A stretch of 64,000 bases of DNA from positions 9,527-73,526 of the forward strand of contig DATAUK010000015.1 of assembly GCA_036268295.1 (NCBI GenBank). The letters run 5' to 3'. Shown here in pieces: positions 1 to 64,000 of the stretch. The translations under genes and the position numbers were made by a program. The notes beneath the pieces are model-generated. The model did not search any database. It was not told the DNA's origin and worked only from the letters and a program-made list of their open reading frames with translations. The DNA is from Mycobacteriales bacterium. GTDB lineage: Bacteria; Actinomycetota; Actinomycetes; JAFAQI01. Position 1 is the first letter of the stretch; each line of letters opens with the position of its first letter.

Positions 1-1
1 C

Positions 2-595
2 AACCCGACCGGCACCGCAGCGAGTGCCGAGGCGATCAGCGGCTTCCTCGACCGGATCCCTGACGACGTGCTCGTCGTGATCGACGAGGCTTACCACCAC
101 TACGCCGATCCGGCCGTCGTGCCGGATGCGCTTGCCAGCTTCGTCGACCGTCCCAACGTCGTCGTGACCCGGACGTTCTCCAAGGCCTACGCACTCGCGG
201 GGCTGCGGGTCGGCTACTGCGTCGGTGCGCCTGAGGTCATCGCTGCGGTCCGCAAGACGCAGGTGCCGTTCAGCGTCAGCGGACTCGCGCAGGAGTGCGC
301 CATCGCCGCGCTGGCAGAGACCGTCGAAGTCGAGCGCCGTGCGGCCCTCACGGTCGCCGAGCGGGACCGCGTCACCAAAGAGCTCGCCGCCGCCGGCCAC
401 GACGTCCCGCCGTCACAGGCCAACTTCGTCTGGCTGCCGCTCGGCGAGGACGCAGCGGCGTTCGGTGCGCACTGCGAGTCCGGGGGAGTGATCGTCAGGC
501 CGTTCGCCGGCGACGGTGTACGGGTCACGATCGGACTGCCCGAGGAGAACGACCAGTTCCTCGCCCTCGTGTCGGCATGGTCTGGGCGCGGCTGA
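2..595 (+). CDS. pat: PLP-dependent histidinol-phosphate/aromatic amino acid aminotransferase (Pat/HisC2-like), 5' truncated by window edge
   Basis: Frame open from position 2 (NPTGT...); motifs IDEAYHHY, RTFSKAYALAGLRVGY (PLP lysine), SQANFVW, GVRVTIG. Confidence 0.85.
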   Translation, partial: NPTGTAASAEAISGFLDRIPDDVLVVIDEAYHHYADPAVVPDALASFVDRPNVVVTRTFSKAYALAGLRVGYCVGAPEVIAAVRKTQVPFSVSGLAQECAIAALAETVEVERRAALTVAERDRVTKELAAAGHDVPPSQANFVWLPLGEDAAAFGAHCESGGVIVRPFAGDGVRVTIGLPEENDQFLALVSAWSGRG

Positions 596-612
596 CCTGA
601 CAGGCTGACCGC

Positions 613-1857
613 GTGGTCGTGCGGGCGAAGGGTCTCATCGTCACGATCTGCGTGATCAGCGGCTTCTTCGCGCTGGGTGGCTTCCTCGCGATCGCGGGCA
701 GCGGTCAAAGTGCCGGGCATCGCGCCGTGGACGGCGTGATCGGGCTGGCGGTGCTGATCCTCGGGGTCCGAACTGCCGTGACGGGCCTGCGGCTCGAGGC
801 GATGACGACGACGGTTCGTGGCCTCACCACGACGGATCGACTGGCCCGGGCCGAGGTGCTCGGTCTTGCCGTTCAACCGATCGCTCGCGGCCGGCTTCGC
901 CGGATCGTCGTGGTCTGCGCCGATGGCCGGATCATCCCGGCGGTCTGGACGGTAGGTCGCGCCACCGACGCGTGGTGGGAGCAGCGAGCCGCCACCGCGG
1001 CGGGCGGCTTCGGGCCGACGCAGCTGGCTGTGACCGAGACACTGACCCGGACTGAGCGGCTGGCTGGCACCGCCATGTTGCCGATCGTCACCGCTGAGCC
1101 CGAGCTGTCACCGGCGACCGTGTCCCCGGTCGAGCCAGCCGATGGATCTACTCGCTGGCTCGGCTGGGAGACGACCTTTGTGGTCATTGCATTCGCGCTG
1201 CCGGGGCTTGCCGCGGCCGTCGAGATCCTCGCCCAACATGTCGACGGCGTCAGCGATCTCAACGAGTTCGAGCTGCCGCTGCCGCACCACCCCGCAGCGA
1301 GCCTGTTCATCCTGCTGCTCGGCTATCTCACCAGCGCGCTGATCGTGCCGATTGCCCTGCTGCTGCTTGCCCGCACCGGACAGCCGCCGACCTCACTCGG
1401 TTTGCACCGGCGCGGCCTCCGGCGCGACACCAGCAGCGCAGTCGGTCTGCTCGCGGCGGTGTGGGTGCTCAACATCGTGCTGTTGCTGCCGCTCTCGCCG
1501 TTACTCAACAACAAGCACCTGACCAACACCGCAACCAACAGCCACGTCCCGGTCTACTACGTCCTCTACGGGCTGTTCGTCTCGGCGGTGACGGCGATCA
1601 ACGAAGAGGTCGTCGTCAACGGCTATTTCATGACCCGGCTCTCCCAGCGCGGCTGGTCGCCATGGCGCGCGTTCGCGTTGAGCCTCGCAGTGCGCACCTC
1701 CTACCACGCCTACTACGGCATCGGTCTGATCGCGACGATTCCACTGGGATATCTCGCGACCCGCTCGTTCCAGAAACGTGGGCGGCTCGGCCGCCCGATC
1801 CTGCTCCATTTCATGTACGACGCGGTCCTGTTCACCATCGCGGTCCTGACGTCCTGA
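613..1857 (+). CDS. CPBP (Abi/CAAX-like) intramembrane glutamic endopeptidase with N-terminal membrane/PH-like extension
   Basis: Multiple TM segments; motifs INEEVVVNGY, SYHAYYG, HFMYD in the C-terminal half. Confidence 0.8.
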   Translation: MVVRAKGLIVTICVISGFFALGGFLAIAGSGQSAGHRAVDGVIGLAVLILGVRTAVTGLRLEAMTTTVRGLTTTDRLARAEVLGLAVQPIARGRLRRIVVVCADGRIIPAVWTVGRATDAWWEQRAATAAGGFGPTQLAVTETLTRTERLAGTAMLPIVTAEPELSPATVSPVEPADGSTRWLGWETTFVVIAFALPGLAAAVEILAQHVDGVSDLNEFELPLPHHPAASLFILLLGYLTSALIVPIALLLLARTGQPPTSLGLHRRGLRRDTSSAVGLLAAVWVLNIVLLLPLSPLLNNKHLTNTATNSHVPVYYVLYGLFVSAVTAINEEVVVNGYFMTRLSQRGWSPWRAFALSLAVRTSYHAYYGIGLIATIPLGYLATRSFQKRGRLGRPILLHFMYDAVLFTIAVLTS

Positions 1858-1869
1858 CACCCCGGGGTT

Positions 1870-1902
1870 CAGCGCACGCCCGCGGGCCGATGGCGTGCGC
1901 TG
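1870..1902. terminator. Hairpin between convergent genes (probable bidirectional intrinsic terminator)
   Basis: Perfect 11-bp inverted repeat CAGCGCACGCC / GGCGTGCGCTG with an 11-nt loop. Confidence 0.65.
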
Positions 1903-1940
1903 TCATCGAGCCGACCGGGCGGGCACTTTGGGTCCGCGGG

Positions 1941-2939
1941 TCAGCCGGCTTTGTCGACCGGCTGTGGTGCGGCCGCAACGACTGCGATCCGCTCGGCGCC
2001 AGGCGACGCGTGGAGATGAACTGTGTCACCGACGTGCAGATCCAGCTCGTGGATCTGGTTGCGGGTGAGCTGCACCGTTACGGGCTCGCCGCCGCCTACC
2101 GGACGCGCGACCAGCCGGGTCTCGAACCCGAGTGACACCAGCCGCTCGACGACCGCGGCGTGGGTCCCCGCGCTCTCGCGCTGTGAGACGCGGATGTCGT
2201 GCGGGCGAACCAGCGTGCCGCCGAGCGTCGTCACCGGTCCGAGGAACCCCATCACGAAGTCGTTGACCGGATGGTCGTAGAGCCCGTCCGGCGTACCCGC
2301 CTGCTCGACCCGGCCGTCGTTGATGACGATGATCTGGTCGGAGATCTCCATCGCCTCTTCCTGGTCGTGCGTGACGAAGATCGTGGTGGTGTGCACCTCG
2401 TCGTGCAGCCGGCGAAGCCACTCCCGCAACTCCTGGCGGACCTTGACATCGAGCGCTCCGAACGGCTCGTCGAGCAGCAGCAGTCCGGGCTCGACCGCGA
2501 GTGCCCGCGCCAGCGCCATCCGCTGCCGCTGCCCGCCGGAGAGCTCGGAGGGGTAGCGATCGGCAAGACCGTCCAGATGCACCAGCTTGAGCAGGTCGTT
2601 GACCCGGCCGCGGATCTTCTCCTTCGGGGTCTTGGCCACCTTGAGCCCGAAGGAGACGTTGTCCCACACCGTCATATGGGTGAAGGCCGCATAGTGCTGG
2701 AAGACGAAGCCGATGCCCCGGTCACGAGCCGCGACGTTGGTCACGTCGCTGCCCTCGATGAACACCGTCCCGGAGTCAGCAGTCTCGAGCCCGGCGATGA
2801 TCCGAAGCAGCGTCGACTTGCCGCCGCCGCTCGGTCCGAGCACGGCGGTCAACTGCCCCGGCAGGATGTCGACGCTGACGTCTCGCAGCGCATGGAACTC
2901 GCCAAACGACTTGCTGACGTTGCGCACCTCGATGCTCAA
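1941..2939 (-). CDS. cysA: Sulfate/thiosulfate ABC transporter ATP-binding protein
   Basis: [34 protein letters not shown]-terminal TOBE-like region; TTG start at 2939 ([10 protein letters not shown]) immediately after the cysW stop. Confidence 0.93.
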
Positions 2940-2940
2940 T

Positions 2941-3741
2941 TTACGCCTCCTTCGTGGCACGCCGGCGGCTGCTGAACGACGTCATGCCGACCAGGATGAG
3001 CAGGGAGATGACCGCGAGCAGTAAGCCTGCGCTGTACGCCGCCGTCGGATCGAACTGGTTCACGCGGTTGCCGACATACAGCGGCAGCGTCAGTCCGGAC
3101 CCGACGATGTTGCTCGACACCAGGTTCACTGCGCCGTACTCGCCGAGCGCGCGGGCGACGGTGAGGATAGTGCCGTAGACCACGGCCCAGCGGATCGCCG
3201 GTAACGTCACTCGCCAGAATCCCTGGAACGCCGAGGCGCCGAGCACCTCAGCCGCCTGCTCCGGTTCGGTGCCGAGTTCTTCAAGCACCGGCACGATCTC
3301 GCGGACCACGAACGGCAGGCTGACGAAGACGGTCGCGACCACCATCGCCTTCCAGGTGAACAACACCGGGATGTTGTGCGCGAACAGGAACGTGCCGATC
3401 CAGCCGCCGCGGCCGTAGAGGACGAAGACGGCAAGGCCGATCACGACCGGCGACATCGCGAACGGGATGTTGATCACAGCGTTGACCAGCCACGGCAACG
3501 GCATCTTTCGACGGGCAATCAGCCAGCCGGTGCCGATCCCGAAGCCGACGTTGATCGGGACGGCGATCACCGTGATCAACAGCGACAGCTCGATCGCACT
3601 GACCGCATTCGAGGTCGAAAGCGCGTCCCACACCGGGGAGACGCCGTGCTGGAAGGTGCGGAACGCGACGATCGCCACCGGCACGACGAGCAGTAGCGCG
3701 AGGTAAGCCAGGATCCCGTAGCGCAATGCGTGTTTACCCAT
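2941..3741 (-). CDS. cysW: Sulfate ABC transporter permease
   Basis: [35 protein letters not shown]; operon position. Confidence 0.92.
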
Positions 3742-4555
3742 TGCGCATCCACCGCCGGGTCACCAGCGTCAGCGCGATGAAGAGGACCAGCGCGATCGCG
3801 ATCAGAGTGACGCCGACTGCGGCAGCGGTCTGCGGCGCGTCGTTCTGGACGTCGTTGAAGATCAGTTGTGAGGCGATCTCGGTGTGCGGCAGGTTGCCGC
3901 CGATCAGAACGACCGAGCCGAACTCACCCAGTGCCCGGGCAAACGCGAGCGAGGCGCCGGTGAGCGCAGCGGCGCGGATCGCCGGCAGGATGATGCGCCG
4001 GAAGATGGTCCACGGTCTCGCCCCGAGGCAGGCGGCGGCGTCCTCGACGTCGCGCTCAAGTGTCAGCAGCACCGGCTGCACCGCGCGGGTCACGAACGGC
4101 AGCGTCACGAACAGCAGGGCCACCAGTACGGCGACCCGGGTGCCGGCGATGTCGACGCCGATCGGGCTGTTCGGGCCGTATAAGGCGAGCAGCACCAGAC
4201 TGGCGACGATCGTCGGAAGCGCGAACGGGAGATCGATCAGGGAATTGACGACCGACTTGCCCGGGAAGTCGTCGCGGACTAGCACCCAGGCAAGCGCGAC
4301 GCCGGTGATCGTGTTGATGACCGCGACGCCGAGCGCCACGAGGAGCGTGAACGCCAGCACCGATCGGGCCTGCGGGTCGTGTAACAGCGCTGACCAGGCA
4401 CTGACATGCGCGGACTGGCCAACCATCGCCGCGACCGGAAGGCCGACCAGCAGCGACAGGTAGAGCATCGAGACGCCGGGACCGAGCCCGACCAGGACCG
4501 GCCGTGGCACGACCCGAGGGCGGGGCGGCGCCACGGCCATGCTGCCAGCGCTCAT
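3734..4555 (-). CDS. cysT: Sulfate ABC transporter permease
   Basis: WVLVRDDFPGK, DLPFALPTIVA, FVTLPFVTRAVQPVL, ARALGEFGSVV. Confidence 0.92.
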   Translation of the reverse strand: MSAGSMAVAPPRPRVVPRPVLVGLGPGVSMLYLSLLVGLPVAAMVGQSAHVSAWSALLHDPQARSVLAFTLLVALGVAVINTITGVALAWVLVRDDFPGKSVVNSLIDLPFALPTIVASLVLLALYGPNSPIGVDIAGTRVAVLVALLFVTLPFVTRAVQPVLLTLERDVEDAAACLGARPWTIFRRIILPAIRAAALTGASLAFARALGEFGSVVLIGGNLPHTEIASQLIFNDVQNDAPQTAAAVGVTLIAIALVLFIALTLVTRRWMRNG

Positions 4556-5571
4556 TGGTCACTTGACCCGCGGCCGAGCGACTCTTCGATCGCGGCGATC
4601 GAGCCGGTAGGTGAGCCGGCCGTCGTGTTGAAGAACTGCTTGTTCACCGCCTCCCAGCCACCGAGCGAGGCGATCGTGAACAGGCCAGGTGGGGTAGGGA
4701 ACTTGCTGGTGTCCAAATCCGCCTTCACGACCGGCCGGTAACCCTGGCTCGCGAAGATCTTCTGGCCGTCATCGCTGTAGAGGAACTTCACGAAGTTGTT
4801 GGCCAGGGTCGGGTTCTGCGCGTTGCTGGTGACCGCGATCGGGTTCTCGATCAGGATCGTGTCCGGGGGAGTGAGGTAGGAGATGGCGTCGCCGGCCTGC
4901 TGCGCCTCGATCGCCTCGTTCTCATAGCCGATCAGGACGTCGCCGGTGCCGCCGACGAACGCGGCGGTCGCATCCGAGCCGCTGTCGGGCTGGGAGACGG
5001 TGTGCTGGAGCAGCGCCTTGATGAACGCAAGCGCCTGGGCCGGCGTCTTGCCTTCCTTGAGCTCGGCGCCGTACGCCGCCATCAGGTTCCAGCAGGCGCT
5101 GCCCGAGCTCAGCGGGTTAGGCGTGACGACCTTGACGCCCGGCTTGATCAGGTCGTCCCAGTTCTTGATGCCGAGCGGGTTGCCCTTCCGGGTGATCAGC
5201 ACGGCGACCGAGTCGGTGATCATCCCCTGGTAGGGGTTGGCATCCCAGCTTGCCGCCACCAGCTTGGCGGTCACCAGCTTTTCCATGTCCGAGGCGCGGG
5301 AGAACTCCACCACGTCGGCCTTCTGGCCGGCTACGACGTTCTTCTCCTGGGTTCCCGACGGACCGTATGCCGGCGCGAGCCGGGTGCCGCTGCCCGCGAC
5401 AGTTTTGGCAAACGCCGGGAAGAGCGCTTCGTATGCCGTTTCCGGGGTGCTGTAGGCGACCAGGTTGATGGTCTTGCTGCTCGATCCGCCTGAGGAAGAC
5501 CCACAGCCCGACGTGACGGCCAGAATGGCCAGTGCGCCGACGCCGGCGATGGCTCGCTTCGTGCTGAACAA
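4552..5571 (-). CDS. sbp: Sulfate ABC transporter substrate-binding lipoprotein
   Basis: TTG start after AGGAG RBS; lipobox TSGC; TPNPLSSGSACWN, GDVLIGYENEA, ILIENPIAV, GYRP motifs. Confidence 0.9.
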   Translation of the reverse strand: MFSTKRAIAGVGALAILAVTSGCGSSSGGSSSKTINLVAYSTPETAYEALFPAFAKTVAGSGTRLAPAYGPSGTQEKNVVAGQKADVVEFSRASDMEKLVTAKLVAASWDANPYQGMITDSVAVLITRKGNPLGIKNWDDLIKPGVKVVTPNPLSSGSACWNLMAAYGAELKEGKTPAQALAFIKALLQHTVSQPDSGSDATAAFVGGTGDVLIGYENEAIEAQQAGDAISYLTPPDTILIENPIAVTSNAQNPTLANNFVKFLYSDDGQKIFASQGYRPVVKADLDTSKFPTPPGLFTIASLGGWEAVNKQFFNTTAGSPTGSIAAIEESLGRGSSDQ

Positions 5572-5610
5572 GACGATGCTCCTCTGCTGTGTGATGGGTA
5601 TGACGGCCGA

Positions 5611-5642
5611 TTTAACTAAGACCACCAGTTTACTAGAGTTTA
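5611..5642. promoter_or_regulatory. AT-rich imperfect palindrome upstream of the sulfate operon (candidate operator/promoter)
   Basis: TTTAACTAAGACCACCAGTTTACTAGAGTTTA, with core CCAGT-TT-ACTAG; strongly AT-rich against a GC-rich background. Confidence 0.35.
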
Positions 5643-5707
5643 GCACGGCAGGAACTGTCAGCGCGCCGGGAGTCATCGACGAGTCGCGGGTCTAACGGTG
5701 GCGGGGG

Positions 5708-6682
5708 CTACCGGTGGCGGACGGTCGGAACCGACGCGGTCGCACCGTGGCCGAGGAAACGACGCAGATGGGCCGGCTCGTGCACGGCCACCGCCGAGTG
5801 GAAAAGTGCCGCTTCGTCCGTGACGCCATCAAAGGTCCCCATCACCGACAACAGCAGCACTCCGGCGGCGAGCGCGAGCATCACCGGGTGGCGCCGCGGT
5901 GGGTCCTCGAGCAGGGCCGCTACCCGTCCTTCCACCGTGTTGGAGGTGAACCCGAGCGCGCCGGCCGGCCGGATTCCGCTGCGCGCGGCGGCAGCGTTGC
6001 GCAGCGCGCTGGCGACCAGCACGCGGTCGTTGCCGCGCGCCGCGTCCTCATCGGCCCACCGCTCAGTGAGCCAGACTTGGGTCCGCGGCAGCGAGCCGAG
6101 CAACGGGTTCAGCGCGCTCGCCATGAGCGCCGCGCTGCGGTGCCAGTGGTGATGATGGCGCAGATGCGAGCGCTCGTGCGCGAACATCACGTCGCACTCC
6201 GCGCGGCTGAGCAGCGAAAGCATGCCGCGCGTCACGTAGATCCGGCCGGGCCGGCCCGGCACGGCGTACGCGTCGGGGTCGGCGTCGGGAAGGACGACAA
6301 GATCGCTGCCGGTGTCCCGCACCTCGCGGTTGAGGCGGTACGCCGCGGCCATCGCCCGGCTTCGGTGGAGCGCTGCCCAGCTCAAACGCGCGACTCCGAT
6401 GCTGACCAGCGCGAGCGCCGCTAGGGCGACCGGCACCCGCACCGGATCAGCATGACGCAGCGCCCGGATCGACCAGTGACCCTCCGAGGCGACGGCGCCG
6501 TCCTGACCGATCAGGGTCATGGCGAGCAGCCCGAGTGCGCCCATCCCGCTGGCCGCCGAGATCAGGCCCCCGGTCGTCAACAGCCAGGTGGCGGCCGCCG
6601 GCGACACCCGCCGCGCGATGAGTGGCGCGATCAGGCCGAACAGGCCGGCGAAACCGAGACCGGCGTACACCGAGTAATGCAT
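5708..6682 (-). CDS. M56/M48-family membrane zinc metallopeptidase (BlaR1 peptidase-like)
   Basis: N-terminal TMs, AYAVPG, HERSH (HExxH), ERWADEDA third ligand; directly downstream of a BlaI-type repressor. Confidence 0.88.
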   Translation of the reverse strand: MHYSVYAGLGFAGLFGLIAPLIARRVSPAAATWLLTTGGLISAASGMGALGLLAMTLIGQDGAVASEGHWSIRALRHADPVRVPVALAALALVSIGVARLSWAALHRSRAMAAAYRLNREVRDTGSDLVVLPDADPDAYAVPGRPGRIYVTRGMLSLLSRAECDVMFAHERSHLRHHHHWHRSAALMASALNPLLGSLPRTQVWLTERWADEDAARGNDRVLVASALRNAAAARSGIRPAGALGFTSNTVEGRVAALLEDPPRRHPVMLALAAGVLLLSVMGTFDGVTDEAALFHSAVAVHEPAHLRRFLGHGATASVPTVRHR

Positions 6683-6694
6683 TGCCGGCCCGGA

Positions 6695-7066
6695 TCAGCG
6701 CCGGCTGGCGGCGCGGCGGAGCAGGGCGGCGAGCGTACGTTCGTCATCTGGGCTGAGCGAGCCGACGAAACGGGCGAGCACCGCCTCGCGATCGAGTCCG
6801 CTGTCGAGCAGCGAACGCATCTGCGACGCCGCAAGCTCGGACTGCTCGTAGGCAGGCCTATATAGATAGGCCCGCCCGACACGGGTCCGGGTCACCGAGC
6901 CTTTGTCATGGAGTCGGCTCAATATGGTCATGACGGTGGTGTACGCGAGCTCGGTGCCGAGCTCGGCTCGGACCTGGCCCGGCGACATCGGCGTCCCGGC
7001 CCGCCACAGCGCGGCCAGAACGTCGGCCTCGAGCTCACCGGGTGCGCGTCGGGATTGTCCAGCCAT
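6695..7066 (-). CDS. BlaI/MecI/CopY family transcriptional repressor
   Basis: GELEADVLAALW, LAYTTVMTILSRL, GRAYLYRP; ATG at 7066 after GGAG. Confidence 0.92.
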   Translation of the reverse strand: MAGQSRRAPGELEADVLAALWRAGTPMSPGQVRAELGTELAYTTVMTILSRLHDKGSVTRTRVGRAYLYRPAYEQSELAASQMRSLLDSGLDREAVLARFVGSLSPDDERTLAALLRRAASRR

Positions 7067-7085
7067 CAGTTCTCCGCGGGTTCTC

Positions 7086-7103
7086 ACTACGACTGACTGT
7101 AGT
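7086..7103. promoter_or_regulatory. Candidate BlaI operator overlapping the -10 of blaI
   Basis: ACTAC-N8-GTAGT inverted repeat 20 bp upstream of the start; contains TACAGT -10 on the minus strand. Confidence 0.65.
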
Positions 7104-7106
7104 TGA

Positions 7107-7847
7107 TTAGGCCGAGCTGGACACCGGGCGGGAGTAACGCAGGTAGAGCAGGTCGTCACGGGTCAGCACATGACGTAACCGCAGGTGGGTCGGTTTCTCG
7201 CGCGCCGACGCCGGCTGGTCGGTAGTGGGCTGCGAGCCGGCGAGGTACGGCGAGACGGTGAGGCACATGTCGTCGACCAGGTCTGCCTCGACAAGCTGGC
7301 TCAGCAGGAACGGGCCGCCTTCGCACAGGATTCGGTCAAGGCCACGCCCGCCGAGCTCGGCGAGCAGTCGGGCGAGGTCGATCGTCTCGTCCCCGACGAA
7401 CACCACGTCGGCGACGTCGCGCAGCGCGGCGGCCTGCTCGGCGCTGCGCTCGAGTGTCGCGATGATGGTGCGCGGACCCTCGGGTGCGAAGATCCGCAGC
7501 CTCGGTGACAACATGCTGCGACCGGTGACGACGACCAGCGGGGGTGCGGCGGCGTACCCGCTGGCGACTCGGTCGCCGCGAACCTCGTCGCTGAGCGTGA
7601 CCGGGCCGTAGCGCTCGGCCTGTACGGTCGCCGCACCCACCATGATCGCGTCAGCGTGGCCGCGCATCGCGAGGAGCAGCGCCTGGTCCGCGGGGTCGGT
7701 CACCGCCTTGGTGCGACCGTCGAACGCGCCGGCGCCATCGAGCGTCATCACCATGTTGGCGCGGACGCCGTGGGGCGCGTCGCCGTAGTAGCGATCGAGC
7801 TCGGGTTGGGTGTCGGGCAGCAGCGCAATGCCGTCAGGGGTTGCCAT
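7107..7847 (-). CDS. Pyrimidine reductase / RibD C-terminal domain family protein
   Basis: VRANMVMTLDG, ADAIMVGAATV, ILCEGGP, DDMCLTVSP; ATG 6 nt after a CAGGCT -10-like hexamer. Confidence 0.88.
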   Translation of the reverse strand: MATPDGIALLPDTQPELDRYYGDAPHGVRANMVMTLDGAGAFDGRTKAVTDPADQALLLAMRGHADAIMVGAATVQAERYGPVTLSDEVRGDRVASGYAAAPPLVVVTGRSMLSPRLRIFAPEGPRTIIATLERSAEQAAALRDVADVVFVGDETIDLARLLAELGGRGLDRILCEGGPFLLSQLVEADLVDDMCLTVSPYLAGSQPTTDQPASAREKPTHLRLRHVLTRDDLLYLRYSRPVSSSA

Positions 7848-7902
7848 GGTCACAGCCTGCCAGGTGCTTACGTTGTGGGCGCGGGGCGCCGATGGTGAAC
7901 AG

Positions 7903-8553
7903 GTGTCCGGCAACACCCGGTATGAGCTGGCGCCGCTCGGTCGCCGAGGCCTGGCCTGGCTGATCGACATGACACTCGGCGGTCTGGTCGCTGTCACCGT
8001 CATCAAGGTCGCCGGTGGTGAGCGTGATCTGGGGGCGGTCTGGGATCTGGTGGTGTTCAAGTCGGTCAACGGCCAGGTCGGCCAGCAGCTCTCGGCCGCC
8101 ACGAACCCTGGCGCCGCCGGCCTCGCGGCGATCCGCCCGGTCGCCGGCCTGCTGGGGATCGTGACCGGGCTGTTTGTCGCCGCCGTCGCCTACCGCGTGG
8201 TGACCAACGCCAAGTGGGGGGCCGGGTTCGGCAAGACCATCCTCGGGCTGCAGGTCGTGGTCGATCGCGGCGAGCCGGAGCAGCGAGTCACCGACGGCCG
8301 GGTGTCGCAGGTGCCCGGCTGGGCCAAGGCCTGGAAGCGCTGGGCGGTGCCGCAGGTGTCGAGCTTGATCCCGCTGCCGATGACCGGCCTGCTCGGCTAT
8401 CTGCCGGCGCTGCGAGATCCGCGCCGCCGAGGGCTTCACGACCTCGCCGCCGGGACAGTGGTGATCGACCTGCGAGCGGTCGTCGCGCCGCGCGCCAGCC
8501 GGGATGCGGTCGCGGGGTCAGGCGCCCAGGACTTCTATCTCACGCTGCGTTAA
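7903..8553 (+). CDS. RDD family membrane protein
   Basis: LAPLGRRGLAWLID, GKTILGLQVV, RRGLHDLAAGTVVI; start codon approximate. Confidence 0.82.
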   Translation: MSGNTRYELAPLGRRGLAWLIDMTLGGLVAVTVIKVAGGERDLGAVWDLVVFKSVNGQVGQQLSAATNPGAAGLAAIRPVAGLLGIVTGLFVAAVAYRVVTNAKWGAGFGKTILGLQVVVDRGEPEQRVTDGRVSQVPGWAKAWKRWAVPQVSSLIPLPMTGLLGYLPALRDPRRRGLHDLAAGTVVIDLRAVVAPRASRDAVAGSGAQDFYLTLR

Positions 8554-8639
8554 GACAGATCATTCACCGAGGTCTCAAGGTGTGATGGATGTGTTGCCTA
8601 TCCGGTGCACATTCGCGATGCAAACCGGTGGAAGACTGG

Positions 8640-8672
8640 CAGGACCCGTGGCCGGGTCGGCTACGGGTCCTG
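8640..8672. terminator. Hairpin just 3' of tRNA-His
   Basis: CAGGACCCGTGGCC / GGCTACGGGTCCTG 14-bp arms with wobble pairing, 5-nt loop. Confidence 0.7.
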
Positions 8673-8674
8673 GG

Positions 8675-8751
8675 TGGGGTGAGTGACGGGACTTGAACCC
8701 GCGACATCCGGGACCACAACCCGGCGCTCTACCAGCTGAGCTACACCCACC
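8675..8751 (-). tRNA. tRNA-His(GTG)
   Basis: Cloverleaf: G-1 plus GTGGGTG/CACTCAC acceptor stem, anticodon arm CCGGG-TTGTGGT-CCCGG, GGTTCAAGTCC T-arm, C73, encoded CCA. Confidence 0.97.
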
Positions 8752-8786
8752 ATCGCGACCGGCGTTAAGGCCCGGCTGCGTCGTGC

Positions 8787-8792
8787 AGTCTA
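8787..8792 (-). promoter_or_regulatory. Probable -10 hexamer (TAGACT) for tRNA-His
   Basis: TANNNT hexamer 36 nt upstream of the tRNA 5' end. Confidence 0.45.
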
Positions 8793-8800
8793 GCCACGGC

Positions 8801-9424
8801 TCAGCTCGGCGTACCAGCGTCGTCCGCAGACCCGCTCAACGCCGCGGCGGCGGCCTTGGCGGCGGTGCTGTCCGGCCCGGGCGCCGCTACCAGCACGGTG
8901 GCCCGGTAGTAGCGCAGCTCGTTGATGCTGTCGAGGATGTCCGCGAGCGCGCGGTGGCCACCGTTTTTGGCCGGCGCGTTGTAGTAGGCCCGCGGATACC
9001 AGCGCCGCGCCAGCTCCTTGATCGTGGAGACGTCGATCATCCGGTAGTGCAGGTGGTCATCGAGGCTCGGCATGTAACTCACGATGAACGACCGGTCGGT
9101 TGCGATCGTATTTCCACAAAGCGGCGCTTTGCGGCGTTCCGGTACGAACCGCTTGACGTAGTCGAGCACCTGTTCCTCGGCCTCGGCCACCGTCGTCGTC
9201 GCGGCCGCGATCGCCTCGAGCAGGCCTGAGGAGGTGTGCATGGTGCGAACGACGTCGTCCATGCCGGCCAGCTTGTCCGAATCGGCGGCGATGACGATGT
9301 CGAGGCCCTCGTCGAGCGGGTTGAGCTCGGCGTCGGTCACGATCACCGCGATCTCGACGAGTACGTCGTTCTGCGGATCAAGGCCGGTCATCTCGCAGTC
9401 GATCCAGACCAGGGCATCGGTCAT
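8801..9424 (-). CDS. orn: Oligoribonuclease
   Basis: LVWIDCEMTGLD, PLCGNTIATDRSF, LHYRMIDVSTIKELARRWYP, HRALADILDSINEL. Confidence 0.97.
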   Translation of the reverse strand: MTDALVWIDCEMTGLDPQNDVLVEIAVIVTDAELNPLDEGLDIVIAADSDKLAGMDDVVRTMHTSSGLLEAIAAATTTVAEAEEQVLDYVKRFVPERRKAPLCGNTIATDRSFIVSYMPSLDDHLHYRMIDVSTIKELARRWYPRAYYNAPAKNGGHRALADILDSINELRYYRATVLVAAPGPDSTAAKAAAAALSGSADDAGTPS

Positions 9425-9515
9425 GGCCGTGCCCAGAATCGGGGAAGACTCGCAGCGTCGTGGGTGTAGGCAAGCACCGCGACACTGTCCCACGCCTTAC
9501 GCTGATCATGGACAA

Positions 9516-9588
9516 GCGCCCGTAGCTCAGGGGATAGAGCAGGTGCCTTCTAAGCACTTGGCCGCAGGTTCGATTCCTGCCGGGCGCG
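9516..9588 (+). tRNA. tRNA-Arg(TCT)
   Basis: GCGCCCG/CGGGCGC acceptor stem, anticodon arm GGTGC-CTTCTAA-GCACT, GGTTCGATTCC T-arm; CCA not encoded. Confidence 0.95.
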
Positions 9589-9823
9589 CGCATCGAGGTC
9601 ACCACGGAGGCGAGCGGCTCACAGCCGTTCGCGGCTACCTATCCTGTGGATACGCTGTGAGGGTAGATATCGGCGATCGAGTGGTTGACTGCACCCGCAC
9701 TCGGTGTTGCTGAAGATCAGTTGTCAGCGCATACACAACGAAATGGCGACCGTCGGTGATGAGTGGCAACGTGCGGCGAGGGCTCAGGTCCGCAGTGCGA
9801 TGTGACATGACCGGTGTCCTACA

Positions 9824-11779
9824 ATGACGCCGCTCGTCACCGTTGTCGTCCCGGTTTACAACGCGGGGCTTTCACTCGAGTCCGGAGTGAGCGCCCTGCT
9901 GGGCCAGACCATGTCGACGGCGGACTTCGAGGTCATCTACGTCGACGACGGGTCCACTGACGGCAGCGGTGCGCGGCTCGACGAGCTAGCAGCGGAGCAT
10001 CCGCACATCTCGGTGCACCACATCCCGAATTCCGGCTGGCCGGGTCGCCCCCGCAATATCGGTATCGACAACGCCCGCGGGCACTACGTGCAGTTCATGG
10101 ACCAGGACGACGCGCTGGGGAGCGAGGCCTTGGAGCGCCTCTACGCGTTCGCCACGGTCAGCGACGCGGACATCGTCGTCGGCAAGGTTGCGAGTGACTT
10201 TCGCCCGGTTCTGCATGAGTTGTTCCGTTCCGATCAGCGCGGGCGCACGCTGCGCGACTTCCCACTGCTGATCCGCTCGCTGACCCCCCACAAGATGTTC
10301 CGGGTCGAACTGTTGCGCGAGCATGGGATCCGCTTCCCCGAGGGCCCTCGCCGGCTCGAAGACCAGCCGTTCGTCACCGCGGCGTACTTCGCGGCGACCT
10401 CGATCGGCGTGCTGTCGAGCTATGTCTGCTACCTGTACCAGAAGCGGGAGGATGGCCAAAATTCCGCCGCCGGGATCTACGAACCGCGCGACTATTACCG
10501 CTACCTGCGAGAGGTTCTCGACATTGTCGAGGAGCACACCGAGCCCGGGGAGTTCCGCAACGTCCTGATGTCGCGCTGGATGAAGTCCGAGCTGATCGGG
10601 AGACTTCGCGGCCCGTTATACGTCGACGAAACGCGCGGCGGGTACCGCGAAGAGCATTTCAAAGAGGTTCGCCGGCTGGTCGAAGAGCGGTTTGACGACG
10701 AGATCATCGCCCTGCTCACGCCGGCGCTACGGGTGCGCGCCCACCTGATGCAAACCGGCGACGACCAGCAGATCGGCGAGCACTGGCGCGCCTACGACAA
10801 GGTCCGCCCGGACGTCACGCTCGAGAGCATGCGGTGGCGCGACGGCGCGCTGGAACTCAAGCTGTCAGCCTTGATGCGCGATGAGGCGGGCACCGGCGAC
10901 CCGCTCGCCTTCGAGGTCATCGACGGCCGCTACTACCTGACCGACCGCCAGCTTGGCATGCCGATTCCGCTCGCTGTGCGCGAGGCCACAGATGGCGTCG
11001 AGGCCGCGACCGCTGAAATGGTGCTCCGGGAGGCGTCGACCTACGCGGAGTATTACGTCCCCGGTGACTGGGTCGCCTGCGTCGAAGAGATCGGCGACCG
11101 GCTGGTGACGGTGCGTGTGACCGGCACTGTCACCCTCGACCCTGCCACGGTGTTGTTCGGGGACCCGCTGCGGACCGGCTCCTGGCGGATGCTCGTGCGG
11201 CTGACGATCGCCGGCTGGAATCGGACCGTGCGGATCGGGGTCAGCCGCGCCGACGAGGTGCCCAACGCCCTTGACGAGCTCTACCTGGTAGGTGCGAGGA
11301 CCCGGGTCTCCGTCACCGCGCCTGACGATGAGAACGTCGCGCTCCGCGTCGCCAAGTCTCCCGCTGAGGTGGAGGTGAAGGCGAAGTTGACCACACGCGA
11401 CCGCGCGACCGTTCTCGAGGTCCTGCCGCCGCCGCTGCTGGCCGTAGCGGCGCGATCTGTCTTGCCGACGGTCACCCTCGAGCTGCGCCGGATCGGCACG
11501 ACCCCGCTCCTGGTCACCGTGCCGGGCAGGCTCGACCCCAACGGGACCATCACGGTGGCGCTGCCCAGACGCACCCGAGTCCTTACTCGTGGTGTCTCGC
11601 TCGGGCGCTGGCGGCTTCGGCTCGTGGTGTCGACTGGGACCAGGAGCATCAAGCTGGTGATCGCATCGATTCTGCAAGTGCCTGGCCGGGGCGCGATCGC
11701 CCTGCTCGCTGAATCGGACCTGACCGGCAACGAGCCGGCGCCACTTCTGCGCCGCGTTCGTCGCATCGCCAGTCGCTGA
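9824..11779 (+). CDS. GT2 family glycosyltransferase, TarS/TarP-like, with large C-terminal beta-rich region
   Basis: VVVPVYN, YVDDGSTDGS, GWPGRPRNIG, FMDQDD (DxD), LEDQ, YLYQKREDG resembling TarS motifs. Confidence 0.88.
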   Translation: MTPLVTVVVPVYNAGLSLESGVSALLGQTMSTADFEVIYVDDGSTDGSGARLDELAAEHPHISVHHIPNSGWPGRPRNIGIDNARGHYVQFMDQDDALGSEALERLYAFATVSDADIVVGKVASDFRPVLHELFRSDQRGRTLRDFPLLIRSLTPHKMFRVELLREHGIRFPEGPRRLEDQPFVTAAYFAATSIGVLSSYVCYLYQKREDGQNSAAGIYEPRDYYRYLREVLDIVEEHTEPGEFRNVLMSRWMKSELIGRLRGPLYVDETRGGYREEHFKEVRRLVEERFDDEIIALLTPALRVRAHLMQTGDDQQIGEHWRAYDKVRPDVTLESMRWRDGALELKLSALMRDEAGTGDPLAFEVIDGRYYLTDRQLGMPIPLAVREATDGVEAATAEMVLREASTYAEYYVPGDWVACVEEIGDRLVTVRVTGTVTLDPATVLFGDPLRTGSWRMLVRLTIAGWNRTVRIGVSRADEVPNALDELYLVGARTRVSVTAPDDENVALRVAKSPAEVEVKAKLTTRDRATVLEVLPPPLLAVAARSVLPTVTLELRRIGTTPLLVTVPGRLDPNGTITVALPRRTRVLTRGVSLGRWRLRLVVSTGTRSIKLVIASILQVPGRGAIALLAESDLTGNEPAPLLRRVRRIASR

Positions 11780-12130
11780 CGGACAGGCTCGGCAAAATCG
11801 GGCACGGATGGCGGTCGGCGCCGTCACGATGGCCAGAGATGCTGCGACAACCTTTCTTGACAACGATATCGCCAGCCAGGTTTGTCAGAGAATCAGCGCA
11901 AATGTTCGACGGATCGTCGAAATTCCTCCAGTGTCCCGCGCGCGTCGTCGAAGAGGAGGTCAGTCAGATCGCTACCGTTCGAATGTTCAAGCCCGCGCCG
12001 TCATCTGGCGATGGTGAGCCGTGTCCCAGCTCCTACCTGGTGGGGGTTCGTTGCCAATGCGAACCATTAGCCCCGCCATGCCCCGATGGGCTCGCTGCCC
12101 GAGGGCGAAAGTGGCGTGAAGCGGCCGGCA

Positions 12131-15100
12131 ATGAGCCGGCGCGGGCCGCGTCGCCTGTTGGGGCACGCGGTCTCACTCGTCGCGATCGTTGCCTCGACTT
12201 TGACCGGATTCGTCGCGCTCGCACCGAGCGCCAGCGCGGCGACGCCGACCTGCAACTTCGCTACTGCGGGCACCGGCACCTACGCGAGCACGCTGTGCTG
12301 GTTTGACCTGTCGAGCTATAACGCCGCGCTGGCCACCGGGGCGGGCGGCCAGCAGATGACGATGACGATCCCCGGCGGCTATTCGATCAGCTTCACGCTC
12401 AAGGTGACCGGCGGCGCGGTCAAGGCGGCGGCGCTGCCGACGTACACCCAGGCATTCCTCGGCAACAGCGGCTACACCGGGGTCGCGGGCGAGCCGGCGC
12501 TCTACCAGACGGCGAACGCCACCACCACGACGGCCACGCTGAGCGGGATCAGCCTGACCAGCTCCGCGGGAACCACGCTCACCGGCTACTCCCTCGTGGG
12601 CGCCGATGCCGAGTCCTCGGACAGCGGCGAGTCGATCACCTGGACCTCCACCACTGCGCTGGCCTCGCTGGAGACGCTCGGCAACGCCTGCGGCGGCGGA
12701 TTCACCGGCGCCGGCTCGACGACGGTGACCTGCACCGGCAAGAGTGTTGGCAACAAGACGGGCGACGCGATCCTCGCCTCCGAGGCCCCCTCCACGTTCA
12801 GCCAGACGATGGTCGGCGGCGGCCTGCAGGGGATCGGCTTCGGTGTCCTGATCTCCCAGCTCGAGTTCAACAAGACCGTCGTTAACGGCCTCGGCAGCGA
12901 CGCGTTCAAGATCTCGGTCGCGGACGGCTCCGGCACCGTGCTCGACACCGCCAACACGAACGGCACGGCGAGTGCCTCGACCGGCGTCATCCCGGTCCTC
13001 GCCGGCACCGACGGCGAGAAATACACGCTGTCCGAGTCCGCCACGGTCGGCACGCTTGCGAACTACACGCAGTCGTGGAGTTGCACCCGAAATGGGGGCG
13101 CTGATGCCACGTTGCCCACCGGGGCGGCGGGTACGACGGCGAAGGTCACGCTCAACATCGGCGACTCGGTCATCTGCACGATCACCAACACCGCGCTGAG
13201 CACCACGCTCGGGCTGGTCAAACATGCCGGCACGCCGGTCGACGTCAACCACGACGGGCTGGTCGACACCGGCGACACGATCCCGTACACATTCACCGTC
13301 ACCAACAACGGCGCGATCGCGATCACCAACATCTCAGTGACCGACGCCAAGGTCGGCGCCGTCACCTGCCCGCTCAACAGCCTCGCGGTCGGCGCCTCGC
13401 AGACGTGTACGGCGAACGCCCCCTACACCGTCACCGCGGCCGACGTGACCGCCGGCGCCGTCACCAACACCGCTACTGCGACGGCGTCGGTGTCAGGCAC
13501 GACGGCCATCACGACGTCGCCGCCGTCGAGCACGACCACCCCGACCACCGCGCCGGCACCCTCGCTCAAGCTGACCAAGTCGGTCTCGCCGGCGACGGTG
13601 ACGACAGCCGGACAAATCGCTACTTATTCGTTCGTGATCAAAAACACCGGCAACGTCACGATCACCAACGCCGGCGTGACCGAGTCCGCCTTCACCGGCA
13701 GCGGCACGCTTTCCGCGATCACCTGCCCGGCCGGCGCGGCGTCGATGGCGCCGAATGCCAGCGTGACCTGCACCGCGACCTACCCGGTGTCCCAGGCCGA
13801 CCTCAACGCCGGCTCGGTGTCCAACACCGCGAGCGCGGCCGGCAAGAGCCCGGCGGGTGCGACGATCACCTCGGCGAGCTCGACCGCCAAGATCACCGTC
13901 ACCCAGAACCCTGCGCTCACGCTCAACAAGTCGGTGTCGCCGACCTCGGCGATGACCGCCGGTCAGGTCCTCACCTACTCCTTCGTCATCACCAACACCG
14001 GCAACCTGACGCTGACCAGCGCGGCGGTCAACGAGGGGACATTCACCGGCTCCGGCACGCTGTCGGCAGCGACCTGCCCGGCCGGCGCAGCCGCAATGGC
14101 GCCAGGCGCCCAGATCACCTGCACAGCGACCTACACCGTGACCCAGGCCGACATCGATGCCGCCACGATCACCAACACCGCGACCGCGACCGCAACCCCG
14201 CCGGCTGGCGTCACCGGGCCCACCGTGTCGCCGCCGTCCTCGGTCACCATGCCGGAGCCGGCCAACCCGGCCATGACGATCAAGAAGACCGTCACACCGA
14301 CCACGGTCACCACAGCCGGCCAAACGCTGAGCTACAGCTTCCTGATCACCAACACCGGCAACGTGACGATCCACACCGTCGCGGTTGCCGAGACGGCATT
14401 CACCGGCAGCGGCACACCCTCGGCGGTGACCTGCCCGGCGGGTGCCGCCTCGCTGGCACCGGGCGCCCAGGTCACCTGCACCGGCACCTACGTCGTCACC
14501 CAGGCCGACATGGATGCGGGCTCGGTCTCCAACACCGCGGACGCGACCGGAAGGAGCCCTTCCGGCGGCACGGTCACCTCACCGGGGTCAACGGCGCTTG
14601 CCACAGTGGTGGCCAACCCCGCGCTCGCAGTCGACAAGACCGCGTCACCGACCTCGGTCTCGGCGGCCGGCCAGACCATCACCTACTCGTTCCTCATCAC
14701 CAACACCGGCAACCAGACACTGCACGGCGTGACCGCGGTCGAGACGCTGTTCAGCGGCACCGGCACGATGTCGGCACTCAGCTGCCCGGCCGGCGCCGCG
14801 TCGCTCGCCCCGGTTGCCCAGGTGACGTGTACGGCGACCTATGTGGTGACCCAGGCTGACGTCGACGCCGGCTCGGTGTCGAACACCGCGGCTGCCACCG
14901 GCAAGTCACCGTCGGCCGCCACGATTACCTCGGCGACCTCGAATGCCACGGTGACGGTCACCAACGCGCCCGCGCTCACCGTCACCAAGTCCGTGCTGCC
15001 GACCTTGGTGTCGGCAGCTGGGCAGACCGTGACCTACTCCTTCCTGGTCAAGAACACCGGCAACCTGACGATGCACGCGGTCTCGATCAACGAGGGCGCC

Positions 15101-18100
15101 TTCACCGGTTCGGGCACGGTCTCCGCGGTGAGCTGCCCGGCCGGCAACATCGCCCCGAACGCGACCACGACGTGCACCGCGACGTACGTCGTCACCCAGG
15201 CGGACATGGACACCGGTTCGGTGTCCAACACCGCGACCGCCTCGGCGAAGAGCCCGGCCGGAGCCACGACGACCTCGGCGCCCTCGACGGTCAGTTTCAC
15301 GGCGACCAATGCGCCGGCACTCACGGTCACCAAGTCGGTGCTTCCGACCTCGGTTTCCACGCTCGGCCAGTCCGCGACCTTCTCGTTCCTGGTGAAGAAC
15401 ACCGGCAACGTCACGATGCACGGGATCACGATCAACGAGGGGGCGTTCACCGGCACCGGGACGCTCTCGGCGGTGAGCTGCCCGGCCGGCGCTGCCTCAC
15501 TCGCTCCGGCCGCGACCGTCACATGCACCGCCACTTACGCGATCACCCAGGCCGACCTCGATGCCGGCTCGGTCTCCAACACCGCCACGGCGTCCGGCTT
15601 GAACCCAGCCGGCGCGACCACGACCTCGGCGCCGTCGACCGTCTCGCTCACCACGACCGCACTCCCGGCGCTCACGGTCACCAAGTCGGTGCTGCCGACC
15701 TCGGTGAGCGCAGCCGGGCAAACCGTCACATACTCCTTCCTGGTCAGGAACACCGGCAACGTCACGATGACCGCGATCGGGATCACCGAGGGCGCCTTCA
15801 GCGGCACCGGCACGATGTCCGCGCTCAGTTGCCCGGCCGGAGCCGCGTCGCTCGCCCCGAACGCGAGCGTGACCTGCACCGCGACGTACGCCGTCACCCA
15901 GGCCGACATGGACGCCGGATCGGTGACCAACACCGCGACCGCGCACGGCAAGGACCCGGCCGGCGCCACGACGACCTCGTCCGGGTCGACCGCGACGTTG
16001 TCGGTCACCGCTCACCCGGTGCTCGATCTGGTCAAGTCGGCCGCGCCGATCGGACCGACCAACCTCAGCGTCGGCGAGGTCATCACCTACTCCTATCTGG
16101 TGACCAACGCCGGCAACGTGACGCTGTCCAACGGGGCAATCGACGAGGGGGAGTTCACCGGCCACGGCACGCTCTCGGCCGTGAGCTGCCCGGCTGGGAT
16201 GACCTCGATCGCCCCGACCGCAAGCTTCACCTGCACCGCGACGTACACCGTGACCCAGGCCGATGTCGACGCCGGGACGATCGCCAACACCGCGACCGCG
16301 GTCGCCAGCCCGCCGGCGGGCGTGACCGGGCCGACCATCTCCGCGCCGTCGACGGTCACCATGCCGGCGACCGACGAGCCGTCGCTGACGCTCCACAAGT
16401 CGGTGTCGCCCTCGTCGGTGACGGCCGCGGGCCAGACGGTGACGTACTCGTTCCTGCTGATCAACACCGGCAACGTGACGGTCGCCGGGGCCACGATCAA
16501 CGAAGGCGCATTCGGTGGCAGCGGGACGCTGTCGGCAATCAACTGCCCGGCCGGGATCTCGTCGATGGCACCCGGCGCCGAGGTGACCTGTACGGCGACC
16601 TATGCGGTGACTCAACCTGACGTCGACGCTGGATCCATCTCGAACTCTGCGACCGCCAGCGGAACCGATCCGCTCGGCGCGACCGTCACGGCGCCGACCT
16701 CGACCGCGACCTTGACGGCCACCGCGTCGCCGTCGCTGACGCTCACCAAGACCGCCTCTCCGACGACGGTGACCGCGGCGACGCAGACCGTTACCTACTC
16801 CTATCTGATCCGCAACACCGGCAACGTGACGCTCGGTGAGCCGACCGTCAACGAGACCGGCTTCAGCGGCACCGGCACGCTGTCGGCGCTGAGCTGCCCG
16901 CCGGCCGCGGCCTCGATCGCGCCGAACGCCGCCGTCACGTGCACCGCGACGTACGTCGTCACCCAGGACGACATGGACGCCGGCACGCTCACCAACACCG
17001 CAACGGTGACGGCGAGCCCGCCGTCCGGCCCGGCGATCACCTCGGCGCCCTCAAGCGTGACCGTGGCCGCGACCGCGAGCCCAGCGCTCACCGTGGCGAA
17101 GTCGGTGGCACCGACCTCGGTCTCGGCGGCCGGGCAGGGAGTGACGTACTCCTTCCTGATCACCAACACCGGCAACGTGACGATGCACGGTGTCTCGGTC
17201 GCCGAGGTGGCCTTCAGCGGCACCGGCACCCTGGGAACGCTCGGTTGCCCGGGCGCGATGTCGATGGCGCCCGCCGCCCAGGTGACGTGTACGGCGCCCT
17301 ACACCGTCACCCAGGCCGATATCGACGCCGGCACGGTGACGAACACCGCGCACGCGACCGGCACGAGCCCAGCCGGCGCGACGATCACCTCGCCCAACTC
17401 CTCGGCCACCTTGGCAGTGACCGCGACCCCGGCCCTCACAGTCACGAAGTCGGTCCTGCCGACCGCGGTGTCCGCGGCCGGCCAGTCGGTGACCTACTCG
17501 TTCGCGGTGAAGAACACCGGCAACCAGACATTGCATGCGATATCGGTCACCGAGGGAGCGTTCAGCGGCACCGGCACGCTCTCGGCGGCGACCTGCCCGC
17601 CCGGATCGTTGGCACCGAACGCGACGGCGACCTGCACTGCGACCTATACCGTCACCCAGGCAGACCTGGACGCCGGATCGGTGACCAACACCGCGACCGC
17701 GTCGGCGCTCGACCCGGCCGGCACCTCCCACACCTCCGCGCCGTCGACGGCGACCCTCGCTGTCACGGCGAACCCGAGGCTGACGGTTGCCAAGTCGGCG
17801 TCGCCCTCCGCTATCTCCGCGGTCGGCCAGACCGTGACCTACTCGTTCCTGCTGAGGAACACCGGCAACCAGACGATGACCGCCGCGACCGTCAACGAAG
17901 GCGCGTTCAGCGGCAGCGGGTCGCTGTCGGCAATCAGCTGCCCGGCGGGTGCGGCCTCGATCGCGCCGACCGCGACCGTCACCTGCACCGCGACCTACGT
18001 CGTCACCCAGGCTGACCTCGACGCCGGCACGCTCACCAACACCGCCACCGTGTCGGCCAAGGACCCGACCGGGTCCAACCACACCTCGCCGCCATCGTCC

Positions 18101-21100
18101 GCGACCGTCACGACCACGCCGGGTGCCGCGCTGACGATCAACAAGACCGCGTCGCCGTCGACCGTCGACACGGTCGGTCAGGTCGTGACCTACTCGTTCC
18201 TGATCACCAACACCGGCAACCTCACGCTCACCGGGGCGACCGTCGACGAGGGCGCGTTCAGCGGGAGCGGGCTGCTGTCCGCGGTCAGCTGCCCGGCGGG
18301 TGCGGCGTCGATGGCGCCGAACGCGACCGTGACGTGCACCGCGACGTACTCGATCACCCAGGCCGATCTGGATGCCGGGTCGGTGACCAACTCCGCCACC
18401 GTCGACGCGGCGCCGCCGGCCGGCTTCGTGGGTCCGATCGTGTCGGCACCGTCCTCGACGACAGTCACCGCGACCGCGGGGCCGGCGCTGACGGTCAGCA
18501 AGTCGGTCGCACCGACCTCGGTGTCAGCGGCCGGCCAGGGCGTGACCTACTCGTTCCTGGTGCACAACACCGGCAACCAGACGATCCACTCGGTGACGGT
18601 CAACGAGGGCGCGTTCAGCGGCACCGGGTCGCTGTCGGCGGCGACCTGCCCGGCCGGCGCGGCGTCGATGGCGCCCGCAGCGACGGTGACCTGCACCGCG
18701 ACGTACACCGTCACGCAGGCCGATATCGACGCCGGCTTGGTCACCAACACCGCCACGGTGAGCGGTAAGAACCCAGCCAACGTCAGCGTGACCTCAACGC
18801 CCTCGAGCGCGATGTTTGCGGTCGGCGCCGCGCCGGCGCTCACGGTCTCCAAATCGGTTCTGCCGACATCGGTGTCAGCGTCCGGCCAGGGCGTGACGTA
18901 CTCGTTCGCGGTGAGGAACACCGGCAACGTCACGCTGCACTCGGTGACGGTGAACGAGGGCGCGTTCAGCGGCACCGGCACGCCGTCAGCCGTCAGCTGC
19001 CCGGCGGGCGCCGCCTCGCTGGCGCCGAACGCGACCGTGACGTGTACGGCGACCTACACCGTGACCCAGGCGGACATCGACGCCGGCTCGGTGTCCAACA
19101 CCGCGACCGCGTCCGGCACCGACCCGAGCGGCACGACGCTCACCTCGGCGCCGTCGACCGTGACGCTTGCGGCACCGGCCGCGCCGGCGCTCACGGTCAC
19201 CAAGTCGGTCCTGCCGAACGCCGTCTCGGCGGTCGGTCAAGGCGTGACGTACTCGTTCGCGGTGAGGAACACCGGCAACGTCACGCTGCACGCGATCACG
19301 GTCAACGAGGGCGTGTTCAGCGGCACCGGCACACTGTCGGCGGCGACCTGCCCGGGCGGGCAGCTGGCACCGGGCGCGAGCGCGACCTGTACCGCGACCT
19401 ACACCGTCACGCAGGCCGATATCGACGCCGGCACGCTCACCAACACCGCGACCGTCTCGGGTACCGATCCGGCAAGCGTGGTCGCGACGTCGGCACCGTC
19501 GACGGCGACCGTGACCGCGGCGGCGAGCCCGTCGCTGACGGTCAGCAAGACCGCCTCGCCCACGACCGTCGTGGGCGCCGGCCAGCTGGTCAGCTATTCC
19601 TTCCTTGTCACCAACACCGGCAACGTCACGCTGCACGCGATCACGGTCAATGAGGGCGCGTTCAGCGGCACCGGCACGCTGTCGGCGGCGACCTGTCCCG
19701 GCGGGTCGCTGGCACCGAGCGCGAGCGCGACCTGCACCGCGACGTACACCGTCACGCAGGCCGATATCGACGCCGGCTCGATCTCCAACACCGCGACGGT
19801 GTCGGCGAAGGACCCGGCGAACGCGACCAGTACCTCGGTGCCCTCGACCGCGGTCGTGACCACGCTCGAGGGACCGGCGCTCACGCTCGACAAGACCGCC
19901 TCGCCTACCTCCGTCTCAACCGCCGGTCAGACGATCACGTACTCGTTCCTGATCACCAACACCGGCAACGCGACGTTGACCGGCGCGACGATCGACGAGG
20001 GCAATTTCACCGGCAGCGGGCTGCTGTCCGCGGTGAGCTGCCCGGCCGGGTCCGCGTCGATGGCACCGAACGCAACTGTGACCTGCACCGCGACCTATAC
20101 GGTCAGCCAGGCCGACATTGACGCCGGGTCGATCGCCAACACCGCCACCGCGGTCGCCACGCCGCCCTCCGACCTGGTCGGGCCGATCGTCTCACCGCCG
20201 TCGACTTCCGCGGTGAGCGTCGACGCGAACCCGGCGCTGACGGTCGTGAAGTCAGTGTCGCCGACCTCGGTCAGCGCCGCCGGTCAAGGCGTGACCTACT
20301 CGTTCCTCGTCACCAACACCGGCAACGTGACGATGCACGGGATCTCGGTCAACGAGGGCCCGTTCAGTGGCACCGGGACGCTGTCGAGCGCGACCTGCCC
20401 GCCCGGCTCACTGGCGCCGAGCGCGAGCGTGACCTGCACCGCGACCTACATCGTCACCCAGGCCGATCTCGACGCTGGATCGGTCTCGAACACCGCCACC
20501 GTCACCGGACTCGACCCGACCGGAGCTCCCGAGACCTCGTCACCGTCGACCGCAACGCTGAGCGCACCGGCGGCTCCGGCGCTGAGGATCCAGAAGACCG
20601 CGTCGCCGACCGCAGTGGACTCGGTCGGACAAACCGTGACGTATTCCTTCCTGGTGACCAACTCCGGCAACGTCACGATGCATGCGGTGACCGTGAACGA
20701 GGGCGCCTTCAGCGGCTCGGGCACGCTGTCGACAGCGAGCTGCCCGGCCGGCTCGCTGGCGCCGAGCGCGAGCGTGACCTGCACCGCGACGTACGACGTC
20801 ACGCAGGCCGACCTCGATGCCGGATCGGTGACCAACACCGCGACCGCCTCGGCGACCGACCCGACCGGCACGACGCTGGCTTCGGCGCCCTCGACGGCAA
20901 CCGTCAGCGTCACCGCTGAGCCGGGGCTGAGCCTGGTCAAGTCCGCGGGGCCGATCGGACCGGCGACGCTGACTCCCGGCGAGGTCATCACCTACTCGTT
21001 CCTGGTGACCAACACCGGCAACCTGACCATCACCGATGTCGGCATCGACGAGGGTGCGTTCAACGGCAGCGGTCTGCTCTCGGCGGTCAGCTGCCCGCCG

Positions 21101-22597
21101 GCCGCCGCGACACTGGCTCCTGGCGCAAGCGTGACGTGTACGGCGACCTACCCGGTGACCCAGTCCGACGTCGACCACGGCACCGTGGTCAACACCGCGA
21201 CGGCGACCGGCACGCCGCCGAGCTGGGCGCCGGGCCCGGTCGTCTCGCCGCCGTCGACGGTCACCATGCCGCAGCCCGCCTTGCCTGCGCTGACGCTGGA
21301 CCAGTCGGTGTCACCGACCATCGTGCATCACGCCGGGCAGCAGGTCACGTACTCGTTCGTCATGACCAACGGCGGGAACGTCACGCTCACCGCCGCGACG
21401 ATCGACGAGTCGACCTTCACCGGCACCGGCTCGATCTCCCCGGTCGACTGTCCGGCCGGCGCGAGCTCGATGGCGCCGCAGGCGCAAGTGACCTGTACCG
21501 CGACTTACCAGGCCACCCAGGCCGACATCAACGCCGGCCAGGTGAGCAACATCGCGACGGCGGCGGCGGTCCCGCCGGGCGGGACGCGTCATTCGGTGGT
21601 CTCGCCGCCCTCGACCGCGGTCTTCACCGCAACCGCGCCGCCGGCGATCAGGATCGTGAAGACCGCGAGCCCGATGACGATCTCCCGCCGCGGGCAGACC
21701 ATCACCTACTCGTTCCGGGTCACCAACACCGGCAACGTCACATTGCGCGGCGTCCGCGTCGACGAGGGCGCCTTCAGCGGCAGCGGCACGCTGTCGGCGG
21801 TCCGCTGCCCGGCGGCCGCTGGCGCACTCGCGCCCGGGGCGAGCGTGACCTGCACGGCAAGCTATGTTGTCACGCAGGCCGACATCGACGCCGGTTCACT
21901 GTCGAACACGGCGACCGCGTCGGCGCTCGACCCGGCCGGCAATCCGCTCACCTCACCGCCGTCGACGGCCAAGCTGCGCTCAACCGCGATCAGCAAGCTC
22001 GGCCTGGTCAAGTCGGCGCACGCCGTCGACGTCGACCATGACGGCGTGATCGACAAGGGTGACCGCATCGACTGGTCGCTGGTGGCCTCCAACCGCGGCG
22101 GGACGACGATCACCGATCTCACCGTCGTCGATCCCTCGGCCGGCACCGTCAACTGCCCGCGTACCACGCTCGCGCCAGGCGCCTCGATGAGCTGCAGCGT
22201 GGCGCCGCACACCGTCACCGCCGCCGATGTCCTCGCCGGCCACGTCCGCAACGTCGCGACCGCGACCGGCACCGTGATGGGCACGGTTCAGATCACTTCG
22301 GCGGCCGCGCGGGCAGCTGCGGTGGTCCGCCCGACCCCGGGGGCCGTCATCGTGCCCCCGCTGCCGTTCACCGGATTCGGTGCGACGATCGCACTCACCA
22401 AGGACGGTGTCCTCGCGCTCGCGCTCGGCGGGCTGCTGCTGGCGGTTTCGATGCCGCGCCGCCGCCGGCTGCTGCCGGCGCTCGATAGCGCGCCAACCAG
22501 GGGACCGGCCTGGGTGTGGCGCAGGCTCGGCCTCGCTCGCCGGTTGGTCACTCGGCGCAATCTGCCGGCCGGCTGGCGACTGGCTGCTCGGGAGTGA
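12131..22597 (+). CDS. Giant sortase-anchored fibrillar adhesin: signal peptide, CshA/CshB-like head, SpaA-like domain, 26 DUF7507/DUF11-type repeats, LPFTG sorting signal
   Basis: Uninterrupted frame 12086-22597; signal ...APSASAA; head GTYASTLCWFDL; repeats LxxxKS..GQxxTYSFxxxNTGN..E..C..C TATY..QAD.DAG...NTAT; LPFTG (22361-22375), hydrophobic stretch and RRRR. Start could be 12116 or 12131. Confidence 0.88.
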   Translation: MSRRGPRRLLGHAVSLVAIVASTLTGFVALAPSASAATPTCNFATAGTGTYASTLCWFDLSSYNAALATGAGGQQMTMTIPGGYSISFTLKVTGGAVKAAALPTYTQAFLGNSGYTGVAGEPALYQTANATTTTATLSGISLTSSAGTTLTGYSLVGADAESSDSGESITWTSTTALASLETLGNACGGGFTGAGSTTVTCTGKSVGNKTGDAILASEAPSTFSQTMVGGGLQGIGFGVLISQLEFNKTVVNGLGSDAFKISVADGSGTVLDTANTNGTASASTGVIPVLAGTDGEKYTLSESATVGTLANYTQSWSCTRNGGADATLPTGAAGTTAKVTLNIGDSVICTITNTALSTTLGLVKHAGTPVDVNHDGLVDTGDTIPYTFTVTNNGAIAITNISVTDAKVGAVTCPLNSLAVGASQTCTANAPYTVTAADVTAGAVTNTATATASVSGTTAITTSPPSSTTTPTTAPAPSLKLTKSVSPATVTTAGQIATYSFVIKNTGNVTITNAGVTESAFTGSGTLSAITCPAGAASMAPNASVTCTATYPVSQADLNAGSVSNTASAAGKSPAGATITSASSTAKITVTQNPALTLNKSVSPTSAMTAGQVLTYSFVITNTGNLTLTSAAVNEGTFTGSGTLSAATCPAGAAAMAPGAQITCTATYTVTQADIDAATITNTATATATPPAGVTGPTVSPPSSVTMPEPANPAMTIKKTVTPTTVTTAGQTLSYSFLITNTGNVTIHTVAVAETAFTGSGTPSAVTCPAGAASLAPGAQVTCTGTYVVTQADMDAGSVSNTADATGRSPSGGTVTSPGSTALATVVANPALAVDKTASPTSVSAAGQTITYSFLITNTGNQTLHGVTAVETLFSGTGTMSALSCPAGAASLAPVAQVTCTATYVVTQADVDAGSVSNTAAATGKSPSAATITSATSNATVTVTNAPALTVTKSVLPTLVSAAGQTVTYSFLVKNTGNLTMHAVSINEGAFTGSGTVSAVSCPAGNIAPNATTTCTATYVVTQADMDTGSVSNTATASAKSPAGATTTSAPSTVSFTATNAPALTVTKSVLPTSVSTLGQSATFSFLVKNTGNVTMHGITINEGAFTGTGTLSAVSCPAGAASLAPAATVTCTATYAITQADLDAGSVSNTATASGLNPAGATTTSAPSTVSLTTTALPALTVTKSVLPTSVSAAGQTVTYSFLVRNTGNVTMTAIGITEGAFSGTGTMSALSCPAGAASLAPNASVTCTATYAVTQADMDAGSVTNTATAHGKDPAGATTTSSGSTATLSVTAHPVLDLVKSAAPIGPTNLSVGEVITYSYLVTNAGNVTLSNGAIDEGEFTGHGTLSAVSCPAGMTSIAPTASFTCTATYTVTQADVDAGTIANTATAVASPPAGVTGPTISAPSTVTMPATDEPSLTLHKSVSPSSVTAAGQTVTYSFLLINTGNVTVAGATINEGAFGGSGTLSAINCPAGISSMAPGAEVTCTATYAVTQPDVDAGSISNSATASGTDPLGATVTAPTSTATLTATASPSLTLTKTASPTTVTAATQTVTYSYLIRNTGNVTLGEPTVNETGFSGTGTLSALSCPPAAASIAPNAAVTCTATYVVTQDDMDAGTLTNTATVTASPPSGPAITSAPSSVTVAATASPALTVAKSVAPTSVSAAGQGVTYSFLITNTGNVTMHGVSVAEVAFSGTGTLGTLGCPGAMSMAPAAQVTCTAPYTVTQADIDAGTVTNTAHATGTSPAGATITSPNSSATLAVTATPALTVTKSVLPTAVSAAGQSVTYSFAVKNTGNQTLHAISVTEGAFSGTGTLSAATCPPGSLAPNATATCTATYTVTQADLDAGSVTNTATASALDPAGTSHTSAPSTATLAVTANPRLTVAKSASPSAISAVGQTVTYSFLLRNTGNQTMTAATVNEGAFSGSGSLSAISCPAGAASIAPTATVTCTATYVVTQADLDAGTLTNTATVSAKDPTGSNHTSPPSSATVTTTPGAALTINKTASPSTVDTVGQVVTYSFLITNTGNLTLTGATVDEGAFSGSGLLSAVSCPAGAASMAPNATVTCTATYSITQADLDAGSVTNSATVDAAPPAGFVGPIVSAPSSTTVTATAGPALTVSKSVAPTSVSAAGQGVTYSFLVHNTGNQTIHSVTVNEGAFSGTGSLSAATCPAGAASMAPAATVTCTATYTVTQADIDAGLVTNTATVSGKNPANVSVTSTPSSAMFAVGAAPALTVSKSVLPTSVSASGQGVTYSFAVRNTGNVTLHSVTVNEGAFSGTGTPSAVSCPAGAASLAPNATVTCTATYTVTQADIDAGSVSNTATASGTDPSGTTLTSAPSTVTLAAPAAPALTVTKSVLPNAVSAVGQGVTYSFAVRNTGNVTLHAITVNEGVFSGTGTLSAATCPGGQLAPGASATCTATYTVTQADIDAGTLTNTATVSGTDPASVVATSAPSTATVTAAASPSLTVSKTASPTTVVGAGQLVSYSFLVTNTGNVTLHAITVNEGAFSGTGTLSAATCPGGSLAPSASATCTATYTVTQADIDAGSISNTATVSAKDPANATSTSVPSTAVVTTLEGPALTLDKTASPTSVSTAGQTITYSFLITNTGNATLTGATIDEGNFTGSGLLSAVSCPAGSASMAPNATVTCTATYTVSQADIDAGSIANTATAVATPPSDLVGPIVSPPSTSAVSVDANPALTVVKSVSPTSVSAAGQGVTYSFLVTNTGNVTMHGISVNEGPFSGTGTLSSATCPPGSLAPSASVTCTATYIVTQADLDAGSVSNTATVTGLDPTGAPETSSPSTATLSAPAAPALRIQKTASPTAVDSVGQTVTYSFLVTNSGNVTMHAVTVNEGAFSGSGTLSTASCPAGSLAPSASVTCTATYDVTQADLDAGSVTNTATASATDPTGTTLASAPSTATVSVTAEPGLSLVKSAGPIGPATLTPGEVITYSFLVTNTGNLTITDVGIDEGAFNGSGLLSAVSCPPAAATLAPGASVTCTATYPVTQSDVDHGTVVNTATATGTPPSWAPGPVVSPPSTVTMPQPALPALTLDQSVSPTIVHHAGQQVTYSFVMTNGGNVTLTAATIDESTFTGTGSISPVDCPAGASSMAPQAQVTCTATYQATQADINAGQVSNIATAAAVPPGGTRHSVVSPPSTAVFTATAPPAIRIVKTASPMTISRRGQTITYSFRVTNTGNVTLRGVRVDEGAFSGSGTLSAVRCPAAAGALAPGASVTCTASYVVTQADIDAGSLSNTATASALDPAGNPLTSPPSTAKLRSTAISKLGLVKSAHAVDVDHDGVIDKGDRIDWSLVASNRGGTTITDLTVVDPSAGTVNCPRTTLAPGASMSCSVAPHTVTAADVLAGHVRNVATATGTVMGTVQITSAAARAAAVVRPTPGAVIVPPLPFTGFGATIALTKDGVLALALGGLLLAVSMPRRRRLLPALDSAPTRGPAWVWRRLGLARRLVTRRNLPAGWRLAARE
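13198..22344 (+). repeat. Array of 26 intragenic ~345-365 bp repeats (Ig-like domains of ~115-121 aa)
   Basis: Counted by hand from the translation; each has one Cys pair and the NxG and NxAT motifs. Confidence 0.9.
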
Positions 22598-22606
22598 GCA
22601 GCAGTC

Positions 22607-22624
22607 TGTCAATCAGGATTGACA
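22607..22624. promoter_or_regulatory. Perfect palindrome TGTCAATC-AG-GATTGACA just after the adhesin stop
   Basis: 8-bp arms and 2-nt spacer, AT-rich; function (terminator stem or operator) unclear. Confidence 0.35.
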
Positions 22625-22682
22625 TAGCGGCCGGGTCACCCCGGCCTTGAATTGACGCAGTGGCCGGTCCAGCCGGCCGCGG

Positions 22683-22820
22683 CTATACGCGCCGGCCCGA
22701 GAGCGCGTGAATGACGAAGACGATCAGGGCGATGATCAGTCCGAGCCAGAGGATGTGCGCGACGAAGGCGCCGAGTCCGGCGAATACCAGCAGCAAGAGA
22801 ATTGCAACGATGAGCAACAC
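22683..22820 (-). CDS. Small hydrophobic two-TM protein (45 aa), missing from the ORF track
   Basis: GGAGG RBS 5 nt before GTG; MLLIVAILLLLVFAGLGAFVAHILWLGLIIALIVFVIHALSGRRV then TAG. Confidence 0.8.
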   Translation of the reverse strand: MLLIVAILLLLVFAGLGAFVAHILWLGLIIALIVFVIHALSGRRV

Positions 22821-22865
22821 GGGGACCTCCGGGGTCCGTTGTCGGCTGGGCGGTCGAGAACCGGC

Positions 22866-24350
22866 CTACCCCGCCAGCGGCGACTTTATGTCCGCCGGTT
22901 GTGACACAAAGTTGCGAGATGGTGCAACCGGTGTGACAGTGGCCAAAACCGCCGCCGGTGCCCGGGTCAACAGGGCGGCCGCGACCGCAGCCGCGGCCAC
23001 GAAGAACGTGATGATCATCTCGAGGGCGTGACGGTAGGGCGTCAGCGAGCCGGGAGCATGGCCCGCGGCGAGTACGCCGATCAGGGCGGCGACGCCGAGA
23101 ACCGATCCGACCTGACGGGCCATGTTGAGCACACCGCTTCCGGTGCCGAACCATGCCGGCGGCAGCGCTGCGGTGCCCACTCCGAGCAACGAGGGAATCG
23201 TCAGGCCGACGCCCATGCCGCCGATCAGCTGCGCCGGGAGCAGGTGGCTGGCGTAGGCATGCGAAGCCTGCAGGCCGTGCAGCCACAGCCCTTGCGATCC
23301 GGCATTGACCAGCGCGCCGAGCACGGCAACCCGCCCGGCGCCACCGATTCGGACCGCCAGCCTTGGTGCGACGATCCGGGCGAACGGCAAGACGCAGAGC
23401 GGACCCGGCGCGATCGCAAGTCCGGCGCGGACCGCCGAGTAGTGCCATTCGCCGGTCAGGAACTCGACCGAGTTGAGGACGAAAGCCCCGAAACCGGCGT
23501 AATAGAGGATGGAGACCGCGAAGGCCCCGCTGAATGAGCGCAATCGCAGCAGCGGAAGCTCGATAATCGGCGCCGGATGGCGGGCCGAGTGGGCGAGGAC
23601 GGCCGCGATCCCGGCGACGGCGAGCACCGCAATCCCCAGCACGTTGAACGAGAGCCAGCCCCACTCCGGCGCCTTGACCATCGCCAGCGCGAGCAGCCCG
23701 ACCGAGGCGGCAACCAGGAGCGCGCCGATGATGTCTGGTCGCGGGTGGGCATTCGGGTCTCGGCTTTCCGGGATGGCGCGGTGCGCCAGCGCGAGTGCGA
23801 CCAGGCCGACCGGGACGTTGACCCAGAAGACCAGCCGCCAGCTCTCCTGGACAAGCAGGCCGCCGACGACCGGCCCGAGGCCGGCGCCGAGCGCCCCGAC
23901 TGCCGACCAGGTGCCGATGGCCCGGGCGCGACCAGCCGGCGGCACTACCGCGAGCAGCAGCGACAGTGAGGTCGGCACCATCATGCCCGCGCCGACCGCC
24001 TGCAGCACGCGTGCCGCGACGAGCGCGATGACGTCCGGTGCGACGCCGCAGATGGCGGATCCGATCGTGAACGCGAGCAGCCCGGTGCTGAACACCCGGC
24101 GACGCCCGATGCGGTCGGCCCAACGGCCGGCGGGCACGAGCACCGCCGCGAACGCGATCGTGTAGCCGTTGAGCACCCAGGACAGCGCGCCGAGGCTGGT
24201 GCCCCCGAAGTCGTGCCCGATGTAGGGGAACGCGAGATTGACGATGAACAGGTCGAGGCTGGACATGAAAACGCCGAGTGAGAGCACCGCGACGGCGATG
24301 GCCGCCGGCGAGAGCCTTCGATGGGTCATAGCGGGGTCGGCGAGCGTCAT
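22866..24350 (-). CDS. DHA2 (EmrB/QacA-like) MFS efflux transporter
   Basis: FMSSLDLFIVNLAFP, GRWADRIGRRR motif A, WRLVFWVNVPVG, about 14 TMs. Confidence 0.92.
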   Translation of the reverse strand: MTLADPAMTHRRLSPAAIAVAVLSLGVFMSSLDLFIVNLAFPYIGHDFGGTSLGALSWVLNGYTIAFAAVLVPAGRWADRIGRRRVFSTGLLAFTIGSAICGVAPDVIALVAARVLQAVGAGMMVPTSLSLLLAVVPPAGRARAIGTWSAVGALGAGLGPVVGGLLVQESWRLVFWVNVPVGLVALALAHRAIPESRDPNAHPRPDIIGALLVAASVGLLALAMVKAPEWGWLSFNVLGIAVLAVAGIAAVLAHSARHPAPIIELPLLRLRSFSGAFAVSILYYAGFGAFVLNSVEFLTGEWHYSAVRAGLAIAPGPLCVLPFARIVAPRLAVRIGGAGRVAVLGALVNAGSQGLWLHGLQASHAYASHLLPAQLIGGMGVGLTIPSLLGVGTAALPPAWFGTGSGVLNMARQVGSVLGVAALIGVLAAGHAPGSLTPYRHALEMIITFFVAAAAVAAALLTRAPAAVLATVTPVAPSRNFVSQPADIKSPLAG

Positions 24351-24440
24351 GTGCGGCCTCCATGGCGGGTCAGTCCGGATTCTGGATGGACGCTACCGGA
24401 GTTAGTCCGAAAAATCGACTGACTGGCGTATGCTGCTGTC

Positions 24441-24887
24441 ATGGCCACCGCGAAACCAGCACCGCGCACCTGCTCGGTCGCCCGGACCCTCGAGGTTGTG
24501 GGGGAGAAATGGGCGCTGTTGGCGATCCGCGAGGTCTTTCTCGGCGTACGCCGGTTCGAGGAGATGCTGACCAACATCGGCGCGCCACGCGACACGCTGG
24601 CCGCCCGGCTGAGGACCCTGGTCGAGCACGGCATCCTCGAGCGCCGGCAATACAGCGACCACCCGCCGCGGGACGAGTACGTTCTGAGCGCCGCCGGCCG
24701 CGATTTATATCCGGTGATTCTCGGCCTGATGCAGTGGGGTGACCGCCATCGACCGGTCGACGGTGGTCCGCCGATGGTGCTCGACCACGCCTGTGGGCAT
24801 CGGCTGGAGCCGCGGTTGGACTGCGCGCATTGCGGCGAGCAGATCCAGGCCCGTCAGATCACCCGCGTCACCAGCGCGAGATTGTGA
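24441..24887 (+). CDS. HxlR-family winged-helix transcriptional regulator
   Basis: CSVARTLEVVGEKWALL, RRFEE, LAARLRTLVEHG, EYVLSAAGRDL, LMQWGD; divergent from the MFS gene. Confidence 0.92.
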   Translation: MATAKPAPRTCSVARTLEVVGEKWALLAIREVFLGVRRFEEMLTNIGAPRDTLAARLRTLVEHGILERRQYSDHPPRDEYVLSAAGRDLYPVILGLMQWGDRHRPVDGGPPMVLDHACGHRLEPRLDCAHCGEQIQARQITRVTSARL

Positions 24888-25025
24888 ACCACCACTAAAC
24901 CGCCGGCGGCCGGCCGGAGTTCACAACCCGGTCGAGTCGGCGACCAAACCGGACATCGAGAACAAACCGGTCCTGCGAGGCGCGCCAGGTTAACAGCTGG
25001 CTTTAGCTTTTCGGCCAGCCAACGC

Positions 25026-25802
25026 TCAATGCTGGCGGTGGTGGCGCTTGGCTCGAGCCGGTTTCGGGCGGGCGGCGACGACCAACCGGGCACCGATCAG
25101 CAGTATCGCGACCGCGACCACGGCCAGTTGTGTGAGGTCGCTGCCGCCGGTCATCGGCAGCGCCGGCGCCGCGGCCGCCGAGCTGGCGCTCACCGACGGC
25201 GACGGTTTCGGCGTCGTGCTGTGGCGGTGCGTCGGTGTCGGTGTCGGTGTCGGGGTGGCCGAGTGCGTGACGGTCCGGGTCGGCGTGGGTGTCGGCGACG
25301 GGCTCGGTGCGACGACCGGGATCGTGTCGCTCGCGTCGGCGGTGTCGTCGCAGACCTGCGCGTTCGGCTTCGCCCGGCGAGCACCCGAGGACTGCCCCTG
25401 GATGCCTACCCGCTCCTCAACGTGGCAGTAGTCAGTCTCGTCGGACGGGTCGCCGACCGCATTCGGATCGACGGTGATCGCAATGGTGGTGTCGCCGGCG
25501 ATGATGGTGTCGTCCTCACAGGTCAGCGTCTGACCCGCGGCCGCGCAGGTGTAGTCCGCCGCCACGGTGCTGACGTAGGTCAATGAGTCAGGCAAGGTGT
25601 CGGTGATCGTGACCGTGCCCCGCGCGTCATCAGCCAGATATTGGGCATCGATCGTGATCGTGCCCTGCTGCCCGACGACGAACGGGTCGGGTGAATGGCT
25701 GATGTTGAGGTCGACGTTGGAGTCCGCGAACGCGGCACTCGGCGAGACGAGGACCAGCAGGCCAGCCGCCAGCGCGAGAACACTCAAGCGCCCTGCGCGC
25801 AC
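25026..25802 (-). CDS. Secreted LPxTG-anchored protein with one DUF11-like domain and a Pro/Thr linker
   Basis: Signal peptide ...SAAFA; VTITDTLPDSLTYVS..YTC..QTLTC; (PT)n linker; LPMTG, TM and basic tail. Confidence 0.8.
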   Translation of the reverse strand: MRAGRLSVLALAAGLLVLVSPSAAFADSNVDLNISHSPDPFVVGQQGTITIDAQYLADDARGTVTITDTLPDSLTYVSTVAADYTCAAAGQTLTCEDDTIIAGDTTIAITVDPNAVGDPSDETDYCHVEERVGIQGQSSGARRAKPNAQVCDDTADASDTIPVVAPSPSPTPTPTRTVTHSATPTPTPTPTHRHSTTPKPSPSVSASSAAAAPALPMTGGSDLTQLAVVAVAILLIGARLVVAARPKPARAKRHHRQH

Positions 25803-25976
25803 AGGTCACCCCCATCTGGTGAGATCTCGGACTCTATTTTGTTTGGTGAGGTAGGTAACTGCCTTGATCGACATCTCGAGGACCAGAAAACCGAAACCGA
25901 TTCGGTCCGGGGGTTCCCCAGCCGCCGTCCTCGCCGCTATGGTTCGCCGGATGGCATCGATACGCGGCGGGTTCAG

Positions 25977-26786
25977 GTGAGCGAGGCCGGGGCTGTCCTG
26001 CTCGATGTCCAGCACATCACGGTGCGGTTCGGCGGGCTGACCGCACTGACCGACGTCTCGGCCTCGGTGCGCGGCGGCGAGATCGTCGGGGTGATCGGTC
26101 CGAACGGCGCCGGCAAGACCACGCTGTTCAACGTCGTCTGCGGCTTCGTGCGGCCGAGCGAAGGCGAGATGCGATGGCGTGGTCAGCCGCTGCTACGCCA
26201 CAAGCCTCATCAGCTCGCCTCGCTCGGGATCGCCCGCACGCTTCAGGCGCTCGGACTGTTTCCGCACCTGTCGGTGCTCGACAACGTCGTCATCGGCGCC
26301 GATCGCCATGCCAAGGCCTGGTTCGGCTCCGGACTGTTCGGCCTGCCCTATAGCGACAGCGACGAGCGGGCGCTGCGAGCCCGGGCAATGGCGACGCTCG
26401 ACGAGCTCGGCATCACCGATGCGGCGGAGCTGTTGCCGAGCCAGTTGCCGTACGGCGTGCAGAAGCGGGTGGCGCTCGCCCGCGCCATGGTTGCCGAACC
26501 TGACCTGTTGCTGCTCGACGAACCGGCGTCCGGACTGTCCGCTCAGGAGATGACGGAGCTGAGCGAGCTGCTGCGTTCGCTCAAAGAGCGGACCGCGGTG
26601 CTGCTCGTGGAGCATCACATGGACCTCGTCATGGGGGTCTGCGATCGAATCGTGGTGCTCGACTTCGGCCGGTGCATCGCCGACGGCACTCCGGCCGAGG
26701 TGAAGGACGACCCGAACGTGTTGGAGGCCTACCTCGGCGAGCAGATCGACGACAGCACGCAAGGGGTGGGCGATGCTCGCGCTTGA
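25977..26786 (+). CDS. Branched-chain amino acid-type ABC transporter ATP-binding protein (LivG-like)
   Basis: GPNGAGKTTLFN, LPYGVQKRVALARA, LLLDEPASG, VEHHMDLVM, AYLG; GTG start at 25977. Confidence 0.92.
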   Translation: MSEAGAVLLDVQHITVRFGGLTALTDVSASVRGGEIVGVIGPNGAGKTTLFNVVCGFVRPSEGEMRWRGQPLLRHKPHQLASLGIARTLQALGLFPHLSVLDNVVIGADRHAKAWFGSGLFGLPYSDSDERALRARAMATLDELGITDAAELLPSQLPYGVQKRVALARAMVAEPDLLLLDEPASGLSAQEMTELSELLRSLKERTAVLLVEHHMDLVMGVCDRIVVLDFGRCIADGTPAEVKDDPNVLEAYLGEQIDDSTQGVGDARA

Positions 26787-27480
26787 CGAGGTCGTCACGA
26801 CGTACGGCGCGGTGCGTGCTCTCGACGGCGTCAGCCTGCAAGTCCCCGACGGCGGAATCACCGCGGTGCTCGGCGCCAACGGCGCCGGCAAGACCACGTT
26901 GCTTCGCAGCATCAACGGGTTGGTCCGTCCGGCGTCCGGGTCGATCACCTACCGCGACCGCGACCTGGTCAGCGCCAAGGTCGAGGAGGTCGTCACCTTC
27001 GGGATCGCGCACGTGCCGGAGGGTCGTGGCGTCATCACCGAGCTCACCGTCGAGGAGAACCTCCGGCTCGGCGCGCTCTGGCGAGGTGACCGAGCCGACG
27101 CGAACGCCGGTCTCGGCGAGATTTATGCGATGTTCCCGCCGCTGGACGAGCGTCGCGGCAAGCCGGCGGACACGCTGTCCGGCGGCGAGCGCCAGATGCT
27201 CGCGATCGGAAGGGCGCTGATGAGTCGCCCGACCCTGCTGCTGCTCGACGAGCCGTCGCTCGGGCTGGCGCCGAGGGTCACGGCACAGATCATGGCGACG
27301 CTCAAGCGGTTGAGCGACGAGCAGGGACTCACCGTCGTGCTCGTTGAGCAGAACGCTCGAAGTGCGCTCTCGGTCGCCGCGACCGCGGTGGTCCTCAACC
27401 TCGGGCGAGTGGTGGCCGCCGGCGACGCCGCTGAGCTCGCCGCCGACACCAAGCTCCGACACGCCTACCTGGGGTTCTGA
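26773..27480 (+). CDS. ABC transporter ATP-binding protein (LivF-like)
   Basis: GANGAGKTT, HVPEGR, LSGGERQMLAIGRALM, LDEPSLGLAP, VEQNA. Confidence 0.93.
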   Translation: MLALDEVVTTYGAVRALDGVSLQVPDGGITAVLGANGAGKTTLLRSINGLVRPASGSITYRDRDLVSAKVEEVVTFGIAHVPEGRGVITELTVEENLRLGALWRGDRADANAGLGEIYAMFPPLDERRGKPADTLSGGERQMLAIGRALMSRPTLLLLDEPSLGLAPRVTAQIMATLKRLSDEQGLTVVLVEQNARSALSVAATAVVLNLGRVVAAGDAAELAADTKLRHAYLGF

Positions 27481-27505
27481 TGCACATCGCTGGACGTGAT
27501 CGCTG

Positions 27506-28390
27506 ATGTCCTTCATCAACCTGGTCATCTACGGCATCGCCAACGGCCTGATCTATGCCGCCGTCGCGCTGGCGCTGGTGTTGATCTGGCGCTCGACCCG
27601 GATCGTGAACTTCGCCCAGGGCGGCATGCTGATGTTCACCACGTTCATCGCCTGGGAGCTAGTGGTCAAGCACCATCAGAGCTATTGGCTGGGCCTGGTC
27701 GTCGCGATGGCAGCCGGGCTTGTCCTCGGCGGTTTTGTCGAGCGGGTCCTGGTGCGGCCGGTCGAGAACGGCCCGCCGCTCAACCCGGTCATCGTGACCC
27801 TCGGTCTGCTGCTGATGTTGGAGGGCTTCGCCGGGATGATCTGGGGCAACGGCCTGAGCTCGTTCCCACCCGAGTTCTCGGTGAACTACTACCACGTCGG
27901 CCATCAGGTGATCCTGTTCTCGCCGTACTTCCTGTTCATCGTGATCGCGGTCGCCGCCGTGGGACTTGCGCTCTATCTACTGTTCCAGCGATCGCCGCTC
28001 GGCCTGCGGATGCGCGCGTCGGCGTTCAGCCCCGAGGTGGCGCGGCTGCTCGGGGTCCGGGTCGGCCGGATGCTGACCCTGGGCTGGGCACTGGCGGCGG
28101 CGGTCGGGGCGCTTGCCGGTGTGCTGATCGCCGGCACGCAGCCGAACTACATCAATCCGAACGGGTTCGACAGTCTGTTGATCTTCGGATTCACCGCCGC
28201 GGTCATCGGCGGTCTGGACTCCGCGGTCGGCGCGGTGGTCGGCGGCGTGCTGCTCGGCGTCGCGCTGGAGATCCTCGACGTGCACGTCAGCAACGACATC
28301 GACAGCTTCTTCGTCTTCGCCCTGCTGCTCATCGTCTTGATGATCCGGCCGAACGGGTTGTTCGCCCGGACGGCGGTGAGACGGGTATGA
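27506..28390 (+). CDS. ABC transporter permease (LivH-like)
   Basis: YAAVALALVLIWRSTRIVNFAQG, GLRMRASA, GGLDS. Confidence 0.92.
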   Translation: MSFINLVIYGIANGLIYAAVALALVLIWRSTRIVNFAQGGMLMFTTFIAWELVVKHHQSYWLGLVVAMAAGLVLGGFVERVLVRPVENGPPLNPVIVTLGLLLMLEGFAGMIWGNGLSSFPPEFSVNYYHVGHQVILFSPYFLFIVIAVAAVGLALYLLFQRSPLGLRMRASAFSPEVARLLGVRVGRMLTLGWALAAAVGALAGVLIAGTQPNYINPNGFDSLLIFGFTAAVIGGLDSAVGAVVGGVLLGVALEILDVHVSNDIDSFFVFALLLIVLMIRPNGLFARTAVRRV

Positions 28391-29430
28391 AGCTGCCGGC
28401 CGTGCTGACGCGATCGACCGCGCTGCGCAACCTTGCGATCACCGTCGTCGCCGGGCTCGTGCTGTTCGGGCTGACCGAGGTGTTCTCGGAGTATCGCAAC
28501 ACCCAGCTCGCCAACGCCGGCATCAACTTCTGCGCGATTGCCGGCCTGACGGTGCTGACCGGGCTCTCCGGACAGATCTCGCTCGGCAACGGCGCGTTCA
28601 TGTTCATCGGCGCCTACACCGTCGCGCTGCTCCTCAAGCACCATCCGAGCACGAGCAATCCGGAGCTGGTGCTGATCGTGGTCGCGGCGGTCGTCGTCGC
28701 GGCGATCGTCGGCGGCTTCGTTGGCACGGCCGCCGCGAGGCTGCGTGGGCCCTATCTCGCCGGCGTCACACTGGCGCTCGCCCTTGGGGTGCCGGTGCTT
28801 CCCGACTACCAGCATCTTGAAGGACCGCTCGGTGGACATGCCGGGCTCATCGTGAACGCGCCGGGCCCGCCGGGCGGCACGCTGGATCTCGAAAGATGGC
28901 AGGCCTGGATCTGTTGCCTGGCCGCGCTGGTCACGTTCTTCGTCTTGGCCAACCTTAGGAGCAGCCGGGTCGGCCGGTCGTTCACCGCGGTTCGCGACGA
29001 CGAGATTGCGGCATCGCTGGCCGGCATGTCGGTGCCGCGGATCCAGATCCTCGCCTTCGTCGTCAGCGCCGGATCGGCCGGCCTTGCCGGCGCGATGCTC
29101 GCGATCATCGACGGTCAGATCGGCCCACAATCCTTCCCGCTACAGATCTCGTTGTTCCTGCTCGCCGGAGCCGTCTTCGGCGGGCTCGGCAGCATGGCCG
29201 GCGCGGCGTACGGCGCGGTGCTCATCACCTTCCTCGGCGGCTGGTCGACTGACCTTTCCAATGCGCTGTCGCTACCGAGCAAGGTCGACCTGAACCTGCC
29301 ACCGGCGTTCTACGGTCTCGTGCTCATCGTCTCGATGCTGCTGTTTCCCTTTGGATTGCAAGGGTTGGTGCGCCGCGGCTGGCACCGGGTGCGGACCCGG
29401 ACCCGCCCCGTCGAGGTCGCCGCGCGATAA
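28387..29430 (+). CDS. ABC transporter permease (LivM-like)
   Basis: ATG overlapping the livH stop; GLSGQISLGNGAF, RLRGPYLAGVTL, AVRDDEIAA. Confidence 0.92.
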   Translation: MKLPAVLTRSTALRNLAITVVAGLVLFGLTEVFSEYRNTQLANAGINFCAIAGLTVLTGLSGQISLGNGAFMFIGAYTVALLLKHHPSTSNPELVLIVVAAVVVAAIVGGFVGTAAARLRGPYLAGVTLALALGVPVLPDYQHLEGPLGGHAGLIVNAPGPPGGTLDLERWQAWICCLAALVTFFVLANLRSSRVGRSFTAVRDDEIAASLAGMSVPRIQILAFVVSAGSAGLAGAMLAIIDGQIGPQSFPLQISLFLLAGAVFGGLGSMAGAAYGAVLITFLGGWSTDLSNALSLPSKVDLNLPPAFYGLVLIVSMLLFPFGLQGLVRRGWHRVRTRTRPVEVAAR

Positions 29431-29522
29431 CGCCTGGAAAACGAAACTGGCCAGTAACTAGGAATCGAACCAGATTCGGAATAGGTTCCCGCCAGCATCT
29501 CTCCTAGCGACCCGGAGGAACT

Positions 29523-30812
29523 ATGACCAAGGCCCCCCTGCGGCTCCTTGCCACCGGTGTAGTGGTGGCGCTTGCCGTTGCCGCCTGTGGCGGCGGCGGC
29601 AGCAAGGCGTCCGCACCCGGCGTCACGGCGACGACCGTCACGATCGGAAGTCACCAGCCGCTCACCGGTGTGGCGGCTCCGGGCTATAGCGAGATTGCGC
29701 CCGCTTCGAACGCGTACTTCAAGTACATCAACGCTAACGGCGGGATCAACGGCCGGACGATTAACTACACCTACCTCGATGACGGGTACAACCCCGCCAA
29801 CACCGTCACGGTCGTTCACAAGCTGGTCGAGCAGGACAAGGTCTTCGCGATCTTCAACGGCCTCGGCACCCCGACGCATCAGGCGGTCGTGAGCTACCTC
29901 AACCAGCAAAAGGTGCCGGACCTGTTCGTCGCCTCCGGCTGCCTGTGCTGGAACCAGACGACGACCGATCCCGAGACCTTCGGCTGGCAGCCCGACTACA
30001 CCGTCGAGGGGAAGATCCTCGGGCAGTACATCGCGAAGAACTTCCCCGGCAAGAAGGTCGGAATCTTCGCGCAGAACGACGACTTCGGGACCAACGGCAT
30101 CAAGGGCCTCGAGGACGAGATTCCGGCCAGCTCGGTCGTCTCGACCCAGCGCTACGACCCGACCAACATCAAGATCACCCCGCAGGTCCAGGCGCTGCAG
30201 CAGTCAGGCGCCGAGATCGTCGTGTCGTTCAGCGTGCCGGCGTTCACCGCGCTGCTCAAGCTCACCTCGGTGGCGCTGAAGTTCAACCCGCAGCTCGTGG
30301 TCAGCAACGTCGGGTCCGACCCGATCACGCTGTCCGGTCTCATCTCGAGCTTCTCCAAGGGCAAGGCTCCCGGCCAGGCGCTGATCCAGGGGATCATCAG
30401 CGACACCTACCTGGCGCCGCCCTCGGATGCCAGCAACAGCTGGATCCAGCTGTTCAAGAAGATCCACGACAAGTACATCCCGAAGCTGCCGTTCGACGGC
30501 AACGTGGAGTACGGGATGGCCGCGGCGTACACCTTCGCGCAGGCGCTCAAGGCGGCCGGGAAGAACCCGACCAGAGCCAGCATCGTGGCTGCGGTTGAAA
30601 AGGGCGGCTTCAGCGGGCCCGGCTTGGTGCCGTTCGCGTTCTCGAGCTCCTCGCACTCCGGTTACACCGGCGTGCAGATCGCGAAGATCCAGGGGCTGGT
30701 CGGAGTGCCGGTCGGCACGCCGCTGGTGACCGACGACACTCCGAAGGGTGCCATCACGCCGTACACCACCGCTGAGCCGGCGGCTCCCTCCAACGGGATC
30801 CCGAGCGACTGA
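29523..30812 (+). CDS. ABC transporter substrate-binding lipoprotein (LivJ/K-like fold)
   Basis: GGAGG RBS; lipobox AVAAC; GGINGR, DDGYNP, VEQDKVFAIF. Confidence 0.9.
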   Translation: MTKAPLRLLATGVVVALAVAACGGGGSKASAPGVTATTVTIGSHQPLTGVAAPGYSEIAPASNAYFKYINANGGINGRTINYTYLDDGYNPANTVTVVHKLVEQDKVFAIFNGLGTPTHQAVVSYLNQQKVPDLFVASGCLCWNQTTTDPETFGWQPDYTVEGKILGQYIAKNFPGKKVGIFAQNDDFGTNGIKGLEDEIPASSVVSTQRYDPTNIKITPQVQALQQSGAEIVVSFSVPAFTALLKLTSVALKFNPQLVVSNVGSDPITLSGLISSFSKGKAPGQALIQGIISDTYLAPPSDASNSWIQLFKKIHDKYIPKLPFDGNVEYGMAAAYTFAQALKAAGKNPTRASIVAAVEKGGFSGPGLVPFAFSSSSHSGYTGVQIAKIQGLVGVPVGTPLVTDDTPKGAITPYTTAEPAAPSNGIPSD

Positions 30813-30833
30813 TCGAGGCGCTTGATCAATCGG

Positions 30834-30864
30834 CGACGGCCGGCCCGGACCGGGCCGGCCGTCG
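30834..30864 (+). terminator. Strong hairpin after the substrate-binding gene
   Basis: Perfect 15-bp arms CGACGGCCGGCCCGG-A-CCGGGCCGGCCGTCG followed by TTGT. Confidence 0.7.
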
Positions 30865-30900
30865 TTGTGCCCGGGCTTGGTGAGGGAGACTGACGGCGAG

Positions 30901-31434
30901 ATGAGCGATCGACCGACGATCCCGCCAGGGGAGCGCTTCGCGGACACCGACGCGTGGGACAAGGACCGGATCAAGGCGCCGCACCTGTGGCACACGCTGG
31001 GCTATCGGCGACTGTCCTGGGAGCCGGGCGCGACGTCGATCGCGTGGGACGCGTCGCCGGACTACTGCTTCCCGACCTCAGGTGGACCGATCGTCCAGGG
31101 TGGGCTGGTGACCGCCCTGCTCGATGCCGCGATGGGCGGCGCCTGCTGGACCGTGCTCGATCGAGACCAGGCGTTCCTGACCGCGGACCTTCGGGTGGAG
31201 TTCGTCCGCTCGGCGCAGGTCGGCACGGTCTCAGCGCACGGCTGGGTTGTGCGGCGTACCCGTCGGGTGGTGTTCTGCGCGGCCGAGCTTCATCGCGGTG
31301 AAGCCAAGGGCGAGCTGTTGGCGAGCAGTCGCTGCACCCAGGTGGTCCTGCCGGCCGAGGGTCGTGCGGGGCGCTATGACAAGCCGGCCGGCGACGGCGC
31401 CGACGGGGCACCGCCGGACGACGCGCGAGGATGA
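30901..31434 (+). CDS. PaaI-family hotdog thioesterase
   Basis: VQGGLVTALLDAAMG, TADLRVEFVRS, RRTRRVVFCAAEL. Confidence 0.88.
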   Translation: MSDRPTIPPGERFADTDAWDKDRIKAPHLWHTLGYRRLSWEPGATSIAWDASPDYCFPTSGGPIVQGGLVTALLDAAMGGACWTVLDRDQAFLTADLRVEFVRSAQVGTVSAHGWVVRRTRRVVFCAAELHRGEAKGELLASSRCTQVVLPAEGRAGRYDKPAGDGADGAPPDDARG

Positions 31435-31438
31435 GCCC

Positions 31439-32515
31439 ATGACCGCTGACGACGTCACGACCTTGAGTGAGCAGGCCGCGCCGAGCGCTGCCGTCGGCGG
31501 CTACCTCGCTGAGCGGCTTGGTGACGACGGCTGGCGGGACTGCTCGCTCGAGCTGGTTGCCGGTGGCCGGTCCAACTTGACCTTCATCGTGACCTCGGCG
31601 GCCGGTGACGCGGTGCTGCGGCGCCCGCCACTGTCCAACCGGCTGCCGACCGCGCACGACATGGGCCGCGAGCACCGGGTGATATCGGCGCTGGGCGAGA
31701 CCGCGGTGCCGGTGCCGAAGACACTGGCGATGTGCACTGACGAGGACGTCATCGGGGCGCCGTTCTACGTGATGGACCGGGTCGCCGGGCACATCGTGCG
31801 CGACGTGATGCCTGACGGCTACGCCGAGTCCGCGGCTGATCGTCACGCGATAGGCACCGGGTTGATCGACGTCCTGGCGGAGCTGCATGCCGTCGTGCCG
31901 TCGAGTGTGGGGCTGGCCGACTACGGCAAACCGGCCGGCTACCTCGACCGCCAAATCCGGCGCTGGACGATGCAGTGGGACGCCACTCGGATCGCCGACG
32001 AACCGGGAGGCACCGAGCTCGACCGGCTCGCCACGCGGCTCGCCGACGCGATGCCGGCCTCGGCGACCGGACCGATCGTTCACGGTGACTACCGGATGGA
32101 CAACGTCCTGCTCGATCCGGTCACGCCGGGCAAGATGGCCGCCGTACTCGACTGGGAGCTTTCGACGCTCGGCGATCCGCTTGCCGATGTCGGGTTGTTC
32201 TACATCTACTGGCAGGACCGCTCGGACAGCGCGACGCAGTCCGCGGCCGGCCTGCTGCCATGGGTCACCCGGCTCGAGGGCTTCCCGAGCCGGCTCGAGC
32301 TGCTCGACCGCTACGCCGCGCGGACCGGCCGGGATCTGACCGCGCTGCCGTGGTACGTCGGATTCGCCTGTTTCAAGCTCGCCGTGGTGCTGTCCGGCGT
32401 CGCGGCGCGCGGCCGGGCCGGCGCGATGATCGGCGACGGCTTCGTGGAGATGGCCGCCCGAATCGCGCCCCTGGTCGACGTCGGCCATACCGCCCTATCC
32501 GGCCAGCTCGGCTAA
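31439..32515 (+). CDS. Phosphotransferase family protein (APH-like, ACAD10/11 kinase-domain type)
   Basis: GGRSNLTF, VLRRPP, AHDMGREH, HGDYRMDN, LDWELSTLGDPLAD. Confidence 0.9.
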   Translation: MTADDVTTLSEQAAPSAAVGGYLAERLGDDGWRDCSLELVAGGRSNLTFIVTSAAGDAVLRRPPLSNRLPTAHDMGREHRVISALGETAVPVPKTLAMCTDEDVIGAPFYVMDRVAGHIVRDVMPDGYAESAADRHAIGTGLIDVLAELHAVVPSSVGLADYGKPAGYLDRQIRRWTMQWDATRIADEPGGTELDRLATRLADAMPASATGPIVHGDYRMDNVLLDPVTPGKMAAVLDWELSTLGDPLADVGLFYIYWQDRSDSATQSAAGLLPWVTRLEGFPSRLELLDRYAARTGRDLTALPWYVGFACFKLAVVLSGVAARGRAGAMIGDGFVEMAARIAPLVDVGHTALSGQLG

Positions 32516-32604
32516 CCCGAGCGATCAGTCAGATCTCCCGGGCGCCATGGCGCCGTTACGTTCTGACACAACAGCGAGGGGGTGGGGGTCAGCCCGCTCG
32601 CGGG

Positions 32605-33369
32605 TCAGACGCCGCCCCTCGAGGTGATGCCGCCGTCGATGATCACGGTCTGGCCGGTGATCCACGACGCATCGTCGGAGAGCAGGAACGCCGCGAGCTT
32701 CGAGGTGTCGTTCGGCACGCCGAGCCGCTTGAGGGGATAACGCTCGGCGACGGCGGCCTCGTCGTTCTCATACAGCGCTTTGGCGAAGTCGGTCTTGACG
32801 ACGGCCGGCGCGATGCCGTTGACCCGGACCATCGGGCCGAGCTCCTGAGCGAGCTGGCGGGTCAGATGGACCAGCGCCGCCTTGCTGGCGTTGTAGGCGC
32901 CGATGAACGGCCCGGGCACGAAACCGCCGACCGACGCGACGTTGAGGATGGCGCCGCCGTTGTCGCGCTGCCAGGTCCGCCATGCCAGCTGCGTCCACGC
33001 CAGCGCCGCCACCACGTTGACCTCGAAGATCTTGCGTACGGCGGCCAGGTCGGCATCGACGAGCGGACCGAAGTGCGGGTTGACGGCGGCATTGTTGACC
33101 ACGAAGTCGATCCGGCCGAACGCCGCCATGGTCGCCTCGACCGCAGCGTGCTGATGCTCGCTGTCGTCCGCGCTGCCACGGGCGGCGACAGCCCGGCCGG
33201 ACCCGTCGGGATCGAGTTTGGCGATCGCGCTGTCGAGCTCGTCCGGCTTGCGCGCGGTGATGCAGACCGAGGCGCCGCGAGCTACCAGCTCACGGGCGAT
33301 GCCGAAGCCGATGCCGCGGGTCGCGCCGGTGACGATCGCGCTGCGGCCAGTGAAGTCATCCATGCTCAT
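32605..33369 (-). CDS. SDR oxidoreductase (DHRS4/FabG-like)
   Basis: TGATRGIG, NNAAVNP, YNASK, VNGIAPAVVKT, ITGQTVIIDGG. Confidence 0.92.
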   Translation of the reverse strand: MSMDDFTGRSAIVTGATRGIGFGIARELVARGASVCITARKPDELDSAIAKLDPDGSGRAVAARGSADDSEHQHAAVEATMAAFGRIDFVVNNAAVNPHFGPLVDADLAAVRKIFEVNVVAALAWTQLAWRTWQRDNGGAILNVASVGGFVPGPFIGAYNASKAALVHLTRQLAQELGPMVRVNGIAPAVVKTDFAKALYENDEAAVAERYPLKRLGVPNDTSKLAAFLLSDDASWITGQTVIIDGGITSRGGV

Positions 33370-33518
33370 GGCCGGACACGTTGCCATATCGCCATCCACC
33401 GGCCGACGCTCGGGCACCGTTGTCCACATTTGGCCTCACCTGGTCCCACCGGCAGATGTGGGCGGCGAGGCTGGCTGGGCCGGCGAGCGCCGCGCGAGGA
33501 TCAGTGAGGAGCGAGGCG

Positions 33519-33968
33519 ATGGACACGTTCGTGACAGTGCACGGCAACCTGGTGGCCGATCCGGTCCAGCGATCGACCGCGAGCGGCGCCACGGTGGTGG
33601 GCCTGCGGCTCGCCTCGAGCGGCCGGCGGTTCGACAAGGCAAGCGGAGAGTTTCGCGACGGCGACACCATGTACATAAGCGTGTCCTGCTGGCGCTCGCT
33701 CGCCGGACACGTGCTGGCGAGCCTGCGCAAGGGCGACAGCGTGGTCGTCCTCGGCCGGTTGCTGTTCCGCAGCTATGACGACAAGCAGGGCAACCGTCGT
33801 ACGGTTCACGAGCTCGACGCGATCGCGCTCGGTCCCGACCTGTCGCGCTGCGCCGCGGATCTGCGCCGGGCGCCGCGCGCCAACGACGGGGATTCGCAGC
33901 CGGCTGAGCAGCCCTGCGAGCCGTCGGCCGACGTGACGGCCACGCCGGCTGTGCCGGTCGCGGCCTGA
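33519..33968 (+). CDS. ssb: Single-stranded DNA-binding protein, secondary (SsbB-type) paralog
   Basis: TVHGNLVADP, LRLASSGRRFD, SVSCWRSLA, LRKGDSVVVLGRL; next to ettA as in other actinobacteria. Confidence 0.88.
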   Translation: MDTFVTVHGNLVADPVQRSTASGATVVGLRLASSGRRFDKASGEFRDGDTMYISVSCWRSLAGHVLASLRKGDSVVVLGRLLFRSYDDKQGNRRTVHELDAIALGPDLSRCAADLRRAPRANDGDSQPAEQPCEPSADVTATPAVPVAA

Positions 33969-33989
33969 CCGAGCGCGGCTGGTGTGTGC

Positions 33990-35282
33990 TTACCGAGTGG
34001 TGACCGAGATCGGCGCTGAGCTCGTGGTGCCGCCAGGGTTGCGCGCGACCATCCGTACGGCGTACTTCTTGTGGCCGGCCAGACCATGGACGGTCAGTCG
34101 GACGTGACGAGCGACCAGCTTGTTGCGCGCCGTCACCCAGGGCGACTCCCGAACCGTGTGACCGTGGGTCGCCACGACGCGCACCTGCGCTCGCAGCCCT
34201 TCGGCGTACACGTCGGCGCTGACGGTCGCCGAGTCCGCAGAAACGCCGCGCTTCTTCAGGTGGGTGATCGCCGGTCGTTGCAGGAACTCGTAGGCGCCGA
34301 TGTCCGGTGCGCTGCCCACCCGCCGAGGTCGACCGACCAGGTCGGTGTCGTGTGCCGGGTCCGTGGCGCCCTTGTCGATGGTCGGCGAACTGGGCGCCTC
34401 GCGGAAGTTGCTCTGATCAGGAGCCGCGAAGCGGGTGGGTTTGGAGACGTCAGTCGCATTGCCGTTGACCGCTGCCTCGCCGCCGCCGGCATCGCTCGCC
34501 GTTGAGTGGTGGTAGTCGCTGTGTTTCAGGTTGACCGTCGCGGTGGCGGTCGACGCGTTGGTCGAGGACTCCACGTCTTGCAACCCGCCCTGGAAGATGT
34601 CGTTCGTCGCGGTGACGGTGATTGCGGTGAACTCGCCGGCGGCGGCGAGCAGGCCGATTCCGTGTGGATCGGTAGCGACTGCGGTCACACCGCGGATCGT
34701 GACATTGAGGTGTTTGGTCGGCGGCACTTCACTGCCCCTTGTCATGGCAAGGGCGGTGCTGTCCTCGCCGCGGGCCACACACAACGAGTCGACGATCGAG
34801 TCGTACACCGCGCAGGCGCTGGCGCCGTCGCCGTTCGACAGGACGATGACGTGCGAGACGGTCCCCAACGCGAAGAGTCCGGAAGTCGAGCCGGAGGAGT
34901 CGATCTGGACGTTGCTCAGCGCCACGCTCTTCGCGGTCTCCAGCCCGATCTTCGCAGCGAGATGGATGATCGGTCGCTCCTTGTTGACCGCGCCGTGGAT
35001 CGACAGACCCGGTGCCTCGGCTGAGAGCGCGGTGGGGATTTGGTGTTGCTGTGAGCCATACGTTCCTGGCCCGACGATCACTTCTTGACCCCGGCCGGCA
35101 TGGTTGATCGCGGTGACGATGCTGCAGGGGTGTGCCGATGAACACGCCGTGCCCTTCCCTGACGGGCTGGCATAGCGAGTGGCACCCGGGCCGGCCGAGG
35201 CGGCGCCGGGCGCCGCAATTGCAGCGAGGCCGGCGGCGACGACCAGCACGGACAGCGAAACCAGGTGGCGGCTCGGCATCAT
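33990..35282 (-). CDS. Secreted protein with beta-helix-like body, choice-of-anchor Q-like motif and C-terminal FN3-like domain
   Basis: Signal ...PGAASA; RYASPSG; SPTIDKGA..DLVGRPR...PDIGAYE; YAVRMVARNPGGTT. Confidence 0.7.
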   Translation of the reverse strand: MMPSRHLVSLSVLVVAAGLAAIAAPGAASAGPGATRYASPSGKGTACSSAHPCSIVTAINHAGRGQEVIVGPGTYGSQQHQIPTALSAEAPGLSIHGAVNKERPIIHLAAKIGLETAKSVALSNVQIDSSGSTSGLFALGTVSHVIVLSNGDGASACAVYDSIVDSLCVARGEDSTALAMTRGSEVPPTKHLNVTIRGVTAVATDPHGIGLLAAAGEFTAITVTATNDIFQGGLQDVESSTNASTATATVNLKHSDYHHSTASDAGGGEAAVNGNATDVSKPTRFAAPDQSNFREAPSSPTIDKGATDPAHDTDLVGRPRRVGSAPDIGAYEFLQRPAITHLKKRGVSADSATVSADVYAEGLRAQVRVVATHGHTVRESPWVTARNKLVARHVRLTVHGLAGHKKYAVRMVARNPGGTTSSAPISVTTR

Positions 35283-35326
35283 GGCGGGACTGTAACGCGA
35301 GCGTGGAGGATGCGCAGCCAGGATCA

Positions 35327-35794
35327 CTAACAGAGGTCGACCGATCCGATGCCGACCGGCCCGACCCAGCGCAGGTCGTCGAGGTTGACCACGATCGCCT
35401 CCTGCGTGGTCCGTGCCAGTACGACGACCGCCTCGGCGACAGGATCGGGGTTCTCTTCGCGATGCGGCACCCAAGGCGGGACGTAGATGTAGTCGCCCGG
35501 GCTGGTGGCCAACCGGGTCTCTTCGTCGTCGTCGAGGAACACGAACTCGGGATGACCGCTGAGGATGTAGATCCCGGTCTCGGACTTGCCATGGTGATGG
35601 TTGGCCGACCGGGTCGCGGGTGCGACGTGGGTCTGGCCCATCCACAGCGCCGAAGAGCCGACCGAGGCGCCCGAGATCGCCTCGACCCGGCGCATGCCTG
35701 GTGTCTGCCCAGTGGCGTTCGACAAACTCGGCGCGCCGACCTGATAGAGCCGCCGGTGGAACCCATCGGGCCCGCACTCGATGCGATCTTCCAT
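35327..35794 (-). CDS. Cupin domain protein
   Basis: NHHHGKSETGIYILSG, GDYIYVPPWVPHREEN. Confidence 0.87.
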   Translation of the reverse strand: MEDRIECGPDGFHRRLYQVGAPSLSNATGQTPGMRRVEAISGASVGSSALWMGQTHVAPATRSANHHHGKSETGIYILSGHPEFVFLDDDEETRLATSPGDYIYVPPWVPHREENPDPVAEAVVVLARTTQEAIVVNLDDLRWVGPVGIGSVDLC

Positions 35795-35889
35795 ATCGGG
35801 TTGGCCTCACTTCCTTATGGACAGCCTTATTTCTAGCCTGTGTACGCCGGCGGCGCGCGCCACCGCACGGCTATCCGTAGCCTGGATCC

Positions 35890-37566
35890 GTGGCCCAATA
35901 CATCTACTCAATGCACAACGTCCGCAAAGCCCATGGCGACAAGGTGATCCTCGACAACGTCACGTTGTCGTTCTTGCCGGGTGCCAAGATCGGGGTGGTC
36001 GGCCCCAACGGCGCGGGCAAGTCCAGCGTGCTCAAGATCATGGCGGGCATGGACACGCCGTCGAACGGCGATGCCGCGCTTGCGCCCGGATACACCGTCG
36101 GCATCCTGCTGCAGGAGCCGCCGCTCGACGAGACCAAGGACGTGCGCGGCAACGTCGACGAGGCGGTCGCCGACATCAAGGCCATGGTCGATCGGTTCAA
36201 CGCGATCGGCGACGAGATGGCAGTGGAATACACCGAGGAGCTCGGCAACGAGATGGGCGTGCTGCAGGAGGCGATCGAGCACGCCAACGGCTGGGACATC
36301 GACAGCCGGATCGAGATGGCGATGGACGCGCTGCGGCTGCCACCGGGCGATGCGGACGTCACCGTTCTCTCCGGCGGCGAGCGCCGCCGGGTCGCATTGT
36401 GCAAGCTCCTGCTCGAGCAGCCCGACCTGTTGCTGCTCGACGAGCCGACCAACCATCTCGACGCCGAGAGCGTGCAGTGGCTCGAGCAGCACCTCGCCGC
36501 CTACCCGGGCACCGTCCTCGCAGTCACCCACGATCGCTACTTCCTGGACAACGTCGCCGAGTGGATCCTCGAGCTAGACCGTGGGCGGGCCTATCCCTAC
36601 GAGGGCAACTACACGACGTACCTCGAGTCGAAGTCCAGCCGGATCAAGGTCGAAGGCGCTAAGGACATCAAGCGCAAGAAGGAGATCGAGCGCGAGCTCG
36701 AGTGGGTGCGATCCAGTCCGCGGGCGCGGCAGGCGAAGAGCAAGGCCCGGCTCGCCCGGTTCGACGAGCTGGTCGCCGAGGCCGACCGTCATGCGCCGGT
36801 CGACATCGACGCGATCCAGATCCCGGCCGGCCCCCGACTCGGCTCGCAGGTCATCGAGACCGGTCAGCTCCGCAAGGGCTTCGGCGACCGAGTGCTGATC
36901 GACGATCTGTCGTTCTCGCTGCCGCCTGGCGGCATCGTCGGGATCTTGGGCCCGAACGGCGTCGGCAAGACGACGCTGTTCAAGATGATCATCGGTGACG
37001 AGAAGCCCGACGGCGGCGAGCTGCGGATCGGCGAGACGGTCAAGATCTCCTACGTCGACCAGAGCCGCGCCGGCCTAGACCCCAAGAAGACGTTGTGGGA
37101 GGCGGTCTCCGGCGGCACCGACTACATCAATGTCGGGAAGACCGAGATCAACAGCCGCGCGTACGTCGCGTCATTCGGCTTCAAGGGACCCGACCAGCAG
37201 AAGCCGACCGGGGTGCTCTCCGGTGGCGAGCGCAACCGGCTGAACCTCGCGCTGACTCTCAAAAGCGGTGGCAACGTGCTGTTGCTCGACGAGCCGACTA
37301 ACGACCTCGATGTCGAGACGTTGCGGTCGCTCGAGGATGCGCTCGAGGACTTCCCGGGATGTGCGGTGGTCATCAGCCACGACCGCTGGTTCCTCGACAA
37401 GGTCGCCACGCACATCCTGGCGTGGGAAGGCACCGACGACCAGCCCGGCCGTTGGTTCTGGTTCGAAGGCGGCTTCAGCGACTACGAGCGCAACAAGGTC
37501 GAGCGGCTCGGCGAGGAGGCAGCCCGCCCGCACCGCGCGACGTACCGGCGGCTGGGACGCGACTGA
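35890..37566 (+). CDS. ettA: Energy-dependent translational throttle protein (ABC-F)
   Basis: MAQYIYSM, two ABC cassettes, RQAKSKARL linker, ends RPHRATYRRL. Confidence 0.97.
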   Translation: MAQYIYSMHNVRKAHGDKVILDNVTLSFLPGAKIGVVGPNGAGKSSVLKIMAGMDTPSNGDAALAPGYTVGILLQEPPLDETKDVRGNVDEAVADIKAMVDRFNAIGDEMAVEYTEELGNEMGVLQEAIEHANGWDIDSRIEMAMDALRLPPGDADVTVLSGGERRRVALCKLLLEQPDLLLLDEPTNHLDAESVQWLEQHLAAYPGTVLAVTHDRYFLDNVAEWILELDRGRAYPYEGNYTTYLESKSSRIKVEGAKDIKRKKEIERELEWVRSSPRARQAKSKARLARFDELVAEADRHAPVDIDAIQIPAGPRLGSQVIETGQLRKGFGDRVLIDDLSFSLPPGGIVGILGPNGVGKTTLFKMIIGDEKPDGGELRIGETVKISYVDQSRAGLDPKKTLWEAVSGGTDYINVGKTEINSRAYVASFGFKGPDQQKPTGVLSGGERNRLNLALTLKSGGNVLLLDEPTNDLDVETLRSLEDALEDFPGCAVVISHDRWFLDKVATHILAWEGTDDQPGRWFWFEGGFSDYERNKVERLGEEAARPHRATYRRLGRD

Positions 37567-38363
37567 TGCGCGGTGCCTTCACCTGGGATCCGGCGCAGTA
37601 TGTCCGGTACGCCGACCAGCGCGGCCGGCCGTTCGAGGAGCTCGTCGCGCGGATCGGCATCGAGGCGCCGCAGCGGATCGTCGACCTCGGGTGCGGGCCG
37701 GGCTCGCTGACCCGGACGCTGGCCGATCGCTGGCCGGGCGCCACCGTCACCGGCATCGACAGCTCGCCCGCCATGATCGCCTCGGCAGCCGAGCACGCCG
37801 AGCCGGGCCGGATCGAGTTCGCCTGCGCCGACCTGCATGACTGGCACCCGGGGTCCGCGGTGGACATCGTCATCGGCAACGCGGTGCTGCAGTGGGTGCC
37901 GGGTCATCGCCAGCTGCTTGCCGGATTCGCCGGCTGGCTGGCGCCGGGTGGAGCGTTGGCGTTCCAGGTGCCGGATAACTTTTCCGAGCCGTCCCACACC
38001 GTCATCCGCGAGCTGCGGCTCTTACCACGCTGGCGCGACCGGCTCGGTCAGGGCGCCGATCGCAGCGTCGCAGTCGAGACGCCGGAGACCTATCTCGAGG
38101 CGCTCGTCGATGCCGGGCTCGAACCGGACGTCTGGCAGAGGACGTACCTGCATGTGTTGACCGGCGATGACCCCGTCTTGGACTGGGTCAAGGGCACTGC
38201 GCTTCGGCCGGTGCTCGATGCCCTGGCCGGCGACCAGGCCGCGACACGGGAGTTTCTCGCCGAGTGCGGCGCACGGCTTCGCGAGGTCTACCCGGCTCAG
38301 GAGTACGGCACGGTGTTTCCGTTCCGGCGCACGTTCGCGGTCGGGCACCGCAGGGCGGCATAG
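37566..38363 (+). CDS. tam: Trans-aconitate 2-methyltransferase
   Basis: WDPAQY..YADQRGRPF, VDLGCGPG, GNAVLQWVP, WVKGTALRPVL, FPFRRTF; TGATG overlap with ettA. Confidence 0.9.
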   Translation: MRGAFTWDPAQYVRYADQRGRPFEELVARIGIEAPQRIVDLGCGPGSLTRTLADRWPGATVTGIDSSPAMIASAAEHAEPGRIEFACADLHDWHPGSAVDIVIGNAVLQWVPGHRQLLAGFAGWLAPGGALAFQVPDNFSEPSHTVIRELRLLPRWRDRLGQGADRSVAVETPETYLEALVDAGLEPDVWQRTYLHVLTGDDPVLDWVKGTALRPVLDALAGDQAATREFLAECGARLREVYPAQEYGTVFPFRRTFAVGHRRAA

Positions 38364-39172
38364 TGCGAGGCCGCGCCGGTCTCGCGGCGCTGATGGCCGG
38401 TGTCGCGATCCTGACGACCGCGTCCGCGGTCGCGGCGGGCGGCAACGTACCCGGCCGGCAGAGCCGGACCAGCGACGTCGCTACCGCCGGCGGTGACATC
38501 TATCTGTGGAGTACGCATCGCTCGGTGAAGCACGGCGGCGGATGCACGCTGTCGTTCGCGGTGCGGACCGCGACCACGCATCGGTCCGGCACGCTCACCG
38601 CCGGCCACTGCGTCGCGACGCTGACCGGCGGCCCGCCGTACGTCGTCGACCAGACCCGGGCCGGCGCGCACAACACCACCGATCCCGGGGATCGGCTCGG
38701 CGTGGTCGCTGCCGGCGACTTCCGGTTGGGAAAGCACGGCGACAGCGCGTTCATGGCGCTGGCGGCAAGGCGCGGCCTCACCGCGACGATCTTCACCGGT
38801 GGCGCGACCACCACGACGACGATTCCGGTCGGCGGCCTCGCTCGGCTGCACGCCGGTCTGCACGTCTGTTACTCCGGCGCGGCCTCAGGTGAGCACTGCG
38901 GTTTTACCGTGGTCGGCTCGGGGGCGACCGTGACCTTCCCCGAAGGCCACCACACCTACCGGATCCATCACGAGTGGCGGGCGACGGCGCGAAGCTGCCC
39001 GTCGCGGCCCGGTGACTCCGGCTCGCCGGTCTATTTCAAGCGCCACGGCCGGGCGTACGCCGTGGGGATCCTTTCCGGCGGCCAGAAGCACTCCGGCCGC
39101 TGCCCGTTCTTCTTCACCCCGATACGACTCGCGCTCTCGCAACTGCACTTACAGCTGTTTACGGCGAGTTGA
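38363..39172 (+). CDS. Secreted S1 (chymotrypsin-clan, alpha-lytic-like) serine protease
   Basis: Signal peptide; GCTLSF, LTAGHC (His 38606), DSAF (Asp 38741), GDSGSP (Ser 39017). Confidence 0.82.
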   Translation: MRGRAGLAALMAGVAILTTASAVAAGGNVPGRQSRTSDVATAGGDIYLWSTHRSVKHGGGCTLSFAVRTATTHRSGTLTAGHCVATLTGGPPYVVDQTRAGAHNTTDPGDRLGVVAAGDFRLGKHGDSAFMALAARRGLTATIFTGGATTTTTIPVGGLARLHAGLHVCYSGAASGEHCGFTVVGSGATVTFPEGHHTYRIHHEWRATARSCPSRPGDSGSPVYFKRHGRAYAVGILSGGQKHSGRCPFFFTPIRLALSQLHLQLFTAS

Positions 39173-39593
39173 CAAGCGTGGTCGCTGCGTTGGTGAGGTA
39201 GGCCCACATCACTTCGTCGGCGGCCGGCGGGAGTGCCACGTCGTCGAGAGCGGCGCGCATATGGCCGAGCCAGACGTCTCTCGCCGTGACGTCGATGACG
39301 AACTCGGCATGCCGCATCCGCAGCCGAGGGTGGCCTCGCAGCTCCGAGTAGGTGTGCGGTCCGCCCCAGTACTGCTCGAGGAACATCAGCAAGCGCTGGG
39401 CCGCCGCAGCCCAGTCGTGATCGGGATAGATCGCGGTCATGACCGGATCCTGTGAGACCCGCGCATAGAAGCCGCTCACGATCGCCTCGAAGGTGTCGTG
39501 GCCGCCGACCGAGTCGTAGAACGTCGGGGCGGAATCGGTGCCGTCGATCGAGATCGGCTGCGGACCTGGTGGCTGCACCACACCATCCTGCAT
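39159..39593 (-). CDS. glbO: Group II truncated hemoglobin
   Basis: FYDSVGG, FY..V..DP, FLEQYWGGP..Y...RGHPRLRMRH; start uncertain (39578 or 39593). Confidence 0.92.
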   Translation of the reverse strand: MQDGVVQPPGPQPISIDGTDSAPTFYDSVGGHDTFEAIVSGFYARVSQDPVMTAIYPDHDWAAAAQRLLMFLEQYWGGPHTYSELRGHPRLRMRHAEFVIDVTARDVWLGHMRAALDDVALPPAADEVMWAYLTNAATTLVNSP

Positions 39594-39670
39594 CACGGTC
39601 GGAGTGGCACTCTCGGTGATGTCACTCGACGCTGCGCCGCGGATCAGGGAGGATAACCCCAGGAGGACGC

Positions 39671-40195
39671 GTGAGCAGTGCGTTGGTGCTGAACGCGACG
39701 TACGAGCCCTTGTGCGTCGTCGCATCTCGCCGTGCGGTCATCCTGGTCCTCACCGGCAAGGCGGTCACGGTCGAGGCGTGCGACACCGAACTGCACAGCG
39801 AGCGGGTCACGCTTCGGGTGCCGATCGTGGTGCGCCTCACTCGGTTCGTGCGGGTGCCCTACCGCGCGGCCGTCCCGCTGACCCGCCGGGCGGTCTTCGC
39901 CCGTGACGGCGGCCGCTGCGTCTACTGCCGGGCGCCGGCGACGAGTATCGACCACGTGCAGCCGCGCAGCCGTGGCGGCATGCATGTCTGGGAGAACGTG
40001 GTGTCCTGTTGCCGCCGCTGCAACCACACGAAGGCCGACCGGGTGATCACCGAGCTGGGCTGGCGGATGCCGCGCCAACCGGAGGCGCCGACCGGGGTGG
40101 CCTGGCGGGTGCTGGGCGCCGGACGGATGGATCCGCAGTGGCGTCCCTACCTCGCCGACCCGGCGATCGACGACGTGGAGCAGATCACCGCGTAG
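39671..40195 (+). CDS. HNH endonuclease (conserved actinobacterial Rv2469c-like family)
   Basis: ALVLNATYEPL, RCVYC, SIDHVQPRSRGG, WENVVSCCRRCNHTK. Confidence 0.92.
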   Translation: MSSALVLNATYEPLCVVASRRAVILVLTGKAVTVEACDTELHSERVTLRVPIVVRLTRFVRVPYRAAVPLTRRAVFARDGGRCVYCRAPATSIDHVQPRSRGGMHVWENVVSCCRRCNHTKADRVITELGWRMPRQPEAPTGVAWRVLGAGRMDPQWRPYLADPAIDDVEQITA

Positions 40196-40252
40196 GACGT
40201 GACCGGACGCGGCCTGACCGGAATCCGCAGGACTAGGCCGTACCCTCGATCC

Positions 40253-40909
40253 GTGAACACCCGCCTTGTGGTTCTCGGTCTCGGCGTCGTGGCCCTGGTG
40301 GCCGGATGCGGCTCCGGCTCGTCGAGCGGAGGTGGCGCCGCGCAGTCTCCGTCCGCAGCGGCCAGCACGCCCGCGCCGACGCCGACACACTCCGATCACC
40401 ATCACTCGGCGTCAGCGTCAGCGTCAGCGTCGGCATCGTCCTCGCCGAGCCCGACCGCGACCGTGACGGTGACCACAGCGCCGGCCGTTCAGCGCTGCTT
40501 CTCGATCCACCTTGCACTCTCGCTCGGGGTGAGCCAGGGCACAGCCGGTACGTCGTACCAGACCATCGTGTTCACCAACACCGGCACCGTGCCGTGCACG
40601 TTGATCGGCTATCCGGGGGTCTCCTTCGACAACACCGAGGGTGCGCTGATCGGCAAGCCTTCGACCGAGGACGCCGGCAAGCGCAAGCTCGTCAAACTTG
40701 CGGTCGGCGGTCAGGCGAACGCCCTGCTTCGCCAGCCCGACTCGGGGAACTTCTCGAAGTCAGCCTGTCACCCGAAGACGGCGTACGAGCTGCGGGTCTA
40801 CCCGCCGGGAGAGACTGTGCCGCTGTTCGTCAAGGATGCCGCCAAGGTCTGCTCGACCGGTGCGGGACGCTCTGGGGTCCGCCCGGTCGCGGCCGGCAGT
40901 GGCGGTTAA
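40253..40909 (+). CDS. DUF4232-domain lipoprotein
   Basis: Lipobox LVAGC, Ser/Ala/Pro linker, FTNTGTVPCTLIGYPGVSF, LRVYPPGET. Confidence 0.85.
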   Translation: MNTRLVVLGLGVVALVAGCGSGSSSGGGAAQSPSAAASTPAPTPTHSDHHHSASASASASASSSPSPTATVTVTTAPAVQRCFSIHLALSLGVSQGTAGTSYQTIVFTNTGTVPCTLIGYPGVSFDNTEGALIGKPSTEDAGKRKLVKLAVGGQANALLRQPDSGNFSKSACHPKTAYELRVYPPGETVPLFVKDAAKVCSTGAGRSGVRPVAAGSGG

Positions 40910-40912
40910 CCG

Positions 40913-42325
40913 GTGGGCGAGCTCCACGATCTGACGCTGCTCGAGCAAGCCGAGGCGATCCGCACCAAGACCGTCTCGCCGGTCGAGATCGCCGAGCACT
41001 ACCTCGGTCGGATCGATCGCATCAACGACTCGGTCGGTGCCTTCGTTACGGTCACTCCCGAGCTGGCGCTCGAGGCGGCCCGACGGGCCGAACAGGCCGT
41101 TGCCGACGGTGACCACCTGCCGCCGCTGCACGGGGTGCCGACCGCGGTCAAGGACCTCAACCTCACCGCGGGGGTGCCGACTCGATTCGGTACGGCGGCG
41201 TGGGAGCCGCTCGACCTCGGCATCGACGACTTCATGGTCAGCAAGCTCAAAGCCGCTGGGCTGATCTCACTCGGCAAGACCAACACCCCGGAGTTCGGAC
41301 TGCCCTGCTACACCGAGCCCGACATCGCGCCGCCCGCTCGCACGCCTTGGGATCTGGAGCGCTCGGCCGGCGGTTCGAGTGGCGGCGCCGCCGCGGCGAC
41401 CGCGGCCGGGCTGGTGCCTGCGGCACAGGGCAGCGACGGCGGTGGCTCGATCCGGATCCCGTCGAGCCTGTGTGGGCTGTTCGGTATCAAGCCGTCCCGC
41501 GGCCGGGTCTCGAACGCGCCGATCAGCGCGGAGATCAGCGGCCTGTCCACGAACGGCCCGCTGGCAAGGACGGTTCGCGATGCCGCCGCGCTGCTCGACG
41601 CGATGACCGGGCCGGCGCCGAGTGACTGGACCTGGGCGCCGCCACCGGCGACGTCGTTCCTGGCTGCCTGCGACCAGCCGCCGGCCGGCCTCACCATCGG
41701 GCGCTATGCGACTCCGGTGGTCGGCGACGCCGACCCGCATCCGGACTGCATTGCGGCGTACGACGCGGCAACCGCCTTGCTGACCGACCTTGGCCACACC
41801 GTCGTCGATCACGTGCCGACTTTTGCGGCCGATCTGGTCGGAGCGTTCGAGATCGTCTGGGCGATGGAGTTCCTGGCGTTGCCGATCGAGGCGGCCGACG
41901 TGCCAAAACTGCGACCGCTGACCCGCTGGATCAGGGAACGCGGCGAGGCGGTGTCGGGTGCCGAATTTCACCAGGCGCTTGCGACGTTGCGACTGGCAGC
42001 GCGCGCCGAGATCGAGTCGACCCAGATCTATGACGCCGTGCTGACGCCGACCCTTGCGCAGCCACCGCCGCTTGTCGGCCAGCTCCGCAACGACGCCGAC
42101 CCGGCCGAGGATTTCGAGGCGCAGAAACGATTTACGCCGTTCACCGCGCCGTACAACATGTCGGGACAGCCGGCGGTGTCGATGCCGCTGTTCTGGAATG
42201 ATGCCGGCCTGCCGATCGGAATTCAGCTGATCGGACGGCCGTGTGATGAGCTCATGCTGGTCCGGCTCGCCGCCCAGCTCGAGGCTGCCATGCCGTGGAC
42301 ACACCGCCGACCGGCCTGCTGGTAG
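40913..42325 (+). CDS. Amidase signature family enzyme
   Basis: LHGVPTAVKDL, GKTNTPEFG, GGSSGG, GSDGGGSIRIP, GLPIGIQL. Confidence 0.93.
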   Translation: MGELHDLTLLEQAEAIRTKTVSPVEIAEHYLGRIDRINDSVGAFVTVTPELALEAARRAEQAVADGDHLPPLHGVPTAVKDLNLTAGVPTRFGTAAWEPLDLGIDDFMVSKLKAAGLISLGKTNTPEFGLPCYTEPDIAPPARTPWDLERSAGGSSGGAAAATAAGLVPAAQGSDGGGSIRIPSSLCGLFGIKPSRGRVSNAPISAEISGLSTNGPLARTVRDAAALLDAMTGPAPSDWTWAPPPATSFLAACDQPPAGLTIGRYATPVVGDADPHPDCIAAYDAATALLTDLGHTVVDHVPTFAADLVGAFEIVWAMEFLALPIEAADVPKLRPLTRWIRERGEAVSGAEFHQALATLRLAARAEIESTQIYDAVLTPTLAQPPPLVGQLRNDADPAEDFEAQKRFTPFTAPYNMSGQPAVSMPLFWNDAGLPIGIQLIGRPCDELMLVRLAAQLEAAMPWTHRRPACW

Positions 42326-42358
42326 CCGGGTGTGGCGAATTCGATAGGTTCACCGGTT

Positions 42359-42706
42359 GTGAGAACTCGTTTGGTGAAGCGGTTCGCCGTCATCGCGACC
42401 GGCGCCGCGGTGTCCGTCCTCGTCACTGCCGGACCAGTGCTGGCCGGCACGAAGCCCGATGACGGGGAGGGACATGGTCACCCGCTCGGCCTCGGCAACA
42501 CCCTCCTGCTGTTCGTCGTGGTGCCGGTAGCAGCGTCTCTGCTGATCTCCGCCCTCGCCGTCCTGCCGTCCTCGCTGTCGAAACCGCGTTACCGCCCAGG
42601 CAAGCCGTGGGACCACGAGCCGCTTTGGATCGGCGGCCCGAGCGAATCACAGGCCGTCGCTCCCACTGACACCAATGCACGAGGTGGCGCCAGTGCCGAG
42701 TGGTGA
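42359..42706 (+). CDS. CtaJ-like membrane protein with N-terminal signal-like extension
   Basis: TM, then YRPGKPWDHEPLW and terminal GGASAEW matching the CtaJ pattern; overlaps DUF5130 start; start approximate. Confidence 0.68.
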   Translation: MRTRLVKRFAVIATGAAVSVLVTAGPVLAGTKPDDGEGHGHPLGLGNTLLLFVVVPVAASLLISALAVLPSSLSKPRYRPGKPWDHEPLWIGGPSESQAVAPTDTNARGGASAEW

Positions 42707-43076
42707 GGCATTCACCCACGATCAGATCCGCGACATCGAACGGGTGGTGGAGACCGCCAACGATCAGACCGGACTGGTCTTCTCGGTATGTATCGGCGGC
42801 GCCGACGGTGACATCCGCGACGAGGCCGAGCGGCTGCATGCCGCGCTCGGCCCGTCGGCTTCCGACGCGGTCCTGGTGGTCATCTCGCCGGGGGACCGGC
42901 TGCTGGAGATCGTCACCGGTGAGCAGTCCGCGCGTCGACTCTCCGACCGGGCCTGCGCGCTTGCTGCGCTGTCGATGACTACGTCGTTCGCCGGTGGCGA
43001 TCTGGTCGGCGGCATCGTCACCGGGGTTCGCATGATGGCCGAGGCAACCAGCAAGTCCGCCACTGCGCCACGCTGA
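42693..43076 (+). CDS. DUF5130 / TPM-like protein (CtaI-like)
   Basis: FTHDQI, TGLVFSVCIG, AVLVVISPG.RLLEIVTG, MTTSFAGGDLVGGIVTG. Confidence 0.85.
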   Translation: MPSGEAFTHDQIRDIERVVETANDQTGLVFSVCIGGADGDIRDEAERLHAALGPSASDAVLVVISPGDRLLEIVTGEQSARRLSDRACALAALSMTTSFAGGDLVGGIVTGVRMMAEATSKSATAPR

Positions 43077-43119
43077 TCAAACCCGTTCTTCGCGCTCGCC
43101 CGATGGGAGAGTGTGACGG

Positions 43120-44319
43120 GTGAGGGCAAAGTCGACGTCCCCAACCAAGCGCGCGGCGCCGGCCAAGCGAACCGCCGCAGCCAAGCGCTCAGCGCCAGCC
43201 GGACGCACCGCAACTGCTACGGCTGGGGCCTCGCCGATGCCGGTACCGGCGCTGCTGCGCGATCTCGCCGGCTGGGCCTGGCGGGTGCTGGTCCTGCTCC
43301 TCGCGGCGTACCTGCTGCTGCGGTTCCTCGACCTGTTCTACCTGATCATCCTGCCGTTCTTCGCGGCGATGTTCGCCACGTCGCTGGCCTATCCAGCGGT
43401 CCGGTTGCTGCGAAACCACGGCTTCAGCCGGCTGTGGTCGACCTGGGTCAGCATGCTGATCGCCTTGATCGTCTTGACCGGGGTCGCGGTCTTCGTGGTT
43501 GACCGAGCGGTGTCCCAATATCCTGCTCTCGTCACGCAGTTCTCAGCGGCGGTCACGAACTTCCGCCACTTCCTGACCCACGATCTGCACGTCAAGTCCT
43601 CGTCGACGGCGGGCATCGGCAACACGATCACGACCTACCTCACCAAGCACCAGTCAGCGGTCGCCGCTGGAGCGCTGTCCGGGATCACCACGGTCGCGGA
43701 GATCCTCGCGGGGGCGCTGCTGTGGTTCTTCATGACGTTCTTCCTGCTCTACGACGGGGACGCCATCTGGGGCTGGGTGGTCGGCCTGTTTCCCGTGACC
43801 GCCCGTGACCGAGTGGTCGGCGCCGGCCTGCAGGCGTGGGACCGGCTGGCCGGGTTCGTCCGCGGCACGTTCATCATCGCGGTGATCCATGCCGTCGTCG
43901 CTGCGGTGACGCTGAGCATTCTGCGGGTGCCGCTGGTCGCGCCGTTAACCCTGCTGATCTTCATCGGCAGCTTCTTGCCGATCGTCGGCTCCGCTATCTT
44001 CGGCTCACTCGCGGTCGCGATCACGCTGGTGGCCCGCGGCACAGTGTTCGGCGCGATCCTCGCGGCCGTGCTCATCGTCGACAACCAGATCGAGGCGCAC
44101 TATCTCCAGCCGATCCTCGTCGGTCGGTACGTCCGGCTGCATCCGCTTGCGGTCGCGGTGTCGATCGCGGCCGGCGCGGTGCTGGCCGGGATCGCCGGCG
44201 CGGTGATCGCGGTGCCGTTCGTCGCAGTGGTCTACGCCGTACTCCGCTATCTCGCAGTCGGCGAGGACGAACCGGCCGAGGAAGCCACGTCGGACAAACT
44301 GGTCCCCGAAACCCCCTAA
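43120..44319 (+). CDS. AI-2E family transporter
   Basis: FFLLYDG, FVRGT, SFLPIVG, NQIEAHYLQP, LHPLAV. Confidence 0.92.
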   Translation: MRAKSTSPTKRAAPAKRTAAAKRSAPAGRTATATAGASPMPVPALLRDLAGWAWRVLVLLLAAYLLLRFLDLFYLIILPFFAAMFATSLAYPAVRLLRNHGFSRLWSTWVSMLIALIVLTGVAVFVVDRAVSQYPALVTQFSAAVTNFRHFLTHDLHVKSSSTAGIGNTITTYLTKHQSAVAAGALSGITTVAEILAGALLWFFMTFFLLYDGDAIWGWVVGLFPVTARDRVVGAGLQAWDRLAGFVRGTFIIAVIHAVVAAVTLSILRVPLVAPLTLLIFIGSFLPIVGSAIFGSLAVAITLVARGTVFGAILAAVLIVDNQIEAHYLQPILVGRYVRLHPLAVAVSIAAGAVLAGIAGAVIAVPFVAVVYAVLRYLAVGEDEPAEEATSDKLVPETP

Positions 44320-44321
44320 CC

Positions 44322-44425
44322 CCGCGCATGTGCCATTGGTGGGCCTATGGCACCACGCATGGCACATCGGTGGGCATATAGCTCCACGCATGGCACATCG
44401 GTGGGCCTAGCCCCACCAATGGCAC
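44322..44425. repeat. REP-like intergenic array: three 23-bp units at 31-bp period, bounded by 14-bp inverted repeats
   Basis: CCACGCATGGCACATCGGTGGGC at 44353 and 44384 (identical), variant at 44322; 44330-44343 is the exact reverse complement of 44412-44425. Confidence 0.85.
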
Positions 44426-44556
44426 GTCAATCTCTGGTTGTCGGCGCCGATAGGCTGGGTGATGCGGCGTTCGTCCACTGCGGATCGTACGGCGCTGCTC
44501 ATCCACACCTTGGTCACGAATCGGATGAGTCGATGCCGCGCGGTGATGCTGGCCAG

Positions 44557-45556
44557 ATGCGACGACGCAGGCCGCTGGTGGTCGCGATCGCGATCCTGGC
44601 CGTCACGATCGCGTGGCGGTCGTCTGATCGGCACGAGCAGACCGGCCCGGCGATGCTGCCGGTTGCGGCGCCCGCTGCTGCGGCGGGTGATGCGCTGATC
44701 GTCGAGCCCGACGCCGGGATGGCGCCGATCTATGCATTGCTCTCCTCGCCGCGGCACTCGCTCGACATGACGATGTATGAGCTGGTCGACCCGACCGCCG
44801 AGGCGCTGATCGCCGACGACGCGTCGCGCGGGGTGCGGGTGCGGATCGTGCTCGACCACGGCCTCGAGCGCGCGCGAAACACTCCGGCGTATGACTTCCT
44901 TCGCGCGCGCGGGGTCGAGGTTGTCTGGTCGTCCTCGCGGTTCTTCGCCACCCACGAGAAGACCTTCGTGATCGACGACCGCACCGCCGTGGTGTGCTCG
45001 CTCAACCTGACCGATCAGTACTACGCCTCGAGCCGCGATGTCGCGATCGTGGATCGAGACCAGCGTGACGTGTCCGCGGTCGAGGCGGTGTTCGAGGCTG
45101 ACATCGCCAGCCGCCCGATCGGCACACCGGCTGCCGATGACTTGGTCTGGAGCCCGGGTCAGTCCGAGGCCGATCTGCTGGCGCTGATCGCCGGAGCGCG
45201 GCGCACGGTCGCGGTGGAGTCCGAGGAGCTGAGCAGCACTCGGGTGATCGACGCGCTGCTGGCCGCCCTGCACCGCGGCGTCGCGGTATCGATCGCGATG
45301 ACCTACGACCCGGACTGGGGCCGAGCCCTCGACGCGATCGCGGCCGCCGGTGGCCAGGTCAGCGTGATGTACGGCGAGACGCCGCTCTACATCCACGCCA
45401 AGCTGCTGGTGGTCGACGCCGGCACCCCGCACGCCCGGGCGTTCGCCGGCTCGGAGAACCTCTCCGATGCCTCGCTGCTACATGACAGGGAGCTCGGCAT
45501 CATCCTCGCGACGCCGCGTCTCGTCGACCAGGTCGCGGCGGTGGTGTCAGACGACG

Positions 45557-45582
<26 letters not shown>
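44557..45582 (+). CDS. Phospholipase D superfamily protein (two HKD motifs), N-terminal signal/anchor
   Basis: THEKTFVID..CSLN and IHAKLLVVD..GSEN; start approximate (44533 or 44557). Confidence 0.87.
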
Positions 45583-48097
<2,515 letters not shown>

Positions 48098-48166
48098 CCG
48101 CCCGAGTCTGCCACGGTTGGCGGCGGTGGCAACCGTGGTTGTGGATAACGGTCTAGTCTTGTTGCG

Positions 48167-48769
48167 GTGACAACAACTGCTGATTTTTGGTTCGACCCGC
48201 TGTGTCCGTGGGCGTGGATCACCTCCCGCTGGATGCTCGAGGTCGAGAAGGTGCGCGACGTCACCGTCCGCTGGCACGTGATGAGCCTCGCCATCCTCAA
48301 CAGCGGCCGCGACCTCTCCGAGGATTATCAAGAGCTGATGCGTCAGGCGTGGGGTCCGGTGCGGGTGTGCATCGCGGCCGAGCAGGCGCATGGACCCGAG
48401 TCACTGGGCCCGCTCTACACCGCGATGGGCAACCGGTTCCACCTCGAGAAGCTGCCCAAGGACCGGGCGACGATCGAAGCCGCGCTGACCGAGGCCGGCC
48501 TGCCGACCTCGCTCGCCGACGCGATGGACGACACCTCCTACGACGAGGCGCTCGACGCGTCACACCACGCCGGGATGGACCCGGTCGGCATGGACGTCGG
48601 CACGCCGGTCATCCATGTCGATGGGGTGCCGTTCTTCGGACCGGTCGTGACGCCCGCGCCGCGCGGTGAGGTCGCCGCACAGCTTTGGGATGGCGTGGTG
48701 CTCGTCGCCGGAGTGCCCGGCTTCTACGAGCTCAAGCGAACCCGCGAACTCGACCCGATCTTCGACTGA
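48167..48769 (+). CDS. DsbA-family thioredoxin-fold protein (Rv2466c-like)
   Basis: DFWFDPLCPWAWITSRW, VGTPVIH, FFGPVVTPAP, FYELKRTR; divergent from pepN. Confidence 0.9.
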   Translation: MTTTADFWFDPLCPWAWITSRWMLEVEKVRDVTVRWHVMSLAILNSGRDLSEDYQELMRQAWGPVRVCIAAEQAHGPESLGPLYTAMGNRFHLEKLPKDRATIEAALTEAGLPTSLADAMDDTSYDEALDASHHAGMDPVGMDVGTPVIHVDGVPFFGPVVTPAPRGEVAAQLWDGVVLVAGVPGFYELKRTRELDPIFD

Positions 48770-48788
48770 TGGTTCGCCGCCGAGAGCT

Positions 48789-49319
48789 TCACTCGCCGGT
48801 GGCGCCGTCGATCGCCTCGCGAAGCAGGTCGGCATGCCCGTTGTGCCGCGCATACTCCTCGAGCATGTGCAGGTAGATCCAGCGGACGTCGCGGTTGCGG
48901 TCCCGATGGTGGCCGTGGCTCGGTACGACGAGGTCGAGGGACTTCCCGGCGGTCGCGGCACGCGCCGCGACTAGCTCGCTGCGGTAGGCGTCGAGGTCGT
49001 GAGCGGCGTCGGCGTCGGCGATGTCGTCGAAGTCGGCGCCGGTCTGATCCGGATCGTAAGGAAAGTCCAGCTCCTCGCCGTTCGCGTGCATCCGGAACCA
49101 CCACCGCTCGACCTCGGTCATGTGGCGCACGAGACCCAGCAGCGACAGCGCCGAGGGCGGCACCGAGCGCTGCTTGAGCTGGCTCGCGCTCAGCCCGGCG
49201 CACTTAGCGAGCAACGTCCCTCGCTGGTAGTCGATCAGTTGGTCGAGCGCGGTTCGCTCGTCGGCGATCCGCTCCGGCTCGACCCGGTCGATGTTCGGCG
49301 CAGTCCATTGCTCAGCCAT
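48789..49319 (-). CDS. DinB/DUF664 family protein
   Basis: [38 protein letters not shown]. Confidence 0.92.
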
Positions 49320-49358
49320 GCCTCAGACCTAATCACGAAGCGGATTAGGCTCGCGGTC

Positions 49359-50786
49359 ATGGGTGAGAACACTGGGTACGAGCGGGACGCGATCTATGTC
49401 GATGGGCAGTGGGTGCCGTCATCGGGTGAAGAGCTGATCGACGTCGAGAACCCCGCCACCGAGCAGGTCATCGGTCACGTGCCGGCAGGCACCGTGGCCG
49501 ACGTCGACCGCGCCGTGGCAGCCGCGCGCGCTGCGTTCGACGGCTGGGCCGCAACCAGCCCGGAGGAGCGAGCCAAGTACCTTTCCCGGCTGCACGATGC
49601 GATGGCGTCACGGCACGAGGAGCTCGCTTCGACCATCTCGGCCGAGATGGGCGCGCCGACCAAGCTCTCGCAGACCGTGCAGGCCGGCCTGCCACTGGCC
49701 GACATCGCCGCTGCCGCGAGCGCCGGGACCGCCGTCAGCTGGAGCGAGCAGATCGGCAACTCGACCGTCGTGCTCGAGCCGATCGGAGTCGTCGGCGCGA
49801 TCACGCCGTGGAACTATCCGCTGCACCAGGTGACGGCCAAGGTCGCGTACGCCCTCGCGGCGGGCTGCACCGTGGTCCTCAAGCCGAGTGAGGTCGCTCC
49901 GCTGTGCAGCTATTTGTTCTTCGACGCGATCCACGAGGTCGGGCTGCCGGCCGGCGTGGTCAACCTGGTGCCCGGCTATGGCACGCCGGTCGGCGAGGCG
50001 ATCGCCGCGCATCCCGACATCGACATGGTGTCCTTCACCGGCTCGACCCGCGCCGGGTCCCGGGTCGCTGAGCTCGGCGCCGCAACTGTGAAGAAGGTCG
50101 CCCTAGAGCTCGGCGGCAAGAGTGCCAACGTGATCCTGCCCGACGCGGATCTCAAGCGCGCGGTCAAGGTCGGCGTCGCCAACTGCTTCATGAACTCAGG
50201 CCAGACCTGCACGGCCTGGACCCGGATGCTGGTCAGCGACGAGCAGTACGACGAGGCAGTCGGCATCGCGGTTGAAGCGGCCGCGGCGTACCAGACCGGT
50301 GACCCGCTCGACCCCGCGACCAGGCTGGGTCCGCTGGTCTCCGGCGCGCAACGGGAGCGGGTCGCGGCCTACATCGACAAAGGCGTCGCCGAGGGCGCCC
50401 GACTGGTCACCGGCGGCAGCGAGAAGCCACACGCTCAGGGCCACTTCGTCTCCGCCACCGTCTTCGCCGACGTGACCACCGACATGACGATCGCCCAAGA
50501 GGAGATCTTCGGGCCGGTGCTGTCGATCCTGCGCTACTCCACCGAGGACGAAGCCCTCGCGATCGCCAACGACTCGATGTACGGCCTGGCCGGCGGGGTC
50601 TGGTCGGGTGACGAGGACCGCGCCAGGGTCTTCGCCCGCCGGATGCGGACCGGTCAGGTCGACATCAACGGCGGCGCGTTCAACCCGTCCGCTCCCTTCG
50701 GCGGCTACAAGCGCTCCGGGGTCGGCCGCGAGCTGGGTCGGTACGGCGTCGAGGAGTTCCTGCAGTCCAAGTCGATGCAGCTCTAA
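49359..50786 (+). CDS. Aldehyde dehydrogenase
   Basis: [45 protein letters not shown]. Confidence 0.95.
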
Positions 50787-50805
50787 CGCGAAATCACGAA
50801 CGACG

Positions 50806-51297
50806 ATGCGGATCTATCTCGGCTCCGACCACGCCGGCTTCGCCCTCAAGACCCGGCTGGTCGAGCATCTCGGTGGTCTTGGTCACGAGCCGGTCGACTG
50901 CGGGCCACCCGACTACGACGACAATGACGACTATCCGCCGTACTGCCTGCTGGTCGGCACCCGCGTTGTGGCCGACCCGGACAGCCTCGGCATCGTGATC
51001 GGCGGCTCGGGCAACGGCGAGGCGATCGCCGCCAACAAAGTGCCAGGCGTGCGCTGCGCGCTCGCGTTTAGCGACGACACCGCCCGGCTCGGCCGCGAGC
51101 ACAACAACGCCAACGTGCTCAGTCTCGGCGCCCGGATGTACGACGAGGACACCGCGGTAGGCTTCGCCGAGCGGTTCGTCGCGACGCCGTTCAGCGAGGG
51201 CGAGCGTCACCTGCGGCGGCTGGCGTTGCTGGCCGACTACGAACAGACCGGCGTGCTGCCGCCGCGCCGGGAGGATGTGGCAGCGGGCGACCGCTGA
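50806..51297 (+). CDS. rpiB: Ribose-5-phosphate isomerase B
   Basis: YLGSDHAG, GGSGNGEAIAANK (actinobacterial Glu type), REHNNAN, RHLRR. Confidence 0.95.
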   Translation: MRIYLGSDHAGFALKTRLVEHLGGLGHEPVDCGPPDYDDNDDYPPYCLLVGTRVVADPDSLGIVIGGSGNGEAIAANKVPGVRCALAFSDDTARLGREHNNANVLSLGARMYDEDTAVGFAERFVATPFSEGERHLRRLALLADYEQTGVLPPRREDVAAGDR

Positions 51298-51369
51298 GCC
51301 CGGGTGGAGCGATCCCGGCACCCCCACCCCGTGTCGACTCGCCCGAATCCGCACTATTGTCCTGGGACT

Positions 51370-52476
51370 ATGGCGCCGACGAAGATCATCGAGCGAAGCG
51401 CCGTAGTGCGGGTACGGCGCTGGTTGGGGCTGTTCGTCGCGCCGGAGTCCACCCGTGGCAAGCGGGTCGCGCTGATCGCGCTGATCATCCTCGCGGCGCT
51501 GTGCTCGGTGCTGAACGCCGCGTTCGGGTCCGGCGCCTTCCCGATTCTCACCGTCGTGGTGCCGCTGGTGTTCGCTGGGTTGCTGCTGGAGCCACGGCCG
51601 TTGCTGGTCGAGCTCGTCGCGTGTGTCGGGGTGCTTCTCGCTGCCAATCTCGGGATCGGCAACACCGCCGTGCATCCCGGCGCCTACATCCTGGTCCTGA
51701 TCGTGGCCGGGATCGCGTTCCAGCAGTCGGTCGACCGGCAGCGGCTGGGACTTTCGGTCGGGCGCGGTGAGCAGATGCTGATCGAGCTCCGCGACCGGCT
51801 CCGGCTGCAAGGCCAGCTGCCGGAGATGCCGTCGGGCTGGCATGCCGAGATCGAGCAGCAATCAGCCGGCGGAGCCAGTTTCGGCGGTGACTTCCTGGTC
51901 GCTACCTTGACCGACAGCGGTCGCTCGATGGAGCTGGCCCTGGTCGATGTGTCCGGCAAGGGCGTCGACGCCGGCACCCGCGCGCTGATGCTGTCCGGCG
52001 CGCTCGGTGGCCTGCTCGGCGCGGTTCCGCCGAAACGGTTTCTCACCGGCGCCAACGACTACCTGCTGCGCCAGGAGTGGGGCGAGGGATTCGCGACCGC
52101 CATGCACCTCACCATCGATCTCGGCACCGGTCACTATCGGCTGACCAACGCCGGTCACCCGCCGGCGGTGCACTACGTCGGCGGCACCGGCAGGTGGGAG
52201 GTCGTCGAGCCGCAAGGAACGGTGCTGGGCCTGTTGAGCGACGCCGAGTTCGGCGCGGTCGAAGGACAGATTCGCCCGTACGACGCGCTGCTGCTCTACA
52301 CCGACGGGCTGGTCGAGATCCCGGGTCGCGATCTTGCGGTCGGCATCGACAAGCTGCTCGGCGCCGCCGAGAAGCTGATCCCGCGCGGCTTCGACGGCGG
52401 CGCGATCCGGCTGATGCACGACGTGGCACCGACCGCCAAGGATGATTGCGCGTTGGTACTGCTCTGGCGGACCTAG
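51370..52476 (+). CDS. SpoIIE/RsbU-like PP2C phosphatase with N-terminal TM segments
   Basis: GGDF, VDVSGKG, NAGHPP, LYTDGLVE, KDDCALV. Confidence 0.9.
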   Translation: MAPTKIIERSAVVRVRRWLGLFVAPESTRGKRVALIALIILAALCSVLNAAFGSGAFPILTVVVPLVFAGLLLEPRPLLVELVACVGVLLAANLGIGNTAVHPGAYILVLIVAGIAFQQSVDRQRLGLSVGRGEQMLIELRDRLRLQGQLPEMPSGWHAEIEQQSAGGASFGGDFLVATLTDSGRSMELALVDVSGKGVDAGTRALMLSGALGGLLGAVPPKRFLTGANDYLLRQEWGEGFATAMHLTIDLGTGHYRLTNAGHPPAVHYVGGTGRWEVVEPQGTVLGLLSDAEFGAVEGQIRPYDALLLYTDGLVEIPGRDLAVGIDKLLGAAEKLIPRGFDGGAIRLMHDVAPTAKDDCALVLLWRT

Positions 52477-53639
52477 CCGTCCTGGGCCTGGGTGATCGCT
52501 CCTGAGGCCAGCAAGGCCTCGACGGTTGCCGGCTCGATTCCCCAGTCGGTGAGCGCCTCGATGGTGTCCGCGCCGGCTGGTCGCGGCGGCCGGCCGAGCT
52601 GACCGGGAGTGCGCGACAGCCGAGGGGCTACCGCGGGCTGCACGACTCCGTCGACGTCGACGAGGGTCTGGCGGGCGACCAGGTGCGGATCGGCTGCCGC
52701 CTCGCCGAGCCGCCAGACCGGCGACACGCAGGCGTCGACGCCGTCGAAGTCCCCGATCCATTCGGCCCGGGTCTTCGACGCGAACTTCTCCGCCAGCAGC
52801 TCCCGCATTCGCGGCCATTGCTCCCGGTCGGCCTGCCCCGGCAGGCCGGGGATATCGAGCACCCGGACCAGCTCGGCAAAGAACTGCGCCTCCAGTGCGC
52901 CGACCGCCATGTATTCGCCGTCGGCACAGCGGTAGGTGTCGTAGTAGGGAGTGCCGCCATCGAGCAGGTTGCTGCCTCGCTCGTCGCTCATCATCCCGGC
53001 GCCGCGCTGGCTGTGTGCCATCGCCAGCAGGCTCGAGACGCCATCGACCATCGCCACGTCGATCACCTGGCCGAGGCCGCTGGTCGCGCGCTCGACCAGC
53101 GCGGCGAGCACGCCGGTGACGCAATACATCGCGCCACCGCCGAAGTCGGCGACCAGGTTGAGCGGCGGCACCGGTTTCCGGCCGGCCTCACCGATGGCGG
53201 AGATCGCGCCGGTGATCGCGGCGTAGTCGATGTCGTGCCCGACCCGAGCGGCGAGCGGCCCGTCCTGACCCCAGCCGGTCATCCGGGCGTAGACCAGCCG
53301 CGGGTTCGACGTCTGGCATTGCGCCGGTCCGAGACCGAGTCGCTCCGCGACGCCGGGCCGGAACGCCTCGACGAGCACGTCCGCCGACTTCACCAGGTCA
53401 AGGGTCAACGCGGCCGCCCCCGGCGCCTTGAGATCGATCGCGACCGAACGCCGCCCGCGGGAGAGGATGTTGTGCTTGCCCATGACCGCCGCCACGCCGC
53501 CGTCGGGCCGCTCGAGCCGGAGCACTTCGGCGCCGAGGTCGGCGAGGAGCATGCAGGCGAACGGCGCCGGTCCGATTCCGGCCAGCTCGATGACATTGAT
53601 GCCCGCGAGTGGTCCGTTCGAAGGCGGTGCGGCGCTCAC
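52473..53639 (-). CDS. CaiB/BaiF CoA-transferase III, alpha-methylacyl-CoA racemase (Mcr)-like
   Basis: ELAGIGPAPF, EAFRPGVAERLGLGP, GHDIDY, ADFGGG, AMVDG, VAPRLSRTP. Confidence 0.92.
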   Translation of the reverse strand: MSAAPPSNGPLAGINVIELAGIGPAPFACMLLADLGAEVLRLERPDGGVAAVMGKHNILSRGRRSVAIDLKAPGAAALTLDLVKSADVLVEAFRPGVAERLGLGPAQCQTSNPRLVYARMTGWGQDGPLAARVGHDIDYAAITGAISAIGEAGRKPVPPLNLVADFGGGAMYCVTGVLAALVERATSGLGQVIDVAMVDGVSSLLAMAHSQRGAGMMSDERGSNLLDGGTPYYDTYRCADGEYMAVGALEAQFFAELVRVLDIPGLPGQADREQWPRMRELLAEKFASKTRAEWIGDFDGVDACVSPVWRLGEAAADPHLVARQTLVDVDGVVQPAVAPRLSRTPGQLGRPPRPAGADTIEALTDWGIEPATVEALLASGAITQAQDG

Positions 53640-54370
53640 CGGGTCACGGTAGCGGTGCGGCCCATGATGATCCGCGGGTGATCGGCCGGGTTGAGCCAGC
53701 GCAGCAGTTGGATCACGTGCGGGCGCGGCAGCGCGACGCACCCCGAGGTCGGGCTGTGGTGCGTCACGTGAAGGAAGATCGCGCTGCCGCGCCCGGGCGT
53801 CCGCGCGGTGTTGTAGGCGATGACGGCGACATCGTCGTACGACGGCGGCGCGTCCATCGGCTCCGGGTCGCTGCCGGCTAGGTGACGGGTGTTGACCCAG
53901 GTGTTGTAGCGCGGGCTCGACGGGTCGTCGTCCCAGTAGTCGTGCGGTCCGGCGTGCCGCCAGGGGTAGCGCACGCCGGGGTTGGCGTCGACGCCGAAGA
54001 AGAACGAGAAGTGGTAGGAGCCGGTGGGGACCTTGCCGTCGCCCTCGCGCTTCTTGCCCGGATGCGCGAAGCCGTTGCGGGCGATCCAGGCCGACCATGG
54101 CCCGGCCACCCGGTGCCATCCGCTCGCGGTCTTGGCGAATGCCTGCACCGTCGCGTGGACCGATCCGTAGTGCGGGGTCGTGACCGAGATGACTTGGGTC
54201 GCGCTGTGGATGCCTTTGAGCCTGGTCACAAGCAGTTTCGAGGCGGCGTGACCGGTCACCGCGACGCGGCCGTCAGCGGCGTGTGATGCGGCAGGCGCGG
54301 CGACCGTGCCACCGACCGTGCCGCCGATGGCGAGCAGGGCGGCGAGGACCGCGGTGGCAGGCCGGCTCAT
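53636..54370 (-). CDS. Secreted L,D-transpeptidase (YkuD-like) family protein
   Basis: AGGAG RBS, signal peptide, KREGDGKVPTG, GSAIFLH...TSGCVAL. Confidence 0.88.
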   Translation of the reverse strand: MSRPATAVLAALLAIGGTVGGTVAAPAASHAADGRVAVTGHAASKLLVTRLKGIHSATQVISVTTPHYGSVHATVQAFAKTASGWHRVAGPWSAWIARNGFAHPGKKREGDGKVPTGSYHFSFFFGVDANPGVRYPWRHAGPHDYWDDDPSSPRYNTWVNTRHLAGSDPEPMDAPPSYDDVAVIAYNTARTPGRGSAIFLHVTHHSPTSGCVALPRPHVIQLLRWLNPADHPRIIMGRTATVTR

Positions 54371-54440
54371 CCCGCTCCTACTCTCGTCATGTGCACGCTT
54401 CAACGCTATGCCGAGCCGTGACGGGGCTCGTCGCCGGCCG

Positions 54441-55421
54441 ATGACTGCCCTCGCACCGCTCACCGTCGGCAGGTTCTTCTCGACCTGGCGGTTCGATCCG
54501 TGGGTGAGCTCGGCCGTGCTGCTGCTGCTGGTGGGCTATGTCGCCGGGGCGCGGGCGGCCGCCCGCCGCGGCACCAGCTGGCCGATGTCGCGCACCGCCT
54601 GGTTTGTGGGGCTCGGGCTCGCCCCGATCGTGGTCGCGACGATGTCCTCGGTCGACGTCTACTCCCGGGTGCTGCTCTGGCCGATGGCGCTGGAAGTCGC
54701 GTTGCTGCTCACGATCGTGCCGGTCGGGTTGGCGCTGGGCGATCCGCTCGGGCTGGTGACCGTGTCGCTGTCGCCGGGCGGCGCCGATCGCTGGCATCGG
54801 GTGCTTCGCAATCCGCTGGTGCGACTGCTGACGTTTCCGGCGGTCTCACCGGTCCTGGCGGTGGTCACCCAGTTCGTCGTCTTCTACTCCGGTTACATCG
54901 GCGCGGCCGAGCGGCACTCGTGGGTCATGCATCTGCTCCAGCTGCAGCTGGTCGTGACCGGCTGCCTGTTTGCGCTGCCGCTGCTCGGGGTCGAGGCACT
55001 TCCGGCGTGGTGCACCCAGCCGGTCCGGATGACGATCGCCGCGTTCGACGGGCTGCTCGACGCGATCCCGGGAATCGCGGTGATGACCAGCAGCTCGCTG
55101 CTCGCGGGCGGCTATTACGCGACGATCCGCCGGTCGTGGGGCCCGACCCGCAGCTGGGACCAGGCCATCGGCGGTGGCCTCATGCTCACCCTCGCCGAGG
55201 TGGTCGCGATCCCGTTCGTCGCGGTCCTCTACCGCGCCTGGATCCGAGAGGACGCCACCCGCGCCGCAGCCGTCGACCGAGAGCTTGACCTCGAGGAGAT
55301 GCGGCACGACCAGACGGCGCACGACGGCGACCAACCGGCGAACCGGCCGTGGTGGGAGACCAATCCCGGGCCGCTTGCCGACCGGGCCTCGCGTTACGGC
55401 TGGACCGAGAAGGACAGCTGA
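54441..55421 (+). CDS. Cytochrome c oxidase assembly (Caa3_CtaG) family membrane protein, divergent
   Basis: WRFDPW, WPMSRT.WF, IVP..LALGDP, DQAIGGGLM; canonical His motifs altered. Confidence 0.8.
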   Translation: MTALAPLTVGRFFSTWRFDPWVSSAVLLLLVGYVAGARAAARRGTSWPMSRTAWFVGLGLAPIVVATMSSVDVYSRVLLWPMALEVALLLTIVPVGLALGDPLGLVTVSLSPGGADRWHRVLRNPLVRLLTFPAVSPVLAVVTQFVVFYSGYIGAAERHSWVMHLLQLQLVVTGCLFALPLLGVEALPAWCTQPVRMTIAAFDGLLDAIPGIAVMTSSSLLAGGYYATIRRSWGPTRSWDQAIGGGLMLTLAEVVAIPFVAVLYRAWIREDATRAAAVDRELDLEEMRHDQTAHDGDQPANRPWWETNPGPLADRASRYGWTEKDS

Positions 55422-55423
55422 GA

Positions 55424-55576
55424 TCAGCCGACCGGCGCGGCGAAGCTGCGTGCGGCGGGTGCCGGCGAGGGATCGCTCAGCCGGGCCGGCTGGCCGATCG
55501 CGATGCTCGCGGTCAGGAACTCTTCGAGCCGGTAGGGATCGCGCAGCCGCAGCCACGTCACCACCCTGACCGTCAC
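55424..55576 (-). pseudogene. 50-codon ORF with coding-like codon bias; small protein or gene remnant
   Basis: About 45 of 50 third positions are G/C; VTVRVVTWLRLRDPYRLEEFLTASIAIGQ...; weak RBS. Confidence 0.35.
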
Positions 55577-55728
55577 TTTCGCCGCCCCAAGCTGCAAACT
55601 TCGAGTTCGGCCCAGTATTGCGAACCGGACGGCTTGTTCTCGCAAGGATCTGTCGATCCGGCGTCAGCTCGTCCGTCGTATCGGTGAGTGCCGGCGGAGG
55701 ACCGGTTCCAGTAGCGAAAGGACCAGCA

Positions 55729-56010
55729 ATGGCCAACTTCATCCTGACCTTCCGTGCGCCCGAGGACACCCAGACCGGCGATGAGAGCGCGTGGATGCAG
55801 TGGTTCGGCGAGCTCGGCGGTGCGATCGTCGACATGGGCAGCCGGGTTGGTGCAACCAGCCCGCTCGGCGCCGCGCCTTCGGACAGTGTGGTGACCGGCT
55901 TCACCACGATCAAGGCCGACAACCTCGAGGCAGCCGTGCTGCTCGCCAAGGGCTGCCCGGCGATCGCGCACGGCGGCGGCGTGGAGGTCGGCGAGCTCAT
56001 CGCGATGTGA
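55729..56010 (+). CDS. YciI-family (dimeric alpha-beta barrel) protein
   Basis: GAAAGGA RBS; WMQWFGELG.AIVDMG, GFTTIKADNLEAAV.LAKGCP, GGVEVGE. Confidence 0.85.
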   Translation: MANFILTFRAPEDTQTGDESAWMQWFGELGGAIVDMGSRVGATSPLGAAPSDSVVTGFTTIKADNLEAAVLLAKGCPAIAHGGGVEVGELIAM

Positions 56011-56058
56011 CCCATCGGCGGCGGGGCGTGGGTCAGGTCGGACCGCGCCGCGCCGCCG

Positions 56059-57108
56059 TCACTCGCTCCAGGCGACGACGGATCCGTCGACGCTGACCGC
56101 GGCGATCGACCCGCGCGGCCACTCGACCCCGCCGCGGACCCGTACGACGAGCAGCTCCGGTCCGCCGGAATGCAGCGACTTGAGGCGAACGATCGCGTCA
56201 TGGCCGTAGAACTCCTGGTCCACGACTTCGCAGGCGGCCGAGTCGTCGGCGTCGCCCGGCGAGAGCAGCAGCTGCTCGGGCCGGACCATCACCGTGGCGG
56301 TTGCACCGCGACTCAGGGTCGTGGGGGCGTCGAGCAGCGACAGCCGGCCGAGCGCGGTCCTCACCGCCTTGCCGTCGAAGCTGCCGGTGAGCAGGTTCAC
56401 GTCGCCGACGAAGTGCGCGAGATCGGCGTCGACCGGCCGCGAGTAGACCGCATGCGGGCTGTCGAACTGCGCGATCACTCCGTCGCGAATGACCGCGACG
56501 GAGTTGGACATCGACAGCGCCTCGTCCTGATCGTGGGTCACCAGTAGCGCGGTCGCTCCGGCGTCGCGAAGGATGTGCGCCACGTCGGCTCGCACGCTCG
56601 CGCGCAGCGAGGCGTCGAGCGAGGCGAACGGCTCGTCGAGAAGAACCAGCCGGGGCTGGACCGCTAGCGCTCTTGCCAGCGCGACCCGTTGCTGCTGGCC
56701 GCCGGAGAGCTGATGTGGATAGCTGCGGGCGCGGTCGGCCAGCCCGATCATGTCGAGCAGCGTCGCGACCCGTTGCTTGGACTCGGCGCCTCGAGAGAGG
56801 CCGAAGCGGATGTTGCCGGCGACCGTCAGGTGGGGAAACAAGTTGCCTTCCTGCGGTACGTAACCGATCCCACGGCGTTCCGGCGCGACGAAGTGGGTGG
56901 CGTCATCGACGATCTCGCCGTCGAGCTCGACCGATCCGGCCTGCGCTTGCTCGAACCCGCAGATCACCCGCAGCAACGTGGTCTTGCCGCTGCCGGACGG
57001 GCCGAGGATCGCCGTCAGTGTGCCCGACTCCACCTGAAGGTCGACTCCGGTCAGCACCGGTTTCGCGCCGAACCCCTTGACGAGTCCGGACACCACCAGG
57101 GCTGTCAC
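56059..57108 (-). CDS. Fe3+ ABC transporter ATP-binding protein (FbpC/SfuC-like)
   Basis: GPSGSGKTT, VPQEGNLFPHL, LSGGQQQR, LDEPFASLD, THDQDEA, TOBE tail; start approximate. Confidence 0.9.
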   Translation of the reverse strand: MTALVVSGLVKGFGAKPVLTGVDLQVESGTLTAILGPSGSGKTTLLRVICGFEQAQAGSVELDGEIVDDATHFVAPERRGIGYVPQEGNLFPHLTVAGNIRFGLSRGAESKQRVATLLDMIGLADRARSYPHQLSGGQQQRVALARALAVQPRLVLLDEPFASLDASLRASVRADVAHILRDAGATALLVTHDQDEALSMSNSVAVIRDGVIAQFDSPHAVYSRPVDADLAHFVGDVNLLTGSFDGKAVRTALGRLSLLDAPTTLSRGATATVMVRPEQLLLSPGDADDSAACEVVDQEFYGHDAIVRLKSLHSGGPELLVVRVRGGVEWPRGSIAAVSVDGSVVAWSE

Positions 57109-57122
57109 GAAGCGGTCACTCG

Positions 57123-58703
57123 CTACACCGCCTTTGCGGGAAGTCGGTCGAACCATCGTCCGAGAACGAGGCTCGGCACCGCGGCAATGCCCATCATCAG
57201 CAGCGCAAACGGCGCCGCTTGACTGTAGGACAGGTTCGTCTGGTACTGCCAGAACTGGGTGGCCAGCGTCTGCACCCCGGTCGGGATCAGGATCAGGGTC
57301 GCGGTCAGCTCGGTCACCACCGACAGGAAGACCAGGCAGAACGCCGCGGCCAGTCCCGGCGCGATCAGTGGCAGCGTCACCCGCAGCAGCACCGAGACCC
57401 GGCCCCGACCGAGCGAGCGGGCCACGTCCTCCAGTCGCGCCGGCGCTCGCATGACGGACGCGCGGACCGCGACCAGCGCGAGCGGGAAGAACAGGATCGC
57501 GTAGGCCAGCACCAACAACGTCGCGCTTTGGTAGAGGTGTCCGCCGGCGTACCGCTCCACGAAGTAGGACAGCGCGAGTGCCGTGACCAGGCCCGGCATC
57601 GCGAGCACCAGCAGCGTGCTCCGCTCGAGCAGGTTGCCGAGTCGGCCGGGATGGCGCACCGAGAGCAATGCGATCGGCAGCGCCGCGACCGTGGCGATCG
57701 CGCCCGCGCCGGCGGCGTAAAGCGCGGTGTGCGCGGTCGCGCTGCCGAGCGAGACCCCGGTGATCGCGGGTGGGCCGCCCTGCACCATCCAGTAGATAGC
57801 AGCGCCGACCGGCACACCGATCGCGAGTCCGATCAGTGCCAGAAAACCGAGCAGCACCGGGATCTTCGCGCGGCCGAGGTCATGGCGGCGGGTGACCCGC
57901 TGGGCGTGCGAGCCGGTGCGCGCGACCTGACCGTGTGACCGCAGTCGCAGGTCGCCGCCGACGGCCACGATCGACAGCGCGACCAGCACCAGTGAGAGCG
58001 CGCACGCGCCCGGCAGGTCGAACGCGACGTGAAACTCGGTGAAGATCTCGGTGGTGAAGGTGCGATAGCTCAGGATCTCGAACGCGCCGTACTCCGCGAG
58101 CATGACCAGCGAGACGAGCAGGCAGCCGCCGAGGATCGCGCCGCGGGCCTGCCCGACGGTCACCCGCCAGAACGTCCGCAGCCGGCCGACGCCGAGGCTG
58201 CCCGACATCTCTTCTTGGGACGGGTCGGCGTTGCGAAGGCTCGCTGCGACCGGCAGGTGCACCAGCGGATAGACCGCGAGGGTCATCACGAGCACCGCGC
58301 CATGGAATCCGACGACATGGTTCGACAGCGACGTCCAGCCGAAGCTGACGACGAAGTCGGGAATCGCGAGCGGTACGACGACAAGCACCGCCCATACCTG
58401 GCGGCCGGGGAGGTTGGTGCGCTCGATGCACCACGCGGTCGCCGTACCGATCACCGCGCACAGCACGGTCACCACGACGGTCAGCCGGACCGTGTTCCAC
58501 AGCAGCGTCAGGGTGAGGCGCCGGTCGATCAGCTGGCGCACCTCGGACCAGCCGGCGTGGTCGGTGAGGATGAACAGGAACACCAGCGGCAGCGCCATGA
58601 TGGCCGCGATGAGCACGCTCAGCCCGAGCAGCGTCCGTGGCGTCCGTGGCGTCCGTCGGTGCAACCGGGTAGTGCTCGGCGCGACTGGAGCGATGACCGC
58701 CAT
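57123..58703 (-). CDS. Fe3+ ABC transporter permease (FbpB/SfuB-like)
   Basis: Two EAA loops (EEMSGSLG, EDVARSLG), ELTATLILIPTG. Confidence 0.92.
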   Translation of the reverse strand: MAVIAPVAPSTTRLHRRTPRTPRTLLGLSVLIAAIMALPLVFLFILTDHAGWSEVRQLIDRRLTLTLLWNTVRLTVVVTVLCAVIGTATAWCIERTNLPGRQVWAVLVVVPLAIPDFVVSFGWTSLSNHVVGFHGAVLVMTLAVYPLVHLPVAASLRNADPSQEEMSGSLGVGRLRTFWRVTVGQARGAILGGCLLVSLVMLAEYGAFEILSYRTFTTEIFTEFHVAFDLPGACALSLVLVALSIVAVGGDLRLRSHGQVARTGSHAQRVTRRHDLGRAKIPVLLGFLALIGLAIGVPVGAAIYWMVQGGPPAITGVSLGSATAHTALYAAGAGAIATVAALPIALLSVRHPGRLGNLLERSTLLVLAMPGLVTALALSYFVERYAGGHLYQSATLLVLAYAILFFPLALVAVRASVMRAPARLEDVARSLGRGRVSVLLRVTLPLIAPGLAAAFCLVFLSVVTELTATLILIPTGVQTLATQFWQYQTNLSYSQAAPFALLMMGIAAVPSLVLGRWFDRLPAKAV

Positions 58704-58728
58704 CAGCCGGATGCCTGCCGCGCCGGGC

Positions 58729-59814
58729 TCACAGCAGCTGGGCCTGTTTCATCAGGTTGACCGCGGCCTGGCCGTCGCCGAGCTGCTCGAGGTCGATCGG
58801 GTTGGGCCGCAGCTGGTTGAACGGCGTTTCGGGCGCACCACGGCTGACGCCGGAAGCGATCGGATATTCGAAGCTGTCGCTGTGCGCGATGATCTCCTGC
58901 CCGGCCGGGCTGTTGAGGTAGGCGAGGAACTGTTGCGCGGCGGCCTGATGCTTGCTGCTCGCGAGAACCGCGGCACCTGACACGTCGAGCACGTAGCCCG
59001 GGTCGTGTGGCGCGAAGTAGGCGATCTGGGAGTGGTACTTCGACGTACCGATCTCGGCGCCGAGGCGGTACCAGTAGTACTGGTTGATCAGGCCGAAGGC
59101 GACCTTGCCGTCGTTGACGTCGCTCGCGATCGTCTCGTTGTCGGGGTAGTCGTGGCTGCCGGCGTTGGCCTTGAGCCCCTTGAGCCAGGCCAGCGTGCGG
59201 GCGCTGCCGTACTGCTTGATCATCGAGGTGACGACTGGCTGGAAGTCGGTCTCGCCGGGCGCGATCGCGAGCTTGCCCTGGTATTGCGGGTCGGCGAGGG
59301 CGAGCGCGGTCTTGGGCAGTTGGCTGGCCGAGATCAATGACGGGTCGTAGTCCAGAACGCTGACCCGCGCCGAGATGCCGAGCCAGTCGCCCTGCGGCGA
59401 GTTGTACTTCGACGGTGTCTTGGCCAGCGTCGTTGGGTCGACCTTGGCGAGCAGGTTGTGCTCCTGCAGGAACTGCAGCGCCGGAGTGTTCTCGGTGTAG
59501 ATCACATCGGCGGGGGAGTGCGAGCCTTCGGTGAGGATCTGGTCGTCGAAGACATCCTCGTCATCGTTGCGGACCTTGACCTTGATGCCGGTCTTCTTCT
59601 CGAACCCGGCGACCAGCGCATCCGTGGTCTGCTCATGCTGACCGTTGTAGAGCGTGATCGTCTGGGACCCGGCCGACGACGAGCCGGTGGACTGCGAGCC
59701 GCTCGGCGCAGTGCCGCCCGAGTTCGACGAGCCGCAGCCGGCCAGAGCGAGGACCGCGGCGACCGCGGTCGCTGCGGCCGCGATCGTGGTCGGGCGTGGC
59801 CGGGACACCGGCAT
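58729..59814 (-). CDS. Fe3+ ABC transporter substrate-binding lipoprotein (FbpA/FutA-like)
   Basis: Lipobox LAGC; LYNGQHEQ, SPADVIYTEN, SARVSV, LINQYYWYR, SFEYP; IdeR box upstream. Confidence 0.92.
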   Translation of the reverse strand: MPVSRPRPTTIAAAATAVAAVLALAGCGSSNSGGTAPSGSQSTGSSSAGSQTITLYNGQHEQTTDALVAGFEKKTGIKVKVRNDDEDVFDDQILTEGSHSPADVIYTENTPALQFLQEHNLLAKVDPTTLAKTPSKYNSPQGDWLGISARVSVLDYDPSLISASQLPKTALALADPQYQGKLAIAPGETDFQPVVTSMIKQYGSARTLAWLKGLKANAGSHDYPDNETIASDVNDGKVAFGLINQYYWYRLGAEIGTSKYHSQIAYFAPHDPGYVLDVSGAAVLASSKHQAAAQQFLAYLNSPAGQEIIAHSDSFEYPIASGVSRGAPETPFNQLRPNPIDLEQLGDGQAAVNLMKQAQLL

Positions 59815-59835
59815 GGAGCGATCCTTTCGACTCGA

Positions 59836-59854
59836 TGAGGTATGGCTTACCTTA
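59836..59854. promoter_or_regulatory. IdeR/DtxR iron box
   Basis: TGAGGTATGGCTTACCTTA matches TWAGGTWAGSCTWACCTWA at 17 of 19 positions, 22 nt upstream of the iron-binding protein start. Confidence 0.85.
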
Positions 59855-59960
59855 CCTAGCCCGGTTCGCCAGCCGCAACCCGGGTCACGGCGATGACCGC
59901 TCTATGGTCGATCGGGGTTTCCTTGATCGACCGACAGGAGTTACGCCGTTGCGCGACACC

Positions 59961-62492
59961 ATGACGCGTACGACGATTTGTCTGCTCGCCGCGGCGGCCA
60001 CGCTTGCCGTCGCCGGGTGCAGCGGCGGTTCCCATTCGCCGACGTCGCCGCCGACCGCGCGAAGCGCGACGCCGCCCGCTCACGCCGCCGCTCCGATCGT
60101 GGCCGGTGGGTCGCCGAACGGCGGCCGGGCGTGCGGGGCCGGTCATTTCCGGCTTGAATCGTTGCCGACGGCGTCGCGCCAGGCCCATCGGCTGCTCGCA
60201 CGGATGACCCTGAAGCAGGAGGTCGTCCTGATGCGCGGCGCCGGTCTGAACGGCGGCACCGCCGGCACCTCGGGCTCGACCGAGCCGATCCCGGCGTTGA
60301 AGGTCCCGGCATTGACCCAGAACGACGGGCCGGCCGGTGTCGGTGATGCTGACACCGGGGTGACGCAGCTACCGGCGCCGATCGCTCTCGCCGCGACCTT
60401 CGATCCGGCAGCTGCTCGCTGCTACGGCAAGGTCATCGGGTCCGAGGCGCGCGCCAAGGGGATCGAGATGACCTACGGCCCTACCGTCAACCTGGTCCGG
60501 GTGCCGCAATGGGGGCGGGCCTACGAAAGCCTCGGCGAGGATCCGCATCTGTCGGGCACCCTCGCGGCGGCCGAGGTTGGCGGGATGCAGGGCGCCGGCG
60601 AGATGGCGCAGGTCAAGCATTTCGCCGTCTACAACCAGGAGACCTACCGCAACACCCCCGCCGACGACGTGATCGTGGCCCAGCGAACACTGCAGGAGAT
60701 CTACCTCAAACTGTGGCGGGAGATCGTCGCGGCGCAGCCGGCCTCGGTCATGTGTGCCTATTCCACGATCAACGGCCAGCCGGCGTGCCAGGACGCCGCG
60801 CTCCTGCACGGCTTTCTCGATCAGCAGCTGGGCTTTACCGGCTTTGTCGGCTCCGACTACAACAGCACGCACTCGACCGTCGCCGCCGCCAACGCCGGCC
60901 TCGACCAGGAGCAGCCGACGCCGGTGTATTTCGGCAAGGCGCTGCTCGCCGCGGTCAGTAGCGGGCGAGTCGCCCGTAGCGTCGTCGATCAGGCCGCGAT
61001 GCGGGTCCTCACCGAGATGTATCGGTTCCGGCTGTTCACCGACGCACCGCCGGCCCGGCCGCATGCCGAGGTCGAGACCGCCGCCGATGTCGGCGTGGCA
61101 CGAACGATCGCCGAGCAAGGAACCGTCCTGCTCAAGAACAGTGCCGGCGCGTTGCCGCTCGCTGCGACCGGGTCGATCGCGGTCATCGGCCCGGCGGCTA
61201 CCGGGGCGACCGCGACCTCGGGAGCCGGCTCGACCGCGGTGATCTCACCCGGCACGGTCACCCCGCTTCGCGGCCTGCAGAGCGCAGCGCCGCCGGGGGT
61301 CGCGGTGAGCTACACCCAGGGTTTGCCCACCTCCGCCCAGCTCCGGCCGATCCCGGCCGGCGCGATGCGACCGGCGTACCCGCCGGCCGGCACCTCAGGG
61401 CGGTTCGCCGCCAGCGTGACCCCGCCGGCAACCGGCACCTACCTCTTCGGCTTCACCGCCACGACAATCGACGAGCCGGTGACGCTGGCTATCAACGGGG
61501 TGCCGCTGTTGACGAACCCGGGCGGTACGACGGCCTCGGTCTACAGCGCCGCGATCCAGCTGCAGGCCGGGCAGCGCTACAAGCTGACCTCCTCCGGGCC
61601 GTCGAACTTCTTGGAGTGGGCGACGCCGGCGATGATCGGCCCGCAGATCGCGGCAGCAGCAGCGGCCGCCGCGCATGCCCACACCGCGGTCGTGGTGGTC
61701 GCCGATAGCGAGGAGTCCGAGGGTGGCGACCGGGCGAACCTGACGCTGCCCTCGGCGCAGGATCAGTTGATCGACGCGGTCGCCGCCGCGAACCCGCGCA
61801 CGGTCGTTGTGGTCGAGGCGGGCGGTGCGGTGACGATGCCGTGGCTGTCGAAGGTCGATGCGGTCGTCGACCAGTGGTACTCCGGCGAAACCGATGGCAC
61901 CTCGCTGGCCGCGGTGGTCTTCGGCTCGGTCAACCCCTCGGGTCACCTGCCGGTGACCTTCCCGGCATCCTCAGCCGAGATCCCGATCGCGACCGCGCGG
62001 CAGTTCCCGGGCATCGCCGGCAAGGTCCGGTACACCGAGGGTCTCAACGTCGGCTACCGCTGGTGGATCGACACCGGGCACCGGCCGCTGTTCCCGTTCG
62101 GATTCGGCCTGTCCTATACGACCTTTCACTACGGTCACCCCGTCGCGCGGCTGGCCACCCAGGGCGGCCGGCCGCTCGTGACGGTCCGCGAAACGGTCAA
62201 GAACACCGGCACTCGCTCTGGTGCGGACGTCGCGCAGGTCTACCTCGGGATGCCGAAAGCGGTCGGTGAGCCGGCCCGCCAGCTCGAGGCCTACCGGCGG
62301 GTCAGCCTGCCGGCCGGCGGGTCGGCGACGGTGTTGTTCCGGTTGCAGGGCCTGCAGCTCGCCGCCTACCTGTCCGGTCACTGGGAGATCTCCGGCGGCG
62401 GCTATCGGGTGTACGTCGGTGACTCCTCGGCCAGAGCGCAGCTCAGCGCGCCGGTAACCGTGAGGTTGAGCCGCTCGTACCTGCTGCTGTGA
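59961..62492 (+). CDS. GH3 beta-glucosidase-like lipoprotein with PA14-like insertion and FN3-like C-terminus
   Basis: Lipobox VAGC; DGPAGV, WGRAYESLGEDP, KHFAVYNQE, MCAYS, GFVGSDY (nucleophile), ESEGGDR, PFGFGLSYTTF. Confidence 0.92.
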   Translation: MTRTTICLLAAAATLAVAGCSGGSHSPTSPPTARSATPPAHAAAPIVAGGSPNGGRACGAGHFRLESLPTASRQAHRLLARMTLKQEVVLMRGAGLNGGTAGTSGSTEPIPALKVPALTQNDGPAGVGDADTGVTQLPAPIALAATFDPAAARCYGKVIGSEARAKGIEMTYGPTVNLVRVPQWGRAYESLGEDPHLSGTLAAAEVGGMQGAGEMAQVKHFAVYNQETYRNTPADDVIVAQRTLQEIYLKLWREIVAAQPASVMCAYSTINGQPACQDAALLHGFLDQQLGFTGFVGSDYNSTHSTVAAANAGLDQEQPTPVYFGKALLAAVSSGRVARSVVDQAAMRVLTEMYRFRLFTDAPPARPHAEVETAADVGVARTIAEQGTVLLKNSAGALPLAATGSIAVIGPAATGATATSGAGSTAVISPGTVTPLRGLQSAAPPGVAVSYTQGLPTSAQLRPIPAGAMRPAYPPAGTSGRFAASVTPPATGTYLFGFTATTIDEPVTLAINGVPLLTNPGGTTASVYSAAIQLQAGQRYKLTSSGPSNFLEWATPAMIGPQIAAAAAAAAHAHTAVVVVADSEESEGGDRANLTLPSAQDQLIDAVAAANPRTVVVVEAGGAVTMPWLSKVDAVVDQWYSGETDGTSLAAVVFGSVNPSGHLPVTFPASSAEIPIATARQFPGIAGKVRYTEGLNVGYRWWIDTGHRPLFPFGFGLSYTTFHYGHPVARLATQGGRPLVTVRETVKNTGTRSGADVAQVYLGMPKAVGEPARQLEAYRRVSLPAGGSATVLFRLQGLQLAAYLSGHWEISGGGYRVYVGDSSARAQLSAPVTVRLSRSYLLL

Positions 62493-62496
62493 CCGG

Positions 62497-63123
62497 TCAC
62501 GGGTCGAGCGCTAGCCGAAGGCCGAACCCGACGAGGACGGCACCGGTGCACTTGTCGAGCAGGAATCGCACTCGCGGGCGCTGCATGCCGGCCATCAGCC
62601 GGTCGGCGAAGGCAAGGAAGACCACGAAATACAACGCCGTCTCGACGACGAACATCGCGCCGAACAGCAGCGTGATCGGCCCGATCGGCGCGCCGTGTGG
62701 GACGAACGCCGGCAGGAACGTCACGAAGAAGACGCCGACCTTCGGATTGAGCAGGTCGGTGGTGAGCCCGGCGACATAGCCGGTGCCGATGACGCCGCGT
62801 CGCCTCGCGCTATCGCTGGTGCCGGTTAGCTCCGCACTCGCCCCGCGCGAGCGAAACGCCTGGATCCCCAGGATGCAGAGGTAGACCGCGCCGGCCAGCC
62901 GCAGCGCCAAGTAGCCGTCGTGGCTTGCCCGCAGCAGCGCCGAGAGCCCGAGCACCGCGCAGCCGGCCCAGATCGTGAGGCCGGTGAGGACGCCTAGCAC
63001 GGTCCGTCGCGCCTGCGGCCGGCCGGCACGGATCAGTGAGCGCAGCACCACGAGAGTGTCGGGGCCGGGGAGTAGGACGATCAGTCCGGCCGCGGCGGCG
63101 AACCCGATGACAGCGATAACCAC
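62497..63123 (-). CDS. LysE family translocator
   Basis: LPGPDTLVV, GAVYLCILG, LLNPKVGVFF..FLPAF, GFGLRLA. Confidence 0.92.
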   Translation of the reverse strand: MVIAVIGFAAAAGLIVLLPGPDTLVVLRSLIRAGRPQARRTVLGVLTGLTIWAGCAVLGLSALLRASHDGYLALRLAGAVYLCILGIQAFRSRGASAELTGTSDSARRRGVIGTGYVAGLTTDLLNPKVGVFFVTFLPAFVPHGAPIGPITLLFGAMFVVETALYFVVFLAFADRLMAGMQRPRVRFLLDKCTGAVLVGFGLRLALDP

Positions 63124-63326
63124 GAGACCAGTCTGTCAGTCGCGAGCCCGAGACTGCCACGAGTTTCGGGTTACGGCCCGCCCTAAGGAGGTGGTGGGCA
63201 ATTGCGCCAAACGGGCCTAGCGTGCCACCCCAGCCGTGAATACTGTTTCCAGAGCGACCGTTGCCCAGCGTTCGCGCCTGACCGACGTTGCCCAACGGCG
63301 GTTTCTGATGGGCGCTGGAGCCTCTC

Positions 63327-64000
63327 GTGTGGCAGTTGCGCCGCTTCATACCGTCCCGTGTCGTCGTGGTTGCTGCCCTCTCCGGCGTTGCGGTGCTCGG
63401 CAGTGCGGCGAACGGTTTGGCGGCGTCGACGGCCAGCAGTCCGGTGAGCTCAACTCCGGCGGCCGGGACTCCTCGCCTGGTGACGACTGGCACGACGCAG
63501 CAGATCCGCCAGATCGTGCAATGCGGCTCGACGATGTACGCGGTCGGCACGATCACCGAGATCGCGTCGGGCAAGACCATCCTCAACCGCGGTGGCGGCT
63601 TCAGCTTCAGCGCCAGCGCGCCCTACAAGGTGACGAGTTGGAATCCGCAGGTCAACGGCACTGTCGACTCGATCGCGTTCAACGCCGGCAACTGCGCCGA
63701 TGCCTACCTGGGTGGCAAGTTCACCTCGGTCGATGGCACCGCAGTGAAGAACATCGCCGAGGTCAACACCGCGTCCGGGGCGGTCGTCCCGGCGTTCAAG
63801 TCCAACGCGAGTGCCGAGGTCTTCACGATCGTGGGCTGGCACGGACATCTGCTGGCCGGAGGCGCCTTCAAGTCGATCAACGGCAGTGCGGCCGATCCGT
63901 TCTTCACCAGCCTGAGCCCGGCGACCGGCAGGAACGACAATTACCTCGCGCTCGGGATCGCCGGCAACTACGTCTTCACCGACGACAGTCGCACTCCGGC
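63327..64000 (+). CDS. Secreted beta-propeller-like protein, 3' truncated by window edge (absent from the ORF track)
   Basis: GGAG RBS and GTG at 63327; signal-like N-terminus; repeats YAVG.IT, YLGGKFTSVDG, LAGGAFKSING; no stop before 64000. Confidence 0.75.
   Translation, partial: MWQLRRFIPSRVVVVAALSGVAVLGSAANGLAASTASSPVSSTPAAGTPRLVTTGTTQQIRQIVQCGSTMYAVGTITEIASGKTILNRGGGFSFSASAPYKVTSWNPQVNGTVDSIAFNAGNCADAYLGGKFTSVDGTAVKNIAEVNTASGAVVPAFKSNASAEVFTIVGWHGHLLAGGAFKSINGSAADPFFTSLSPATGRNDNYLALGIAGNYVFTDDSRTP

Follow-up and report, generated by a model that had tools for sequence, protein, structure and literature searches.

Within the window, a 64,000-nucleotide stretch of DNA, we identified a gene (12131..22597, + strand) that codes, with a probability we put at roughly 0.78, for a fibrillar adhesin serving as a sortase substrate in an uncultured soil actinobacterium, with a stalk composed of domains predicted to carry both Lys-Asn isopeptide bonds and disulfides. 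The reading frame (12086-22597, +) is open for 3503 aa, and the public gene call (P0004) starts at Met16, i.e., nucleotide 12131, giving a protein of 3488 aa; gene call, ORF reading and Pfam matches together delimit the complete gene. An earlier note on this DNA had proposed a 3.5-kaa protein with the layout of a fibrillar adhesin, and this is borne out by a single ORF encoding, in order, a signal peptide, a head of ~206 aa, one SpaA_3 (CnaB-like) domain, 26 tandem DUF7507 domains and an LPFTG sorting signal. The protein thus displays the full complement of features of a sortase-anchored Gram-positive fibrillar adhesin, namely a signal peptide, an N-terminal binding domain, a repetitive stalk and a C-terminus with an LPXTG motif, a hydrophobic segment and basic residues. 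The Sec-type signal peptide (12131..12238, +; MSRRGPRR...APSASA, followed by ATP), delineated from the sequence and an alignment of homologue N-termini in which an A-x-A closes the corresponding region, is probably cleaved after Ala51. All 58 cysteines of the protein can be paired within domains, giving exactly 29 pairs. The longest exact DNA repeat inside the gene is shorter than 60 bp, which makes it unlikely that the repeat array is an assembly collapse. A match to PF27090 is precomputed for the protein; Pfam matches to LRR_5, HYDIN, integrin and similar models were set aside as cross-matches of low-complexity or Ig-like origin, none having a stretch that qualified.

The stalk carries the main evidence. 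A Pfam scan recovered 26 stretches of DUF7507 (PF24346; whole-protein E = 0), each scoring 68-141 bits against the Pfam gathering threshold of 27 bits, and the DUF11 model (PF01345) additionally matched 14 of these repeats. DUF7507 is the family termed CLIPPER_2, a CnaA-like family that was built from AlphaFold models with a predicted isopeptide triad of Lys, Asp and Asn (Costa et al., 2025, Protein Sci 34:e70342; PMC12617251). Both the isopeptide prediction for this family and its co-occurrence with disulfides are hence already published: 3,146 of the 5,318 CLIPPER_2 domains in AFDB are predicted to be cross-linked, many members being without the bond, and a disulfide is predicted beside the isopeptide in 1,099 domains (34.9%), as compared to an accompanying disulfide in 41.3% of the isopeptide domains of Actinomycetota (PMC12617251). 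An alignment of the 26 repeats confirmed the residue counts given earlier: a late Asn and a mid-domain acidic residue are present in every repeat, a first-strand Lys in 25 of 26, and exactly one Cys-Pro...Thr-Cys pair, with the cysteines 13-15 residues apart, in all 26. The Lys-to-acid and Lys-to-Asn spacings are +41/+82 in the first repeat (R01) and +35..37/+82..84 in the others, close to the +40/+80 of the predicted triad Lys72/Asp112/Asn152 in the family reference A0A2I2KYV6 (PMC12617251). A set of 78 domains drawn from six homologous proteins keeps the same pattern, as do 206 domains encoded at 27 loci across Actinomycetota; across roughly 280 homologous domains the triad residues hardly vary, a Lys/Asp/Asp variant being included among them. 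The Cys pair, invariant in the adhesin, occurs in about 95% of the 206 domains. As in other CLIPPER_2 proteins, the domains are arrayed in tandem as a stalk, in a long secreted protein that also bears a head and an LPXTG motif, and, as in the 34.9% of the family with both features, they pair the triad with a predicted disulfide. Unlike the family reference and all the CnaA-like reference triads, which have Asp as the acid (PMC12617251), the adhesin has Glu in 24 of its 26 repeats, and it further stands apart by its 26 copies within 3,488 aa, by the fixed, nested C-P...T-C site and by the distinct form of its first and last repeats.

These two terminal repeats form 'caps' around a more uniform core. 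The N-terminal cap R01 (13199..13555, +) uses Asp420 as the predicted catalytic acid and has an extra DxDxDG-like loop (D-V-N-H-D-G-L-V-D); the C-terminal cap R26 (21986..22342, +) has Asp3349 as the acid and the loop D-V-D-H-D-G-V-I-D, and is 47% identical to R01 as against about 28-37% to the core repeats. The 24 core domains R02-R25 (13556..21985, +) are 115-119 aa long, show a mutual identity of 47-77% and combine Lys, Glu and Asn with one Cys pair, the exception being R24 (21281..21637, +; aa 3066-3184). This repeat retains the Glu, the Asn and the Cys pair and has Gln3073 (codon CAG at 21302-21304) in place of the Lys, on account of which the complete CLIPPER_2 triad is found in 25 of the 26 repeats; a contig recovered from another soil sample (X3) has the same CAG codon. 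Two other candidate sites within the repeat were discarded. Asp82 (repeat numbering) is ruled out as the catalytic acid, since the family acid lies at Lys+40 and not at Asn-8, and Thr79-Gln80 was rejected as an ester-bond pair: the two residues are adjacent, are located within or next to a short helix (H80-85) and read T-A in R01 and R26.

The modeled fold places these residues on the strands that would be expected for the bond. An AF2 model of R08 (aa 1193-1311), built with the 26-repeat alignment (pLDDT 92.2), is a compact Ig-like sandwich of seven strands (residues 4-11, 21-30, 36-46, 69-77, 87-97, 103-105 and 109-115) and two short helices, in agreement with the roughly seven-stranded sandwich and the Lys/acid/Asn positions of the CLIPPER_2 family. 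K8 (K1200 of the protein) lies in the first strand (4-11), E43 (E1235) in the third (36-46) and N90 (N1282) in the penultimate main strand (87-97), which is followed by strands 103-105 and 109-115. All three are on the apolar face, their i+/-2 neighbors being L4/V6/V10, V39/V41/A45 and V88/A92/A94, respectively, and the conserved F46 and Y76 could furnish an aromatic cap. This arrangement fits the rule for CnaA-like domains, in which the bond bridges two opposing sheets, from the first strand to the penultimate one (PMC12617251). Thus, the suggestion that the repeats have the Lys-Asn plus catalytic Glu/Asp layout of autocatalytic isopeptide domains is supported by the 26 family matches, the family-like spacing and the strand placement in the model. 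The cysteines C57 and C72 (C1249 and C1264 in R08) are nested within the loop between K8 and N90.

The closest experimental comparison is the sister family DUF11 (CLIPPER, PF01345), for which a crystal structure of a domain from Acinetobacter silvestris B9T28_05395 (9IFR) reveals a bond between K715 and N806, by which thermal stability and resistance to protease are increased (PMC12617251). An hhalign comparison of our repeat profile with the 9IFR construct sequence, taken from the supplement of that paper, matched K8 to K715 and E43 to the catalytic acid in the LNDT motif, a weak match (E 0.013) covering the first 42 columns only. Foldseek of the repeat model against the PDB returned weak, generic Ig/E-set matches (best E 1.3e-3), with 9IFR absent from the top 50, and a repeat-profile search of PDB sequences likewise did not find 9IFR; the PDB sequence matches obtained with the repeat and head profiles (BspA-type LRR, FabG, uL14) are spurious. 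The two domains are related as E-set, CnaA-like folds that combine an isopeptide with a disulfide, both being predicted in the case of the adhesin. They differ in strand number, nine in 9IFR as against seven main strands in the adhesin repeat, and in the placement of the disulfide: in 9IFR it belongs to a CTTC tetrapeptide on the last strand and falls outside the isopeptide loop, and in the adhesin repeat it would close a loop of 13-15 residues within the isopeptide loop; moreover, sequence similarity is marginal and the 9IFR host is Gram-negative.

We considered whether the conserved Lys, Glu and Asn might be kept for packing or hydrogen bonding, with few or no isopeptides forming in the stalk and the disulfides alone stabilizing it. 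Such an account could draw on the fraction of AFDB DUF7507 domains that is predicted to be cross-linked, given above, none of which has been experimentally verified (PMC12617251), on the substitution of Glu for the Asp typical of CnaA-like domains, and on R24, which dispenses with the Lys while retaining all else. We nonetheless regard it as highly doubtful: an invariant charged Lys and Glu in register with apolar strand faces are hard to explain without the bond, the three positions fit the predicted triad spacing of CLIPPER_2, the triad persists through the roughly 280 homologous domains including the Lys/Asp/Asp variant, and the homologous DUF11 fold shows the bond in the crystal (PMC12617251).

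Under the preferred reading of an isopeptide-linked adhesin, the protein would be exported by the Sec pathway and would present a CshA_NR2-like β-sandwich binding domain at its tip, followed by one SpaA_3 and 26 CnaA-like CLIPPER_2 domains forming a stalk that we infer to be on the order of 100 nm long, with the LPFTG signal expected to join its C-terminus to peptidoglycan. In all stalk domains but one (25 of 26), the buried strand-1 Lys most likely reacts spontaneously with the buried Asn of the penultimate main strand, aided by the buried strand-3 Glu (Asp in the two caps), with release of NH3 and formation of an amide cross-link across the β-sandwich. C57 and C72 probably form a disulfide that would tie the segment following strand 3, a loop and a short helix, to the next strand; the genome encodes VKOR, in keeping with oxidative folding. 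Under tension, only approximately 7 N-terminal and 29 C-terminal residues per domain could extend, in the manner of a CnaA-type 'shock absorber'. The earlier picture of a doubly cross-linked, extremely stable tether holds in that the residues for both cross-links are present, the triad and the Cys pair, but the two are nested and would not be additive under tension. Because it lies inside the Lys8-Asn90 loop, the disulfide would be free of load after the isopeptide has formed; its nesting would contribute to folding and protease stability rather than tensile strength, and its likely role is in folding, thermal and protease stability in soil.

If these bonds form, a single polypeptide would hold 26 isopeptides (25 in the stalk and one in SpaA_3) and 29 disulfides, providing a test case for how nested cross-links share mechanical and chemical stability and for the still unverified CLIPPER_2 family, as well as Glu-catalyzed CnaA-like chemistry that might serve as a source of new tag/catcher parts. 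Going further, one could view R24, given its recurrence in the second soil sample, as a non-accidental, extensible 'fuse', the one stalk domain able to unfold nearly completely when a fiber otherwise locked by isopeptides is loaded, with its disulfide as the only restraint, and more broadly the Glu-catalyzed, nested-disulfide CLIPPER_2 subtype as a structurally uncharacterized class offering an orthogonal Lys-tag/catcher pair; we offer this as a long shot. The adhesin also illustrates CshA_NR2-like heads riding on CLIPPER_2 stalks in soil Actinomycetota, although current understanding is left unchanged, given that the family, its predicted bond, the co-occurrence of disulfides and the shuffling of NR2-like heads have all been published.

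Between head and stalk lies the SpaA_3 domain (PF20674, CnaB-like; 12857..13198, +; E 1.4e-17, 64 bits), with a triad of Lys263, Glu317 and Asn368 on its first, middle and last strands, i.e., the CnaB-type Lys/Glu/Asn layout, and the pair Cys333-Cys364. These residues are shared by 7 homologues, one of which has Asp as the acid, and the domain probably forms the same kind of bond through K263/E317/N368. SpaA_3 is itself a predicted isopeptide family in which 195 of 196 predicted isopeptide domains (99.5%) have a predicted disulfide (PMC12617251). Foldseek with a model of the head plus SpaA_3 gave as its best match the Streptococcus pyogenes major pilin Spy0128 (PDB 3B2M; E 1.9e-5), at a TM-score of only ~0.3. 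The SpaA_3 domain resembles this and other isopeptide pilins in its CnaB-type triad layout; in contrast to Spy0128 and the Gram-positive pilins, however, the adhesin is a single giant polypeptide and not a sortase-polymerized pilus.

The head (aa 52-257; 12239..12856, +) is an all-β domain with the Cys pairs C56-C71 and C202-C216 and invariant G-A-D-A-E and W motifs, D174 and E176 likewise being invariant, and contains the motif GTYASTLCWFDL at aa 64-75. The earlier note had read it as CshA/CshB-like and had proposed an HMM scan for CshA_NR2, DUF7507 and DUF11; whereas the latter two were recovered on 26 stretches and 14 repeats, scanning the N-terminal 376 aa directly against Pfam and NCBIfam gave no CshA_NR2 match at E <= 10, and the head profile found no genuine match among PDB sequences. 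A relative of the head, P0013 (60% identical), does match CshA_NR2 (PF18651) above the Pfam threshold (49.5 bits, model positions 2-195 of 196), as do 32 of 72 close head relatives in all. The head can thus be termed CshA_NR2-like solely through remote, transitive homology, and to that extent the earlier reading is supported. The protein as a whole is not a member of the CshA family: Pfam and NCBIfam scans detected neither CshA repeats (PF19076/TIGR04225) nor a GEVED domain, the disordered NR1 is absent, and the order after the head is SpaA_3, then DUF7507, in place of GEVED and CshA repeats. With CshA/CshB of Streptococcus gordonii it shares an N-terminal β-sandwich head, a repetitive stalk and an LPXTG anchor; it differs from them in its CLIPPER_2 stalk and soil habitat along with the above absences. 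CshA/B_NR2-like (PAD) heads are ligand-binding adhesive domains; shuffling has placed them on a variety of stalks, and Actinobacteria account for 24% of them (Barringer et al., 2023; PMC10952558). The parallel with streptococcal fibronectin binding is implausible, as the protein comes from soil metagenomes with no animal host, and fibronectin is not its expected ligand for that reason.

This source also lends some weight to a different function, in which the protein is an envelope spacer, a cell-cell aggregation factor or a biofilm-matrix fiber, and the head binds a self-made polymer such as a wall glycopolymer of a TarS-like glycosyltransferase. A GT2/TarS-linker glycosyltransferase gene indeed lies 350 bp upstream on the same strand, and DUF11 proteins of Methanothermobacter stabilize cell aggregates (PMC12617251). 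Against this, the glycosyltransferase is adjacent to none of the 33 head-bearing loci, the two orthologous loci from the same genus carry a sortase where it sits, and the family of the head is described as ligand-binding adhesive domains on many stalks (PMC10952558); we hold this function to be unlikely. A conserved module of glycosyltransferase, adhesin and small LPxTG protein was also rejected, neither neighbor having a homologue in the 33 related loci or the two same-genus loci, and a 575-aa ORF at 22636-24363 (-) turned out to be spurious, an Arg-rich reading of an MFS gene in the wrong frame.

The cell-wall sorting signal (22361..22597, +) comprises LPFTG (22361-22375), a hydrophobic segment, RRRR and an unusually long tail of 42 aa before the stop. 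In the same-genus orthologue the C-terminus reads PPLPFTGFG...RRR with a tail of 10 aa. A sortase is present in 20 of 20 relatives, and in the two same-genus genomes with an adhesin orthologue it lies directly upstream of it; in the 84%-complete, 68-contig assembly studied here none was found with two HMMs (PF04203, NF033747) or with tblastn using the same-genus sortase. The interval upstream of the adhesin is instead occupied by tRNA-His, an RNase T-like gene, tRNA-Arg and the glycosyltransferase. Together with the long cytoplasmic tail, this might suggest that the locus has lost its dedicated sortase and that the adhesin is held, unprocessed, by its C-terminal TM helix. We consider that very improbable, in light of the incompleteness and fragmentation of the assembly and the exact conservation of the LPFTG motif in the orthologue. 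Furthermore, at least three other LPxTG proteins are encoded in the assembly in addition to P0003 in the window; these (at least four in all) argue that the organism does possess a sortase.

The window has a high GC content (66-71%) and carries an uninterrupted 3503-aa ORF at 12086-22597 (+), in which the public gene call (P0004, 3488 aa) starts at Met16, i.e., nucleotide 12131, the same coordinate as in an earlier sequence-only note on this stretch (residues are numbered here from the ORF start). The encoded adhesin comprises a Sec-type signal peptide recognized from the sequence (aa 16-51, ending in …APSASA before ATP), an N-terminal head (aa 52-257), a SpaA_3 domain (aa 258-371; PF20674, Pfam E-value 1.4e-17), 26 tandem stalk repeats (R01-R26; aa 372-3419), and an LPFTG motif (aa 3426-3430) that precedes a hydrophobic stretch, RRRR, and a tail of 42 aa. 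With 42 residues beyond the RRRR stop-transfer (22472-22594) versus 10 in a same-genus orthologue, this cytoplasmic tail is unusually long for a sortase substrate. The 58 cysteines of the protein fall into 29 within-domain pairs of positions, an even count in every domain. Exact DNA repeats inside the gene stay below 60 bp, which makes an assembly artefact an unlikely explanation for the array; the complete orthologue from the same genus carries 12 repeats versus the 26 seen here. Logan contigs from two soil runs contain, at 20986-21699, a junction that steps back by 714 bp, the length of exactly two repeats, and has a side of 37 bases; either the de Bruijn graph created it artificially at a shared word, or it signals that the repeat number varies in the population.

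The earlier note had named DUF7507 and DUF11 as families to scan for, and both match the repeats: Pfam searches recovered 26 DUF7507 (PF24346) stretches with a whole-protein E-value of 0, and the DUF11 matches overlap these. In a genome-wide scan the individual repeats scored 68-141 bits (cut-off 27 bits), and the adhesin was the sole DUF7507 gene of the assembly. The repeats (n=26) were aligned after cutting at the invariant Cys-Pro; the alignment bore out the residue counts previously read from the sequence in every detail, with a first-strand Lys in 25/26 repeats, a mid-domain acid in all 26 (Glu in 24, Asp in R01 and R26), an Asn in 26/26, and a single Cys pair with a spacing of 13-15 residues in each of the 26. 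The core repeats R02-R25 share 47-77% identity, whereas R01 (13199-13555) and R26 (21986-22342) constitute a separate cap subtype, with 47% identity to each other versus about 28-43% to the other repeats. Both caps combine the Asp as acid with an inserted loop, D-V-N/D-H-D-G-x-x-D, and the same loop is present in the first repeat of every homologue aligned or inspected. This loop resembles the DxDxDG calcium-binding motif.

DUF7507 was built from AlphaFold models flagged as isopeptide-bonded by Isopeptor and has been renamed CLIPPER_2, with Lys72/Asp112/Asn152 as its reference triad (Costa et al., 2025; PMC12617251). In the supplement to that work, 3,146 of 5,318 AFDB DUF7507 domains are predicted to be bonded, and 1,099 (34.9%) of these 3,146 also have a predicted disulfide. 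The triad of R01 is spaced +41/+82 versus +40/+80 in the CLIPPER_2 reference. An AF2 model of R08, with the 26 repeats as alignment (pLDDT 92.2), places K8 in strand 4-11, E43 in strand 36-46, and N90 in strand 87-97, followed by strands 103-105 and 109-115. This arrangement fits the CnaA-like rule, by which the bond joins residues of the first and the penultimate strand, located on opposing sheets (PMC12617251). The three residues are in register with apolar neighbors at i±2 (L4/V6/V10 for K8, V39/V41/A45 for E43, V88/A92/A94 for N90) and hence point into the core; the conserved F46 and Y76 could be the aromatic cap. A Foldseek search of the repeat model against the PDB returned generic Ig-like matches only. 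For the sister domain DUF11 ('CLIPPER'), structure 9IFR shows K715 bonded to N806, together with a catalytic Asp and a CTTC disulfide, and the isopeptide bond raises thermal and protease stability (PMC12617251). In an hhalign comparison of our repeat profile with the 9IFR construct (sequence from the supplement of PMC12617251), K8 aligned with the bonded K715, and the acid of LNDT fell opposite E43, albeit weakly (E-value 0.013, 42 columns only). The triad pattern recurs in 78 domains from six homologous proteins, and likewise in 206 domains encoded at 27 loci of many different Actinomycetota. The earlier reading of the triad and the Cys pair is supported: the R08 model and the CLIPPER_2 membership agree with it and fit predicted isopeptide bonds in the adhesin repeats. 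In a subgroup of orthologous adhesins (P0005-P0007 and many of the loci L009-L041), Asp replaces Asn at the bond position and Asp is also the catalytic acid, which would imply Lys-Asp rather than Lys-Asn bonds; CnaA-like domains typically form Lys-Asn cross-links (PMC12617251). The SpaA_3 domain has its own putative CnaB-type triad (K263/E317/N368) and Cys pair (C333-C364), both conserved in seven aligned homologues; in this family a predicted disulfide accompanies the predicted isopeptide in 195/196 cases (PMC12617251 supplement).

The Cys pair, invariant in the adhesin repeats, is present in ~95% of the 206 homologous domains, and six homologous domains have the triad without it. The genome encodes a VKOR homologue (E-value 1.7e-28), and VKOR belongs to the oxidative-folding route of actinobacteria; a search for Thioredoxin_4 proteins found none. 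The residue order K8 < C57 < C72 < N90 nests the disulfide loop within the isopeptide loop, so that the disulfide would bear no load once the isopeptide has formed and would contribute to folding and to resistance against heat and proteases, not to tensile strength. The stalk earlier described as doubly cross-linked is predicted to be so chemically, but the two bonds would not be mechanically additive. We infer that each domain can extend by only ~7 + 29 residues, a limited extension for which the CnaA 'shock absorber' idea is a parallel (PMC12617251). The one Lys-less repeat, R24, has Gln3073 instead (codon CAG at 21302-21304). The loss is probably real, since the same CAG recurs in a second soil sample, in a contig whose sole difference is A>T at 21300 (Asp3072 to Val).

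The head had been described as CshA/CshB-like. It has no direct CshA_NR2 match in Pfam and NCBIfam scans and no solved relative in a PDB sequence search. A head-only profile recovered 730 representative proteins at E ≤ 1e-3 among 1.84 billion; of the 72 that were scanned, 32 match CshA_NR2 (Pfam; best E-value 3.6e-17), 33 match SpaA_3, and 8 carry a type IV pilin N-methylation motif. The homologue P0013, 60% identical to the adhesin across head and SpaA_3, exceeds the CshA_NR2 threshold, with 49.5 bits over model positions 2-195 of 196. Through such relatives, the head can be classed at the sequence level as a remote CshA_NR2-like domain. Membership in the CshA family does not hold, because Pfam/NCBIfam detect no GEVED domain, NR1, or CshA repeats in the adhesin. 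A previous study describes the CshA_NR2-like fold as highly mutable and as combined by shuffling with many stalks; Actinobacteria supply 24% of its examples, and a GEVED domain normally comes next (Barringer et al., 2023; PMC10952558). An AF2 model of head plus SpaA_3 (pLDDT 84.8) matched the Spy0128 pilin best in structure searches, along with UafA and PitA, all with low TM-scores. The gene occurs in soil metagenomes, making fibronectin an unlikely ligand. In P0054, P0067, and similar proteins of ~470-550 aa, the same head is C-terminal. Proteins of this type are among the 72 scanned relatives, 8 of which have the N-methylation motif, so the head may also be displayed on pilin-like scaffolds. 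The literature of 2023 and 2025 already covers the CLIPPER_2 family and its predicted isopeptide bond, the disulfide that accompanies it, and the shuffling of NR2-like heads; the adhesin is a large addition to a known kind, of modest interest for its catalytic Glu, a nested disulfide at a fixed site, the two cap repeats, one repeat that naturally lacks Lys, and the missing sortase.

No sortase was detectable in the 84%-complete assembly (2.87 Mb, 68 contigs); one is present in 20/20 relatives. Two genomes of the same genus encode a 236-aa sortase ~300 bp upstream of their adhesin orthologue (L045, 8439-10560; L046, reverse strand), and the matching interval of the window (7865-12249) holds tRNA-His, an RNase T-like exonuclease gene, tRNA-Arg, and a TarS-like glycosyltransferase, with no sortase. 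Since the assembly encodes at least four further proteins of the LPxTG type, we think that the sortase gene is simply absent from the assembly. The gene that flanks the sortase in the relative has its orthologue here at the extreme end of a different contig (C47:189168-190193). The GT2/TarS-linker glycosyltransferase (9824-11779, +) lies 350 bp upstream of the adhesin, whose Thr+Ser content is 30%; none of 35 related loci shares this adjacency, leaving a dedicated role in glycosylation unsupported. Downstream lie genes for a 494-aa MFS transporter (22866-24350, −), an HxlR regulator (+), and a secreted 258-aa LPMTG protein with one DUF11 domain (25026-25802, −). The longest ORF there (22636-24363, −), with an Arg-rich 575-aa product and no Pfam match, is in the wrong frame; the MFS gene that it overlaps is the real one. 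Neither the glycosyltransferase nor the small LPMTG protein is found beside any of 33 head-bearing loci (from Amycolatopsis, Microbacterium, Microlunatus, Humibacter, Gaiellales, Acidimicrobiaceae, and others). The LPMTG protein, by its motif a second predicted sortase substrate in the window, has His at the isopeptide-Lys position and retains a Cys pair, followed by a Pro/Thr-rich linker.
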